Shown: piece after piece, positions 1 through 64,000 of the stretch
How positions within the stretch are numbered: the stretch's first letter is position 1
How the letters are laid out: each line of letters begins with the position of its first letter
DNA from: Tubulanus polymorphus
Lineage: Eukaryota; Animalia; Nemertea
Direction of reading: 5' to 3'
DNA: 64,000 nucleotides
NCBI RefSeq assembly: GCF_964204645.1
Contig: NC_134027.1
Span: forward strand, 21,538,560-21,602,559
Made by a program: the position numbers and the translations under genes
Notes under the pieces: generated by a model
Database searches by the model: none
What the model saw: the letters and a program-made list of their open reading frames with translations, nothing else
What the model was told of the DNA's origin: nothing

Positions 1-609
1 CTACATCCGTGGCATTGTCAATCTTTTGATAATGTTATCTCATCCCTGGTAACAATTGGTTCAATTTTTAGGATTCTGCCATTTCCGCCATCTGCCAGTA
101 TAGCATCATATTGAGGTCCGTATCGGAATGTTTGAATGAATACTTATATTTTACATCAGTGGTTATTATATCTATCGCACCATTGATCACAAAGCACATT
201 GCTCTTGCAGTGTGGATGAGCAAAGTTTCAGCATGCAAAGTCGTAAGTATCTGGTAGCAGCATCCCTTTAGACCGGTCCACCCACTAAGGCACTTTGAAT
301 TGACTCCTTCGGAAATCATACGACAAACATTATTGTCTGCATTATCTTCATTTGATACATTAACGTTACTATTGTTAGTTATTGAATATTCCTTTTCACA
401 AATAAAAGTCGTATGAGTTTCTTCGATTTGACACGGGAATCGAAGCCAATTTGCTGATCCTCGTAGATTATTCAATGTCATCGCAGTACACGGCATATTG
501 ATATCATTTATCGGTTGTTTACGAAGAGGAGGTATCAATCATCGAATAACTTCTGGTGTCGTCTCGTTACCAGAAGGTCTAAACCATCCCGTGTAGGTCA
601 ATGGTATTC

Positions 610-1305
610 CATCAGTCCACGTGTAGTAACCTTAATTGTGCGAAGTAGGCATGAAACACGTGACAACATTAAGAGCAGAGTATAGTTATGAATTCGAATA
701 TACATTTTTTACGTTCAATAAAAAATAAATTCAATACAAAGGGACTTTTTTAAGAACATATCTGTTAAATATCTGAGTTTATCAATGTATATGTTCATTA
801 GTGTATCATTGGTTGTAAATCTCATTGAATACTGACTACATCGTGTGACATGTACTTTCAAAACCATATTTAGAAGTCCCTGCCATCTCAATCCAATCAT
901 GATTATAAGCGCCGGTAATGAGTATGCCTTCAACATTAGTTCTGTCGCAAAAATCTTCATCAGTCCACGTGTAGTAATCTTAATTGTGCGAAGTAGGCAT
1001 GAAACACGTGACAACATTAAGAGCAAAGTATAGTTATGAATTCGAATATACATTTTTTACGTTCAATAAAAAATAAATTCAATACAAATGGACTTTTTTA
1101 AGAACATATCTGTTAAATATCTGAGTTTATCAATGTATATGTTCATTAGTGTATCATTGGTTGTAAATCTCATTGAATACTGACTACATCGTGTGACATG
1201 TACTTTCAAAACCATATTTAGAAGTCCCAGCAAACTCAATCCAATCATGATTATAAGCGCCGGTAATGAGTATGCCTTCAACATTAGTTCTGTCGCAAAA
1301 ATCTT
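610..1305. repeat. Tandem duplication, 2 x 348 bp
   Basis: atcagtccacgtgtagtaa... occurs at 611 and 959; the copies are near-identical, and the ORFs at 715 and 1063 share their C-terminal sequence. Confidence 0.95.
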
Positions 1306-1696
1306 TTTTACAGCCAGCATTTCATGTTCAGACCTAATGCTGAGTAGATGTCCTCCTTTCTGTCAAAAGTAAAATTCTGCATTCTCCCAATTCCGACGTC
1401 CATGCATGATGTAAATAATACAAGAAACCCCAGAATCTAGAAACTCTGCTCTACGGCCATTATTGCGATGTGTCTTTATAGGGGATTATTCTAATGTACA
1501 TGTATATAAAAATGTATGTAAAAAGCTTCTGTAATAATATCCAACTTAACACGCCGCCACAAGATTTTTAAAAATCTTACTCACCCAGGGGTAGTTGACT
1601 TGTATATCACCTTTGAATATAGACTTCACTTTAAATTCAATTTCACATCATTTTATTCTTAAAACACAGGTTTCATAGAAGAAAGATATAGTCTCA

Positions 1697-1802
1697 GGGG
1701 CCAGTTGCACAGTCGTGACTTAAGTCTAAAAGTGGTCTTAAATCTCAAGACTGGTCTTAAGTTGTTAGATTAAGTCTAAGCCATGACTGTGCAACTGGCC
1801 CC
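1697..1802. mobile_element. MITE, PIF/Harbinger-like family A (TIR GGGCCAGTTGCACAGTC), probably nested in another MITE (~1666-1923)
   Basis: Terminal inverted repeats ggggccagttgcacagtc...gactgtgcaactggcccc flanked by cag/ctg. Family copies at ~11312-11450 and 55180-55296. Confidence 0.8.
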
Positions 1803-1998
1803 TGGAAACATTTTGAAATTTGTCAGTTATAACCATGGTTTCTCATTGTTACTATGGTGGTCACCCAAAATTGAGGATTTACCCCTAGGGATAACTTTGA
1901 TACTCAGTCTATGAAACCGGGCCATAAGCATACTGGAGTTCCAGCCGTCATAGATACGAACAGATCAGCGTGATTTACTCTGAATTCTAACTGTATGA

Positions 1999-2253
1999 TA
2001 TCGTGGCTGATTCGGGCCATACTAAAAAAATTTTCTGTACGGCTAGAGCAACGATAAAATATATTTCACCAAAAACCAAAAGTTTTGAATTCTCGCGCGA
2101 GAAAACCAAACTTTTTGAATTCTCGAGCGAGAAAACAAAACTTTTTGAATTCTCGCGCGAGAAAACCAAAAAAGGGCCACCGTGAAAATTTTTTTTTATC
2201 GTTGCTCTAGCCGTAAAGAAAATTTTTTAGTATGGCCCGAATCAGCCACCATA
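1999..2253. mobile_element. Non-autonomous DNA transposon, IS3EU-like (TAYGG termini, 6-bp TSD)
   Basis: ~60-bp TIRs (tat(c/g)gtggctgattcgggccatactaaaaaa...). GTATGA is duplicated at 1993-1998 and 2254-2259. Three internal 30-bp tandem units. Confidence 0.75.
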
Positions 2254-4133
2254 GTATGAACGTCAAATTCATGGCAAACCCATCAGGGATGCCAATCCAT
2301 TCTACAAACAATTGACAACGTTCCAAACTCATTGCAAATTTGTATCCTGTCGGTGTTTTTAGTTTATCAATTATTAATTCGTATTTTCTGCAGTTGTGAA
2401 TCAACGCTCAAAACGGTATATGATATATACCCGACTACCCCGTGCACCATCGACAATAGTGCCAAATATCAACGATATCGAATCATTACGACGGATATCG
2501 TGCTTTCCATCACCGCATAATATTTTATTGGACTGACCGATGAGAAGGAAGTTTTCACTACAGAATATCGATGTCTCGATGTCGTAGTATAGTTTGATGT
2601 CGAACGTTCCCGGTAAAGAACTGTTGGTGAACCAACGACATTCAACACCGCGCGTTAGCGACGGATAATTTGGCGAAGCGATGTACCAGGCATGGAATCG
2701 ATTGGGTACCACCAAAAATACATTACGTATTTTTGGTACCACGTATTATCACATGTTGAACTGACAGTCACAGACACGGAGAGATCGGCGTGTATGATCA
2801 CCACTTTCAGGACGATCAGCGGTGTTATTTTTTTATCTTAAAATAGGGATTGTCCCTGTTATTTATTTGGTTGGTAAATTTTGTTTGATTTTTTGATTGA
2901 GTGTCCCTTACAGACCCACCACACCTGCCGAAGTGTAGTTGTATGACATCGACGGTGCAGCTCCGATGAGGATGGGTTTCTCCGTCAAGGGGTGCGCGAT
3001 CTTTACTTCACATCTGGTGCTGAGTTTGCCTAAAAGTAAAAGTTTTTACACGGAGAGCAGTTTTGTGATTCTAATATACAGTGCATGGTTAGGTCTGTGG
3101 GTGCGTCGCAATCGAAGGGACAGTACTATGCGCATTGATAGACCGTCAGTAAGAAAACGGCGCAGGCACGTGAATATTGAATAAATATTTGTACACTAAC
3201 GTATATATACAGTCTCGATCGGGTTTTATTTACAGTCACAATTATGTTTTTGGTAGTTTTTAATGAGACCGACGTCAAGAGGCAACTTTCCAGTCATCAT
3301 TGCGCGCAGATAGACTGATCGGCGGTGTTATTAGCAGCACTCTCAGCAGCAGTATATACACCATGGAGAACAACAGAAACGAAATAATTGCATGCGCAAA
3401 GGATCACGCATTTGTTGCCACTGCAATCATTTTCGAAATGTAAATCGACTCCACTTTACCGTGTTAATTTTTTATCTGTCTCGTCTGTTTTCCCTAAAGG
3501 CCTCCAATCGAATCATCGCCAATTAGACTATACATGCAGCGTAATTTAACTATCTGGCTTATTCGTGATGATGAAACTTTCGTTTCGAAAAATGTGTAAA
3601 TTATACCAGAATTTCAACCATTCACTCGAAAACAAATACTTTCAAACAGGGCGTAATTGTCTGGGGGTTAAGAATAAGCGTAGCGACCACGAACCACTCT
3701 ATACTGAGCAGAACAGAGTGACCCGCGTCAACTAACACAGAAAAATAGCGTGGCGAACGAGATGAAAATCCAACCAAAATTCCAGTATTCACTCGAAAAA
3801 AAAATTCCCAACACGGCGTAAATGTACGCAGTTCGCAGAGGATAAATAATAAACGTAGCTATCATGAACAAAACGTCGTTTATTGATGATAAGTAATTAT
3901 CAGATGTTTTGATAAGTAATTATCAGATTTAAAATGCTTTAGAACTACTAACGTGAATGCGAATGCCCAGTAGCAGTAACTTCGTCAGGTAAATGAGCTT
4001 CATCATTTACCTGACGAAGCTATTTATAGCGAATGAATTTATTAAACCTCTTCAAAGTACTTTGTCACACTTGCTGATGATTTCTACACCGGGTTAACGC
4101 GGACTACTTCAACTCAACCAAACTAGAATGACT

Positions 4134-5312
4134 CTAATGAAGAGAATGTTTTTGATAATTAGACCTACATACCGGACAGCTGTTAACGCTGCCTACATTC
4201 AATTCTTCGAACATATTCAAACATGTTTTATGAAATACGTGTGAACATGACAATAAAGTCACTTCTCTAACGCCAGGTTTGTAAGATTTCTTCGATGGTT
4301 CTGGTGGAGTTGCTTCCTCCTTCATTTCTGCCTCATCGTATCTGCCTAAGTTGGGATTTTGGTATAAACCCGTTTTAGACAACAGATTCAAACAAATAGG
4401 GCATTCCGAATCAGCCCTATCTTTAGCTGACGTTTCTATACATTTCCATTGTTCTTCCGTTATTTTAAAAGACGATTTCTCCCACTCATTAAACACTCGG
4501 TTACTAGATGCAACACTTTGATCAATCTCTGCTAAGAAATTATTAATATCGTTATCGAAAGAGTTTACCATTCTATCTACTATCGTTTCGAGTTTTCCTT
4601 CAAAATATATCCTCCTCAGCTTCGGGTTCTTCGGCGGATTTTTCTCCCTGTATTCTTTGAACCAAGCCCTAGCCCTGTATCCTCTCCAACACGCTTGTAT
4701 TCTCGTAGCGCAACTGTCGCGGTGATGTTTGGCGCCTTCGTGAATAACTCTGGTTTCATACTGTTGTCTTCTACACATAGGGCACGACTTCTTACCGGAA
4801 AATCTCTCGAAAGCTTTTAAACAAACCAAATGAAAAACATGCGAACACGATAGTAACACCTGCTGACCGGTTCCAAAATCATCCTTACAAATGATACACG
4901 GTTCTTTAGAATCGTCGCGATTATTCGACTTAAGTTTAGCTATTCGCCAATCTTCCTCCGATAGTAACGACGGAGGCGACTCTACTAATCCTAGTTTCTG
5001 TGCAAGCGTTTGCGCAGGGGGTGCTTTATCAAGTACATATTCCCGTGGTTCCTCCTCAATATGATTCGAGTTTTTCTGCCGGTGCTTCTTAAGTCCAGTA
5101 TCGACTACAGGTCGTCGTACCGGTACTGTTGGTTTCTTCTGTCGACTCTGCAATGAATGACTGCGTACCTGCTGAGCTGAATTGAGATTCAAAGCCATAT
5201 TCTTCATATAATGATCTTGAAGAGCGACTGCCGCCAAAGCAGTGCTGTACCGGTGATCATTTTGTTTTCCAGCTTGTCTGTTTCGAGTAGACATTCGGCT
5301 TCTTTGCTCCAT
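4134..5312 (-). CDS. RNF32: RING finger protein 32 (RING-IQ-RING), single coding exon
   Basis: 392-aa ORF with TLAQKLGLVE, RING CIICKDDF..LLSCSHVFH..C..CPMCR, IQ motif IQACWRGYRAR and a second RING CPICL..LSCSHVFH..C..CPVCR. Confidence 0.93.
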   Translation of the reverse strand: MEQRSRMSTRNRQAGKQNDHRYSTALAAVALQDHYMKNMALNLNSAQQVRSHSLQSRQKKPTVPVRRPVVDTGLKKHRQKNSNHIEEEPREYVLDKAPPAQTLAQKLGLVESPPSLLSEEDWRIAKLKSNNRDDSKEPCIICKDDFGTGQQVLLSCSHVFHLVCLKAFERFSGKKSCPMCRRQQYETRVIHEGAKHHRDSCATRIQACWRGYRARAWFKEYREKNPPKNPKLRRIYFEGKLETIVDRMVNSFDNDINNFLAEIDQSVASSNRVFNEWEKSSFKITEEQWKCIETSAKDRADSECPICLNLLSKTGLYQNPNLGRYDEAEMKEEATPPEPSKKSYKPGVREVTLLSCSHVFHKTCLNMFEELNVGSVNSCPVCRSNYQKHSLH

Positions 5313-7108
5313 ATACGCAAGTGATTATTTCTTGTTATAATAAGAACCGCCACAAGGTCTCCTGTGCCTAGTAACCGCAATATTGTTTATTCGTAACTAA
5401 CTGTGATGAAAGGCAAATGGGATATTAAGTGCCGCATTGAGCTGTTCTCGACTCTGTGCGCGTTGTGTCGAAGTACTACCTATTGCGCCTTTATAAAACG
5501 CATTAGAGTCGGCTATTGAAGCTTACGACAAAGTGAAAATACTTGAACGCAAATACTATCAGGACAAACCCTGACGAGCAGCCTAGTCACGGACAAAATA
5601 TAGTCGCTCTCGTGACTTTGTGAATTTGGAATAAAAGGCTTTTTATTTTTCCCTTTTTAAAGGGCAAAACTCAGAGAAAACCTAGTGCCAGACACTCACT
5701 TTCCGAAAAGAGACTAAGGGCTGATGAGAAACAAGGGTATTTATTTGCGTGGCCTAAGAATAACATAGGCCTATATCAAGATAGAAATATGATAGATAAA
5801 AAAACCAGCTCTCGGTAATACGGAGCGCCGAAAGAGAGCACTAACGTAATTTGGACTAAGGGTTTACGTAGTCAGTAACCTGTCTGTGGTTTAGTTTCAC
5901 AATCGGATATTTTCACAAACCACAGTTGGTATAAGCCCATCCGATTATAAAAAGCTTACCACCAACGATTAGGTAACTAACTAGGGTTTACGATGACGAT
6001 TCTTGTTCGTTCGGTGTGAAAGGAAGAAAACCACCCAAATATTGTCTGGGAAAAAGAAATGAATACATTGAATTTATCTTTTTATGAATGAAAAACTTTG
6101 AAAAGGAAAATGGTATGCCTAAGTACAATGGTCCCAGTTTCACAAAAAGAATCTCTTAAAATTCATTCTTTAAGTATCCCATGGCATAGCAAATGTCCCT
6201 ATCATTATCTAAATTTTATGAATCGATCTTCATTGCAATATCACGGCTAATTCCCAACATTATCAACCAAGATTACACTTATGGTAAAGTGGTGCCCGGG
6301 ATGAAACCTTAGAGATAGATCGATACCAAACGGCAAAACTAATATGATCAAGGCCGCGAAGTACGGCCTCCATTTCAATCGAATCATCGCCAATCATTCC
6401 AATTAGACTATCCATGTCATACCAAAAACCAACCATTATGCTATGCCGATTACATGTTTAAGAACTCAAATAATTGAAATAATAGAATTGACATTTGAAT
6501 GGATTGAATTGACCCATGATCAAGAAAATCAAGGTTGACATGGTACATTCTTCCATACAAATTCAATTTTATTTTATTTTTATCGAAATTGTTGGTGGTG
6601 TGACTAAAAAGAAGTTATACTTTGTGTTAAAGCAAATGAACTGACCAGCTACATGTAAGTATCATTGATAAGATACCGATACCGATATCTTAACAAGGTT
6701 AATAATGCAAATTCTAGGATTTTAATCCAAGTCTTGGTCAGTAAATGTGGATATCAACAATTCAAATTCCAATTTAAATCCATATTTATTTGATTTCTTG
6801 TAGGTTTTTTTGTAAATTTAGGTTCAATAACCAAAGGCGTTTTTATTTAAGCAACTCGAATCAACACGGATCGAATTGTCCATTTATTTAATAAGCAACA
6901 CGCCTCTACAACGATTTGCCTACAACGACTACGTCCATTTATTTGACCAAATCGCCAACCCGAGTCACCCGAGTACCCAATGCGACCAAATCGCTCATCG
7001 AAGCGCTTTGATTCAATTTGACAGTGGAGCGTTCGGGAATAGATCAAAAACAAAATGGCGGCTTTTTCAATCGCAGAAAATTCAGGTTCCGGTTGTGGAG
7101 AGTAGGCC

Positions 7109-7863
7109 TAAAGTCTATTTATTTTTGATTGTCCACGATCTTTTTGGGATATTATGCTTAATTTTGGGTGTGCATACCTCAAATAGGCTAGGTCTTAATC
7201 GAATCAGTAGAGTTGTGCAGTCCAGAAAAATCATCGTTTTTATATCCATTTTGTACCTAGTGGAAGGATTGATGAATATTCTCGAAAGTTGAGCTTTAAA
7301 TCGGCGAGAAAGACCGCCATTTGGTTCCAGTTTGTTTACTTCTTTATGCAAATGAGCAGTGTGTACCATGTGATCTGGGTAAGTTTATTTTTTATGGGGA
7401 GAGTACGTTGCTCGCACGTGTTTCACTACGTGGGTATGGCCGTAATGGTTGTGCTATCATAGGCCTAAATCATTGCAAACCACATTGTTTTGATACCTTT
7501 GACAAAGCCATCTTTATTCACTAAGACGGCTTTCTAGACTAATATTGTGAGTCGTTGATTGGTCTCTTGGCGACAAGAAGCTGCTACATCCCCCATGATA
7601 TAATTGACGCATCCTCGCCTCATTGCGCATATGTGCAATGCCTCATTTGCATAAAGAAATACGCAAAAAGGAACAAAATGGCGGTCTTTCTCGCTGATTT
7701 AAACCTCAATTTTCGAGAATATTCATCAATCCTTCTAAACAGTGTAAAATGGATATAAAAACAATGATTTATCTGGACTGCACAACTCTACTGATTCGAT
7801 TAAGACCTATTTAAGCGAAATATCCCAAAAAGATCGTGGACAATCAAAAATAAATAGACTTTA
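7109..7863. mobile_element. Foldback/MITE with ~200-bp inverted arms
   Basis: 7109-7327 is the reverse complement of ~7670-7863 (aaagtctatttatttttgattgtccacgatc / gatcgtggacaatcaaaaataaatagacttt). Confidence 0.8.
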
Positions 7864-8026
7864 GTGTCATTTATTTAAGGCGATTCGATTTGTACCACGT
7901 GACAGTAATCGATGGTGCAAAGCGATTTTATATGAGTTGCTTAAATAAAAACGCCTCAAGCGTTATAACAAAATTGCGGTTTTTTCAACTGCAGAAACGG
8001 GCTGAAGTTCAAAAGGGTTACGCAAT

Positions 8027-8493
8027 GGATAATTTACCGTATACGGGTATTTATTTCTGCTATTTTACCGTACATCATCGCTGATTGGCTGATTTACGCC
8101 GCGCATGCGCACAGAGGTGCGCGACTTAGAAAACTCAAGGAAAGTGTGGAGAACAGAGTTAGAGAAAATAGAGCGGATAGAGTGAGACTCGAACCCGGGC
8201 CAGTAAATTACTAGCGCAGCGTCATACCACCAGACCACCGAGCTCGCTGAAACCCAACCGAATGTTTTAACTATCTATAGTACCTCACCTTACCCTAATC
8301 CTATCCCTAGGGGTAAAACGGAACCCTCTGGACCCTCACGACACTAACCCTATCGAAACCCTAATCCTCTTAACCCAATATAATAAATTTATTGTTACTT
8401 TTATTAGTTAATACTTTATAATTATATAGACCTAGTAATAATGTACGGTAAAATAGCAGCAGTAAATACTTTGCCATATACGGTTAAATATCT
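8027..8493. mobile_element. TIR element carrying a tRNA-like (A/B box) segment and degenerate CCCTAA-like repeats
   Basis: Inverted ends ctgctattttaccgtacat / atgtacggtaaaatagcag. Minus strand 8181-8245 has TGGTCTGGTGG and GGTTCGAGTC. accctaatcc/ctaaccc motifs lie at 8290-8375. Confidence 0.55.
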
Positions 8494-8788
8494 ACTTCGA
8501 AAGGGTTGTGGTGTCTTAATAGCAGTGGGGACTGTTTTTTGGGGGGTCCAATCCGAGTATTATAACGCTACTCAAAAAATTTGCTAATTTTTGTATGGGA
8601 AGTTACATAATTATAAAAAATGCACTCCTACATGTGATAAATACCATCTGGCTTAACCATACTCTACTGTTTGTAGTTAGTTAACCCTTAACTTGCCCTA
8701 ACCCTGACTGCAGTCCCAGTTTGCTTTTTGTGTCTCACGCGCCGTAGTGTGCGTTGAGCCGTAGTTCCAACTGGTGTACTTGAGAATT

Positions 8789-8940
8789 CAAACACGAAAG
8801 TAATTTCACACTTTAACCACAAAAACGCCCCGTAAATGTGATATTTTGACAAAGATTCAAAACACCAAACACGAAAGTAATTTCACACTTTTACGACAAA
8901 AACGCCCCGTAAATGTAATATTTTGACAAAGATTCGAGAC
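8789..8940. repeat. Tandem duplication, 2 x ~77 bp
   Basis: caaacacgaaagtaatttcacacttt...gacaaagattc is repeated. Confidence 0.9.
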
Positions 8941-9469
8941 ATTTAGACAGTAATAAGAAGCATAATACAGGCCGATGGATATAGTAATCTATGGTGTCTA
9001 TTAATGAATATTGCACGGGACCCCAAAATCGGAGGTTTAATTGTTCAGTCTCATTCCATGACAGTTAAGACTACTGCTTTGTCAAGTTTCAATGCCCTTG
9101 ATATCCAATAGTTTGGAAGTTATGAGGATTTAATGCATTAATTCATTAACCCTTTCAGTGCTGACCAATTAAAACCCTATAGTGCTGGAGATAATTTGAA
9201 ATTTGTTAAAAATTCCACCCTAGTGTGTTGAATAACGGGAATACCACTTTATAGTGTCTAGACCACGGCGCGGTGTATCGTTATTTGCTAATATTTCACT
9301 GTGTTTGTCAGGTGCTGCCATTTTTTAAGAGAGATAATTACTAATTACATCAATACACTGCAATGCGGTGTACTAGCAAAATCCATCACTGATTTATACA
9401 CTGCACTGCGTGTAGACATGCAAATCATCTGGCACACACAGCTAACCTAATTTCTTTCTTGTTTTTAGT

Positions 9470-10962
9470 ATGAGCGAAAAGCAAGGTCAAAAGCGTAAAA
9501 AGTCGTACTACGTCGACAACAAAAAATCCAACTGGAAATCTCAAAGCCAGTTGTGTCCGAAACAGAAAGGGTTTTTATTGACTTGCAACAACATGCAAGA
9601 CAAACAGTGTAAAGCAGAAGCCTACCGGATCCTAAATGAATATGCTGATATTTTATACGGGCCAGAAAAGGTATTTGTATTAGCGTTGAAGGTTGAAGTT
9701 GCAAATTTTCTGGAGTTGAGTTAGACTAGAGTATACTGTCTTGACTACCCCTCTAATATGTCGAAATTCTCTCAAACTTCGACAAACTTCTTGTTAGACG
9801 ACAATTTCTGATGTCAATTACTCTCATCTGATGATTTACTCAATTTACTCTCATCTGTAAAGTACCAATGATACTTAATTGGCAAGTGGGCATGGAGTCC
9901 AGTAACCATAGTTTAAAGTTGTGCTACCCTCTGCAGTTGTCCCTTCTGTATCAACTTGCTGCTAACCATTCATTGTATTGTTCATCCTCACAATTATTTT
10001 GTTAAAAAGCGACTTAAGTCACAAATTCACTCCCTAAGTATGTGACTTATGCAAAGTTGACTGTTATTAACTTAACATCAAACTTATCGCCAATTTGGCA
10101 CCAAATAACTGACAGGAAATTCAGCAAAATAATAACTTAGACCTCACTTCACCTTTAACGGCTATTCATGTATTCATAAAATGAGTTGATCTATTTTCAG
10201 TCTGTCAACGATGGGGAAACAGAAGATAAAAATGACGACGACAACGACGATTTAGATGCGGCTCTTCAGCGAGAAATCAAGCGAGCGAAAACGAGCAAAC
10301 AACGTTTTCAAGCGTTGAACTGCGGCGCGAAAAACTGCGTGTTCATCAAAACCGATTTGCCGCGGCCGGACGAACTGGCGACGAAAATATTTGCGGACGT
10401 TTTGTCGAAGCGCGAGGCGAAATCTCGGTTCATCCAGCGATTTCTGCCAATAACGCACGTGTGTAAGATACACGACGAAGACATCGCGAAATGCGCCGTC
10501 GAAATGGTCGGCGAGTTCAAGGCCGCGAATCGTCGGGACGCGGATGAAACGTTCGAATATTGCGTAATGTTTCGACAGAGATGTAACGGAAATGTCGCGC
10601 GTACGACATTCTACCAACACATCGAAGACGCGTTGAACGCGAACGGCGTTAATTTTCTCGTGAAGTTCGAAAAACCGAAGTTCGTCGTCATAATCGAGGT
10701 TATCAAAACGATCTGTTGCATGTCGATAGTCGAGGATTATTTCGAGTTCAATAAGTACAATATCGCCGGATTGATTAAACCCGACGAGCAACCGCGGCGA
10801 AATGAGAAACAGGAGGGACAACGAAACGAGGGGGAAAACGAGGAAGGCCGACAACGGATCGATGGAGAAAGCAAAGGAGGAGAAATAGACGAAAATGAAG
10901 AAGTAAAGAGTAATAACGTAAATGGAACTGACAACGATGAATCAGTTTCGGATATCGTTTGA
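9470..10962 (+). CDS. THUMPD1: THUMP domain-containing protein 1; exons 9470-9670 and 10201-10962
   Basis: GFLLTCNN..CKAEAYRILNEYADILYGPE and RFQALNCGAKNCVFIK..KSRFIQRFLPI..VIIEVIKTICCMSIVEDYFEFNKYN; GT-AG phase-0 intron. Confidence 0.92.
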
Positions 10963-13715
10963 GACCAGTGTATTTCATATTAGATAAATATACACAAATC
11001 TCTTCAAAACGAAAGAATACTTTATTTCATGATATCTTTCAAAAATCACTAGATACAACATGTAAGCGGACAAAAATTGATGGTTCGGCAGTGGGAGTCT
11101 ACTTTTCCATGGGCGTCCCTAGGGGGGTTCGGTAGTAGTTCAAACGAACCCGCTTTTTTTTTTGTTGAATTTTCAAACGTCAACGAACGTCGGCAAATGG
11201 TCTGCATTTGCTAAATTAGCAAAATAAAATCGATACATAGGAAGTAAATGGGAACCAGCGGCCTCAGATCGCACCAGAACGTGCCTGCTTGCACGAATTT
11301 CCAAAAAATATGGGCCGGTTGCATAGTCATGGCTCAGACTTAAGACCAGTCTAAGACCAACTTAGTTCTATAGCTAATCTAACAACTTAAGACCCGTCTT
11401 AAGATTTAAGACCACTTTTGGACTTAAGTCACGACTGTGCAACTGGTCTCTGGGGAAGGTCCCCCAGACCCCCTCTATTCGTAAAAAGGAACTCCCCAAA
11501 AAAAATCCTGGGGACGGCCATGTTTTCATGATTATAGAATAAAACAGTTTAACCTCGTTAATACGATTCTGTATGAGACGAAACCCATTTGTTTCAGTGG
11601 TTTCCAACGAGTCGTAGCTAAGATATTAATATCAATTAAGCTTTGAATAATACAAAACCCATTTAGTACAATGTACAACGATTTTATTTTTGCCCAAAAG
11701 ATTCGTATTAACAAGTTCCACTATGATTTAATTTTGGATTTAGCAGTTTATGGGGAACCAGTTTCACAGGGTTTTCACAGTTGTGTGCACGTTATGCTTG
11801 AAAAATTGAAAACTAACTCGCCCAATATATACCACCCATATCAGTGATTTAGGATTTTTATTTGACGCCTTATAAAACGTTACCATTATGAAACTTAAAC
11901 AATGTTAACCATTCAGCGTCATTTTACAAAACACAACCGTAAATCGATGTGCAAAACGTCACAGGTTTATGTGTACACATACAAGCTATTTGGCAAAATA
12001 TTATTGATAAAGATGTAGAATGGCTCCCTGTGATTATATAATGACCTCTATTTGAACGTCGAAATGTTATATTGCATTGAATATCATGATAAGAGGTATT
12101 GTAATAGTAAAGGATGTATGATTATATCAGGAGCGGCAGGCATAAATAGAAATGATAAGTAAATCGGATTATTCGGTTAAATGGCGGATGTATACACGAT
12201 TTGGAAGTCTGATATAAAAGTCAGACCCTGACATGGGGATGCTAGTGGAATGACGAAGCTTTCTACGATCTGAGTAGGGCCGGCGTGAATTTCATCGGCG
12301 GCTCCAAGCGGTCAATATAAAACGTGTAAACAAATAATTTCAATATTCAAATGTTTTAGAAAATATGTTCGATATTAGGGGTATGCAGGTTTCATGAGAT
12401 TAGCAATCTATAATAGCATAGCTGTCATATACGGCTCCGCGTCCACTGATGGCATGTGTATAAGGTGACAATTCAATTCAATACTTTATTGATCCTTATT
12501 ACATTGAAATTCCGGGATGAAATTCCCAAATTCAATAAAGTTACAAATTTTAGAATAAGAAAATACAAAATACAAGACACATGGGTAATTCACACAGAAT
12601 AACATGAATAAGTTATTTAAATGACGACGTCTACTTCAACCCAGACTCAAGTCTAGGATATCGAGTGACAGCCAAACCGGGCCCCGGGACCGGGCCGGCT
12701 GGCTGGATGAAGCAGACATCAGAAGAGCTCTTTCTTCAACTATGGAGGCAATGAAGTTGCAGACCAGCTTAGAGCATAAGTGAATCGAAGTTGGTCACAA
12801 GTTGACAATTTTTTTTTAATTAGACCAGTCGAAGACTGTATCATCGCCAAATCTCATAAATTTGCAATTCCACATTAGCTTATCCCAGAAATTCTACATT
12901 TTTTCGCAGGCGTCAAATAATTTATTAAAGTTAATTTTCTTGTTGTGACTAGTTCCAATACATAATACTGATGTTCTGGTCTTCGAAAAACCAGGCGTGA
13001 GGGTGGCAGCATTTTTGGGGTTGACTTGTGTTGAGAGAGACTGTAGAACCGAGTCAGAATTATAATATAAATCTCTTGATGAGAGAAGAATATTTTATTC
13101 CACAGCCTGATTTCAAGGTTGAGTCTGGTCCAAATATGTTTTCAATATGCTCCACATCTGTCTTTGTTGACATTAGCCATGATCAGACAAGTGTTTTTGG
13201 CCCGTGCCAAATAAGGCGTGGAACAATTGCTCAAGCGGTGTCAAATTGACCTATGCCTTTTTGGCGTGTCCATAAAAGGACCAGACCTGAGCAAAATATT
13301 CTTATTGGTGAATTTATTGCGTGTGAATTACAACTGCTTCCGGAAATTACTCACTTTGCTTTTTTTAAGCATTCTTTAATATCAAGCAACTGGTTTGCGT
13401 GCGATAATAAGCACATCCAAAATTTGACTTCGGCCTGATCGATGCTAATTCGGCCCAAATCGTCTCTGTGTGATCACGGCTAATATATTGTATTGCCTAG
13501 ACAGTGTCTACAACAAACGATTTTGCCTCTGAATTTTGTAGTAATTGATTATAGAGTGCAATTTCATATAACAACAAACTTCAGGGCCCCAGAAAATCTG
13601 TTCGTTATAACCGAAAGTTAGTTATGTCCAGCATACAATCATCCTACTTGGGACGAACTTCTGAATCTGTAACAACAGATATATCATATCTGAGATTATA
13701 ATGAGGTTCTACTGT

Positions 13716-14420
13716 GGGTGTCACTAAACCTAAGACCCCCTAAACCTAAGACCTAAGACCCGTTAAGACCTGACTCTAAATCATTATTTGTGTACTTTAG
13801 ACTATTCAAAATGGTTCTAATATATAGATATTAGTTAAAATGATCCATCGATGGCCCATTTAAATTAGGTTTATTTATCAGAGACGAGATATTTGAGGGT
13901 CTTAGGTTTAGTATATTATATATAGGTGTCACTAAACCTAAGACCCATAAACCTAAGACCCGACTCTAAATCATTATTTGTGTACGTTAGACTATTCAAA
14001 ATGGTTCTAATATATAGATATTAGTTAAAATGATCCATCGATGGCCTATTTAAATTTGGTTCATTTATCAGAGACGAGATATTTGGGGGTCTTAGGTTTA
14101 TGGGTCTTAGGTTTAGTATATTATATATAGGTGTCACTAAACCTAAGACCCATAAACCTAAGACCCGACTCTAAATCATTATTTGTGTACTTTAGACTAT
14201 TCGAAATGGTTCTAATATATAGATATTAGTTAAAATGATCCATCGATGGCCTATTTAAATTTGGTTCATTTATCAGAGACGAGATATTTGGGGGTCTTAG
14301 GTTTATGGGTCTTAGGTTTAGTATATTATATATAGGTGTCACTAAACCTAAGACCCATAAACATAAGACCTAACGGGTCTTAGGTCTTAGGTTTAGGGGG
14401 TCTTAGGTTTAGTGACACCC
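13716..14420. mobile_element. Mutator-like non-autonomous element with 10-bp TSD and internal 205-bp tandem array
   Basis: TIRs GGGTGTCACTAAACCTAAGACCCCCTAAACC...; gttctactgt at 13706-13715 and 14421-14430; internal period 205 bp (tataggtgtcact at 13921, 14126, 14331). Confidence 0.85.
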
Positions 14421-14752
14421 GTTCTACTGTACACAGTTGAGGGACCCTTCAAATAGTACCTACACATCCATGTTAGAAATTGATCAATATTGGCCATTTC
14501 AGCCGATTCAATTGGTAGAAAACATGTGTACGTACTATTTATATGGTTCGTTAGTCAGGCGTGGATTCAGGTGCTCTGGGTGCTGGAGAATCTCCCCTTT
14601 TGGAAATCATCGCTACATTTCAAAGTACCGTTATATTTCAAACATACAAGATGATCAAGTAGTGCCTAAAAACACTCGGAATGCATGAAATTTAGACCAA
14701 ATTGAAAATTTTCAGGATGATCACAGTTAATCCTGGATTCGACCCTGCTAGT

Positions 14753-17700
14753 TTAATCTATATCACTGCCAAATGAATCGTCGTTCGACGTTGATTTACA
14801 AAGCGATTCGTTTATCGGACTTTTCATGATGACGTTTTGAAATCGTTTCTTCAACGCGACCGTCACCAGATTCGTTGGATCGTCGATCGAATAGCGTTTC
14901 GCCTGTCTGATCGGAGTGCCACCTGGTGAATGAATTCCCGGCGTACTTCGTAACGATGTTTTGCCGCTGGTGATGTGCTTTTTAAGTTCGTCGCCGAGAA
15001 GCGGTTTTCTAGTCAACGTCGACGGCAAACTTTGTCTACGAGATAAGACGCTGTTTTTTATAGCTGTGCCTAACTTTCTAGTACTTAACGGTGTCACGTT
15101 GAGGTGAACACTAGGTGGCGGCACCGGTGGAGGTCGAGGAACTGCAGGTACGGGAGGTGGTATAGGTATTATAGATGGCGCTGTAGGCGAAGTTTGACAA
15201 GCCATATCGGTACTACATTCGGCGGCGTCGAGTTTTCGTTTTTTGGCCTTCGGTTCGAAATTATCTCCAGATGGCGCTGAAATGTCATTGTGATCGCAAT
15301 ATTCCTTAACGTATTTCGAACATTGAATAAGACTGAGTCGAAGCGACGTCTTCAACGATGACGTATCCAAGTTGTCTATCTGCGCGAATAAACCCATGAT
15401 TTCTCCTAGATGCCGATTCAGTCTGTCGTCATTTTCCTGAAATACGGCAGAAACGGCTTTTATACAGTAGAAACACCGGCTTAAATTCCGATTAGGGATC
15501 ATTCATTTATTACGTACGCATAAAATTTGATTTTTTCAACCCCCCTTCCCCTCTGTACACAAAATCGGCCATGTTTTTATATATATTAAGCATTACACTA
15601 TGCAATTGCACTGACCCCTCCCCCCTCCCCATATGCGTACATTATAAATGAATTACCCTTTATTTGGGACCGATGAAATAAATCTGGTTTTTTTTAGTAA
15701 TCTGGATTTTGCATGATATTTTACATGCATTTGCGTATTCAGTCAATCTCTGTAATAGCGCCATCCTTTTCAATGCCACTGCCGGTGTAAAAAGTCAAAA
15801 TTTCAAATTCAATGGAAATACCATAGCGCCAAATTTGGTAAAATGTTTTTATTGGTCCAAACAGTTTCATTACTAAGGACTTTAAGTTATACTGGTGATG
15901 GACCATTGATAATATCCAAATAAGATCAGATTTGACCGTATATACGTACAAACAAAATATATGTAGTTCAGATGCGTAGTCTTATATACTTTTTGAAAAT
16001 GATAAAATGTCGAAAGTCTGGCATCATAAGTTCTCTTTTAAATAAAAATTTTGTGGGTGAAATCCTTGACCTTGACGATATGAAACTGAGGTTAATAATT
16101 GATGATCAAGTAAGTATCAAATATCCGATGGGGTGGTGGGTCCAGACAAACCGGCCTTGTTGACATATTTCACCGAGGTGATGCGCTGAAGAGATTTTTC
16201 TGAACAAATGGTGGCAATAATTTTTAGCGGTTTTCTTGACCAGTACTGAGAGTCTACTGTAGATTAAAAAATTTGGTGCTATTTGTTAACGCCGTTTAAA
16301 ATGTTAGAACGTACTTTTCCGATTCGCCGTTTGAGTAAAACATCTCTTTCTTTGACTAACGTGATCCATTCATCTACTAATTTCTCATCCTCATTCGCTG
16401 TTCACAAGAAAATGAAATACATTATAAGCGTCTACAACAAGAATGGTTAAAATGTACTCCCAAAATATGATCAACTCAGTGGAACCTTGTCACAACGAAT
16501 ACCAGTGGACTAGAAAATCTCCGGGGCAAGTTGCTCTTAAGGCCACACTAAAAGAAAATCCTGTTTCTCGGGCAGGGCAATCACCAAAATGGGTAGGACA
16601 TTTTTTTGTCTTTTTATAGAAAAAAGATATCGTTTATTCTTCTATCAGTGGGTAGGTTGCCGTAAATAATTTTTACTGGACTAAATTTTTAGTCAAGAAT
16701 ATGATTAACAGCTAGTAGACCACAATAATAAAAGGAAATTGAGGTGTTTGTACAATTAACTATAAAAAAAACTATATTTTGAACAGATTTCAGGGAATTC
16801 CTGGAATTTTATAATCCAAGGTCGCCATCAAAGTCCGATTAGCAAAGTTGTCTGAGCATGGCTGAGCCATTTCCAGAATCAAATTTTAAATCCGATATAA
16901 TACAATTTTTTTATGATGTTGATCTAAGTGCCGACATCACGATTTGGTAAAAAAAAATATTTATGAGAAAGGAGTTTGGTAGTCGGTCAGCCACACATAT
17001 ATTTTTGAAAAAAGTTGTTTCACTTAAAATTTTGAAAAAGGGTCGGTAGGCAATTATATTTTATTCTGAAAATGATTATTTGAAATGGGGAAATATCGGG
17101 TCGGTCGGGCCCGAGAAACAGGGTTTTCTTTTGGTGTGGCCTAAAAGTTGGTTAAAGCGAACACTGGTGGATGAATGCCAGAGAGTGGCAGGGATCAGAT
17201 TGATGAACTCAAGAACATTCACATGAAAATCCTAATAATCGGCTTATTTCATCTTTTGCACAGCATAATACCAGGATTTTTCGCAAAATTTCATATCAAG
17301 GTACAATAACATAACTTTCTATCACAGCCTAGATCTCCCTATTTTTGTTATCATCAAGGCTTTGTGTATTGTGTTCAGGATCTCAATGCAGACATGACTG
17401 ATTGAAATAAACTAAAACAACAAGAATTAGTCATCAACATACTTTCAATTTACTGATTAATCTTTGTAATCGTGTTTTCGCAATTTTCTTGATAAACTGT
17501 AGAGTGGCAGATTATTATTAAGGGCTGTCCGTTGATTACTCTAAGCTCTCATACAGCGAAAAAGTGTCTTGCAACTAGTTGTCTCCAGTTACTTTGTCGA
17601 TGTACTCTAGGCTTTAAGCTATCTATCAAAATTGGACCAGGGGCTGGTTGCGCAAAGGTTGGTTAAAGAATAGTAACAATGGACTTTTAATTGTCACAAC

Positions 17701-19125
17701 TTTTCAGACACTGGCTCCAGGCCAATACCAAACTAAATCACAATCGGGTTTCATGACTACCTTACCTAAGCTTCCTAGCTGCGACTTGTCCGGTAATGAA
17801 TTCAGAATTTCTACTCTGCGCTTCTCTAATTTCTCATGTCTCTCATTCAATGATGATTCTGTATCTGTTTGCCAGTGATACAAACCTGCAATTTCAAAAT
17901 AATCTGACGCGGAACGGTGCATCATTCAGGGAATCATTTAGCCTACATTACAGGCTTCCTTACGTTCTCAAGGTGTTTAAATGAAAAACGGTTCGGGGTC
18001 ATTCATTTATTACATACGCATTAGGGGAGAGGGAGGGGTCAGTGCAATTGCGTACTGCAATGCTTAATGTATATGAAAAATGGCCGATTTTGCGTACAAA
18101 GGGGGAGGGGGTGAAAAATTCAAATTTTATGCGTACATAATAAATGAATGATCCCTTCAGTATGTTTCGAATGTTTTGAAGTGTTGTACGGTAATCAATT
18201 GAAACAACAAACCAATTCATAGATTTACGTTGAACTGGATGCTCGTGGTATTCATGGCATACTTGTTAGGGCTTTAAATTGCATATGGAATTATTACCAT
18301 GGCATCACACAGCAGGACCGTACATAGTATTTGAATTGGGGGAGGGAGTTCTATTGGATATAACACTTTCCCAAACTTCCTGAGGGGGAGCACAGGGGCT
18401 CGTATCAGAGTTGTAGGTAGTGTTAAAAGGATAATCTGTTAATCCAGTGTCTATATAATATGTGTAAAAAAACATAGTAATATAATCGATCCTTCGTCGA
18501 TCGATCGAAGAGAGACGAAAAATTATTTGATTTTATCTGTGTGGTTATATTATATTCATCGGTCACCAGTTTTTGAGTTGGTCAGTATCCAATTTTATTT
18601 GGTCGGTATTGGTAAAGTTACTTTCGGTCGGTATCATAGTTTACTTTTTGTGTACTAATTTTACTTTTGGTCGGTATTGGACGGCTTTTGGTTGGTATCA
18701 GACGGTTTTGGTCAGTATTGGACTGGACAGTTTTGGTCGGTATTTAGAACCACCCGCTCAGAGATCCTGTTTAGATTTTGTGGAAACAACCCCAAGATCA
18801 AAATTTTCTTTTGACTGGGTGACTTGGGTATGCTAGGGTGTGTTTGTGATTGTGACTGTCAGACTTGTGCAGTAGAGAGTAGGCCCTAAGGCAAACCGGC
18901 AAAGGCAAGCCGCAAACAACCAGGAAAGTTATCAGATATAGACTATAGTTGCAAATCGCCCGCCCGGTTCATTCTTATTTTGTCAGCAGTTGAAATTAAT
19001 TGGATCGGAAGTGTGTAAGACTATAGATCAGAATTTGATGTATAAATGATACTGATACCTTGTTTATCGGCCTTTTTGCCGAGCGAAATTATGCTCGAAT
19101 TTGCCTCCATGCTCTCCATGGTCAT
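14753..19125 (-). CDS. Uncharacterised ~317-aa protein with bMERB-like helical N-part, polyproline tract and PRR11/MTFR-like C-terminal motif; exons 19125-19059, 17885-17766, 16397-16315, 15436-14753
   Basis: Four GT-AG exons with compatible phases (1,1,0) give one ORF. Motifs LNERHEKLEKRRVEI..EDEKLVDEWITLVKERDVLLKR, PPPVPAVPRPPPVPPP and HSPGGTP..LVTVALKKRFQ. Confidence 0.7.
15495..15659. mobile_element. Tourist/Harbinger-like MITE family B (~160 bp); further copies at ~17995-18155 and ~21240-21404
   Basis: TIR ggg(a/g)tcattcatttattac(g/a)tacgca; three copies in the window. Confidence 0.8.
16541..17141. mobile_element. Harbinger/Tourist-like MITE with TAA TSD
   Basis: taa|ggccacactaaaagaaaatcctgtttctcgggc ... 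gcccgagaaacagggttttcttttggtgtggcc|taa. Confidence 0.85.
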
Positions 19126-19201
19126 CGACCTTCGTCCTGATGATTATCGCGCACTCCAGAAAATGTCGTCTCAACCGAAAATTTTCATCCAAGATGGCGG
19201 C
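19126..19201. promoter_or_regulatory. Very short divergent (bidirectional) promoter/5'UTR region with a YY1-type motif
   Basis: 68 nt separate the predicted opposing start codons (19125 minus, 19194 plus). CAAGATGGCGGC at 19190-19201 overlaps the MRPL46 ATG. Confidence 0.55.
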
Positions 19202-19488
19202 CTCCATGTCTTCGCGGATTTTGAAGAATTTCAACAGTAAAATCTACAAAACCTGGCTTAAACACGGTAATAATGAAAAGTATTTCAATCCAAAATGTAA
19301 AAGTAAATTATATGTGATTTTGAAACGACCATTTAAGAAGAAAATGTTAATAATTGTTGCTTGGAATTTATGTTTTACTCCGTTCTTTCGTTTGTGGATG
19401 TACTAATTACCGAAATGAAATGAATAGTACGGTCATATCAATCAATACTAATGCCGAACCCAGTACACAACACACTTATGACGACTTA

Positions 19489-19521
<33 letters not shown>

Positions 19522-22500
19522 TCACGGACGGAAGGTCTGGTGCTACTGCCACTGGTGGTGGCTAGTCTGAAAACCAATCGTTATTACGTATACATTTAAT
19601 CGACCAAATAACCGCTCATTTACCGCAAAGGCCAATAGTGGTACGGTTCCCTCAAACAACGTCTCGTCGTCTGACGCATAAGTGCCATAAAGAGGTTAAC
19701 TCCTGTTTTTTGCAATGCAACAACTGATTTTAGCATCAAATCAAACCTATGTACTTAAATAAATTAATTATTTACCTTGTTGACTTTGAAGACTTGTTTT
19801 ATAATAATATTTTTGATGATTTAAATTGGGAACCGGAGAATTTATTGATTTGATTTGAATTGAATTAATTGCCACAATCGGGGTTGTTTGTTGAACGACG
19901 GCTTGGTACCAGACTAGGTGGTGGCCTATTATTGGTGTCCAGCTTGTTTGTTGATTAATATTGGTTTAGTTGACAGGGTGGGTCCTCCTTATATACAGTG
20001 CCGACCCTCAGTGCCATGCAAATGCAAATACTCTTTCGGCGTTTGCTCGAAATTGACTAACAAGCATAGAGTATGGAGCGGTTTGTTCATATTGCCAGCA
20101 AATCAGGAACTGTGTCATTCCCATGTGCCAGAGTGCATATATCTTATTGAAAATGAAGGTATATATTTATATCAGGCACTGGTGACAGAACAGAGGTTTA
20201 ATTCATAGCTGGCACTCAACGTGTTTAATGGCCAGCGTAGATGGACAGCTGAACTTAAGCTGTCCGTTAGAATACGGATATTCCAAGTTCTGAATAAAAG
20301 AAAAAATCTATTGCGTATTTTTCTAGGGATCAGGAAAGCTTCGGCAGTGACTGATGAAGCTCCCGTTCAAAAATGGAAATTATGCAGTGCAGTTTGTGTG
20401 GAGAGATATCCAGTGATAACCGCACCGATGAATACATTGGAGACGAAATGTGCAGAACTCATGAGTCAATTAGAGTTAGAAAATAGCGTACTGTCCAATC
20501 ACGAAATCCAACACAAGGAAGATTTGTGAGTGCATCGGTTTTTTTTAATGATCATTATTCAAAATGTATTTATTAAGCAGAGAGAATCCCACAATGATAA
20601 CAAAAAACGGTCGGAAAATGTTACTGGAGCTAGTAGTTTATTCGACGTTTCAACTATGTTCTAATAGCCATTTTCAGGTATTAATTCGAATATTGTCGAC
20701 ACATCGGATACACTACTAGCTCCAGTAACATTTTTGGACTGTTTTTCGTTATTTTTGTGGGATTTCCTCTACATTATCGTCACAACACTGATATGGTGTT
20801 TTATCAATCGTATTTATTAGATTTACTTTTTTAATTTACTACTTTGACGCCTCTTCGCAGGCATAGTACATTCTACATCACATTGTATGAACATCACAAT
20901 GTATGACCTCTAGTTAGTGACCTAATCGTTAGTGATAAGGTTTTCAGATGCAGCTGATAGGGAATACAGTTACATCGATAAGTTTAATTTGGATTTTGAC
21001 CTAATCTGGATATTGTTTCATGGTCCACCTATAAGTGTATGAAAAATACAGTCAAACCCATTTAATTCAAATCATTTTAATCTTGTGTTTTGGTAAAAAG
21101 GTAATACAATAAATATTTTCTCGAGTTATCCCACAAAATTATACGTATGGCTTGGGTTTAGTCAACCAGTCGTCATAAGATTTAATATCTTTTCGCTGTA
21201 TCCAGGTCAAAGTCTAGTTAAGTTGTTACGATCTAGTCAGGGGTTATTCATTTATTACGTACGCATTAGGGGAGGGGGAGGGGTCAGTGCAATTTCATAC
21301 TCTAATGCTTAATGTTTATGAAAAAATGATCGATTTTGCGTACAGAGGGGGAGGTGGAGTTGGATAATTCAAATTTTATGCATTCGTAATAAATTAATGA
21401 TCCCTCATCTGTTTTTCTGATTAGTTCAATGTGTAACTGGGCTTGGTGCATCACATTTCCACGGTTGAGATTTCAATTTGGCTTTTCAGTTACTCAATCG
21501 TAGCTTCTAGTTTTAACTCGGAATTGTGGGGCCCGGATCTGTTGTTAACGCGATCTCAGAGGGAGTACCCGTAAAATCACCTCCTTATCGGGAAAAGTCT
21601 TTTCATTTCAACGTAGGAAAATTGCGGAAAAGAAGAAATTGGGCGATGAGGATTTTGGCGAAGTGATAATTCAAACTCGGTTAGATTTAGAGGACATTTG
21701 GGAACACGAATTGCAGAAGTTCTCGCCGGCGCCCCGCACTACCGGTACCAAATGGAAAATTCATCGTCATCATCATCAGAAGTTATGATAGAGAAAATCA
21801 TCGCGAAATATTTCCGATCTCATTTCAGAATCTGATAAAACGAACGATTTAAAATCCACAGACCGGAAACTAGATCGGAAACTAGTGCTACTAGTCAAAC
21901 AAAAACTCGGCGCTAATTACCATTGGATTTTTCCGCAAAAAGATTTAACCGACGACGAAGACTCAATGAGAGAGGTATCATTTTATTATGCGGGGTTATG
22001 TAGCCAAAAATTGTTCTTTGCAAACAGGACTGTCTGTGCAAATAATGGAACTGTCCGCTGCATGCTGGGCAAAAAAAATGTCCGTGCAAATAGGACAAAA
22101 ATTGTCTGTATGAACAAGAAAAAAAATAGGGAATGTAGAATGATGAATTCCCTAATAAACTCCTGGCACAGGGGTAGCATAACCGGCCAGCTGCGAAATA
22201 GATTTAACTAACCGTGGAACCTGGTTACAATGAACCTCGGGAGATGAGAAAATATGTTTTTGACAACCAATAGTTCATTATTTTATGCAATATGAAATTA
22301 TTAAACAGTCGTGTTGGAACTGCAATGATCGCCAATAGTGATCTGAATGGCGTTTTTTTTTTTTTTTTCTTTGAAAACCATGTTCTTGAAGTATTCACTG
22401 CGGCAAAAATCAGCAATTTGCCGAGGCAATCAATTGCTTACAATGCGCCTGTTGAAATTTGTGATTAAATGTGATATTTGGGAAAGAATTCTAGCTTCGT

Positions 22501-23601
22501 AATCACACCGCAAAAAAATCATTACATTTGAGGTCGTTACAAGGAGTATCCAACTGTACATAAGTTACCAGGGCTGTACCTAGCATTTGAATATTATTTT
22601 GGGGGGGGGCAGAGCATCCCGAAAATGGGACGTTCTATTGGATAAAGCAATAACATTTGCAAAATGGGCACTTTGCTAAAATATCTGGGGGCAACTAAGT
22701 GCGGCCCTGGTTAGTGATAGATGTCTAAAAAATTTATTTTTTTACGGATTTATTTGAAACATTTTTTCAGCAAATGTCGCACAATCAAGTTTGTTGCACA
22801 GTACACGTGACGATAATATTTTGTTAATTTCTTCCCTCTAGGTCGCTGACAACGCGTTGATTCAGAATTGCGGTGAACAAATGAAAACTCAGATATTTGG
22901 AAATGCTCCTTGCGGATTTCACAAATACAAATACGGAGCAGGGAAATTAGTGGATGACACTATCGGTTCAAAGGTAATTTCGAGAATTTAGAGGCTTTCC
23001 GTCAATTGGTCAGACTAGCGCCTAGAATCCTATAGAAAAAGGAAGGAATCATGGCGTTATCTCAGGGAATTATTGTGAAAGATGTCAAAAATCACTCTGT
23101 TTCAAAAAAACTTCTGGCAACCAGCAAAACTGTTTGTCAAAGTAGAACTCGCTTAATTCAGATTTTTATTCGGATAAAATATTCGGGCCATTAACCTGGA
23201 ACCGTGATCTAAGCTATAATTCATAATTCGGATTTCACTTAATTCGACGAAATCCGGGCAGTTCCAATTAAAGTGAGTTCTACTGCATATCCAGCAACAA
23301 GTATACCGGTATCACATTTTCTTATACGGGTCCAAATCTTTTGGTTGGTTCTATCCCATAAGTTATGGCGCACAAATGTTTTTATCAATGTTCCACTGTT
23401 TTAAGAATGGTTTCATACGAAATTAGAATCCTCTCCGTTTCTTCGTAGGTATTTTTCTTCAAAGCTCAGTTGAGAGATGGAAATGTAACGATCAACGACG
23501 GCACAATCGCCGACTATGTTTGGATTCCTAAAGAAGAACTGGAAGATTATCTATTGCCGTCGTATTTAAAATCAGTGAATAAATTTTTATTGGATTTATA
23601 G
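19194..23601 (+). CDS. MRPL46: Mitochondrial ribosomal protein L46 (mL46); exons 19194-19266, 20327-20525, 21617-21744, 21829-21974, 22842-22973, 23449-23601
   Basis: Transit-like MAASMSSRILK; motifs WKLCSAVCVERYPVI..ELENSVLSNHE, DLEDIWE, DLKSTDRKLDRKLVLLVKQKLG..WIFPQ, FGNAPCGFHKY and KVFFFKA..DYVW; splice phases compatible. Confidence 0.92.
20580..20770. mobile_element. Solo inverted Penelope-like terminal repeat with a degenerate minimal hammerhead
   Basis: Similar to 52920-53020. 20580-20640 is inverted at 20710-20770. Minus strand reads CTGAAAAT-ggctat..atagtt-GAAACGTC. Confidence 0.65.
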
Positions 23602-24392
23602 CAGACTTTGAGAGATGTTGCCGGAAATATGCAGTATGTGTTGATAATCACAGCTTTATTAAATGACAATATTAATGTACCATAGTCTTGTATAGTTTGT
23701 GTAAAATAAAAGGATCAAATACTTGGAAAAATGCGGAAAGTTTCTTTATTGTCGTGATTCTTCAGTTGAAAAAGGTCACTGAAGTAGTAGGATGAGGAAA
23801 TATTTAGAGGGCTCAAGATCTCGGATTGTTTATATTGTTAAATTTTTATTTCTATGGATTTTCCACAAGGACCTGACACAAAAAGTTTTGACCCCAGTCT
23901 CCTAGGTACTATATATACAAGGACTTTTCATATAAAGTACCTAGAATACTAGAGGGTAAAAATCCGCCTTTAAGTCCTTGTGGGATTCTTCGGAACAGAT
24001 TTCAACGAAGAAATGTTAACCCCGCCAACAAGAATGTCGAGAAGGAAAATTTTTGAGTTCTCATGATTTCTTATCTAAATTCGAAAGTGGATATTTTTCA
24101 AAATTAGATTGTTTTGAGATTCCTTCCACGTCTCCGAAAAAATCCCTGCCGGTTTCTTTACCACCTAGGAAAAAAAATCGTTACAAAGCGGCGGTTTTCA
24201 TCCTAGGAAAAGTAAAGGTAGTTTCTAGATTGCTGTGTAGATGGCGCTAAATATACGGAAGTAAATCAAAACAAATCCCTGGGAATTTTATATTTTCCCC
24301 AAAAGAAAAAACCCATTTAGGCCTTGATGGCGTCCGCGACGGTTATCAGTTTTAGTATAAGTGTATGATTGTTGTGAGGTAGAACCAGAACA

Positions 24393-27300
24393 ATGGCTCA
24401 GTTTGGAAAGAATTTGGACATTTTTAGCGCTTCGAGAACCGTGAAAATTATTGGAACTCAAAGCAATGAAAATTTTACTGTAAGTTTTTGTACCACCACC
24501 ATGTTCACTACTAATGTCGATGCCATAAAAACTTATGAAACTTAATGATTACGGTATACAAGGGTCCAGTCGTAAAAAAAGTTTAACTTTTAAATAGATT
24601 TGATTTCTTACAAATTTCTTATTTCGGTCGAGGATTTCGGCCTAATCAATCAAAGGCAGTGATATTTTACCAATGCAGCTTAGCCTCAGGTATGGATTTA
24701 GACGGTAGCACTTTAGTTCTTTCTACCATCGCGAAATATCTCGTGCCTTCTTTTCATGCCCAAAGTAGAAAAGGGCACATTGTTACAAGACAAGGTAGGC
24801 CCTGCTGGATGATTTTAAACTAAGAGATCAATTCTTCAAGATTTTGTCGTTATTGGCTGGAAACTACATCGCAATGCAGTTAATTTGCTAGAAAGCACTC
24901 CACGTCAGGACTTTGATTGCTTGCAGCTAAAGGCAGATTTTCAAAATTTCAGAATGCCCTTTTTATTTCAAAATGCCCTTTTAATAAGTTGTGCTACCCT
25001 AGACATTATCCCTGGATCAGCCCCTGAACCTGAAGATAACATTAAGGCTATGAGCTACCTGGTTCTTGTATTTTGTTTATTTCATTACAGCTGTATATAG
25101 TAGAAGTGTCAATGGGTAGATTCAGTTGGACGGTTAAACATCGTTACAGCGAATTTCACGATATGCACGAAAAGGTAAGAAAGTGCTGTCGATTTCAGGG
25201 TCCAGTTGCTCAAAAATTGGTTATAGTTAACCACAGTGGATAGTTGACATATTGACAATTTAAATAGCGTTGTTTCTACGGTATTTATCCCCCGGCTATC
25301 TTTAACCAATTTTTGAGCAACTGGACCCAGGACCCAGTTCCACAGTTGTGAGTTAAGATTTGACCCTGAGTTAACTCATTGAAAATGAACTAATTTAACT
25401 CAGAGTTAACTCTAACTCACAACTGTGGAACTGGATCCTGGTCTTTGGTTTTTGGACTCCTGCTTTGGATGCTGACTGACTGTTCTGGACTTATCAATTT
25501 TACCCTGTGTTTGGATTCGAGAACTCTGCTTTGTCCCCACTCGGAAACTTGGCCTTCAAACTGGACATGGCAACCAAAACCTCCATTTGTCTTGAAGCTC
25601 TGAGTCTGGTTTTCAAATTGAAAATTGTCTTCTTTACAAATGACAAGTTAAAAGATTTGCTATAACGGAGACAGACACAGAATGAGCCAAGCTGGCTTAT
25701 CCAGAAAGTGATATCCCATGCTGAGTCCCACAATCATGAAAACCGAAGAGTCGAAATATTGAGAGGTTGAAATTTATTCAGAATCCAAATTTTTGGTTCG
25801 GTTCTAAAAACAACTCACATATCAGTAGACTTAATGGTTTGGATAAGCCAAAAATTGATGGGCAGGATGATTATTAGGTTATTACGATAACGGGAAATTT
25901 CTTATTAGCTTGTAGCTGACCACAAGATCGACAAGAATATTTTGCCGCCGAAGAAAATATTTGGTAAAATGTCAGAATCTTTTATAAAAAGACGACAGAT
26001 GGATTTGGAGATTTACATACAAAGTGTACTGCATACGTTAAACTTTACGATTCCGCCAGTGCTGGCACATTTCCTTGACTTCCATAAATATGTAAGTACG
26101 TAATCATAGTTTTTTGGAGCGACGAGGACGCTTGTGGCATGTTAGGATCCTGCGGACGAAGATGCCGGATTTCATCTCAAATTGAATTCAAATCTAACTA
26201 TAATATCTCAAATTCTACAAACGGTTAATGAAAATCGTGTCGTATATGAGACCTAAACATTAATCTGAGTTTTATCGAGATAGGCCTATCTGATTTGCTG
26301 GGAGGTTAAAATCTAGGTGAAAGTTTATTGCAGATGAATTGAATTTTGGATAAGATGTCCTTTTGACACACATGCCACTTGCGTTACTGCTATATCCAGT
26401 GAAACATTGATTTATCATATTTGGGTCATGATTTTCTGTTTTATGATTGCCTTAATAGTTCTACTTCATTGTACTATAAGGGGCTGTCCACAAAAGATAT
26501 CCACACAAAGTTGCAAAATTCTAATAAATAAATCGTTGAAAATGAAATTTGTGGAGAGGTGTTCACTGTAGAGAGGGTTTAACTTTTCCAAGTGTACATG
26601 GTATTTGTATAAACCAGTATAATTCAAATTTCAATAAAATGTACAAGAAAGAAATTGAACCACAGTCACTGACAAACTACTAGTACTATAGCTACCTAGC
26701 CGGGTCCTAGCTTGTCACAGTTCCTCATTGTTTCACCTGATGGGCCTTGAGCTAGGGACACATGAGCGTATTTTTTGCCCGATCGCGACGATTAAATTTG
26801 CCAGCGAATTCGCCGATGAAATTATACGCCCGATACGAGCGGGCACACATAGCGAAATTCGGTCAGCGACTGGCACTAAGAGGGAGAGAGTTAACGAATC
26901 ACATGATATCAACAATGCATCCTATTCGTTGATAAAAATGGATCGCTCGGCGAAATTCGCTGAGTGCGGGCAGACAAGCGAATTTGCGGGCGATCGATCG
27001 CCGGCGTAAATAATCGGGCGAAAATATCAAACATGTTTGATACGGGCGATTCGCCGGGCGATCGAGTCGGCCGACGAAATCGTCGTCGCCGTGAGTGGCC
27101 ACACGAGCGAATTGGGCGAAAAAATACGCTCGTGTGCCCCTACCTTAAGTGAATATTAAGTAGTTGCGTTGATGTTTTTTGTGAAATGACTGAGTTATTT
27201 ATTTTAGGAAATCCATGGTATAACAGAAAGTTTGGCTGAGACCCTTTATCTCAAAGGTAAAATTAAAAAAGGTGTCTTCCATTTATTTTCGTGTTTTAGG

Positions 27301-30300
27301 GCCCGATATCGGGTCTCTGAGCTGGCACAACGAGAAAGCTGTTTTCAGCATATTTTTTGAAGGAAACATATTTGACACTGAAAATTTATTAAAGAAATGC
27401 TGCTTACATGAAAAAGTGCCCTTTTTAGGGTATCTTCTACTCAGAGCAGATTTAACAATAATGGGGAATAAACCGCATAGGTACCAGTACCCAAAATAGC
27501 CTCCACCCCTCTCATTTCTGTACCCTTAACTTTGCCACATCTCACTTTTACAGTTGTTTCATGTGTTCTTTGCCTCAAATCTTTTTCCATTGAATTAGGT
27601 GATGGATTGCTTCAGTCGAAAGGTATATTCTCGTTAACACCACTACAGCTGTACGCTATAAATGAACGCCTGAAGCTAGCAGAGCCCACTTGTGGTAAGT
27701 AACTGCATCCAGTTGCGTAGACGTGGACATAAAATAGTCGGCATCCAAAGTGTGGAAATAAATGGATATTACAGAATTATGCCATTTTTCAATCTTTTTT
27801 GTTGATTGGTCTTGTTGTAGAGTCTGGTGATAAGAAAAAGGACATCGGACATATTTTAGACTTTGTCACTTTGGATCAAAAACTACGGGTATGGTATCAA
27901 TTTGTTATTCTTTTTTGAGAATAACCCCATGACATTTTAGAAAAATGGTGTTGATTTGATGATTGTAGATTGTGGGATCACGAGACCCAGTCGGAGATAG
28001 TAATATTGATATGAATGCACTCGAGTTTGACATGACCGTGTTCCGAAATTTAGAGCATTTAGAGGTTGGTTCAAATCTTTTTAGCCCACTTGGGACTTTA
28101 GTCCCAGCGGGCTATTGCGTTCACTTTTCGTCCATCCGTCCGTCTGTAAAGGGAATCCAGTTATTTTGGGAAGTTTTTAAGACGCTTCAATGTAATGTCT
28201 TGACATTTGGGTTACACATGTATCTACCCTAGAAACATCTTCAGCCCAAAAACTGGCCCTGTCAGAATCAAGATGGCCGACCGGCAGCCATTGTTGTTCA
28301 CCAAAATCAGCACTTTTTACACATTTTTGAACTTTTTGAGGGAAATTTTGAAGACGCTTCGATTAATTACCTTGATCTTGTGGCACCAATCAGATTGCTC
28401 GTTGTATAATCGCTGGGGTAAATTTCACGGAAGAACCATAAATGGGAAAACCCGGGCTAAAATGAAACAGAATATCTGATTGGCTAATAATGACATCATC
28501 TAAGCTGCGCGCGTAACTGCGCACTCAGTCTAGTGTGGCAGGGTTTCATACCGTGGCAATCTCAATGCCATCAGGTTTGAATCCCTGCCGGGGGAGGATG
28601 ACTTATACCAGTCAATTTGGGAAACTGTTAGTCAAGTCAGTGAAAATTTTTCTTTTTGGAAAGACTGATATTCAACTGAACAAATTTCATTGCTTAACTG
28701 AGTCAGTGAATTGCATCATTGCTAGGCTACCCATTAGATGAAACTTTACCATATAGATTGAGACACTGTCTAAGGGATATAAATGAATTGTATTTGTTGG
28801 CTGATTCAGGCCATAAAATTTCAAATTGATGAAGAAAATAAAAGATGCTTTAGCATGCTGTGAAAACCTGGTAGTTGATTTCAGCACCCAACGTAAGGTT
28901 TTTTTTAGGTTGTAGATCCTGAAAAAATTTTAGGGCCTGAAAAGAACTAAAAGTTGTTTCTAGGACCTAAAAAGTTACACAGTTGTGTTTCTTTAATCAA
29001 TTTGAGTTATGTGGCTCGTATCAGCCCCCATTCTAGATTCTACCTTTAAGATGGCGGCACGTAAAAATTAAAATAACGTGTGTGTGCTTTATTTTTCAGA
29101 GGGACGTTGAAATGTTTTGTTTTCTAATTTTAGATTGTAAATTGTAATGCAGCCATGATAAATGGAGTTGAAGTCTTAAAGAGAACTGTTAAAACTCTAT
29201 CAGTTCGTCATACGATCAACTCACTAAAGGTGAGGTACATCATTTTCGATGATTAGTGTCTTTCAGTATCGATACACGGTTCATTACGGGCACCCCCAGT
29301 TAATTGAAGAAATCTCAAAAAGGCCTTGAATAGCAGTGAGTGTTCAAGAAAGGCATTGAAAATTGAGGCAAGGGGAAAAATAAGGGTCGGTGGCTGGTTA
29401 ATTGACTGGAGGAAGTTCTTCGAACACTAGGCCAAACAGAAGTAGCCTCTGTTTAAATAGTCTCCTTTCTAAGTCTGTATACTCAAACAATTGCAATACG
29501 AGTTATAGGCCTAATGTTCGTTACCGGAAGTAGGTATCAGTTTTCGCGTCAACCAACTACATTTCAATGAAAATCCGTTGGTTCAAGTTTCCAGTAAGCA
29601 TTTTCTCTAAAACTATACACGCTCTCACCTTTTCCAAGATTTCCCAATTTTTTGAGAAAATGCTTACTGGAAACTTGAACCGACGGATTTTCATTGAAAT
29701 GTAGTCGGCTGACGCGAAAACTGATACCTACTTCCGGTAACGAACGTTAGGCCTATTACCCGTAATAGGTCCGCTTATAGAAGTTCTTTTTTTCCATGAG
29801 TGTATATGGGTTTCTATCTGTATCGATTAAGTCTTTTGATTCGTGTGGAAATTGCTTTATTTGGCTGAAAAAGATGGGTTCAAAGTAGCGTTGAATATCC
29901 ACCAATTTGGATCTGCGATGCCATGAATTCTGATGCAGTTTTCGTCATATATTTTACATTTTTGATCATGTATATAGATATATCGTTGTAGGATATACTA
30001 ATGAGGGATGTAGCGGATATGCCAATTGATGGACACGGATATTTGATTCCGTTTTGGTTGTGCTTGAGATTCGCTGATTTTAGTCATAATGAAATATCGT
30101 CGTTGGAAGAAAGCGTGGTACGTAATTTACAAGTCAAAACTCTGCAGTATTTTTTCTTTCATCCAAATTTATAATTCCATCATTAGATTTCCATCCTCCC
30201 CGGCAGGGATTCGAACCTGATCACTGGCATCGAGATTGCCACGGTACGAAACCCTGCCACACTAGACCAACTGAGCAGCTACTCGCGAAGCTTAGATGAT

Positions 30301-33300
30301 GTCATTATTAGCCAATCCGGACCCGGTCAAGTGTGGCAGAGTTTTGTGTCTTGGCTGGGTGTAGTGATGCCATCGGGTTCAAATCCCTGCCGAGGCAAGA
30401 TGTGTAGATTTCCTGTTGGATGAAGTTCTTGGTGTTACTTAGTTTGGTAACTAACCAAAATTTCATCTTGTTTAACATTCTAATAAATTCTCTGAATATT
30501 CTGTCTGAAAGAAATGTTAGAAAAAACAAGGAGTTTGATCTTTAGGTTGTGGGTTATTCTTCTATCCAGGGAATTCCTCCGAATTCGAGGAACTGGTTTT
30601 TCATTGTTGTTCATTCTGTTTATATTTTCAGAAATTGATCAGAAAAGTTGAACATTTAAACTTGAGTCACAATAAACTTTTGAGGATTGAACATTTATCG
30701 GAACTGAGTGAACTGATGAATTTAGACTTGTCTCATAACGCGCTACACGATTTAAACGCTCTTCATACGAAACTGGGAAACTTGAAAAAATTGAATCTTT
30801 CCGGAAACAACATTACTTCATTACAAGGTACATGTACAGATTTGTTTGCTTTTACTTGCGCACGATGGTCACCCTCGATAGAACTAATCGGTCCCTGGTT
30901 AAACCTTAAGATTGCTTACCGGGTAATTTGTACCAGAATGCTTAGACCGTATATATAGATTGAGTCCTGTTCTGGAGGAGGGCTATTACATTTAGTTCAT
31001 TCGTCCATCATTTGTCCATCCGTAGCTAGATGGAGTCAAGCGCTTTTTTGGAGATGTTTCCAACCGGCTTTGATGTGTCGTCTTGATGCATCTACCCTAG
31101 ACACATCTGCTGCCCAAAAATTAGCCCGATCAGATTTACAATGCCATTGTCAAAGTTCAACGCAAAATCTTATCGGTTATTTGTATCAGCATGCCACATT
31201 GGGCTCTCAACAAGTATTGGTATGTGTTTATACAGAAGGACGTTATGAGGTCTTGTGGCATTAGATGCTATTGGGTTATCAACAAATCCTTTTTTGATGA
31301 ACCACCTTCTCCACTATCCATTGGACAAATGAACCAGAGTACAGAGAAAATATAATGTGCTCTCTATGAATTCAATTTCTCTATAAAGCCTAAATGAACA
31401 TATTTGTTATCTTATTTTTCAGGATTGTCAAAACTTTATTCTCTTGAAATACTCGATTTAAGCAGTAATGATATTTCCAAGGTAAACTTCATTTTAGAAA
31501 AAAACATGGCCGTAGAAAATCATTTAGTGGTTGGGTTACTGGGTATTTTTTTTATTTAAGGTGATGGAAGTCAGTCATATCAGTCGATTACCCTGTCTTG
31601 AGAAACTATTACTAATGGGTAACCCAGTAACTATAGTTTTAGACTATAGGACTAAAGTGTTTGAACTGTTTGGTGATCGCTGTAGTGAGGTATGTGTTAT
31701 GTACTGTTTACCTGTTAACCTGTTCTGCAGTTGTTAGTTATCAACAATTGAAATAAATGCCGGGGCTTGGTTTCTCGAAGAGGCTTAGCCTTTTAATGGT
31801 AAATTGATTTGGTAGTTAGTCCGTTTCTTGAAACTAGCCCCTTAAATCAGATTTAGACCCAATTTGAGAGAGCTTTGTCTGGAGATTGCAGACCAGCGAG
31901 CTCGCTGTATGTAGATACTTGCCCTTATATGTACTGTTTACCTGTTAACCTGTTCTGCAGTTGTTAGTTATCAACAATTGAAATAAATGCCAGGGCTCGG
32001 TTTCTCAAAGAGGCTTAGCCTTTTAATGGTAAATTGATTTGGTAGTTAGTCCGTTTCTTGAAACTAGCCCCTTAAATCAGATTTAGACCCAATTTGAGAG
32101 AGCTTTGTCTGGAGATTGCAGACCCCTATTTTGGCAGCGAGCTCGCTGTATGTAGATACTTGCCCTTATTTGTCCTTTTCATTTATTAGTGCTCCCATCA
32201 AAGTCTGTCCCTGAACCCAACCCTGTCAGATAAGTCTTGGTAGATATTCTTTTCAGTATGGTACGTATATTTCTTGTTGCAGTTGTGTTTAGATAATTTA
32301 CGCCCGAGTCAGAAAGAATTGGACACTGTGGCGATATTACAAGCTATTCATAAAGCTCGACAAGGACGAGAAAAGTCGAAAAAACCAAAAAAGGTTCGGT
32401 TAATCAGACAAGAACTTCATTTGTAGAAATTCTGCAAAGCCCAACAATCAATACATGTTTAATATAATTTTAGGGCACTCTACTGTTACACCAGAAATAG
32501 GCCTACATTTATACAGTTGACTACACTTATATTGTTACTGCATATATGGTAGAAACATTTATATCGTATATTTCATTTGGCCTGATGAAACTCTTCAGTT
32601 TAGTAGCTCTCAGGGAATGAGCACAATTCGTAGGTAAAACAAATCGATCTGAAGTAATTGTTCCTGCCTACCACTGTCTGTGTGTGTGTTGAAAATTGCA
32701 GTTTAGCGGAATTTAATCAAAATGATAGACAAGGCTTCAGTCTTGCTGTAGTGCCCTAGGGCACTTTTTAAAAGAGTAGTAATGATATGTTTTCATCAAT
32801 ATCATGAATCCTGGACCTCAAGAGCACAGCACCTTTGGTCTTCTAGTATTTATATGCTTATACTGTACTACACTTACGAATATCATATTGATATTGCAAG
32901 TCCTCGTCAATACCATATAAGGGTAGTTGACTGTATGAGCTTGATAGATTTTTTTAAACCCACTAGAGAAGGCCTGAAATATCGTAAAGGTTCTTAATTT
33001 CATTCTATTTCTGTATATATTTTATCTTATTTTCCGTTGCACCTATTTTGGTTGAATTTCTATTTTGTTTTTTCAGCAAGCTCATTCAGTTTCGATAGCA
33101 GATTTAGAGGAAGGAATATTGGATGATCAAACAGGTAATCATAATGTACGTAATGTGACCTTCATTGGTTTTGTAAACTTATTCAATACAAGTCCACTAT
33201 TGCTAAGATGTTTTCCAAGGATTGATTAACAATAAATACAATATGTTTCATTATCCTGTAATTTAAAATTCAAATATTCTATTTTCTAAAACTGATCAGT

Positions 33301-36300
33301 CCCCCACCTGACTCCAGTGGGTGTGATTTAGTTTGTTATGGAGCTACAACTGGCCGCTCAGCTTTTACGGCAAATAAACTTAAGATATAAAAAAAAACAA
33401 TATAAACTGACCCTTACCTGATGACATGATCTTTGTCTCTCACCTTCCTTTAAAAAACATTTAGCTGTTCAAACTTTCGTGATTACGAGTTAGGAAAGCT
33501 TGATAACCGTGCCAACAAATTAGAAAATTTCATCATTCAACTTATTCATATCTACAGTGAGAACTAGAGAGTCGGATGAAACAGCGACCGAGGGAGCAAC
33601 GAGGGAAGCTGAATATTTTCGATTACAAGTCGAAACTATTCGCGCACAAGGTGGCGAAGGTTGGCTGAGTCTACTTAATGATATACAGATTTCAGATCAG
33701 GTAAAAAAGTTCTATTTTATACAATTGTTTTTGACTAAACCGCTAAGGCTATTGTCTGGATTCATTATTTTACTACGTGCCCTCTGTCTCCTAGGTCGTA
33801 ATGGGCCTTTACTTTTTAGCCCACTTGGGACTTTAGTCCCAGCGGGCTATTGCGTTCACTTTTCGTCCGTCGTCCGTCCGTCCGTCGACGGAATCCAGTT
33901 ATTTTGGGAAGTTTTGAAGACGCTTCAAGGTAATGTCTTGATATTTGGTTTATACATGTATCTACCCTAGACACATCTTCAGCCCAAAAACTGGCCCTGT
34001 CAGATTCAAGATGGCCGACTGGCAGCCATTGTTGTTCGCCAAAAAAAGCACTTTTTACACATTTTCGAAGTTTACGAGGGAAATTTTGAAGACGCTTTGA
34101 TCATTTACCTTGATCTTTCGATTATATTTGAATCTACCAAGGGCCCATCAGCATAAGAAAAATTGGGTCCATCTGACTCGAGATGGCCGTCCTATGACCT
34201 TTTAAGTGCCCAAAAATGTCAAATTTGGCCAGAATTCTAGGTCCTGTAGCTTCCTACTGGTTTGCCATTTCTCATTGCAATTTGTGATGGGTATTCTTTG
34301 TAAAGGGATGTTTTATACCTGAGACAGGTATTTTTGATCTGCCAATTATGATGCAATTGGCGGCCATCTTGGTGTCATTAGTACTTATTTGTAGGTGGGA
34401 AAAAGTTTTTCGACATTATATTGATACCTAAGCATATTTTGCTACAACAATGAATTAGAAAGTTGTAGCGTATAACGTGTTCTATGATTGGGGTGAGTTT
34501 CAAGTTCATTGTTTTTTGTATATGGCCACCAGGGGGCGTTGAATAATACAATATCTTAGTATTTCTATATTATATTCGTACCAATACATATTTTGTTACC
34601 GCAATCAATTGCAAAGTTGTAGCTCATGACATCTTCCATGATTATGGTGAGTTTTAAGGACATTAGTTAATGTATATGGTCACCAGGGGGCGTTGAATAG
34701 TAGAATAACCTGGTATTTCCTTATTATATTGGTACCTAGGCATATTTTGTTACCATCATCAATTGCAAAGTTGTAGTTCATGACATGTTCTATGAATATG
34801 GTTAGTTACAAGGTTATTGGGTTTTGAATATGGTCACCAGGGGGCGTTGAATAGTAGAATAACTTAGTATTTCCATATTAAATTGTCAACGAGGCATTGT
34901 TTGTTATCACAATCAATTACAAAATCGTAGCTGCTGACATGTTTTATGATTGTATTGAGTTTCAAGGTCATTGGTTTTTGTATATGGTCACCAGAGGGTG
35001 TTGAATATTGAAATTCTTAGATTGTTGAGCATTTGAAACCACTTCCCAAGTGGGCATGGTGTCCCTGGACCCCTAGTTTGTTTCTTTCTTTGATAGGTGT
35101 TCGATGTCGGTTCAGTTAATTCAAATAGAGTGTCTACATCAAGTGAACAGTCATCTGTCAGGTAGTGGAGTAGAAATTTGATAATCATTTGCTTCAAATA
35201 CGACCTTACTTCAGTAGAAAAAGATTTCTGTTTTGAAAATGGCTCATTGAATTGAGTGGAAACATCACTACTCTCTTCGCGTTTCTTCAATCATAATTGT
35301 GGATCATAATTTTTCTTCAAAAGAAAAGACATCTGTTGCCCTCATTCACGCCAGATTTCGACATTCTGGACCCACTTCTACATTAGATGAGTTTATTTTT
35401 TGCCCAATTAAAATTCTATGGGTTTCCTTTGGATCCAGTTTGACATCAAGAAGCAATTCCCGAGTTTAAAAAGTGAATATCTCATCAGAAAGTAACTCTA
35501 GAGTCATATCTGAATCCATAACTGTTCAGCAGTATCTCTGCATCAGCCTTTTACGATGAGCAGATTTTCTAAGCAGATCTTATGAAGATCAGCGTTGAAT
35601 ATTGTTCGCTAGAAAATGAGCGATCGCATTCTCCCTTGGTGAAATTGGTTACAAGAAGCTTTGAGTACATATAAATTCTCATGCAACCTCGAAAGCAACT
35701 GAAACCTTTTTTGTTGCGCTTTGTTTTCTAGATCTGAAGAGATCGTGCAGTCGGCCACTTGTTCGAGTATCATTCCACCGCAGTTGCCCGGAGTCGAGGA
35801 TAGCGAATTCGTTACGCACGTGAAACTGCTTATCTCTAGTTTAAACATACAGACTCATATACCGGGAATAACCGGTTCTCCGTGCGACGAAAACGAACAC
35901 ATATTCTCCGTGCTTTGGTGTCGGTGTTACCCGTATCGATCGGAGCAGACGTCGTTTTTCGCTAGCGTCGTTTTAACCAACGAAATGTTGCACATATTCA
36001 AACTGAAATGTTCGACGTCGCGCAAAACCGATCTGTCGCACGTCTACAGCATTCCGATCAACAACTTACAAGAGGTCATCGTCGGTTACTGCGGAATGTA
36101 CGCGCGCGTCGAAGAAGCGTTTATCGGGTCGCCGGGCACGTTTACGTTTCGACCGGCGGACGCGTTTCAAATCGAACGGTTCGTCGCTCGATTGCGCGAT
36201 CTGTGTAAAATCAACGATCAAGACGTGCTTCTGGTCGTACAGTATGCCGACGTAGCCGAGCAGCGGCTACAAATGGAAATCCAACGCCACGAACCGCGCG

Positions 36301-38963
36301 AAAATCTCGAAATCGTGCACTACACGTACGTCGAAACGCAGCAGCAGCTGACGGATAACCGCGTGTGCTCGGCGGTCGCGCTGACGCGACGCAATCTCTA
36401 CCTGATTCACGAGAATATCCTTCATTTTCCGATTCCGACGTTCGAAATCAACGCGACGCCGACCGACAAATATCAATACGAAATCGTACAAATTCATCCG
36501 CTAGTGAATACGGTGAAGGACGTGCAGTTTATGACCAAGAGCGACGAATGTTCGGGAAAGCTTGAAGTGTTGTTGTACGGTTTAGAATTGACGTTTGAAT
36601 CGGTTCCTCTTCCGTACAAAACCGAATTACCGGTTGGATCGGCCATCGAAGTCGTAGAGGATTGGTCACCGGTGTTTAAATGTTTTTTCCTATCTGCAGA
36701 GAAAAGAGATTTATTCCTCTGTCAACTGATGCAACAAAGGCGTAAATTATTACTGCCTATAGATCGCGCTGAAGGAAATGGTCACAATGCAAATTTTGAT
36801 GCTGTAAGTTTAGAAGGCGCAACAGGATTTGGATCGAATATGTCGGAGACAACACTCGATGAGGAATACTGGGAAACTGCTGAGGAGGACGATATGATAG
36901 ATACCCCTGGGCGGTTAACTCCAGATCCATCAAATTCAACAAAGGAAAAGAACCTCGGACTTGGAAATTCGGTTTTAAAGCTTAGTGTACAGAGTGAAGA
37001 AAATGACTTTTCAATCACTGATGAATTGGTTTCAGACCAACAAGTGACAGAGCCAGATCAACTTGCAGAGGTAGACGTAGTCTCACAAGAGCAATTGGAC
37101 AAGGAAACACCCTCAGGTCAACAATCAGATATGTATAAACCCTCAGACCAACAAAGTGACATGGACAAACACTCACAACAGCTAATATACATGACCAAAC
37201 CCTCAGAACAGCAAACATCAATGGAAACATTCTCAGAACACCAGCAAAATGACATGAATACTTTGCCAGAAGAGCAAGCTGATATGATCACACCCACAGA
37301 AAAAGAACCTGATATGGATAAATCCTCAGAACAGCAAACGTATATGGGGACATCCTCAGAACACCAGAAAATTGACATAAATACATGCTCAGAAGAGCAA
37401 ACTGATATGGTTACACTCTCAGAAAAAAAACCTGATGTGGAAAAACCCTCGGAACAGCAAACTGACATTGATAAACCCTCACAACAGGAAACTGATATGG
37501 TGAAACCTTCAGAACAGACAACTTACAGAGAGAAACCCTCGGAACAGCACACTGACATGGATAAACCTTCAGAACAGTTCGAAAGTGAGGTTGAAGATTC
37601 TAAACAAGCGCTCTCTACTGCGAAAACAGATGATAGCCTTCAGGATGGATTGAAATGTTCACCAGCACCGAGTTCATCTTGTTGCACAACATCCGCTTTA
37701 CCATACGTTTATGAAAACTCGGAGTTCGTGGAACAAATTGAGACTCAAATACGCAACACAGAAAATGTGATGGAATTATCATCAGCCATGAAATCATTGT
37801 CCCAGAAGTCTGGTGATGAAATCATTAACTATTTCCATAATAACCTCGTGCAATGCGGTCTCGAAAATGAAGAATTGAGGCACATTTTATGGAGTCCAGT
37901 TATTCCTTACGCGAGCCCGGATGTCACCGTTGTAACGTGTATATTTCTGAGCAGTAAAGCGATATATATAGTGTCGGATGAAGAAACCGTGATAAACCGA
38001 ACGCAACCGACGACCTGGCAAAAACATGTCCGAACTCAATCCGATTCTACGGTCGGCGCGCACAGAGATCCTATCCCTGTTATGAAAACGCCGTTACAAG
38101 AATCGTTGCGCTGTATCGCCGTATTACCGCTGAAAAATCTTAAACAAGTCGACATCGGATTATTCGACCAGTGTTTCCGGTTAGCCGGTATAGACGGCGA
38201 CAGCGTCTACACGTGTATGGCGCGCAGTATGAGTTTGACCGACGCGTTCGTTCATCAGTTGATGTCGGTGTTGATGAAGTGCCCGGCGAATTCGTCATCG
38301 GACTATTCGAGCAGCGATTCGGAGCAGGACATCTACGCGCGGTATTCGCGCAGCGAGCCGATCGCGTCGCAAATAAGCCAACGATGCAAGGTGAAATTCG
38401 TCTACGCCAGCGAGGAGTCGATCGCCGAGCTGTGCTTCCTCATTCACAGATACCTGAAAATAAAGATCGAAAATCCGACTGCGTTCACGATTCTCAGTTA
38501 TTTGCTCGTTTTCCGACTCGAACCGTCGTCGGAATCGCCGCGAAATCGCGGTCGGCGCGACCAAGCGCGCTCGATTATATTGACCGATCGATATCTCTGT
38601 ATCGTCAAAGAGGACTACGCGAACTATCCGCTGTTGGATTTCGTACGCAGTCCGCCGGACAACGTCCAGTACGAGGTCTGCGACGTTCGTCGACTCGAGT
38701 ATCTGCGTCGCGTCGTCGTCAGCGACTTCACATCGAACGACGTGACGTTCGAGTTCTCCGACCACGACGAGGACATCGTCGTTGATCCGAGTAAGGATTA
38801 CTTTCGCAAAGACGAAGACGGCGGCCGAGAGTCGCCGAAATCTGTTTCGTGGACGATTATCGTTCAGAACAGCCGCGACAAGGACAAGTTGTTGAAACTT
38901 ATCGGTAAACAATGGAGCGATTGTCACAACGGTTCTCAGTTATCGATACAAGTCAGTACATGA
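24393..38963 (+). CDS. NISCH: Nischarin-like protein (PX + LRR + long C-terminal region), ~17 exons; first 24393-24479, last 35732-38963
   Basis: PX exons WTVKHRYSEFHDMHEK and LPPKKIFG..FLDFHKY; LQLYAINERLK; DIGHILDF; LRR exons (LDLSHNAL..LHTKLGNLKKLNLSGN; LPCLEKLLLMGNP..DYRTKV); KELDTVAIL; large terminal exon. Confidence 0.9.
25199..25437. mobile_element. Two abutting Harbinger-like MITEs (25199-25327 and 25331-25437) sharing a CAG junction
   Basis: TIR pairs ggtccagttgctcaaaaattggtt/aaccaatttttgagcaactggacc and ccagttccacagttgtgag/ctcacaactgtggaactgg. Confidence 0.8.
26754..27141. mobile_element. GC-rich MITE in nischarin intron
   Basis: TIRs agggacacatgagcgtattttttgcccga / tgggcgaaaaaatacgctcgtgtgcccct. 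Confidence 0.75.
28390..28600 (+). repeat. Dispersed repeat with a tRNA-like segment (related copies at ~30190-30320 minus, ~52830-52910 minus, ~55520-55700)
   Basis: tctagtgtggcagggtttc..ggtt(t/c)gaatccctgccggggagg preceded by gattggctaataatgacatcatctaagc; several copies in the window. Confidence 0.6.
29497..29764. repeat. Near-perfect long inverted repeat (~105-bp arms, ~45-bp spacer)
   Basis: taggcctaatgttcgttaccggaagtaggtatcag...gcattttctc is mirrored by gagaaaatgc...ctgatacctacttccggtaacgaacgttaggccta. Confidence 0.92.
31699..32168. repeat. Tandem duplication, 2 x ~230-240 bp, intronic
   Basis: atgtactgtttacctgttaacc...gtagatacttgcccttat occurs twice. Confidence 0.92.
33813..35077 (+). 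mobile_element. Helentron/DINE-1-like non-autonomous rolling-circle element; further copies at ~41347-42280, ~28078-28380 (5' part), ~45305-45580 (3' part, minus)
   Basis: T-rich start; subterminal IR gcccacttggga/tcccaagtgggc; (TCCG)n microsatellite; internal 154-bp tandem units; ends ..cccctagt followed by T-rich sequence. Confidence 0.8.
37110..37580 (+). repeat. Coding tandem repeat, ~15 x 10 aa (consensus ~SEQQTDMDKP), in the nischarin last exon
   Basis: Visible in the translation of ORF 35721-38963 and as a ~30-nt period (ctcagaaca.caaac). Confidence 0.85.
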
Positions 38964-40103
38964 CTGCGCTATTAAAACTCGGATGTCTTATTACGAGAAT
39001 TATTCTGCCGTCATTCCTCGTTCTCCTGCGAGACTTGTTCAGGGTTCGGTATATTCGTTTGAAGTTCCTTAATTGTTAACTGATAAATCTCGATATAACC
39101 ATTCGTTTACATTATATTCGTTTGTATTGTATTTGTTTGCATTTTTGATTTCTGTGAAACCTTGTTGGAATGAAGCTTTAGCAATCAGGGTATCTGTTCT
39201 TTGGTTCATCATGTCCAAATTTTAATAACGATGATAGTGATAATTTATTTTCTTTTATAGCGCAACTCTAATGATAATTTACAATTTACAACAAATGAAA
39301 ATGAAACGATATACATGAAAATAAAGGAAAAAAAAACTATTCGAGCAGCGATTCGGAGCAGGACATCTACGATAGTGATAATTTATTTTCTTTTATAGCG
39401 CAACTCTAATGATAATTTACAATTTACAACAAATGAAAATGAAACGATATACTTGAAAATACAGGAAAAAAAAAACTCCAATGATATTAGGGTAAAAACT
39501 TACTTTGAATGCAATCGAGTGAAAGGTCTCTACAAACTCTATCAATATAACTTCATAATAAGGTTCAACTGCAACAACTAAATATGCTGCAACTAAACTG
39601 AATAAATTTTTTTAGAATGAAGCTCATTTGGCATTTTCATATTGTATGATTGCGATAAACTTCAACGTTTTGGTCTTGACTAATCCAAAATTTATTCTGC
39701 TCACTTGAACAACTAACATATACGTATTTTATTTCGAAAAGTGGGAATAGTTGGGCCTTTTATTTTTATTAACTTGATCTGTATGTTGAATTTTTAGATA
39801 TTTTAGAATTGTACCAGCTAGGTAATACGCTGGCTTGTGAGTCACCAATTCATGTTACATAAATACGTACCTGAAGATTACTGCCTTCTCCTACGTACAA
39901 ATGCTTACGAAAAGAATTTGTACAAGACAGTGTATATCCTTTCAATGATTACATGTATACTCTGCCTTATTCAACCAGTACCTGCAGTACCAGTCTAATG
40001 ACTAAACCATTGGTGAATGATTTGTTTGGAAAAACTTTTTACTGCCAAGATTCCCAACTGGGCATGCGGTCAACTTGGTGAAATTTCCTAAGTTCAATCA
40101 TTA

Positions 40104-40482
40104 GCCACGTTCACACTAGATTCAGCGCTTACGAAGTACCGTACTTTGCTGGTGCCGAATTCACCAAAATACGGCGCTTACACAGCTAGTTAGTTCACAC
40201 TACGAGTCGACAATTTGGCACTTAGTAAGCCCGGTATAGTAATCACCCGGTGTGCCGATAGAGGGGAGTGTAATTAGCTAAGCGGCGAATCTGCTTTACA
40301 CTACAGAAAATACGCGGCCAGCTCAGTTCCGTACTGAGATCAGGTTTTCGGCTTGGAATCGCATTCCGCGCTTAATAAGCCGCGTATTTCAGTACGGAAC
40401 TGAATAAGCCGCGAATAGGCCTCGAATAATTTCCAAGTGTGAACTCTTTGTACCGTACTGAAATCCTAGTGTGAATGCGGCT
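40104..40482. mobile_element. Harbinger-like MITE
   Basis: tagccacgttcacactaga ... ctagtgtgaatgcggcta inverted termini. Confidence 0.65.
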
Positions 40483-43400
40483 ACTGTAGTAAGGCAGAGT
40501 TTCCTGCATTCAATGAGGTGTGTCTTGTGTTCACATGCATGCATTTATCATACTTGCTTAGTTTCATAGAAATATCAATTTGTGCTGAAATGTACAACGT
40601 TTCGACCCGGAATACATATAAAAAAATCTCTGTCACAGCATTCGTAATTGTAGTACTAACAAAATGTTGATCCTATTATCTAAAACCTAGCGCACTTCAA
40701 AGCATCACTTACAGGCAATTAACATGTCCCAGTGCGAATGACATCAGTGATTTCTCCTTAGGTTTTTGTAACGGTGGGTTTGAAAAATCATGATGAGCAG
40801 TTACGATATCTATCATAGGGGCACAATTTACCAAAATGGTTACTTTTACTGCACCAGTAGTGCTGAAAAGTGTTTACTTTTGCTTTACTGCTACAGGCCG
40901 TGTTTATGTTTGAATGTTAAAAAACGGTATTCTTTACTGTAAATATTCAGAATACGTCTGCACCTGGTTCGCGTAGTTTATGATGAGTTTGGAAATAAAC
41001 TATAAATTTTGACTTTTATTTTCAAGAGCTTGTTTGTAACGGGCCCCTGGTTTAGAAAACTTTAAATTGTTCTTTGATGGTTTTATTTGATGGTGCAATA
41101 TTCCTTATTACAGTTATTATATCTCATATTTAATGTTCGCGGTTTACCATTCTATGTAAAGATATATTTATTCAAATAAAAGATTCAAGAATCAGTGTAT
41201 AGAACGTGTTAGCGTTTATTTGGATATTTTGATTTTTCTGAGCTTAACGATTCGAATACCAGTAGCTGGGCCCTTTGGGGTGTGGATAACCCTGTTACGC
41301 ATTGAGTAGGTATATATTGACTTTAATCTGGAGGTTAACCCACTTATTAGCCCACTTGGGACTTTAGTCCCAGCGGGCTATTGCGTTCACTTTTCGTCCG
41401 TCGTTCGTCCGTTCGTCCGTCCGTAGACGGAATCCAGTTATTTTGGGAAGTTTTGAAGACGCTTCAAGGTAACGTCTTGATATTTGGTTTACACATGTAT
41501 CTACCCTAGACACATCTTCAGCCCAAAAACTGGTCCTGTCAGATTCAAGATGGCCGACTGGCAGCCATTGTTGTTCGCCAAAATCAGCACTTTTTACACA
41601 TTTTTGAGGGAAATTTTGAAGACGCTTTGATCAATTACCTTGATCTTTCGGATATATGTGAATCCCCTCAGGGCCCATCAGCATAACAAAAATTGGGTCG
41701 ATCGGACTCAAGATGGCCGGCCTATGACCTTTTTAGTGCCCAAAAATGTTAATTTTGGCCCGAATTCCGAGTCCTGTAGCTTCCTACTGGTTTGCCATTT
41801 CTCATTGCAATTTGTGAAAGAGATGTTTTGTGAAAAAGATGTATATACCTGAGACAGGTATTTTTCATCAGCCAATTATGACACAATTGGGCGTTGAATA
41901 GTAGAATAACTTAATATTTCCTTATTATATTGGTACCTAGGCATATTTTGTTACCATGATCAATTGCAAAGTTGTAGTTCATGACATGTTCTATGATTAT
42001 GGTAAGTTTCGAGGTCATTGGGTTTTGAATATGGTCACCAGGGGGTGTTAAATAGTAGAATAACTTAGTATTTCCATATTAAATTGATAACGAGGCATAT
42101 TTTGTTATCACAATCGATTACACAATCGTAGCTGCTGACATGTTCTATGATTGCGGTGAGTTTCAAGTTCATTGGTTTTTGTATATGGTCACCAGGGGGC
42201 GTTGAATATTGAAATTGTTAGATTGTTGAGCATTTGGAACCACTTTCCAAGTGGGCATGGTGTCCCTGGACCCCTCTAGTTATTTTAGTCCATTGAGTTA
42301 AAGGGGAACTGCAATGAAAAATCTTTTGTATCTATATGTGTTAGAAACCTTTATAAATACATTTTCAAAACAGCAGAAAAACATTTCATCTAATACTTTA
42401 TCCAAAAAGAGGGTTTTGTAGAGTGCTTGGCCGCCGCCGTCTTCACGTAGCATTTGGATATGTTTCACACAGTGAGTGGATAAATAAACGTTAAGGCTCC
42501 ACTGGCAGCTCAGCAGGAGTATTTTAATCGCAATTTTCAACTGAGATCTTCGATGAGTGTATCTAAAATTTACACACTGGAGTGTGTGATGGGCTGGGAT
42601 ACTTCATCAATGTTTACATGCCTCACTTTTGGAAATTAAAACCAACTTTTAGTGTTTTTTCGATTATAAAAGATACAGTCAACCTTGCGTAAGACGGATC
42701 TTTTAGGACCAAGAAAAATCCTCCGATTTATGATAAGTCGGATTCCCAGGCTTTTTCCGGAAACTACGACTTGTAGAAGAGAAGGGAAAATCTGGACCAT
42801 CAATAATATTCATCCGATATAAGCGATTATTCGACTTTCACAAGGTGTACTTTATCTGTCTTGAAAACCACGGGATGGTGCCGACTATTCTGCGTGAATG
42901 CCGTAGACCTTGGAGTATTCAATGATAGCTGCAAGCTTAGACTGTTTGAAAACAAATGAATTCGTGATCAATTCTTAAAGCGACTGGATTATCAAGTTCG
43001 ATTGAAAATTTCCAAATAGACCAGCGAATCCGTCAAACTGCGAGGAAATCGAGACTTGACGAAAAGAGATAAAACACTCCGAAGAGAATCACCTTCCGGT
43101 CCACCTTACAAATTTCAACTAGATTTCACAAATTCGAATCCACAAACATAAGGTACTTGAATTTATGTTTTTATTACCGTTATCAATGCTAGGTTCGAAT
43201 GACACACAAAAAGAGGCCGTATTCATATTTTAGCTTTGATATCTTGTTTTGTCAATACATCGAAGGTTAATTGTAATCTTGGTAAATAATGTAGGAAATT
43301 GTGATTTCAAGATCGATTCATAACATTTTAGATAATGACCAGACGTTTGCCTCAAAAGCGATGAGATACTTAAAGTATCAATTTTAAGAGATCCTTTATG

Positions 43401-43759
43401 TGAAGCTGGCACCATTGTAATTTAATAATTTATGCAAAACAATTGAGATCATTTTCCTTTTCAAAGATTTTCATTCGCAAAAAGATACATTTAATGTGCT
43501 TATTTCTTGTTCCCAGACAATATTTAGGGTGATTTTCTTCGTTTACTTCACACCGAACGAACGAACGATGTCAAACCTTATCCCAGTCCTGAATTAGTGG
43601 CCGGTTTGCGGCACTTCATGAATTTCTGAGAGCAGTTCTTACCTATCAAATTTTTGTCAGTATGTAATTCCTAGGCTGGTCTCGCAAAGAAATACCCTTT
43701 TCTCATTAGCCCTTTTTCTGAAAAGTGACGAGGGAGATAGGTTTTTATTTTTATCTTCA

Positions 43760-44040
43760 TCCATTAAATAATATCATCAAATCAAACATCGCGATGTAGC
43801 TGTGAGTTCATTCGCGGATATCTCATGTACGTCTAACTCGAGTCAGCCATATTGGGTTGTTCATTTCAAAAGCGCACTAAAAAGCTTTGATTGATGAGAT
43901 TTCCACAGCTTGTGTATATAGGGCAATTTTTATTTTTTGTTTTTAATGCATTTGATATTACTATATATTTATTTGTATGTACAGTGTGTACAAAGTACGG
44001 AGTTGTAGGTACACGGCAGATGCACGGAGCTATATTAGAG
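43760..44040 (-). pseudogene. Relic copy of the CYP20-like promoter and start of exon 1
   Basis: aatatcatcaaatcaaacatc..ttcattcgcggatatctc..gatttcc is shared with 52150-52600; reads MFDLMILF then diverges and stops at a repeat boundary. Confidence 0.7.
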
Positions 44041-44625
44041 AGATTTAGATCCACATATATCCTATTATCTTGTGTGACTGGGAGATCAATGACGTTTAAC
44101 TCTAATTCCAGTCATTATACCAAATATTCCAAAAAAATGTGACGGAGACCTGTTCTGATAACCAGTCCTTTTTAGGTATTTGTTATTATATATAGTATAT
44201 GTTCAACTATTACGTACGGCCAATATGGCCGTTTTTGAAATTCTGAAAAATTGGGAAGTTTTGTAATCTGACAAAATTTTCCAATTCTTCGACCAATTGG
44301 AGTACAAAATCTCATTGATTTTATCTAGAAAAGGATTCGTGCTAAATAATCTTCAAGTATTTCTGGTAAACATTTTGTTGAGCTGATTTCTAAAGCGCAG
44401 TTGAGGTACAAAATTAACGTAATTTCCTATTTTTGCATGAAGTTTTCAACTCAGTAACACTTTGCTACAATAATGGTGATCTGGCTGAGGAAAAGCTGAT
44501 CCCAATGAAGTGCGTAGGAGTTGATTATTGGTGATGAACCCTTTACTGGCTGCAAATGATCGTCGTACGGTATACGGTTTTGCGTCGTATTTCTTATGAA
44601 ATATATACACTGTACCAAACCAGCC

Positions 44626-44866
44626 TGGGCGAAATTCAGTTATCGGAGTGAGTCGACTATAGTCGAACTGAATGAAACCGAATGTCCGTTAGTCGGAACT
44701 GTGGTCCGGAAATGGTCGACCACGCAATTATTGACCACGGTCGCTATAGCTCGGACCTAGGTTCAAGATGGCCGACACTGTGAAATACGTTTCGACCGAA
44801 CTATAGTATGTTCGGTTATTAGTTCCGACCACTAGTCGACTAGCTACGAAAACCGAAGTTGGCCCT
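44626..44866. mobile_element. MITE with CWG flanks
   Basis: ctgggcgaaattcagttatcggagtgagtcgacta / tagtcgactagctacgaaaaccgaagttggccctg imperfect inverted termini. Confidence 0.5.
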
Positions 44867-45940
44867 GGTTGACGGTCCGTCCTTAACAATATTCTCACTA
44901 TTGATGTAAAATCCATACGAGGTCGGAAAAAACAACTGTAGAGGACGTTAATTAAAGCATAATAACGATAACACTTTCGCCATTTCGAAAAAAGAAACCG
45001 TGTTTTTCTTCATCACCACGTGCGTCGGAAAAGTCGCGTAGAAATAAAATGATAATATTTTAATATATATCATATGTTAGTTTTTATTAAAAAAAAGATA
45101 TAACACTCCCATCCGCATTAATAAATCTTCGTTCATATCATCTTCTTTTCTTTTTTTCGTTCTTGGAAATGGATGAAAGGGTTAGGGTTGCCATATAATA
45201 TGCTCTCTCGGCAATGAATCTGGGGATTGAAATGTGTGTTGATTGGGGTTCGAAACTCCCAGTGCTCTGGCATGCACTGATTTCGGTAACGACCATCAAA
45301 AAGTAACTAGGGGTCCAGGGGCACCACGCCCACTTGGGAAGTAGCTTGAAATAGACTCAACAAATAGAAAATTCCAATATTCAACGCCCCCTGATGAACA
45401 TATTGAGAAACAATGGCTGTAAAACTCACCGTACCAATGACCTTGGAATTCGCCACAATCGTATAACATTTCACAGGCTACAATTTTGCAATACATTGTG
45501 GTTACAAAATATGCCTAGATGCCAATACAATATGAAAATATTAAGTTATTCAGCAACGCCCCCTGGTGACCATATACAAAAAGGTGACGAAAAGTGAATG
45601 TAGTAGGCTGCTGGAACTCAAGTGGGCTAAAAAGTGGCTCCCTCGGCCTATCTATCTTTATTGCATTTATCTAAATGAAAATAAAAAGCTGATTCCCGTA
45701 TGCACTTCTTCAACCCTCAGAATATGTTCATTATTCTTAGAAACCACGAATAACCACTGACACTGGACGATGCATTGATTTCTAGAAATTCTATTTTCTG
45801 TTACATTTCAAGCAATACACTATACAAGTTTCTCCAAATAACAAAACTACAGATTATCAATTTTTGAGAAGCGTGAACCACTTTGATTTCAACAAGATTT
45901 TTAATGTATTTCCAGAAAATTACACATATCTGATCGAAGT

Positions 45941-48900
45941 TTATTCATTTCTGTCAGCAATAGTTATCCATATTTCTTTATTAGGATGGGTTACCAGACC
46001 GTAGACCGGAGTGATAACTTGGTCGGGAACGAGCTTTATTTCGAAGTGTCTGACAATTCGTGCAATGTAAATGTAGCTTTCACTTTGTGCGAATCTGAAT
46101 CCTGGACATTTTCTTTTACCAGCGAATCCAAACGGTTCAAACGCGTGTGTTGGACGAACTTTCACTCGTTCTTTCGAGAATCTTTCTGGGTCGAATCTGG
46201 AAATTCAAAAAGACTCATTGGCTCCAATAATCGCAAGCTGGGTCATAATAATAACGCGTTCATGCCGTCGTCCAATCGTACTTACTTTTGAGGTTGTGGA
46301 TATAGCTTTTCATCACGGAAGCTAACCCCCAATGCGTGAAATACTGGTGTCTATAATTATTACGATTTACATATCAAACATTTCTCTTTTCAACTACATG
46401 TTCCCTCAAAAATACAGGACGTAAATTACTCACTCCTCGGGGAACAATGTGGCCACCCAGCACGATGTCACTATCTGGTTTGTAACGAGCTGCTGTAGCA
46501 GATACAATAGCACAGCGCAAAGTTTCATCAACAACTTGTCGCAAGTATCTGAAACCGCAAATTCTAAAATCTAAACTAAAATCTCAAAAAAGTACAAAAA
46601 GTATTGATACAATTTTATGATCGTAATACTATTGAATGAGTAGAATGACTCACGGCATCCGTTGAACCAAATCAGGAGTGATATCTTCATCTTTATCCAA
46701 TGTTTTTGTCACTTCTTTGAATAATTTCTCTTGCACATCGGTATGTTTTGCCAGGAAAAACAATGCCCACGTCATTGCTATTGAATGAAAACTGATTTAT
46801 CACTTCTACGTGTCTATATACGTGAAATAATATAGCTAAATGCAACACGGATCAAGAATCGAAAATAAAACGGATGGATGCGTGAAATTGCCAAGAAATT
46901 ATCGTTCTTGGCGAAGCTCGCTAAAACCCGTGATAATGACAGATCTGTGACGATTTCAGTGTTTTCTTCGTGTATTGATTTACATGTATTTACTTATTGC
47001 TATGAGTGATATTGCTTTTAATTCGTATCTATATTCTCTAATTATATGGTTATGTGGTTTGTAAGTTGTGTCATGGGTTGTGAGTTTTTCGTATTCATAT
47101 GTGTAGATTAGGCATGCGGGGTACGGCAATTGTAAGTACTGGGTAAGACTTGATATGGTGGGATTTGTGAGTTTAGTTTGTAGCAGAAGGTTTGTGTCAT
47201 CTTGGAGTAATCAGACTGATCAGATTGTGGGCCTTTTAGTGTGTAGTTTATGGGCTACTGTTTGTAGTGCCTTGGCACAGAAATATCTATCAGTCTGGAT
47301 GGCAATTTGTTTACAAGAATCGGAAGAATGATGCATTTTGTTTCCGATTTCAAACTACTTTTTTCGTAAGGGACGCAACGAATAAATACATGTACATTGT
47401 AATTCAAATTAGAATATCAACTTAATATAGGGAAAATAAGGGATCTCTTCACCAAGGAACTGAATAAAAAATTTTGCCAAACATTGTTTAAGCGGAGTCT
47501 ACCAACACCTATAATAACAAATTGACTCACTTGACGCAATAGTATGCAAGCCACCAGTAAAAAATGTCAAGGAATCAGAATCTATCTGCTCATCGTCATC
47601 AGATTCAAGTATAACATCTATAAGAAGGCGTCTTCTATCAGTAGCCGGGTTATTTCGGCGGCATTCTACTATTTCTGCAACCATCGATTGCAACTTTCCA
47701 AGAGCTGTTAAACATCAAAAGATATAGGGAGACTGATAGATTTTGTTTTCAGAATTTCAAACGGAACCTTAGATACTAATGGTGACTGCGATATACGGAA
47801 TAATGCCACAGGAAGAAATGTCACCAGAATAAAATGCCACCAAATTTTGCGAATATAGGAAAAAAGCCACTGGTAAAAATGCCACTTTTTGTATAGTAGG
47901 AAAAACGCCACCAGGAAAAATACAGTTATTTACATACTTAGATTTAAATTGACAGCATTAATTTTCAGTCATTTTATCGATGATCCCTTCCTATTGAATT
48001 TCCAACTTACTCATGGTATTTAAGTACCAATCAGTTTCCCTGCTTTAAATTTCTTTAGTTTTTGGCTGATTTTATATTGTATATTACTCCTAGCTTGTAC
48101 ATGTACTTATATTTACTATTGTACCTTAATACCCCCTTAGTTTACTCTGCTTGTGATTTGTTTAGTTCATAACTGCTTAACTTCCGTGCATAACTTAAAT
48201 TGTAAATATATATATCTTTATTTACGTGTCATCTCGATTGACAAGCCAGCCTATAATAAGGCTTACAAGACACATTGACATTTACAAGTACAACAAACAT
48301 GTGACAAACTGGTACAACTAATTCAGATTGGATATAATTGGATTAAAATGAATTAGGAATTGCGAAGTTTCATTGCGGCTGATATGAATCTGCAAACACT
48401 AGTTACAATACGACTATTACTTAATAGAATTCTAACCTTATCGATATTTGACAAAAGATATATGTCTAGGCCCAAGATAGCATTAATCTTAGAAAAAAGG
48501 TCATTACGTAAATCAACGTATTTGAGACAAGTGCACAAGAAATGTTCCTCCGTTTCAACTTCATTCGATGTACATGCAACACATATTCTTTGTTCAATTG
48601 GCAGATTACGGTAGCGACCTAGTTCTATGTTTAAGGGGAAAGTACCATTTCTTAATCTTGCTATTGTGGAGCGGTTTGAACGTGATGTGTGTAATTTGAC
48701 ATAATCTTCTGTTCCAAATTTTGGCTTAAGTGAGGTATAAGAACGGAGTTTTGGTTGCAGAGGAACATTTCTTGGCCACGTTAAAGCATAGTTCCTATAT
48801 AAAATTTTTCTAATATCATTCAAAACCTTTTTAATTTGATAGGTATTTAGTGTAGAAAACTGCAAGTTCTCATAAAAATATTCCATATTGCATTCAGTTA

Positions 48901-51900
48901 GTATTGCCAATTAGCTTTGCCAATAACGGCCAGTTCATAATCATAAAGAAACAAGTGTTTGGTATATTACCCCTTGTTTATATATCATTGTGGAAAATCA
49001 AAATGCTATGTACATAACTCGTTAATCAAACAAAAAATTATCAGTCTATTCTTAGTTAGAATTAAATTCATAATCAGTAGTTAAGTGGTAAAAGTCTGGA
49101 AATAAACTGTAGCCTTTTATTGCCATCATTTATTCAGTTCAAGCAGTTGAAAAATCATTGTTGGCATTTTCCCTACGTTTTGTCATTTTCACTGGTGGCA
49201 TTTTTTTCCTGCAATCAGTGTCTGCGGGTACCTGATTTGTAACGTTTATCGTCAGCACTTCCGGGCACCGGTGGTACAGAAGAAACGGTGTGCTCCATTT
49301 CAGCCCAGAGCTATGAAGACACAATATCAGGAAAAATATCAGATGGAATCTTTCGATGGGTTACTTTTCGATGAAATGTAACTTACAATATCAAAACATT
49401 CTCTGAATGCCATAATTTGTTCGTCATCTTTGAAAAAATCTCCAAAAACTTCCTCGCGTAATGGATTTCAAAGCCAACGCAGTCATGGCACTCAAAGCAG
49501 GAATATGTTGCCCGTCAACCTTTGCACTCCATTTTTCAATCAATTCCTCAACTATCTGGAGAATAAATAATTCTGGCTAATTCTTATTTTGCTTTTTATG
49601 CTGTATCCATGTAGAATAGATTGACGAAATTTGGTATGTCGATATTATGGCTAAAATTTTATTAGAGCCGATTTCCCAATTTGACCTCTAGGGGGTCCTG
49701 AACAGGTCACACTTGTAAAATCTGTCAATTGCGATTAGTCCTACAATCATCATCCGATCATGACAAAGCTTGGTATGCAGAAACTATGGCCAAGGCATAA
49801 AAAGTTAGAGCCATTTTCTGGATTTGAACACTATAGCGCGCTGCTTTTTATGCTGTATCCATGTAGAATAGATTAATGTGTAGCCTACCATAGAATAGCA
49901 GGGCCTACACGCCGAGTTTTGCTAGAATCAGAGGACATGAGAATCAGAGGACATGAAAATATAGATATCCTATCGTCGAAATAATGAGATTAAACTCATA
50001 AGGATGTTTCAAAGATTTACCTCGTTGAAAAGTGGGTACAATGAATTAACTTCCTGATGACTGTAACAGCTATCATAAAGTTTTCTCCTCTGGCGACCTT
50101 CCGTACCGTTAGCATAAATCAGTGACTTCGCTCCGACCAAAGGTAGAAAAGCTTTGTACATGTCGGCTTAAAAAACAAGATCTTGTTTATATCACAGTCT
50201 CATTCTTAAAAACATATACGAGTTTGTAGAATACTTTGATGAGACTTACGAGGTCGATCAAAGATTGTCCTATGTTCGGTAAATAGTTCTGGAGTCGAGA
50301 TGCTTACAGCCATCGTTTCCCCGATCCAGAAAGATACAATTGGTCCATATTTTCTGTGGATTTCTAGCAGAAATTCGTGCAGACTACCAGCTTTCCTAAT
50401 ATCTGCCAAATTTCCTTCCCTTGAACAAACAAAAATTGTCAATTCAGTCGATTTGGGCAATACTTGTACAATTTCTACACGCCACATTATCATCTGCTTT
50501 AAAGTGAAAATATGCACACTTTAGTTCGAATGAATTCATGCTTAAACCATGATTATAGATTAGAAAAGTAGGAGGTATTCTAAGAATTGCTAAAATCCTC
50601 CGGGATTAATTCCTTCTTTTCATTAACATTGGAGTATGAAATTTTCGACAGATATTTTCGATAGGGAGCCTTTTACATTTTCCGATTTTAGAGTTCGAAA
50701 GGGGAGGACCATTCCTATTGTGAGATTTTAGCTTGAAGTCAGTGGGAAAGTTGTAGCTTTAGAACAATCTGTAGTTTATTTTAGTGAACGGTTGCACCAT
50801 TCTAGGACCAACCGTTTGGGTCCTTGGAGACTTAATATGGAGATCCCAAATTAAAATCAGGTTTTTTTTACCGGCCAGCGCCTAAACTATAACCACTTTC
50901 AACAAATATCGCTTGAACCAATAGAACGATTATGACGATACTTGGTACACAGGCACCAGACCCGTGCAAATGGAGTATCGGGGGTCCCGCTCCGAAGAAA
51001 ACTTAGTTCCTTGATTTTTTCAATTCAAAAGGCAATATCAAGCAGAAACGTAAATTGTCTCACTTAGGATCAGATGACTTCATTCCAGGGATAGTCGATT
51101 GCCTTTTTGCGTTCTGAAATGAAGAATAAGCATTTAATTGCTTTTAACAAACAACCCGTGGCAATCTATAATTTTACAATAATTTAACAATCTACGTATC
51201 TAGAACGGAAGAGTCATGGGTACATCAAATGGAAATTTCATTTTTAGTTGAGATATACATGTACCTCCAAAAACCAAAACAAAAAACATTTACGATAAAT
51301 AAAAAGTTTTTCCGATTTCATATCAAGTTATCATCTCAACATAAATTCAGAGATTTTCTTCTATAATTCAAAATTCGTTTTTTGGTCGAGGTCCATCGCC
51401 GTCCTAGGGAGATCATGTATGAAAAATGAAAATTTGCTTTTATGTCGAGTTATTACCTAAACATCAATCAATTTACGATTAATAAAAAGTTTTCCCGATT
51501 TTATGTCGAGTTTTTATCCCCACATGAATTCAACTTTCTATTTTCCATAAATTATTTCATATCGTATGGACGCATTCTTACGGGTGCATTCGTACGGAAG
51601 CGTCCCGAGTACATGAGAAAAATGTTTTATTTCTGATTTATGAATTAAGAACAAAAATTCAGGTATCTTTTGATGAGATATAACTCCAGAAAATAGATTT
51701 TGTAATTAAGATAATTTTTTTCCATTTACCGACGAGATATATCTCGTCAAAATACCGGAATTGTTTTGATTAGATCAAAAATACATCCAAAGCATGAAAC
51801 ACTGCCGTCCTGGGGAAATCTTTTCGAATTCAACAGACGTTTTCGATTTTCGAATTAAAAAACAGAAGAAAAAAGAAGGATTTCGTGTCGAGATAAAAAC

Positions 51901-52169
51901 CCGTCATAAACTCGGCAAAACTTTTTATTAATCGAAAATGATTTATGTTAAAATATATCCCGACATAAAATCAATTTTCTATTACTTCTAAATGATGTCC
52001 CCAGGACGCCTCCGTAATCTTTTGATACACGTATTTCAGTTGAAATCTAGTTAGCCTCGTTTAAAAACACTTAAATTCCCGGTGGTTAACAAAGGCATAC
52101 CTTGTAGAAATAGCAAAGTGCAATAATGCTTGCTACAAACACAGTAAATAATATCATCAAATCAAACAT
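45941..52169 (-). CDS. CYP20A1: Cytochrome P450, CYP20 family, 11 exons; apparent +1 frameshift in exon 5 (~49444-49448)
   Basis: Exon 1 MFDLMILFTVFVASIIALCYFYK (52169-52101); GNLADIRKAGSLHEFLLEIHRKYGPIVSFW; I-helix FTGGLHTIAS; ETLR; FDPERF; heme motif FGFAGKRKCPG. Confidence 0.88.
48353..48960 (-). mobile_element. 5'-truncated non-LTR retrotransposon (C-terminal CCHC region) in a CYP intron
   Basis: KLRSY..FGTEDYV..IARLRNG..L.IELGRY..EQRICVAC...ETEEHFLCTC..Y.DLR, typical of LINE ORF2 C-termini. Confidence 0.8.
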
Positions 52170-52347
52170 CGTGATATACCAGTAAGTTCCTTTGTGATAC
52201 CAGTAAGTTCATTCGTGATATACCAGTAAGTAAGTTCATTCGTGATATACCAGTAAGTTCATTCGTGATATACCAGTAAGTTCATTCGTAATATACCAGT
52301 GTGTTCACTCGTGATATACCAGTGTATGTTCACTCGTGATTCACCAG
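52170..52347. repeat. Minisatellite (~23-27-bp unit gtgatataccagtaagttcattc, ~7-8 copies) abutting the CYP start codon
   Basis: Directly visible tandem units ending at the ATG (52169). Confidence 0.9.
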
Positions 52348-52971
52348 AAAAAAATATACATTCGCAATACGTTTCATTCGCGGATATCTCGCATACACGT
52401 CTAAAACTACAGTCAGATCGGGTTATTTGAAAAAATTGAAGTAATTTATGTACAAGCTTTGTTTATCAGATTTCCGGGGCTTGGTTTTTTAGGACAATTT
52501 TTTTTTTTTTTATTTCGTTGTATTCTATTACGATGTAGGCCTTTACGTTGTATATCGAATCTCGAAAAGCACAGAGAAGTTGTAAACAAACATGCGTCGA
52601 GCTATGATAGGTTTCCCACCTGAATCGTGGTATTTTAGTAATGTCGTAATAAATAACGTCTAGAAGAGTTTACAAATAGTAACACCCCCCCCCCCCCCCC
52701 ACCACCACTGCAAAATCATGACAAAATTTCATAGACCCCGTATATAAATCTTGATCCCCATCCATCTTGCATGATCGATCTGTAGACGCTGGATGCTTTC
52801 ACCGGAAGGAGTATATCATATTAGTTTAACACCATCCTCCCTTGGCTGGGATGGCATCGCCACACTCAGCCACGGCACGAAACCATGCCACACTAGACCA
52901 GGTGCGCACGTACATGTAGAGAGAATCCCACAATTATAACGAAAAAGTCCGAAAATGAAACTTCGAGATAG

Positions 52972-53024
52972 CAGTTTATTTCAACGTTTCGACTATATCC
53001 TAATAGTCATCTTCAGGAATAATG
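52972..53024 (-). ncRNA. Minimal type-I hammerhead ribozyme in the Penelope terminal repeat
   Basis: Minus strand uuauuc-CUGAAGA-u-gacuau..auaguc-GAAA-C-GUU-gaaauaa: conserved core, paired helix II, loop-less helix III. Confidence 0.7.
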
Positions 53025-53034
53025 AGATACTACA

Positions 53035-53343
53035 GCAGCAGCAGCAGCAGCAGATAAAAAAGACAAACGCGCAGAGCGCGTTTTTAATGCTCGAGAGTGG
53101 TGGCCACTCTCCTACATTCAGGACGCGTAGGTGCATTATTAATTGCTTGATATGATGATAGATATATGAATTGAACTATTATGAGATGAACTAAGGGGGA
53201 TGTGGGTGGTGTGATATTTGTGTGGATGTGAAGGTACTGGTGGAAGGATTCAAGCAAAGGTACATACAGAACGGACAATTATTACTGTTTAGGCGTTTTT
53301 ATTTGGTTCGGTCCTTATCAGGAGTTTGTTAGTGATTAGTTAG
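53035..53343 (-). mobile_element. 309-bp retroposed insertion with 15-bp TSD and (CTG)n tail
   Basis: taatgagatactaca at 53020-53034 and 53344-53358; (cag)n at the left end. Confidence 0.6.
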
Positions 53344-55179
53344 TAATGAGATACTACAAAAATCATGAGATATATATATACAATCCAGAGACAAAGAGAC
53401 TAATTCAATTAATCAGAGATGATACAAACTAAAGGAAAATAAACGTAGAAACAGTTACACACTAAAATAGATTAAAGGGGAGCAAACTAAGGGGTAATTA
53501 TAAACAACAATAGTGAGTGTAAATATAAATTAGAACTTGAAATCAGTAGTAAAAAGACAAACTAGGGGGCACTTAAATTAAAACAATGGTGAATACAAGT
53601 TGAGAGACTAAAATAGATGAGAGAACAAATAACAAATAATCAAAGGGGAATCAAGTGTCGAGTTTAACCAGTTTACAGAGGAATTTAGATATAAGTTTAT
53701 TATGGGGTGAAAAACCATTGTTTAGGTTTACAACGTTGTTAGAATTTTCAATTATTAATGCAGATTCCAAAATATGTCTTTTAGTTTTATCGCTGCAAGG
53801 GTAAATTAATTCAGCATAAGCGAAATCAAAATTGTGTGAAGTCTGAAATACATGGCTAGCAACTCCGCTTTCAGGTTTAAAGTTTTTTACATCTAACTTA
53901 TGCTCTTTTATGCGTTGATTAAGGTTCCGACCTGTTTCTCCTATATATATACTTTGTCGCAAACTTTACAACGTATTTTATAAATTCCACAGTTTAGGGA
54001 TTCAGTTTTCGGTTTGTTATTAACTTAAGAAACTTTAGAATTCTCGAGGAAAGGTACATACGGTACAATGATAGGCTGTTTATAGGTAGCCAAGGTAGGA
54101 GTTCTAAGGTTGTTATTTCTAAAATGCGTAGTACCAGCTTTAAGGAGAGCTTTTTTCAATATGAAATCGGGGTAGGCAAGTTTTTTGAGAGATTGGTTAA
54201 TATGTTGAATTTCATCGGGTTGAAATGAGGGGTCGCAAATTCTCAAAGCGCGAAGAAATAATCCTTGAGCCAAGCCGAGTTTAATATCCGGAGAAGTAAA
54301 AGAGAAGTAATGGATGTAGGATTCAGCGTTGGTAGGTTTCCTATAAACCGCGAATTTCAAAAAGGATCCACAGTTAAAAATCAAAACATCCAGCAAAGGT
54401 ATTTTACTATTAGATTCCCATTCATATGTAAAAGCCAGAGACGGGTAAAGGGAGTTTGAATATATAAGAAAGTTATCAACATTGAAGTCAAAGGGAACCA
54501 AGGCCAGAACATCGTCAACATATCTGAGCCAGATTTTAGGGTGACTATTAGTATAAAGAGGCAATATTTCAGATTCAACATGTTCTAGGAATAAATTAGC
54601 TAGAATAGGACTAAGAGGGTTTCCCATAGCGATACCGAATGTCTGTTCGTAAAAACAATTGTTGAATTCAAAAAAGGAGTCCGTCGTACAAATAGAGATA
54701 AGGTCGATGATACAATCCGTAGGAATGCCGAAGTTAATATTAAGTGATGGTAATCTACGTTTTAAGAAATCAAGAGTAGGTCCAAGAGGAACATTGGTAA
54801 AAAGGGAAGTAACATCAAATGATATATATGTCGTTGCCAGGGATAATATTCTTAATACGTTCAAGTAAGTGTTGATTATGGCGAAGGTGCGACGGAGAGA
54901 ACGAACCGAGCACAGGAGATAACTGTTTCGCGAGAAATTTAGATAAGCGGTACCGGTATGTAGGAGAATTACAATTGGAGACTATAGGGCGCAGTGGAAC
55001 ATTATCTTTATGAATTTTAGGCAATCCATAGATATATGGTAAAGAGGGAAGACGTGAATGGAACTTATTCAGAGTTTCTTTAGCGGTGGGACCACGTTTA
55101 ATAATATCCGAAAGACTTCTGTTGAAATTAGCTTGCATACGAGGAAGAGGATTCGATTTAAGCTTCTTATAAACACCTG

Positions 55180-55296
55180 GGGCCAGTTGCACAGTCGTGA
55201 CTTAAGTCCAAAAGTGGTCTTAAATCTTAAGACCGGTCTTAATTTGTTAGAATAGCTATAGAACAAAGTTGGTCTTAATGACTATGCAACCGGTCC
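55180..55296. mobile_element. MITE family A copy inserted in the Penelope ORF, CTG TSD
   Basis: ctg|GGGCCAGTTGCA...TGCAACCGGTCC|ctg; removing it restores LLDNPGVYKKLKSNP. Confidence 0.9.
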
Positions 55297-56159
55297 CTGG
55301 ATTATCCAAGAGAGATTGCATTTTAACATTATAATTATCCAGATCTAAAATCACAATCTTGCCACCTTTATCAGCCTTAGATATTTTAATAGTCTTTAAC
55401 TTCCGTAGTTCTTGGAGGGCGAGCCGAAATCGACGAGATAGATATTCAAAGAGGTTCCTGTTGAGCAAATGATCGCAAATGGCAAATGGTTGATCGCAGC
55501 ACCGCGCGAAAACTTGCGGCACCAATGAGATTGCTCGCTGTGTAATCGCGGAGGTAAATTCCACGGAAGAACTATAAATGGGAAAATGGGCTAAAATTAA
55601 ATGATGTCATCATTAGCTTAGATGATGTCATTATAAGCCAATCAGATATCCCGTTTCATTTCAGCCCTGTATTTCCCATTTAGTTCTTTCGTAACATTTA
55701 CCTGGCTCTAATGAGATTCATAAACGCTCCCAATCGTAATTTGGAAGTCCATAATCCTTATTCCTTACATGCGCTATGATTTTGTACTTGATGCAAATTC
55801 TACGAACGGTAGAACTCTCAAATGGTACGAACTCTCAATGTATATATTTCAACCTAATTCGAAAACCCATTGTCGATATCGACTGTTTGTTCATGAATTA
55901 TGAAAAGGTATTGTTGAATAAATCATATCATACCATCCAGGGAGAAACACACTAGCTAATATGATGGTTATATCAAAGCTGTGGGTAGTTTTGTTTAAGT
56001 GGGTAGTGTAGTGTGATCTGTGTGCATTTGTGGCCAGCGCACAGATCACAACGATCATAGTTAGTGTAGTAATATACGTCCAGCTAGAGGCAATATGTGA
56101 AATATGTGGAAAAATATCAATATTACAAAATTGTTCATATGTTCAAAGATCCATCCATT

Positions 56160-56937
56160 TTTTATCTTAAAATAGTTATTTATTTGGCTGGTAAATTTCG
56201 TTTGATTTTTTGATTGAGTGTCCCTTACAGACCGACCACACCTGCCGGGAGCGAAACAGGGGGTTTGATTTTGAAATCGGAAATCGAAGTACAAATATAG
56301 TTGTGTGATCGGCGGTCGAGTTAACAGAATTCTTTTTTTTTTAAATCGAAGTACATAATTGGAAATTCGGTACCGGTTCATTCAAACAATCTTCCATTCA
56401 GTTTGAACCGGCAAGCAACTGATTGGGGTGAATTTTCTTGGCTGCCTAATTCAATACTTCGAGATTTTGGAAATAGCATACAAGGTTGAGGATCATTTTG
56501 TCCATTTTTATATTTTTGGTAGTTTTCTACGTGTAAATAGTCCGATAGTTTATTGTAGTTATTTTCTCGGGTAGATGATGATGTAGAAGTCCTGTAAGTT
56601 GATGATCCCGCGTGTTGACTAGATAGGAAGGAAGCACATTTCGAAACGCAAATTTTCCAGATGAGAGTATGGCCCTGAGGTATCTGAAGTGTTGTTGTAT
56701 GACATCGACGGTGCAGCTCCGAAGAGGATGGGTTTCTTCGTCAATGGGTGCGTAGTTGGTACTTCACATCTGGTGCTGAATTTGCCTAAAAGTAAAAGTT
56801 TTACACTGGGAGCAGTTTTGTGTCTCTAATGTACAGTGCATAGTTAGGTCCGTGAATGGATCGCAATCAAACGGACAGTGCTATGCGCATTGATAGACCG
56901 TCAGTAAGAAACACAGACACGTGAATATTGAATACAT
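56160..56937 (-). pseudogene. Decayed secreted-protein gene, possibly LRR; internally deleted paralogous fragment at ~2830-3235
   Basis: Signal-like MYSIFTCLCFLLTVYQCA*, Cys cluster and NLEVLN*AAKKI; multiple stop codons; clear nucleotide homology to 2830-3235. Confidence 0.4.
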
Positions 56938-57698
56938 GTTTGTACATTTACATATATACAGTCTTGATCGGGCTCTATTTACATTGTCCAGTGACGATTT
57001 GGCCCGGTCCAAATTGGCACCGATCAGGCTTCGGGCCAAATTTGGCCCGTGCCTAATTAGAGAGCGCGTTCACACGCAAACCATTTGTCTGGTGCTCAAA
57101 TTAGGCTCGGGCCTGGTCCGACGTTTTTGGTTGGGCACAATTTGGCCCGGGTCAAACAGGCTCGGGCCCATTTGGCACCCATGTGAATAGTTGTTCCGGG
57201 CCAAAAATGCACGTGTGGTCGCGGCTTATAATCCATTCTTAACAACGGGTCCCCCGGTATGCTGATAAACACGTTGAAACATTAGATACCGGTACACGAA
57301 TAAAAAATGTGAAAACGCTGTCAGAAATTGGTTTAATCATATCGATGGAATACAGTCATAAAGAGTAATAGTAATAGGTTTACACGCAAAATGTATGACA
57401 TCATGCTGAGTGATATTGCACGGTCCCGCAACACGGGTAATGGGCACCTGGTGTACGCGATTTACTTAATCGACTTGGTTGCGGTATTGTGTGGATAAAC
57501 CAAGAGATTTCAAAACTATCACCATATCTATATTCATTCTACATGTTTCAGATGACGCGTAACTGGTGCACTGTACTGCTCAGTCTAGAGCGGTTAATCG
57601 TCGTGTTGTTTCCAGTAATTAGATAAGTAGGCTTTCAGATCAGAGGGCGAGAGGGCGAGACACCACTCATCACCACAAGTAATTTTTTTCCCTAATAA

Positions 57699-60600
57699 AT
57701 GGGGGAGAATGAACACCAACTAGAAAACAATAATGTCAATAAAAATCAATATTATTGTCAATATTGTAAAAAATACATCGATACATCTCATAAAACACGA
57801 CATGAAAAAACTGCAAATCATATAAAAAATGTAATAGATTTTGAAACTCCAGAAAATTCCAATGAAAGAAAAGAACGATTAGAAAATATGAATGTGGATG
57901 AAATAAAATGTGAAGTTTGTAATGAATTTATAGTAAAAAGGAATTATAATAGACATCTCGAATCACAAAAACACCACCAAAATTTGAGTAATAATGTTTT
58001 AGGAAAAGATTATTTTGATAATAAACCTCAACAAGTAAAAGAATCAACTTTAAAAACAAAATCCATTTCAAATAAACCTTACATGGAAAATGTTAGAAAT
58101 TATATTGATTCACTAGAAATAAAAGATACAATTGAAATCTTAGAAACATTACATAGTAAAATTGGTCCTGCAGCTATTATATTTAGATTCTTTAAAGGTA
58201 CAACAATAGAAGATTATAGTAAATTTAATGAAATAATAGAAAAAATACTAGATTTGATAACAGATGTTGAATATCCAAAAATTAGTATCTCTGGGAAAGT
58301 AAGTTTTATAAAGTCAGAAGAAAAAATGGATTATAATATTCAAACACTCTCTGAAGAAATAATTTCAAAAACACAAATAAAAGAGAAGTTAGAAAAAATA
58401 TTAAATGAATTTAAACGTCATATTGAAGAAAGATATTTTGAGGGTTCTGGCTTAACATTGAATGAAATTATATATTTAGATTTAAATGTTTATAATACAA
58501 AAAGAAATAAAACATCAAAAAGTAATAAAATGTTTAAAAATGATTCAAACTTTACAACAGAAAAGGATATTAAAGCATCATCTTATATTAAATTACCATT
58601 TATAACAAAAGCAGTAATAAATATTCAAAATGAAGATAATAAATGTTTTCTATGGTCAATTATTAGTTGCTTACATCCAACACAGGAAAATGTTTGTAGA
58701 ATAACAGATTATCGGAAATATGAAACATTATATAAAATTGATCAATATCCAGTAACTATAAAAATGATTCCTAAAATAGAAAAAATTAATAATTTAAAAA
58801 TAAATGTATTCGAATTAATGCAATTACCAAAGACAAAAGGTGAAAATATTAAAGATTATACATTGGAAGCTTTATATTTAACAGAATATTATGATGATGA
58901 AAATGCTATAGATTTGTTATATTACAAAAAAGATGAAAATGAACATTATATGTGGTTAAAACAAATTGATTTATTCTTTAGAACAGAAAGTGATCATCAT
59001 AATAAAATTTATCTATGTAGAAAATGTTTATCCAAATTTATGACTGAGAATACATTATTAAAACATAAAGAATTATGTGATAATAAAGATTTTTGTAAAT
59101 TAATAATGCCAACAGAAAAAGATTATAAATTGAAATTTACTAATCATAAATTTAAAAATATTGTTCCATTTGTAATTTATGGGGATTTTGAATCGTTGAA
59201 TAAAGAATTAACTGATCAAGATAGAAAAGAAATATATAACAAAAAGCAATTATTAAAATCAATGGATAAAGGAAATGATTTAAATGAAGACATAATACAA
59301 GACCCACCAATTATAAATACAATTAAAAAAGTTCATCAAAGAGCTGCTGCTTATGGAATTTACATAAAATCAAATTATCCTGAATTATATGAAAGTCAAT
59401 ATATTTCTTTTAGAGGTGAAAATGTAGTTAATGATTTTTGTGATAAAATTATTGAATTAGAAATTTTGCAAAATTATTAAACAAAAATAAAAGAATAGTT
59501 ATGACAAAAGAAGATGAAATTGATTTTAATTATGCAACTCATTGTTGTTACTGTGAAAAACGTTTTTATTCATTTGATAAAAAAGTTAGAGATCATGATC
59601 ATTTAAATTCAAAATATCGTGGAGCTGCTCATGAAGATTGCAATTTACAAGCTAAAAAAGTAAATTTCGTACCAATATTATTTCATAATTTATCAGGATA
59701 TGATACCCATCTATTTATAAAACAATTATCGGGAAAATTGGGCACAATTAATCAAGAAATAGAAGAATATAATGCTATGAATGAAGCAAATGTAAGAAAA
59801 TATGATTTTAAACTATTAGCTAAAACATCTGAAAATTATATTTCATTTCAATTTGGTTGCATTAGATTTTTAGATTCTTATAGATTTCTAGCAAGTTCAT
59901 TAGATAATTTATCAAAATCATTAGTTGATAATGATTTTGTTATAACTCGATATTATTATCCAAATGAACAAGATTTTAAATTATTGAGATATAAAGGCGC
60001 AATTCCTTATTCATTTTATAAAACACATGATGATTTTAATGTAACAGAATTATTAAAAGATCAATTTTATGATCAATTAAAAGAGGAGTATGTGAAAGAC
60101 GAAGTGTTTAATAGAACATTAAATATTTGGAACCATTTTAAGATGAAAAATCATGGTGAATTAGTTGATTTATATTTAAAATCAGATGTTATGATATTGG
60201 CTGACATATTTGAAAAATTTAGAGAAGTTAATCTAAACCATTTTAATGTTGATCCTTGTTATTGCTACTCTAGTCCTGGTTTAACCTGGCAATGTGGTTT
60301 AAAATATAGAAATGTAGAATTAGATTTATTAAAAGAACCAGATATGGTTTTATTATTTGAAAAATCAATTAGAGGTGGAATTAGTGGTGTTATGGGAGAT
60401 AGGTATTTTAAAGCAAATGATGAATATAAATTATTATATATTGACGCTAATAATTTATATGGTTGGGCAATGATGCAACCTCAACCATATAAAAATTTTA
60501 TATTAACAGAAGTTGAAAATGATGATAAAACTGATTGGGAAAGCGCAATTATTAGTTTAAAAGACGAAGCGCCAATTGGTTATTTCTTTGTAGTTGATTT

Positions 60601-62757
60601 AGAATATCCTGAAAATATAAAGTTTAAAACAAGAAACTTACCTTATTGCCCAGAACATTTAACTGTAGATGATAGTTATTTAAGTGAATACCAGAAGAAA
60701 ATAAAACCGAAAGATCATGTTTTTACAGAAAAATTAATACTTACTCAAAATAATAAATACAATTATACTGTTCATTATAGAATGTTAAAATTTTATCTAA
60801 AACAAGGAATGAAATTAAAGAAAGTACATAGATATATTGAATTTAATCAATCGAAGTGGTTAGAAAAATATATAGATTTCAATACTCAACAGAGAACCAT
60901 ATCAAAAACAGATTTTGAAAAAGATTTCTTTAAATTAATGAACAATAGTTTTTATGGTAAAACATGTGAAAATATTAGAAATAGAAATGATATTGAATTA
61001 GTAAATAATTCTGAAAGATTAAGACATTTACAATCAAGTCCTAGACATTTAGGAAATAAAAGATTTGAAGATTATTTAACAGCAGTTAAATTAAAAAGAA
61101 CATCAATGAAATTTAATAAACCTATATTTATTGGTTCGACTGTTTTAGAAGTATCAAAATTATTAATGTATGATTTTCATTATAATGTTTTACAACCACT
61201 TTTTGGAGAAAAACATATAGAAATATTATATTTTGATTCTGTAACAGCTGACACCCCAATATTATTAAAATGTAATGATAAAATATTGATAAGAAGAATT
61301 TCAGAAATAATTCCAAAACAAAATGAATGTTATATTTCATATGGTGAAAAAGAACTAATACAAATAAATGGTTTAATAGATGTTTGGACAAGAAATGGAT
61401 GGAAAAAATTAAAGAATATTATTAGACATAAAACAAATAAGAAAATCTATAGAGTTAGAACTAAATTAGGATTTGTAGATGTTACTGAAGATCATAGTTT
61501 AATTAAACAAAATGGTGATGAAATAAAACCAACTGATATAAAAATTGGAGATGAATTATTACATAAAAGATTTTACCCAAGAATGAATCATATGTCATTT
61601 GATGAAATAATTGATAATATTTATAATATAGAACCTGAAACATTGGAAGAAAAAGAATATTTTATCAAAGGATTTTTCATGGGTGATGGTTCAGCAGGTG
61701 TGTATAAATATGTTAATCGCACTCAATATCGTTGGTATTTATGCAATCAAGATTTGAAATTATTAGAAAGAATAAAGAAATTTTGCGAAGAAGTTTATTC
61801 ACATAAAACATTTAGAATCATGGACCATATGAAATCATCCGCGGTTTATAGAATATTTGTAAATAATCCTAAAGATTTTGCTATAAAATATAATGATGAA
61901 TTCTATATTCATGCAATAGTGAAAAGTAATACTTCAACAAAAGAAAAGATAGTTCCAGATTATGTATTAAATGCAAAAAATAATTTAAGAAAATGGTTCT
62001 TCATTGGATTCTATGCTGCAGATGGTTCAAAAAGTTTCAAAAACCGCAAAACAATATCTTTAGCTCAAAAAGGAAAAGTTGCTATATCAGGATTGAATAT
62101 ATTATGCTGTTCATTAGGTTTTAATATGAATATTGGATTGATTAAATCTAAACCAAATTGTTTTAATTTAAGCCATGTAGAAAATGAGTTAACAGAAGAA
62201 GTTAAAGATTTATTTGAAATATATAACCCAACTGACTATGTTTATGATTTATCAACAGATGATGGAACATTCAATTCTGGGTTCCCATTAATCCAAAAAA
62301 ATACTGACAGTTACATACTAAAAATCAAGACAAATGATATAACAAAAGACTTAAAAACATTAAAACATCATTTTGATTTTAGCAATTATCCCAAAGATCA
62401 TGAACTATTTAGCAATGATAATAAAAAGATTCCTGGTAAATTTAAAGATGAATTAGGAGGTGATGAAATGATTGAATTTGTTGGGATAAGAAGTAAAATG
62501 TATAGTTACAGAACAAAAGATCATGAAGCTAAAAAGTTAAAAGGAATAACAAAACATGTGGTTGATAAACATATAGAATTTCAAGATTATATAAAGTGTT
62601 TATATAAATCAATTGTAATGAAACACAAAATGAATTGTTTAAGATCAGAAAATCATGAAATGTACATTAATGAAGTTGAAAAAACTAGTTTAAATCCATT
62701 TGATGATAAAAGGCATATTTTAGATGATGGTATAAAAACATTACCTATGGTTATTAA
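57699..62757 (+). CDS. polB: Protein-primed family B DNA polymerase (Zn fingers, putative OTU-like protease motif, endonuclease VII-like insert, 3'-5' exonuclease, polymerase) with intein; split by 1-nt deletions at ~59461 and ~62745
   Basis: ExoI VIYGDFES, ExoII FHNLSGYD, ExoIII YLKSDV; motif A YIDANNLYG, motif B KLMNNSFYGK, motif C YFD|TDS; GKFKDE, KMY, KLKGI and DDKR..DGIKTLP(YGY*). Confidence 0.92.
61238..62302 (+). mobile_element. Full-length intein (355 aa) with LAGLIDADG homing endonuclease in PolB motif C
   Basis: Starts S(VTADTPILL); block B VTEDHSL; LAGLIDADG-type FIKGFFMGDGS and FFIGFYAADGS; block F YVYDLST; ends QKN followed by +1 Thr. Excision restores YFDTDS. Confidence 0.95.
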
Positions 62758-63998
62758 AATGGATCTATATCATCAAACTCGAAATCACTATTGGCTTCTT
62801 CATTTTCATTTAATTGTTCAGGTTCTTCTTCCATTCCATTTTTCTCATTTAAATAAAGTTCTATCTTGTTCCACATTTCATCTCGCTCTCTTTGTTTCTT
62901 TTTGTTTGTTAATTCATCAAATGGAATTATAATATCTAGGTTTAAATAATTTACAATCTTATTTAAAAAGAATTCATAATTTATTGAATCTGTTATTCTA
63001 TTTTCCAAATGATACATTAATATTTGTTTAAATATTTTTTTTATATTTTCCATATCTTCTTCTGTTAATTTAGGTTTTTCATAATAATCGTTAAATAATA
63101 AATATAAATACATTTTCTTTTGTTTTGTGTTAAATGTTGGTGGAATAATTGTTTTTATAATATCTTTTTTAGTTATTTCGCCATTTTTATTTTCTATTAT
63201 TTTCATTTTTTCAAGCCATTGCATATATTCTGGTGTATGATCTTCTATAGAAAATATTTTAAAAATTTCATCAAGATAATTTAATTTTGGATCTATAAGA
63301 AAATTTCTAGTTTTTTCTTCATCCCATAAATTCTTTTGCCATCCACAATCAACACAAAATAACACAGTACCTTCTTGCCTTAAGGTCGCATAACTACATT
63401 GTGGGCATTTTTGTTTATAATTTATTGGTAATAGATTTTCATTAAGCTCTTGGTATTTTCTTACGTTTTCTTTATGTTTTATTGTTCTATTATGTAGATT
63501 TGAATTACTTGTTGTAATAATCAATTTACAATATTTACAATAATATGTTTTTCTTGTTAATTCATTATATTGTTTTTCTAACTTTTCAACTGTTTCTTCA
63601 TTATCTGGTAATGTTTTCTCATATTTTATTTTTTCTAATAAATTATTTTTTCTTTCATTGAATTCAGTTTCAAATTTATTAGAAATTTTATCTATATGTG
63701 CTTTACGAAATTGATGATTCTCCCAATCTTCTATATTTTCAGGGCTATATTTTACTTGACAAGGCTCACAGAAATGATCTTTTATATTATCCTTATCATA
63801 GAATAAGAAAGGTCTTTTCCAAATAACTTCAGGTTCAACTTCGGCAGAATTACTATCAACATTAGCCGTTGCGCCATTAATTCTACACTTCTCTGAATGT
63901 TTTTTAACATAATTTCTTGAGAATAATTTATTACATTTTGGACAGTTTATTTTAGGGGGTTTATAATTTTCATCATGTTTTTTCATATGTCGAGCCAT
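62754..63998 (-). CDS. Element-encoded multi-zinc-finger protein (5' end beyond the window)
   Basis: At least 414 aa open; CPKC..H..C, CEPC..H.....H, YYCKYC..H.....H and CPQC..CVDC; acidic C-tail; convergent with polB. Confidence 0.75.
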   Translation of the reverse strand: MARHMKKHDENYKPPKINCPKCNKLFSRNYVKKHSEKCRINGATANVDSNSAEVEPEVIWKRPFLFYDKDNIKDHFCEPCQVKYSPENIEDWENHQFRKAHIDKISNKFETEFNERKNNLLEKIKYEKTLPDNEETVEKLEKQYNELTRKTYYCKYCKLIITTSNSNLHNRTIKHKENVRKYQELNENLLPINYKQKCPQCSYATLRQEGTVLFCVDCGWQKNLWDEEKTRNFLIDPKLNYLDEIFKIFSIEDHTPEYMQWLEKMKIIENKNGEITKKDIIKTIIPPTFNTKQKKMYLYLLFNDYYEKPKLTEEDMENIKKIFKQILMYHLENRITDSINYEFFLNKIVNYLNLDIIIPFDELTNKKKQRERDEMWNKIELYLNEKNGMEEEPEQLNENEEANSDFEFDDIDPF

Positions 63999-64000
63999 AT

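Follow-up and report, generated by a model that had tools for sequence, protein, structure and literature searches.

The window, by which we mean the whole 64,000-nucleotide stretch of DNA analysed here, contains exons of several genes and, at its right end, part of a low-GC element whose DNA polymerase gene is interrupted by an intein. The exons encode the C-terminal PH domain of nischarin (E 3.5e-45), a RING-IQ-RING protein, and THUMP, P450, LRR and mL46 sequences. The nischarin sequence includes an open exon of 1086 codons with an acidic repeat (35703-38963, forward strand), and the RING-IQ-RING gene (4134-5312, reverse strand), which we take to be RNF32-like, is apparently without introns. 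A tandem array of approximately seven copies of a 23-nt unit is present at 52158-52343. Nischarin and the remaining gene set presumably indicate an animal host, and judged by gene content the host is very likely an animal. Comparison of mL46 did not separate an animal from a fungal origin, an Atlas search with nischarin gave leads only, all under 0.9, and the putative CUB and lectin exons of the window had no Pfam hit. The gene for the window RING protein is recorded on a contig of 27.8 Mb and the assembly is of chromosome scale. The window also contains a Penelope-type reverse transcriptase (RT) followed by a GIY-YIG domain; Penelope elements that combine an RT with a C-terminal GIY-YIG are described as restricted to animals except for conifers (PMC8557442; this and the other papers cited by accession or DOI are cited for the accessible parts of their text).

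Past approximately 57.7 kb the GC content drops from ~39% to 22-25%, a sharp step that sets the element apart from the rest of the window (35-46%). The features of this region are collected in Table 1. Two candidate left ends were recognised; neither has a partner in the window and no terminal inverted repeat was found in 52-64 kb by repeat search. The window covers only the first 6.3 kb of the element, with the right part lying beyond it, and the genes within this visible part are the polymerase and a zinc-finger ORF, which resembles the polymerase in its low GC content and high read depth. Directly to the left of the polymerase, in DNA of approximately 1000-1400x read depth, a short stretch at 57552-57623 (forward strand) resembles the third transmembrane helix of GPCRs of the rhodopsin type (Pfam Srv, E 0.02). 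This could be a fragment of a host exon amplified by a repeat or one captured in the end of the element.

Table 1. Features of the element and of the adjoining repeats, in window coordinates.
Feature	Coordinates	Strand	Basis
Broken Penelope-type retroelement (RT, then GIY-YIG)	53651-55600	-	in high-copy repeat nest 52.8-57.6 kb
Region with two candidate left ends: tandem repeats, short and beginning with AG, at 57362-57378 and 57642-57659	57362-57659		sequence, GC step
N-terminal half of polymerase gene: zinc fingers, exonuclease I motif	57699-59480	+	likeness to P0509
N-extein, protein-primed family B polymerase, ends YFD	59501-61237	+	PF03175, intein-less relative
Intein, 355 aa, pol-c allele, Ser1...Asn355	61238-62302	+	HMMs, motifs, predicted fold, read skips
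N-terminal splicing (Hint) region, residues ~1-110: Ser1, T83, H86	61238-61567	+	TIGR01445 on residues 2-88
Two-motif LAGLIDADG endonuclease, residues ~136-300: D150, K237, D262	61643-62137	+	PF14528, invariance, fold
C-terminal splicing region: block F D337, Lys354, Asn355	62201-62302	+	motifs
C-extein, starts TDS	62303-62746	+	84% identity over 148 aa to P0509
Convergent zinc-finger ORF of element, start at window edge	62754-63998	-	ORF list, HMM search

The exteins match the protein-primed family B polymerase profile PF03175 with 70.7 bits against a cut-off of 25.8, and show a weak match to EndoVII (PF02945). The N-extein comprises an EndoVII/HNH-like insert, exonuclease motifs II and III and polymerase motifs A and B, and is 82-85% identical to an intein-less relative. 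The nearest Atlas clusters of the polymerase (0.93-0.97) are eukaryotic pPolB-EndoVII proteins, mostly from arthropods. We take a pPolB-EndoVII polymerase to be the type usual in Polinton group 1 (Beta). The profile match and the Atlas clusters support the original prediction that a Polinton-type polymerase carries the intein, while the name ‘Polinton’ is given to the element for the type of its polymerase and for its multicopy state. It is quite unlikely that the carrier is a polymerase-only or otherwise reduced derivative and not a full Polinton, and the reading of the intein would be the same if it were. Only the two genes are visible in the 6.3 kb within the window, and neither a pair of terminal repeats nor a matching target duplication was found there, but the similarity to those eukaryotic pPolB-EndoVII proteins argues against a reduced carrier.

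The ORF containing the intein (59501-62932) is open over 1143 codons. It was considered as a complete polymerase and rejected, since the N-terminal half of the gene lies in ORF 57699-59480, in a different frame, and the homology of the C-extein ends near 62746, a few residues before the end of P0509. The latter is a single ORF of 1336 aa to which ORF 57699-59480 is 66% identical over 592 columns, and in many relatives one protein matches both halves. From these comparisons the polymerase gene of the window copy, starting at 57699, is broken twice, at ~59465-59500 and near 62745, and it is predicted that this copy cannot make a full polymerase. Near 62745 there is a length mismatch to the window in 196 of the 298 reads. 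The intein had been described as intact; this holds for its own reading frame, which is open, but not for the polymerase gene in which it sits.

The intein extends over 1065 nt without a stop codon (residues 580-934 of ORF 59501-62932), with YFD upstream and TDS downstream, so that it splits polymerase motif C as YFD/TDS. When the stretch was searched alone with the Hint and LAGLIDADG HMMs that had been proposed as a check, TIGR01445 (intein N-terminus) gave 32.0 bits with a cut-off of 24.5 and LAGLIDADG_3 (PF14528) 30.3 bits with a cut-off of 22.5; PF14890 also gave 30.3 bits (E 4e-7), under its cut-off of 35.8. An AlphaFold2 model built from a 10-row alignment had a pLDDT of 74.8, and its eight best PDB matches by Foldseek were endonuclease-bearing inteins, headed by TliVMA (E 2e-13, TM 0.63) and PhoVMA and further including PI-PfuI and PI-SceI. 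The endonuclease region matched the folds of PI-PfuI, PI-SceI and I-DmoI. The translation contains Ser1, T83-E-D-H86 in block B, GFFMGDG (D150), GFYAADG (D262), K237 in block D, D337 in block F and Asn355, followed by Thr at +1. We take D150 and D262 to be the acidic residues of the LAGLIDADG helices and K237 to be the block D Lys of the endonuclease. Eight of these residues (S1, T83, H86, D150, K237, D262, D337 and N355) are invariant in all 11 pPolB inteins.

The Ser nucleophile, the C-terminal Asn, the +1 Thr, the T-x-x-H of block B and the Asp of block F are those of a class 1 intein, two helices with acidic residues together with the block D Lys are those of a two-motif LAGLIDADG endonuclease, and the position in motif C, after the first Asp and before TDS, with kinship to pol-c-site inteins, identifies the pol-c allele. 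At the level of sequence and predicted fold it is thus confirmed that 61238-62302 is an intein with a two-motif LAGLIDADG endonuclease, and class 1 splicing would proceed through Ser1, Asn355 and the +1 Thr. The penultimate residue is Lys354, not His, so that a common but not universal class 1 feature is missing. This is not disqualifying, since 86 of the 203 inteins examined at the pol-c site have Lys here (His 97, Ser 11, other 9). A chance motif match was rejected as an explanation on the basis of the HMMs, the fold and the existence of an exact empty allele, as was a Hedgehog-type Hint domain, the segment being internal, endonuclease-bearing and related to pol-c inteins. The predicted intein, its list of motifs (Ser, TEDH, GFFMGDG, GFYAADG, Asn, +1 Thr) and its pol-c insertion site are therefore all borne out, by the HMMs and fold, by the translation, by the YFD/TDS junction and grouping with pol-c-site inteins, and by the reads described below.

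Raw reads from a separate study with the same species label as the window (X7) provided the comparison of filled and empty sites that had been suggested alongside the prediction. Sixty-one reads with 41 different starts join 61235 to 62301, skipping exactly 1065 nt (two letters at the joint fit either side), and a further 45 reads skip 1073 nt with eight replaced letters, a net difference of 1065. The boundaries of the intein are thus independently fixed. The same joint occurs in contigs of two of three other runs (X1 and X4, not X5), and it has therefore been shown that filled and empty alleles coexist in one species. In X1 a few contigs of approximately single-copy depth carry deletions inside the intein, so decayed copies exist too. 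Of the 40 best-supported differences (a further 273 exist), 33 precede the second frame break; 19 of these are in the intein, 12 of them at third codon positions, and 14 are in the exteins, 10 of them at third positions.

The depth of X7 also gives an indication of copy number. At 85% likeness four flank bins had a mean of ~7x, the polymerase bins 340-500x and the single bin wholly within the intein 185x; at 80% likeness the means were ~215x for 13 intein bins and ~620x for nine adjacent extein bins. Both intein and extein depths are far above that of the flank, and their ratio of ~1/3 to 1/2 is a rough one, since reads of distant families are placed more readily on the conserved extein. There are roughly tens of copies of the element, of which approximately one-third to one-half contain the intein. 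Only 287 of 6796 reads were at least 99% alike to the window element, which shows that the family is diverse and not a single clonal virus. Runs X5 and X6 contained only scattered related pieces, and another five runs under this species label had next to no matching words, although they are small and do not demonstrate absence.

These data bear on whether the element belongs to the animal at all. That it is a contaminant, a co-assembled virus or part of a non-animal host is very improbable. The sharp GC step at the element would agree with such an origin, and no long read or contig among those listed bridges a junction between element and host, the left flank consisting of nested repeats. Against this, the high depth and the many diverged copies recur in two studies under one species label, the polymerase frame is broken in the manner usual for endogenous copies, one of the host genes in the window is placed on the 27.8 Mb contig, and nischarin, RING-IQ, THUMP, P450, mL46 and the Penelope RT with GIY-YIG (PMC8557442) lie nearby. 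The predicted nesting of intein within element within host is supported by the multicopy depth, the diversity of reads, the chromosome-scale placement and the evidence for the intein itself.

Among the best 150 of 2115 representatives found with the intein only one matches the window exteins. Most of the others have YGD/S...N/TDS junctions and belong to RNA-primed polymerases of family B. Giant-virus MAG contigs of IMG/VR account for many of the nearest DNA loci, and the giant-virus relatives are up to 42% identical. A motif scan found four viral and 11 metagenome loci, all with giant-virus-type polymerases except L049, a 4.2-kb pPolB contig without another large gene. When length was taken into account, 14 of 44 intein-matching proteins of similar length also matched the window exteins, and a length-matched search yielded seven of 120 whose exteins are of the window type and, in addition, P0239, which is a pPolB from a different group. 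Intein-bearing polymerases in a single ORF of ~1500-1700 aa are P0236, P0237, P0244, P0246, P0063 and P0239. The last is a 1603-aa protein from a 5.3 kb ENA contig, with a VSR-like motif recognised by eye and a stronger PF03175 match; its exteins are 21-32% and its intein 41-49% identical to those of the others. The intein of Chloropicon primus DNA polymerase delta (P0332), already published (PMC10710043), is of the pol-c allele. Two related inteins at different sites occur in many polymerases of the giant-virus type and in some proteins of topoisomerase II (P0087-P0109, P0111, P0240). In P0265 a related intein (41% identity) is present in a non-allelic protein with PF03747, presumably an ADP-ribosylglycohydrolase.

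On the side of the polymerase, the best 120 of 7660 relatives of the N-extein include five filled (three in part), 114 uninterrupted and one that ends before the site. The four nearest polymerases (70-85% identical) are empty, with YFDTDS. Motif C is unusually variable in the 114 intein-less relatives (P0390-P0507) and reads DTDS in 53, DCDS in 36, DTDA in 15 and DTDG in four, with six singletons; this variability could reflect escape from the endonuclease or be a trait of lineages. A scan of viral contigs with the extein found four distant loci at 37-40% identity, and the same scan with P0236 found none. One of the viral contigs (L053, 1-13341) carries a distant polymerase relative (39%) together with a Sputnik-type major capsid protein and an ATPase.

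The origin of the intein was investigated in a tree of 11 pPolB and 56 other pol-c-site inteins (the top 35 and 20 random ones of 169 dereplicated, plus Chloropicon), rooted on four pol-b-site inteins. The pPolB inteins form one clade (SH-aLRT 100) within the pol-c inteins, and pol-c-site inteins including these are separate from the pol-b-site ones (99, a starred node). The nodes that nest the pPolB clade among giant-virus inteins are unstarred (SH-aLRT 81-94), and the neighbouring group in the rooted tree has a C-terminal G-x-P-L motif in common with it. A more careful tree of 31 rows recovers the pPolB clade (100/98) and leaves its sister group open. The kinship with giant-virus PolB inteins that had been proposed is supported by the pol-c-site relatives and by the rooted tree. 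Within the clade the P0239 intein nests beside the window intein (97/90), with an AU p of 0.044 against excluding it, a borderline result for a group that was named after the first tree had been seen.

A tree of the N-exteins (62 rows, 14 filled and 48 empty, the empty ones drawn partly at random and P0397, P0238, P0241 and P0239 being left out) requires 10 changes in intein presence, nine of them forced by starred branches, against a mean of 12.8 after shuffling. The three main intein subclades match three extein subclades, and in the main group intein and extein identities are close to each other (63 vs 61, 51 vs 49, 66 vs 66 and 77 vs 80). This match suggests that the capture is old and that long-range jumps are rare. 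The data are consistent with the intein having been captured once, long ago, from the family B polymerase of a giant virus, perhaps when both infected one cell, and with movement of the intein into the distant polymerase group of P0239, which would be a sign of homing. A recent capture in the lineage of the window alone was rejected, as the GC3 of the intein (14%) is like that of the exteins (11-15%) and the intein belongs to a clade whose members are 41-77% identical.

Further signs of homing come from the endonuclease and from closely related filled and empty proteins. Across the 11 pPolB inteins the endonuclease is conserved approximately as well as the splicing domain (52.5% vs 53.7%). Cluster P0237, from another host than the window species, has 136 members, of which 40 were read and 15 listed, the listed ones lying on contigs of up to 1.0 Mb; 12 of the 15, seven filled and five empty, are near full length and were compared as proteins. 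Far from the site filled and empty proteins are almost identical, and all nine fixed differences between them lie within -7 to +44 aa of it. As 24 of the 111 variable columns are within 50 aa of the site, the clustering of all nine has a P of 2.6e-7 with columns treated as independent. The filled flanks resemble a neighbouring family that also has the intein. A tract of this kind is as expected from co-conversion, although selection for escape from cutting would look similar. In cluster P0241 the filled P0361 and the empty P0364 differ at three of 746 residues, none of them at the site.

We consider it probable that the locus holds a homing-endonuclease pol-c intein in motif C of a Polinton-type pPolB, predicted to be self-splicing and likely to persist through homing among sister elements in what is probably an animal host. 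Splicing would involve an N-O shift at Ser1, transfer to the +1 Thr and cyclisation of Asn, and would alone be able to rebuild the metal-binding D-T-D. The freed intein could then cut the empty polymerase genes of sister elements, with repair copying the intein in. With many copies in each nucleus, targets would be available without sex, in keeping with a long persistence. Among the copies, homing might be followed by decay and precise loss in a recurring cycle, with rare jumps from one family to another. The window copy would be a broken relic with an open intein frame and unbroken copies elsewhere would be the donors. Several observations weigh against this reading. In the main group the identities of inteins and exteins go together, a pattern that long vertical descent accompanied by losses would also produce; the tract resembling co-conversion was seen in proteins of another host and not in this species; the nodes nesting the clade among giant-virus inteins are unstarred, with the sister group open in the 31-row tree; and the AU test for P0239 is borderline. 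The match to PF14890 does not reach its cut-off, the intein lacks the penultimate His, the window copy cannot make a full polymerase, and some single-copy contigs have deletions inside the intein.

The parallel subclades, the matching identities and a number of trait changes slightly below that of the shuffles (10 vs 12.8) would equally suit an intein that was captured once, is inherited vertically and still splices, with no homing today, the empty alleles then being precise losses or lineages that were never filled. This is unlikely, as the catalytic residues of the endonuclease are invariant in inteins only 41-77% identical, the flank differences of P0237 are clustered at the site, and the intein appears to have been transferred into P0239. 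A somewhat more improbable explanation confines homing to free replicating viruses, possibly in other hosts, with animal chromosomes serving as an archive of filled and empty integrations. The distant polymerase relatives (37-40%) on viral contigs, of which one also encodes a major capsid protein, the broken state of the window copy and the location of close relatives on contigs of 4-17 kb speak for it, but tens of diverged copies in both states within one species, and near-identical filled and empty copies on contigs of up to 1.0 Mb in another cluster, speak against it. Homing among sister elements remains our preferred reading. Its strongest form, in which splicing and homing are active today in animal nuclei, the giant-virus-derived intein converts empty Polinton copies and altered motifs are escape alleles (only 53 of 114 empty relatives keep D-T-D-S), is put forward tentatively and may well prove to go too far.

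The closest known systems share the site but not the setting. The inteins of Mimivirus PolB and of archaea at pol-c (Ogata et al., PMC549080) likewise have xxD/TDS, Ser first, Asn last, Thr at +1, a T-x-x-H block B and a LAGLIDADG domain, Mimivirus being compared by its description in that paper. Unlike these carriers, that of the window is the protein-primed polymerase of a small multicopy element in a cellular chromosome, and it has no BLASTP match at 1e-4 to the RNA-primed giant-virus-type intein carriers. Virus-related inteins in eukaryotic nuclear DNA polymerase genes are also known from Chloropicon and Anaeramoeba (Gallot-Lavallee et al., PMC10710043), but there the hosts are unicellular and the genes cellular; the words ‘Polinton’, ‘metazoa’ and ‘animal’ are absent from the accessible main text of that paper. 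The pol delta intein of Chloropicon included in our tree is of the same allele as the window intein. Chilo iridescent virus is a virus of animals with an intein (cited in PMC549080), but it is a large free insect virus with a glutamine-type intein and not a multicopy genomic element.

Nuclease domains within Polinton polymerases have been described as HNH/VSR insertions in pPolB2 (Jeong et al., bioRxiv 10.1101/2023.08.22.554363; Krupovic et al., PMC11071308), and the window polymerase, with its EndoVII/HNH-like insert, is similar in this respect. The pPolB2 inserts are fused domains without Hint, whereas in the window a full intein splits the catalytic motif. An origin of such inserts from invasions by inteins has been suggested by Krupovic et al. 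(PMC11071308), while the accessible text of Jeong et al. does not use the word intein. Beta adintoviruses (Polinton group 1) have a divergent PolB with a weaker PF03175 match and are endogenised in animals (Starrett et al., PMC8502044), and by this description the window polymerase would be of the Beta type, but no intein is mentioned in the accessible text on that group. No intein in a Polinton polymerase was found in the accessible text of PMC12220804, PMC11071308, PMC8502044, PMC11296320, PMC3671162, bioRxiv 2023.08.22.554363 or bioRxiv 2026.10.13.758929, nor was one reported elsewhere in the full-text literature searched, although subscription journals, Repbase, InBase and supplements could mention one. 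Inteins have been stated to be absent from metazoan genomes (PMC5784728, PMC8529194), in line with the view expressed in the original prediction that inteins are essentially unknown from host genes of metazoans.

The allele (pol-c) is a known one in a new kind of carrier, a Polinton-type element, and very likely in a new kind of host genome, that of an animal. The statement that metazoans have no inteins needs a qualifier and not a reversal, since the intein is in a virus-like element rather than a gene of the host. With filled and empty targets numbering in the tens within a single animal genome, there is a natural system for the study of homing, decay and loss, and the intein marks an exchange of genes between giant viruses and Polinton-type elements associated with animals. 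It also lends sequence support to the suggested intein invasion of pPolB (PMC11071308). If homing does take place in nuclei at the present day, Polintons would be the route by which inteins enter animal genomes, in several hosts and in both main groups of the polymerase.

Follow-up and report, generated by a model that had tools for sequence, protein, structure and literature searches.

The 64,000-nt stretch of DNA analyzed here (the window) contains, near its right end, a polymerase gene interrupted by an intein, and the question is where this intein came from. An earlier note had proposed a direct crossing from a Mimivirus-like giant virus into the protein-primed polymerase of a Polinton, during a virophage-like or co-infecting phase of the latter. 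The explanation considered probable here is that the intein belongs to a clade of pol-c inteins resident in Polintons, which would go back to one ancient entry from an Imitervirales-type giant virus and would have been kept up by homing between Polinton copies.

The Element and Its Polymerase Gene

The flank of the element holds eukaryotic host genes, namely a double-RING/IQ gene (4134–5312, minus strand), a gene for a THUMP protein (10180–10962, plus strand), the multi-exon MRPL46 gene (20209–22211, plus strand), a nischarin-like gene (30539–38963, plus strand; PF25625, E 3.5e-45) with a repeat-rich stretch near 37100–37600, and a multi-exon P450 gene (45944–50520, minus strand). Broken retroelement frames, presumably of the Penelope and LINE types, were found on the minus strand at 48353–48910 and 53651–55564, with a reverse transcriptase match at 54028–54864.

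A candidate left end of the element was located at 57364–57378 (plus strand), where a period-3 AGTAAT repeat occurs once in the window, with host-like DNA to its left; we take this repeat to resemble Polinton ends. The GC content is 37% before 57364, 42% at 57364–57698 and 24% from about 57.7 kb to the window end. Five degenerate 25-nt GGCCC-rich repeats lie just left of the candidate end (56994–57210). The element continues past the window end at 64000, and its right end lies outside the window. The integrase, capsid, ATPase and protease genes expected of a Polinton would be located past the window end, so that the designation "Polinton" is based on the polymerase and its relatives. The element is integrated in what is likely an animal chromosome, as suggested by the gene set of the flank and mainly by the nischarin-like gene.

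The N-terminal part of the polymerase gene lies at 57699–59465 (plus strand) and ends in a frame shift at about 59465, found by tblastn with intact relatives. It is followed by the core of the N-extein (59465–61237, plus strand), which contains the exonuclease motifs and polymerase motifs A and B and ends with YFD, the first Asp of motif C. The N-extein was classified as a protein-primed PolB (PF03175, E 3e-20), as the earlier note had stated; a weak endonuclease-VII-like zinc domain was also detected in the core (PF02945, E 0.018). The C-extein (62303–62746, plus strand) starts at Thr+1 (TDS) and shows 75–80% identity to intact relatives. Comparison with the C termini of relatives showed that the frame is broken again close to the end of the gene, in its last codons (near 62745). 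The two breaks may reflect decay or an assembly error; the intein is intact although the polymerase gene of the same copy contains them. Convergent with the polymerase gene, an ORF of this AT-rich element on the minus strand (62754–63998) encodes a zinc-finger protein of 414 aa (zf-U1, E 9.5e-7). The domain layout and catalytic motifs of the polymerase resemble those of Polinton/Maverick (adintovirus) PolBs (PMC10748475, PMC8502044, PMC11071308).

The Intein

The intein is a stop-free sequence of 355 aa (61238–62302, plus strand), the translation of which starts with SVTADTP, ends with GFPLIQKN and sits between YFD and TDS. Its first residue is Ser1 and its last are Lys354-Asn355, followed by Thr+1 of the extein; all intein blocks quoted in the earlier note were recovered in this translation. 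The boundaries are fixed by the three closest polymerases (P0359–P0361; 70–71% identical), in which the site is unoccupied and reads YFD/TDSYILK (here and below, the slash in a motif marks the insertion point).

The N-terminal splicing region (61238–61570, plus strand) includes Ser1 and block B, Thr83-x-x-His86, and matches the intein N-terminus profile TIGR01445 above its cut-off (E 1.9e-7). Ser1, Thr83 and His86 are invariant across 57 aligned inteins. The LAGLIDADG homing endonuclease (61610–62185, plus strand; with Lys237) matches LAGLIDADG_3 (PF14528) above the cut-off (E 5e-7). Its two motifs, GFFMGDG (61670–61690, plus strand) and GFYAADG (62006–62026, plus strand), keep their acidic residue, as do both motifs in all eight aligned Polinton inteins. 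The C-terminal splicing region (62189–62302, plus strand), delimited using alignments and a motif census, contains block F with Asp337 and a shortened block G, FNSGF-PLIQKN, ending with Asn355. A match to the Intein_splicing profile had an E-value of 4.4e-7, which is below that profile's cut-off, and an intein profile matched two known structures, those of PI-PkoII and PI-SceI, within the endonuclease region only.

The Ser nucleophile, the Thr-x-x-His of block B and Asn355 before Thr place the intein in class 1, and the insertion between the first Asp and the Thr-Asp of motif C, together with kinship to pol-c inteins, identifies the pol-c allele. At the sequence level, it was confirmed that this is a genuine, full-length, LAGLIDADG-bearing intein of the pol-c type, inserted into motif C of a protein-primed PolB of the Polinton type. 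Judging by the conserved residues, class 1 roles may be assigned to Ser1, Thr83/His86, Asp337, Asn355 and Thr+1. Ser1, aided by Thr83/His86, would attack the upstream peptide bond, Thr+1 would receive the N-extein, and Asn355 would then cyclize. Splicing would rejoin the split catalytic motif C (YFD/TDS); the replication of an intact element would therefore depend on it.

The usual, though not obligatory, penultimate His is replaced by Lys354. According to the earlier note, the Mimivirus PolB intein likewise ends in KN. Penultimate Lys was dropped as a lineage marker because it is carried by 170 of the 401 non-Polinton inteins of the set; among the 20 Polinton members, the residue is His in 14, Lys in five and Ser in one. 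The composition of the intein gives no date for its jump, since its GC content hardly stands out (25.4% against 24.0%) and the candidate donors are equally AT-rich; for synonymous codon use, p was 0.25.

A Clade of Polinton Inteins

A search with the intein against long proteins gave 319 matches. Among the 120 matches listed, the top ones were protein-primed PolBs with the same intein, namely P0004 (62% identity), P0005 (48%) and P0007 (47%); P0006 and P0009 (46%) and P0012 and P0014 (40–41%) are further examples. The closest relatives in this comparison were other Polinton inteins (39–62% over the full length), followed by the inteins of RNA-primed PolBs (up to 42%), mostly of Mesomimiviridae-type viruses, and Mimivirus as the source of the nearest relative is not supported. 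Fragments 66–75% identical to parts of this intein are also on record. In a profile search of 1.84 billion representatives, the ranking of which favors multi-intein proteins, the inteins extracted from the 150 matches listed did not add any further full-length host of the protein-primed kind. No protein-primed host appeared in the closest-match ranking of scans of viral, metagenome and prokaryote contigs, and the ESM Atlas contained generic intein clusters only.

For phylogenetic analysis, 481 inteins were extracted, of which 415 (310–445 aa) were retained and reduced to 260 at 75% identity. Trees were built from these 260 rows, from a subset of 77 rows that left out three distant archaeal sequences and two odd ones, and from hand-picked subsets of 51 and 54 rows. 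The inteins of protein-primed PolBs formed one clade (100/99 in two careful trees), which was also recovered from each intein domain alone (97–100). Its members were found only in protein-primed PolBs, scattered across about nine lineages.

A search for relatives of the extein yielded 6,308 among 7,992 scored proteins; in the 120 listed, 111 motif-C sites were located and four of them were filled. On a 31-row extein tree, the presence or absence of the intein changes eight times, at least seven of these changes being forced by starred branches, and the count does not separate gain from loss. Within the main Polinton group, the branching of the inteins repeats that of their exteins, which suggests a single old entry with subsequent gains and losses. 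The intein of P0007 groups with that of the present element and that of P0004 (100/94 and 97/86 in two trees), yet the P0007 extein, also assigned to PF03175, matches the present extein by BLASTP no better than E 0.6. The intein therefore appears to have jumped, at least once, into a deeply divergent protein-primed PolB (that of P0007), probably across Polinton polymerase classes. Two Polinton polymerase classes with 16% identity have been described (PMC10748475).

Kinship with Giant-Virus Inteins

Outside Polintons, the closest inteins are the pol-c inteins of giant viruses, up to 42% identical (metagenomic members). Phage inteins reach 27% (2 of 50,697 records), the best of 36 prokaryote loci reach 35–36% (L202 and L203), and most archaeal inteins show 23–30% where most of the length aligns, or only partial matches. 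The expectation of the earlier note that the intein would be nearer to giant-virus inteins than to phage or archaeal ones, and would nest among the former, was borne out, the nesting in a mixture-model tree with an archaeal outgroup. Its second expectation, that intein and extein trees would disagree, held in that the exteins belong to different Pfam families; it failed inside the main Polinton group, where the two trees agree.

Pol-c inteins are known from the PolBs of Mimivirus (R322; PMC549080), CeV01 and HaV (PMC2245910). The present intein is like them in its site in motif C (xD/TDS), its Ser/Asn/Thr class, its length of about 350 aa and its LAGLIDADG endonuclease. The similar length and the same D/TDS site given for Mimivirus in the earlier note are confirmed: that intein has 351 aa, begins with Ser, ends with Asn and occupies YGD/TDS (PMC549080). 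Unlike the giant-virus hosts, which are RNA-primed PolBs (PF00136) with an invariant YGD at the site, the host here is a protein-primed PolB (PF03175), Polinton sites read YFD, YMD, YSD, ASD or YLD, and the gene is part of an element inserted into a chromosome of a eukaryote.

A shared feature of the Polinton inteins is a block G that is one residue shorter (FNxGF-PL). Each of the 20 distinct Polinton inteins of full length has it (19 were recognized by a pattern and one by eye), as have 41 of 401 other inteins. The 14 viral genome identifiers with this short motif that were looked up comprise seven of IM_01 (Mesomimiviridae), one of IM_07, two of SC10 and four without a label; the IM_01 and IM_07 labels are from the supplement of PMC8575486 and the SC10 labels from PMC7162819, where Megamimiviruses are SC6. 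The splicing-domain tree unites the Polinton inteins with the short-motif group (100/96 and 98/95), and a mixture-model tree rooted on three archaeal inteins nests the Polinton clade within the short-motif giant-virus group (SH-aLRT 91, quick search). In AU tests with 51 rows, p was 0.448 for the Polinton clade placed with the short-motif group, 0.036 with seven Mimiviridae-type stand-ins and 0.008 with L202 and L203. The stand-ins were picked by extein kinship to one IM_16 genome, the Mimivirus intein not being in the set, and their rejection is weak. With whole inteins, support for the short-motif grouping was 74/84 with one stray row, and 42/33 in the 51-row careful tree. The splicing-domain grouping dissolves once the last 12 residues are removed, and the short-motif group was named from that same block G motif. 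A transfer from a giant virus to a Polinton is likely from these comparisons, and a Mesomimiviridae-type donor may be taken as a lead, derived mostly from one shared derived character, the short block G.

The transfer looks old. The bases of the homing site match giant-virus sites at only about 11–12 of 18 positions. The mean match was 11.8 of 18 for 17 short-motif viral sites and 11.1 for 118 others, which reveals no special link to short-motif viruses. Of the crossing between virus groups proposed in the earlier note, the separate ancestry of intein and extein and the nesting among giant-virus inteins therefore stand; a recent or lineage-specific jump, for which a comparison of nucleotide homing sites had been suggested as a check, gains no support from these sites or from the main Polinton group with its agreeing intein and extein trees.

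The same data bear on direct entry from a Mimivirus-like virus into this Polinton lineage during a virophage-like or co-infecting phase. The identical site and similar length of the Mimivirus intein (PMC549080) speak for it, and any transfer requires both DNAs in one cell. This reading is nevertheless improbable, given that other Polinton inteins are the nearest relatives, that grouping with the Mimiviridae-type stand-ins (not Mimivirus itself) is weakly rejected, and that the Mimivirus site printed in PMC549080 agrees with the present one at 10 of 18 bases by hand count. Under the preferred reading of one ancient entry, viral DNA and a Polinton would have met in one cell through infection or through an integrated viral gene; the evidence does not require a virophage phase, and no virophage life is implied.

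An indirect route, in which an endogenous giant-virus gene, the intein of a host Pol delta or some unclassified virus acted as source in place of an infecting Imitervirales virus, would fit the long stem of the Polinton clade (0.3–0.5 changes per site). The same intein family is present in Chloropicon Pol delta and in integrated viral polymerases (PMC10710043), and since the short motif is also carried by unclassified polymerases of about 1,200 aa (the P0020 group), a go-between is conceivable. The Chloropicon and Promethearchaeota members fall in other clades (grouping with the latter has AU 0.008), and the short motif was not found in any member from a cellular genome, so that such a route is considered unlikely, if less so than direct entry from a Mimivirus-like virus.

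The endonuclease domain analyzed alone grouped with the pimascovirus-type lineage MGVL13 of SC2, with support of 89/98 under LG and 63/51 under the mixture model; the superclade SC2 includes marseille-, pitho- and iridoviruses (PMC7162819). The intein may therefore be a mosaic, with a Mesomimiviridae-type splicing domain and an endonuclease swapped in from a pimascovirus-type intein. The MGVL13 grouping is rejected by the splicing columns (AU 0.006), as a mosaic would predict, but the drop in support under the mixture model and the failure of the endonuclease columns to reject a Mesomimiviridae-type grouping (AU 0.19) count against it. A mosaic is compatible with one ancient giant-virus entry and has perhaps one chance in four.

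In a FastTree analysis with distant archaeal rows, the root fell on the Polinton branch, as would be expected if Polinton inteins were sister to or the source of the giant-virus pol-c inteins, or had been inherited from before the split of the polymerase classes. The mixture model shifts the root away and nests the Polinton clade, the diversity on the giant-virus side is far greater, and the inteins are still about 40% identical across exteins of different Pfam families. A reverse or very ancient origin is accordingly the least probable of the readings considered, and entry from a giant virus is preferred.

Filled and Empty Alleles

Two Polinton families were found to hold filled and empty alleles that are 98–99% alike. 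The P0005 family, a sister family to that of the present element, has 136 members, of which 15 were listed, on contigs of up to 1 Mb; seven of these are filled, six are empty and two are too short. Seven filled and three empty proteins differ by 0.7% over residues 1–1030, by 17.3% in the 48 residues that follow the site, and by 3.4% further on. Ten differences are fixed or nearly fixed between the seven filled and six empty members, nine of them within −7 to +44 of the site and one at +104. This concentration around the site, seen at the protein level, is interpreted as the mark of homing with co-conversion of donor flanks. In the P0009 cluster (15 of 121 members listed), the empty P0188 is 98–99.5% identical to the filled P0185 and has the same flanks. 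There was no empty site among the 15 listed members of the P0131 cluster.

These patterns suggest how the intein may be maintained. The endonuclease would cut empty motif-C alleles in other Polinton copies, and repair of the break would copy in the intein together with flanking donor sequence by gene conversion. Because a genome holds many Polinton copies, empty targets would be constantly present, which would explain why the endonuclease is intact; and because a multicopy integrated element supplies targets in every nucleus, upkeep of the intein would need no co-infection. Such endonucleases have also been proposed to harm empty competitors (PMC5871332), and by analogy this could likewise occur between Polintons.

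Empty alleles of the P0005 family (P0174, P0176–P0178, P0180 and P0181) vary at the site, which reads YFD/TDA, YGD/TDA or YTD/CDS. Among the extein relatives P0359–P0476, motif C has Cys instead of Thr in 30 of the 111 located sites. Altered motif-C sites possibly represent escape from homing.

Comparison with Known Systems

Insertions of HNH and VSR nucleases in Polinton polymerases have been published and described as bare nuclease domains (PMC11071308, PMC10748475, PMC8502044); unlike these, the present insertion is a complete intein with splicing and LAGLIDADG domains that splits the active site. In PMC11071308, HNH-type insertions were suggested to stem from intein invasions, with citation of a paper in which inteins are not mentioned, and the word "intein" does not occur in PMC10748475 and PMC8502044. 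Virus-derived nuclear inteins and inteins in endogenous giant-virus genes were reported from Anaeramoeba, Chloropicon and Klebsormidium (PMC10710043). The Polinton inteins resemble them in virus derivation, location in nuclear DNA and non-allelic jumps between genes, and differ in that those reported are from protists and algae; two supplement files of PMC10710043 do not mention Polintons, adintoviruses, protein-primed polymerases or animals. No published Polinton intein was found in the literature searched, as far as its text was available; this coverage was mostly without subscription journals, Repbase and InBase, and an earlier mention is possible.

Pol-c inteins as such are known; a lineage of them that resides in the polymerases of Polintons, in this case on what is likely a chromosome of an animal, appears to be new. 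Metazoan genomes have been said to be without inteins (PMC5784728, PMC8529194). The intact intein described here, carried by an integrated element in a likely animal, qualifies this rule, with the provision that the gene is viral and not a host gene. It also preserves, in the active site of the polymerase, a trace of gene flow between Polintons and giant viruses, whose exteins belong to different families. Direct homing between PolB genes so distant has been called implausible (PMC549080). With filled and empty alleles that are nearly identical, such families open non-allelic homing and target escape to direct tests, and they offer endonucleases that may tolerate variable targets. There is an even chance, in our estimate, that the Polinton inteins form a separate, long-lived lineage that was acquired from giant viruses, homes among integrated copies in animal genomes and can jump between unalignable polymerase classes, with the altered empty sites as escape variants of an arms race with the endonuclease. 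They would then be the first lineage of inteins to reside in the chromosomes of animals.

Other Members of the Intein Family

The same intein family was found in type II topoisomerases (sites D/TDG and GD/SA) and in an ADP-ribosylglycohydrolase (GGD/TDT), represented by P0008, P0095, P0101, P0334 and P0030. As far as can be judged from these sequences, the family does make non-allelic jumps to look-alike motifs in unlike proteins (topoisomerase II and ADP-ribosylglycohydrolase; xD/TD sites).

Two loci, L202 (5001–6008; Promethearchaeota-labeled) and L203 (5001–6008; uncultured archaeon), encode PolBs with a pol-c intein of the giant-virus type, unlike typical archaeal ones; the neighboring genes of L202 look cellular. 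On contigs in Bacteroidales-labeled bins (L204 and L205), a PolB with an intein like those of the viral contigs L155 and L158 was found, and these are probably mis-binned virus DNA. A short-motif intein is also present in P0020, P0021, P0023 and P0239, PolBs of about 1,200 aa that are divergent and form a very long branch. In addition, the viral-type PolB P0058 has a dihydrofolate reductase domain inserted between its exonuclease and polymerase domains.
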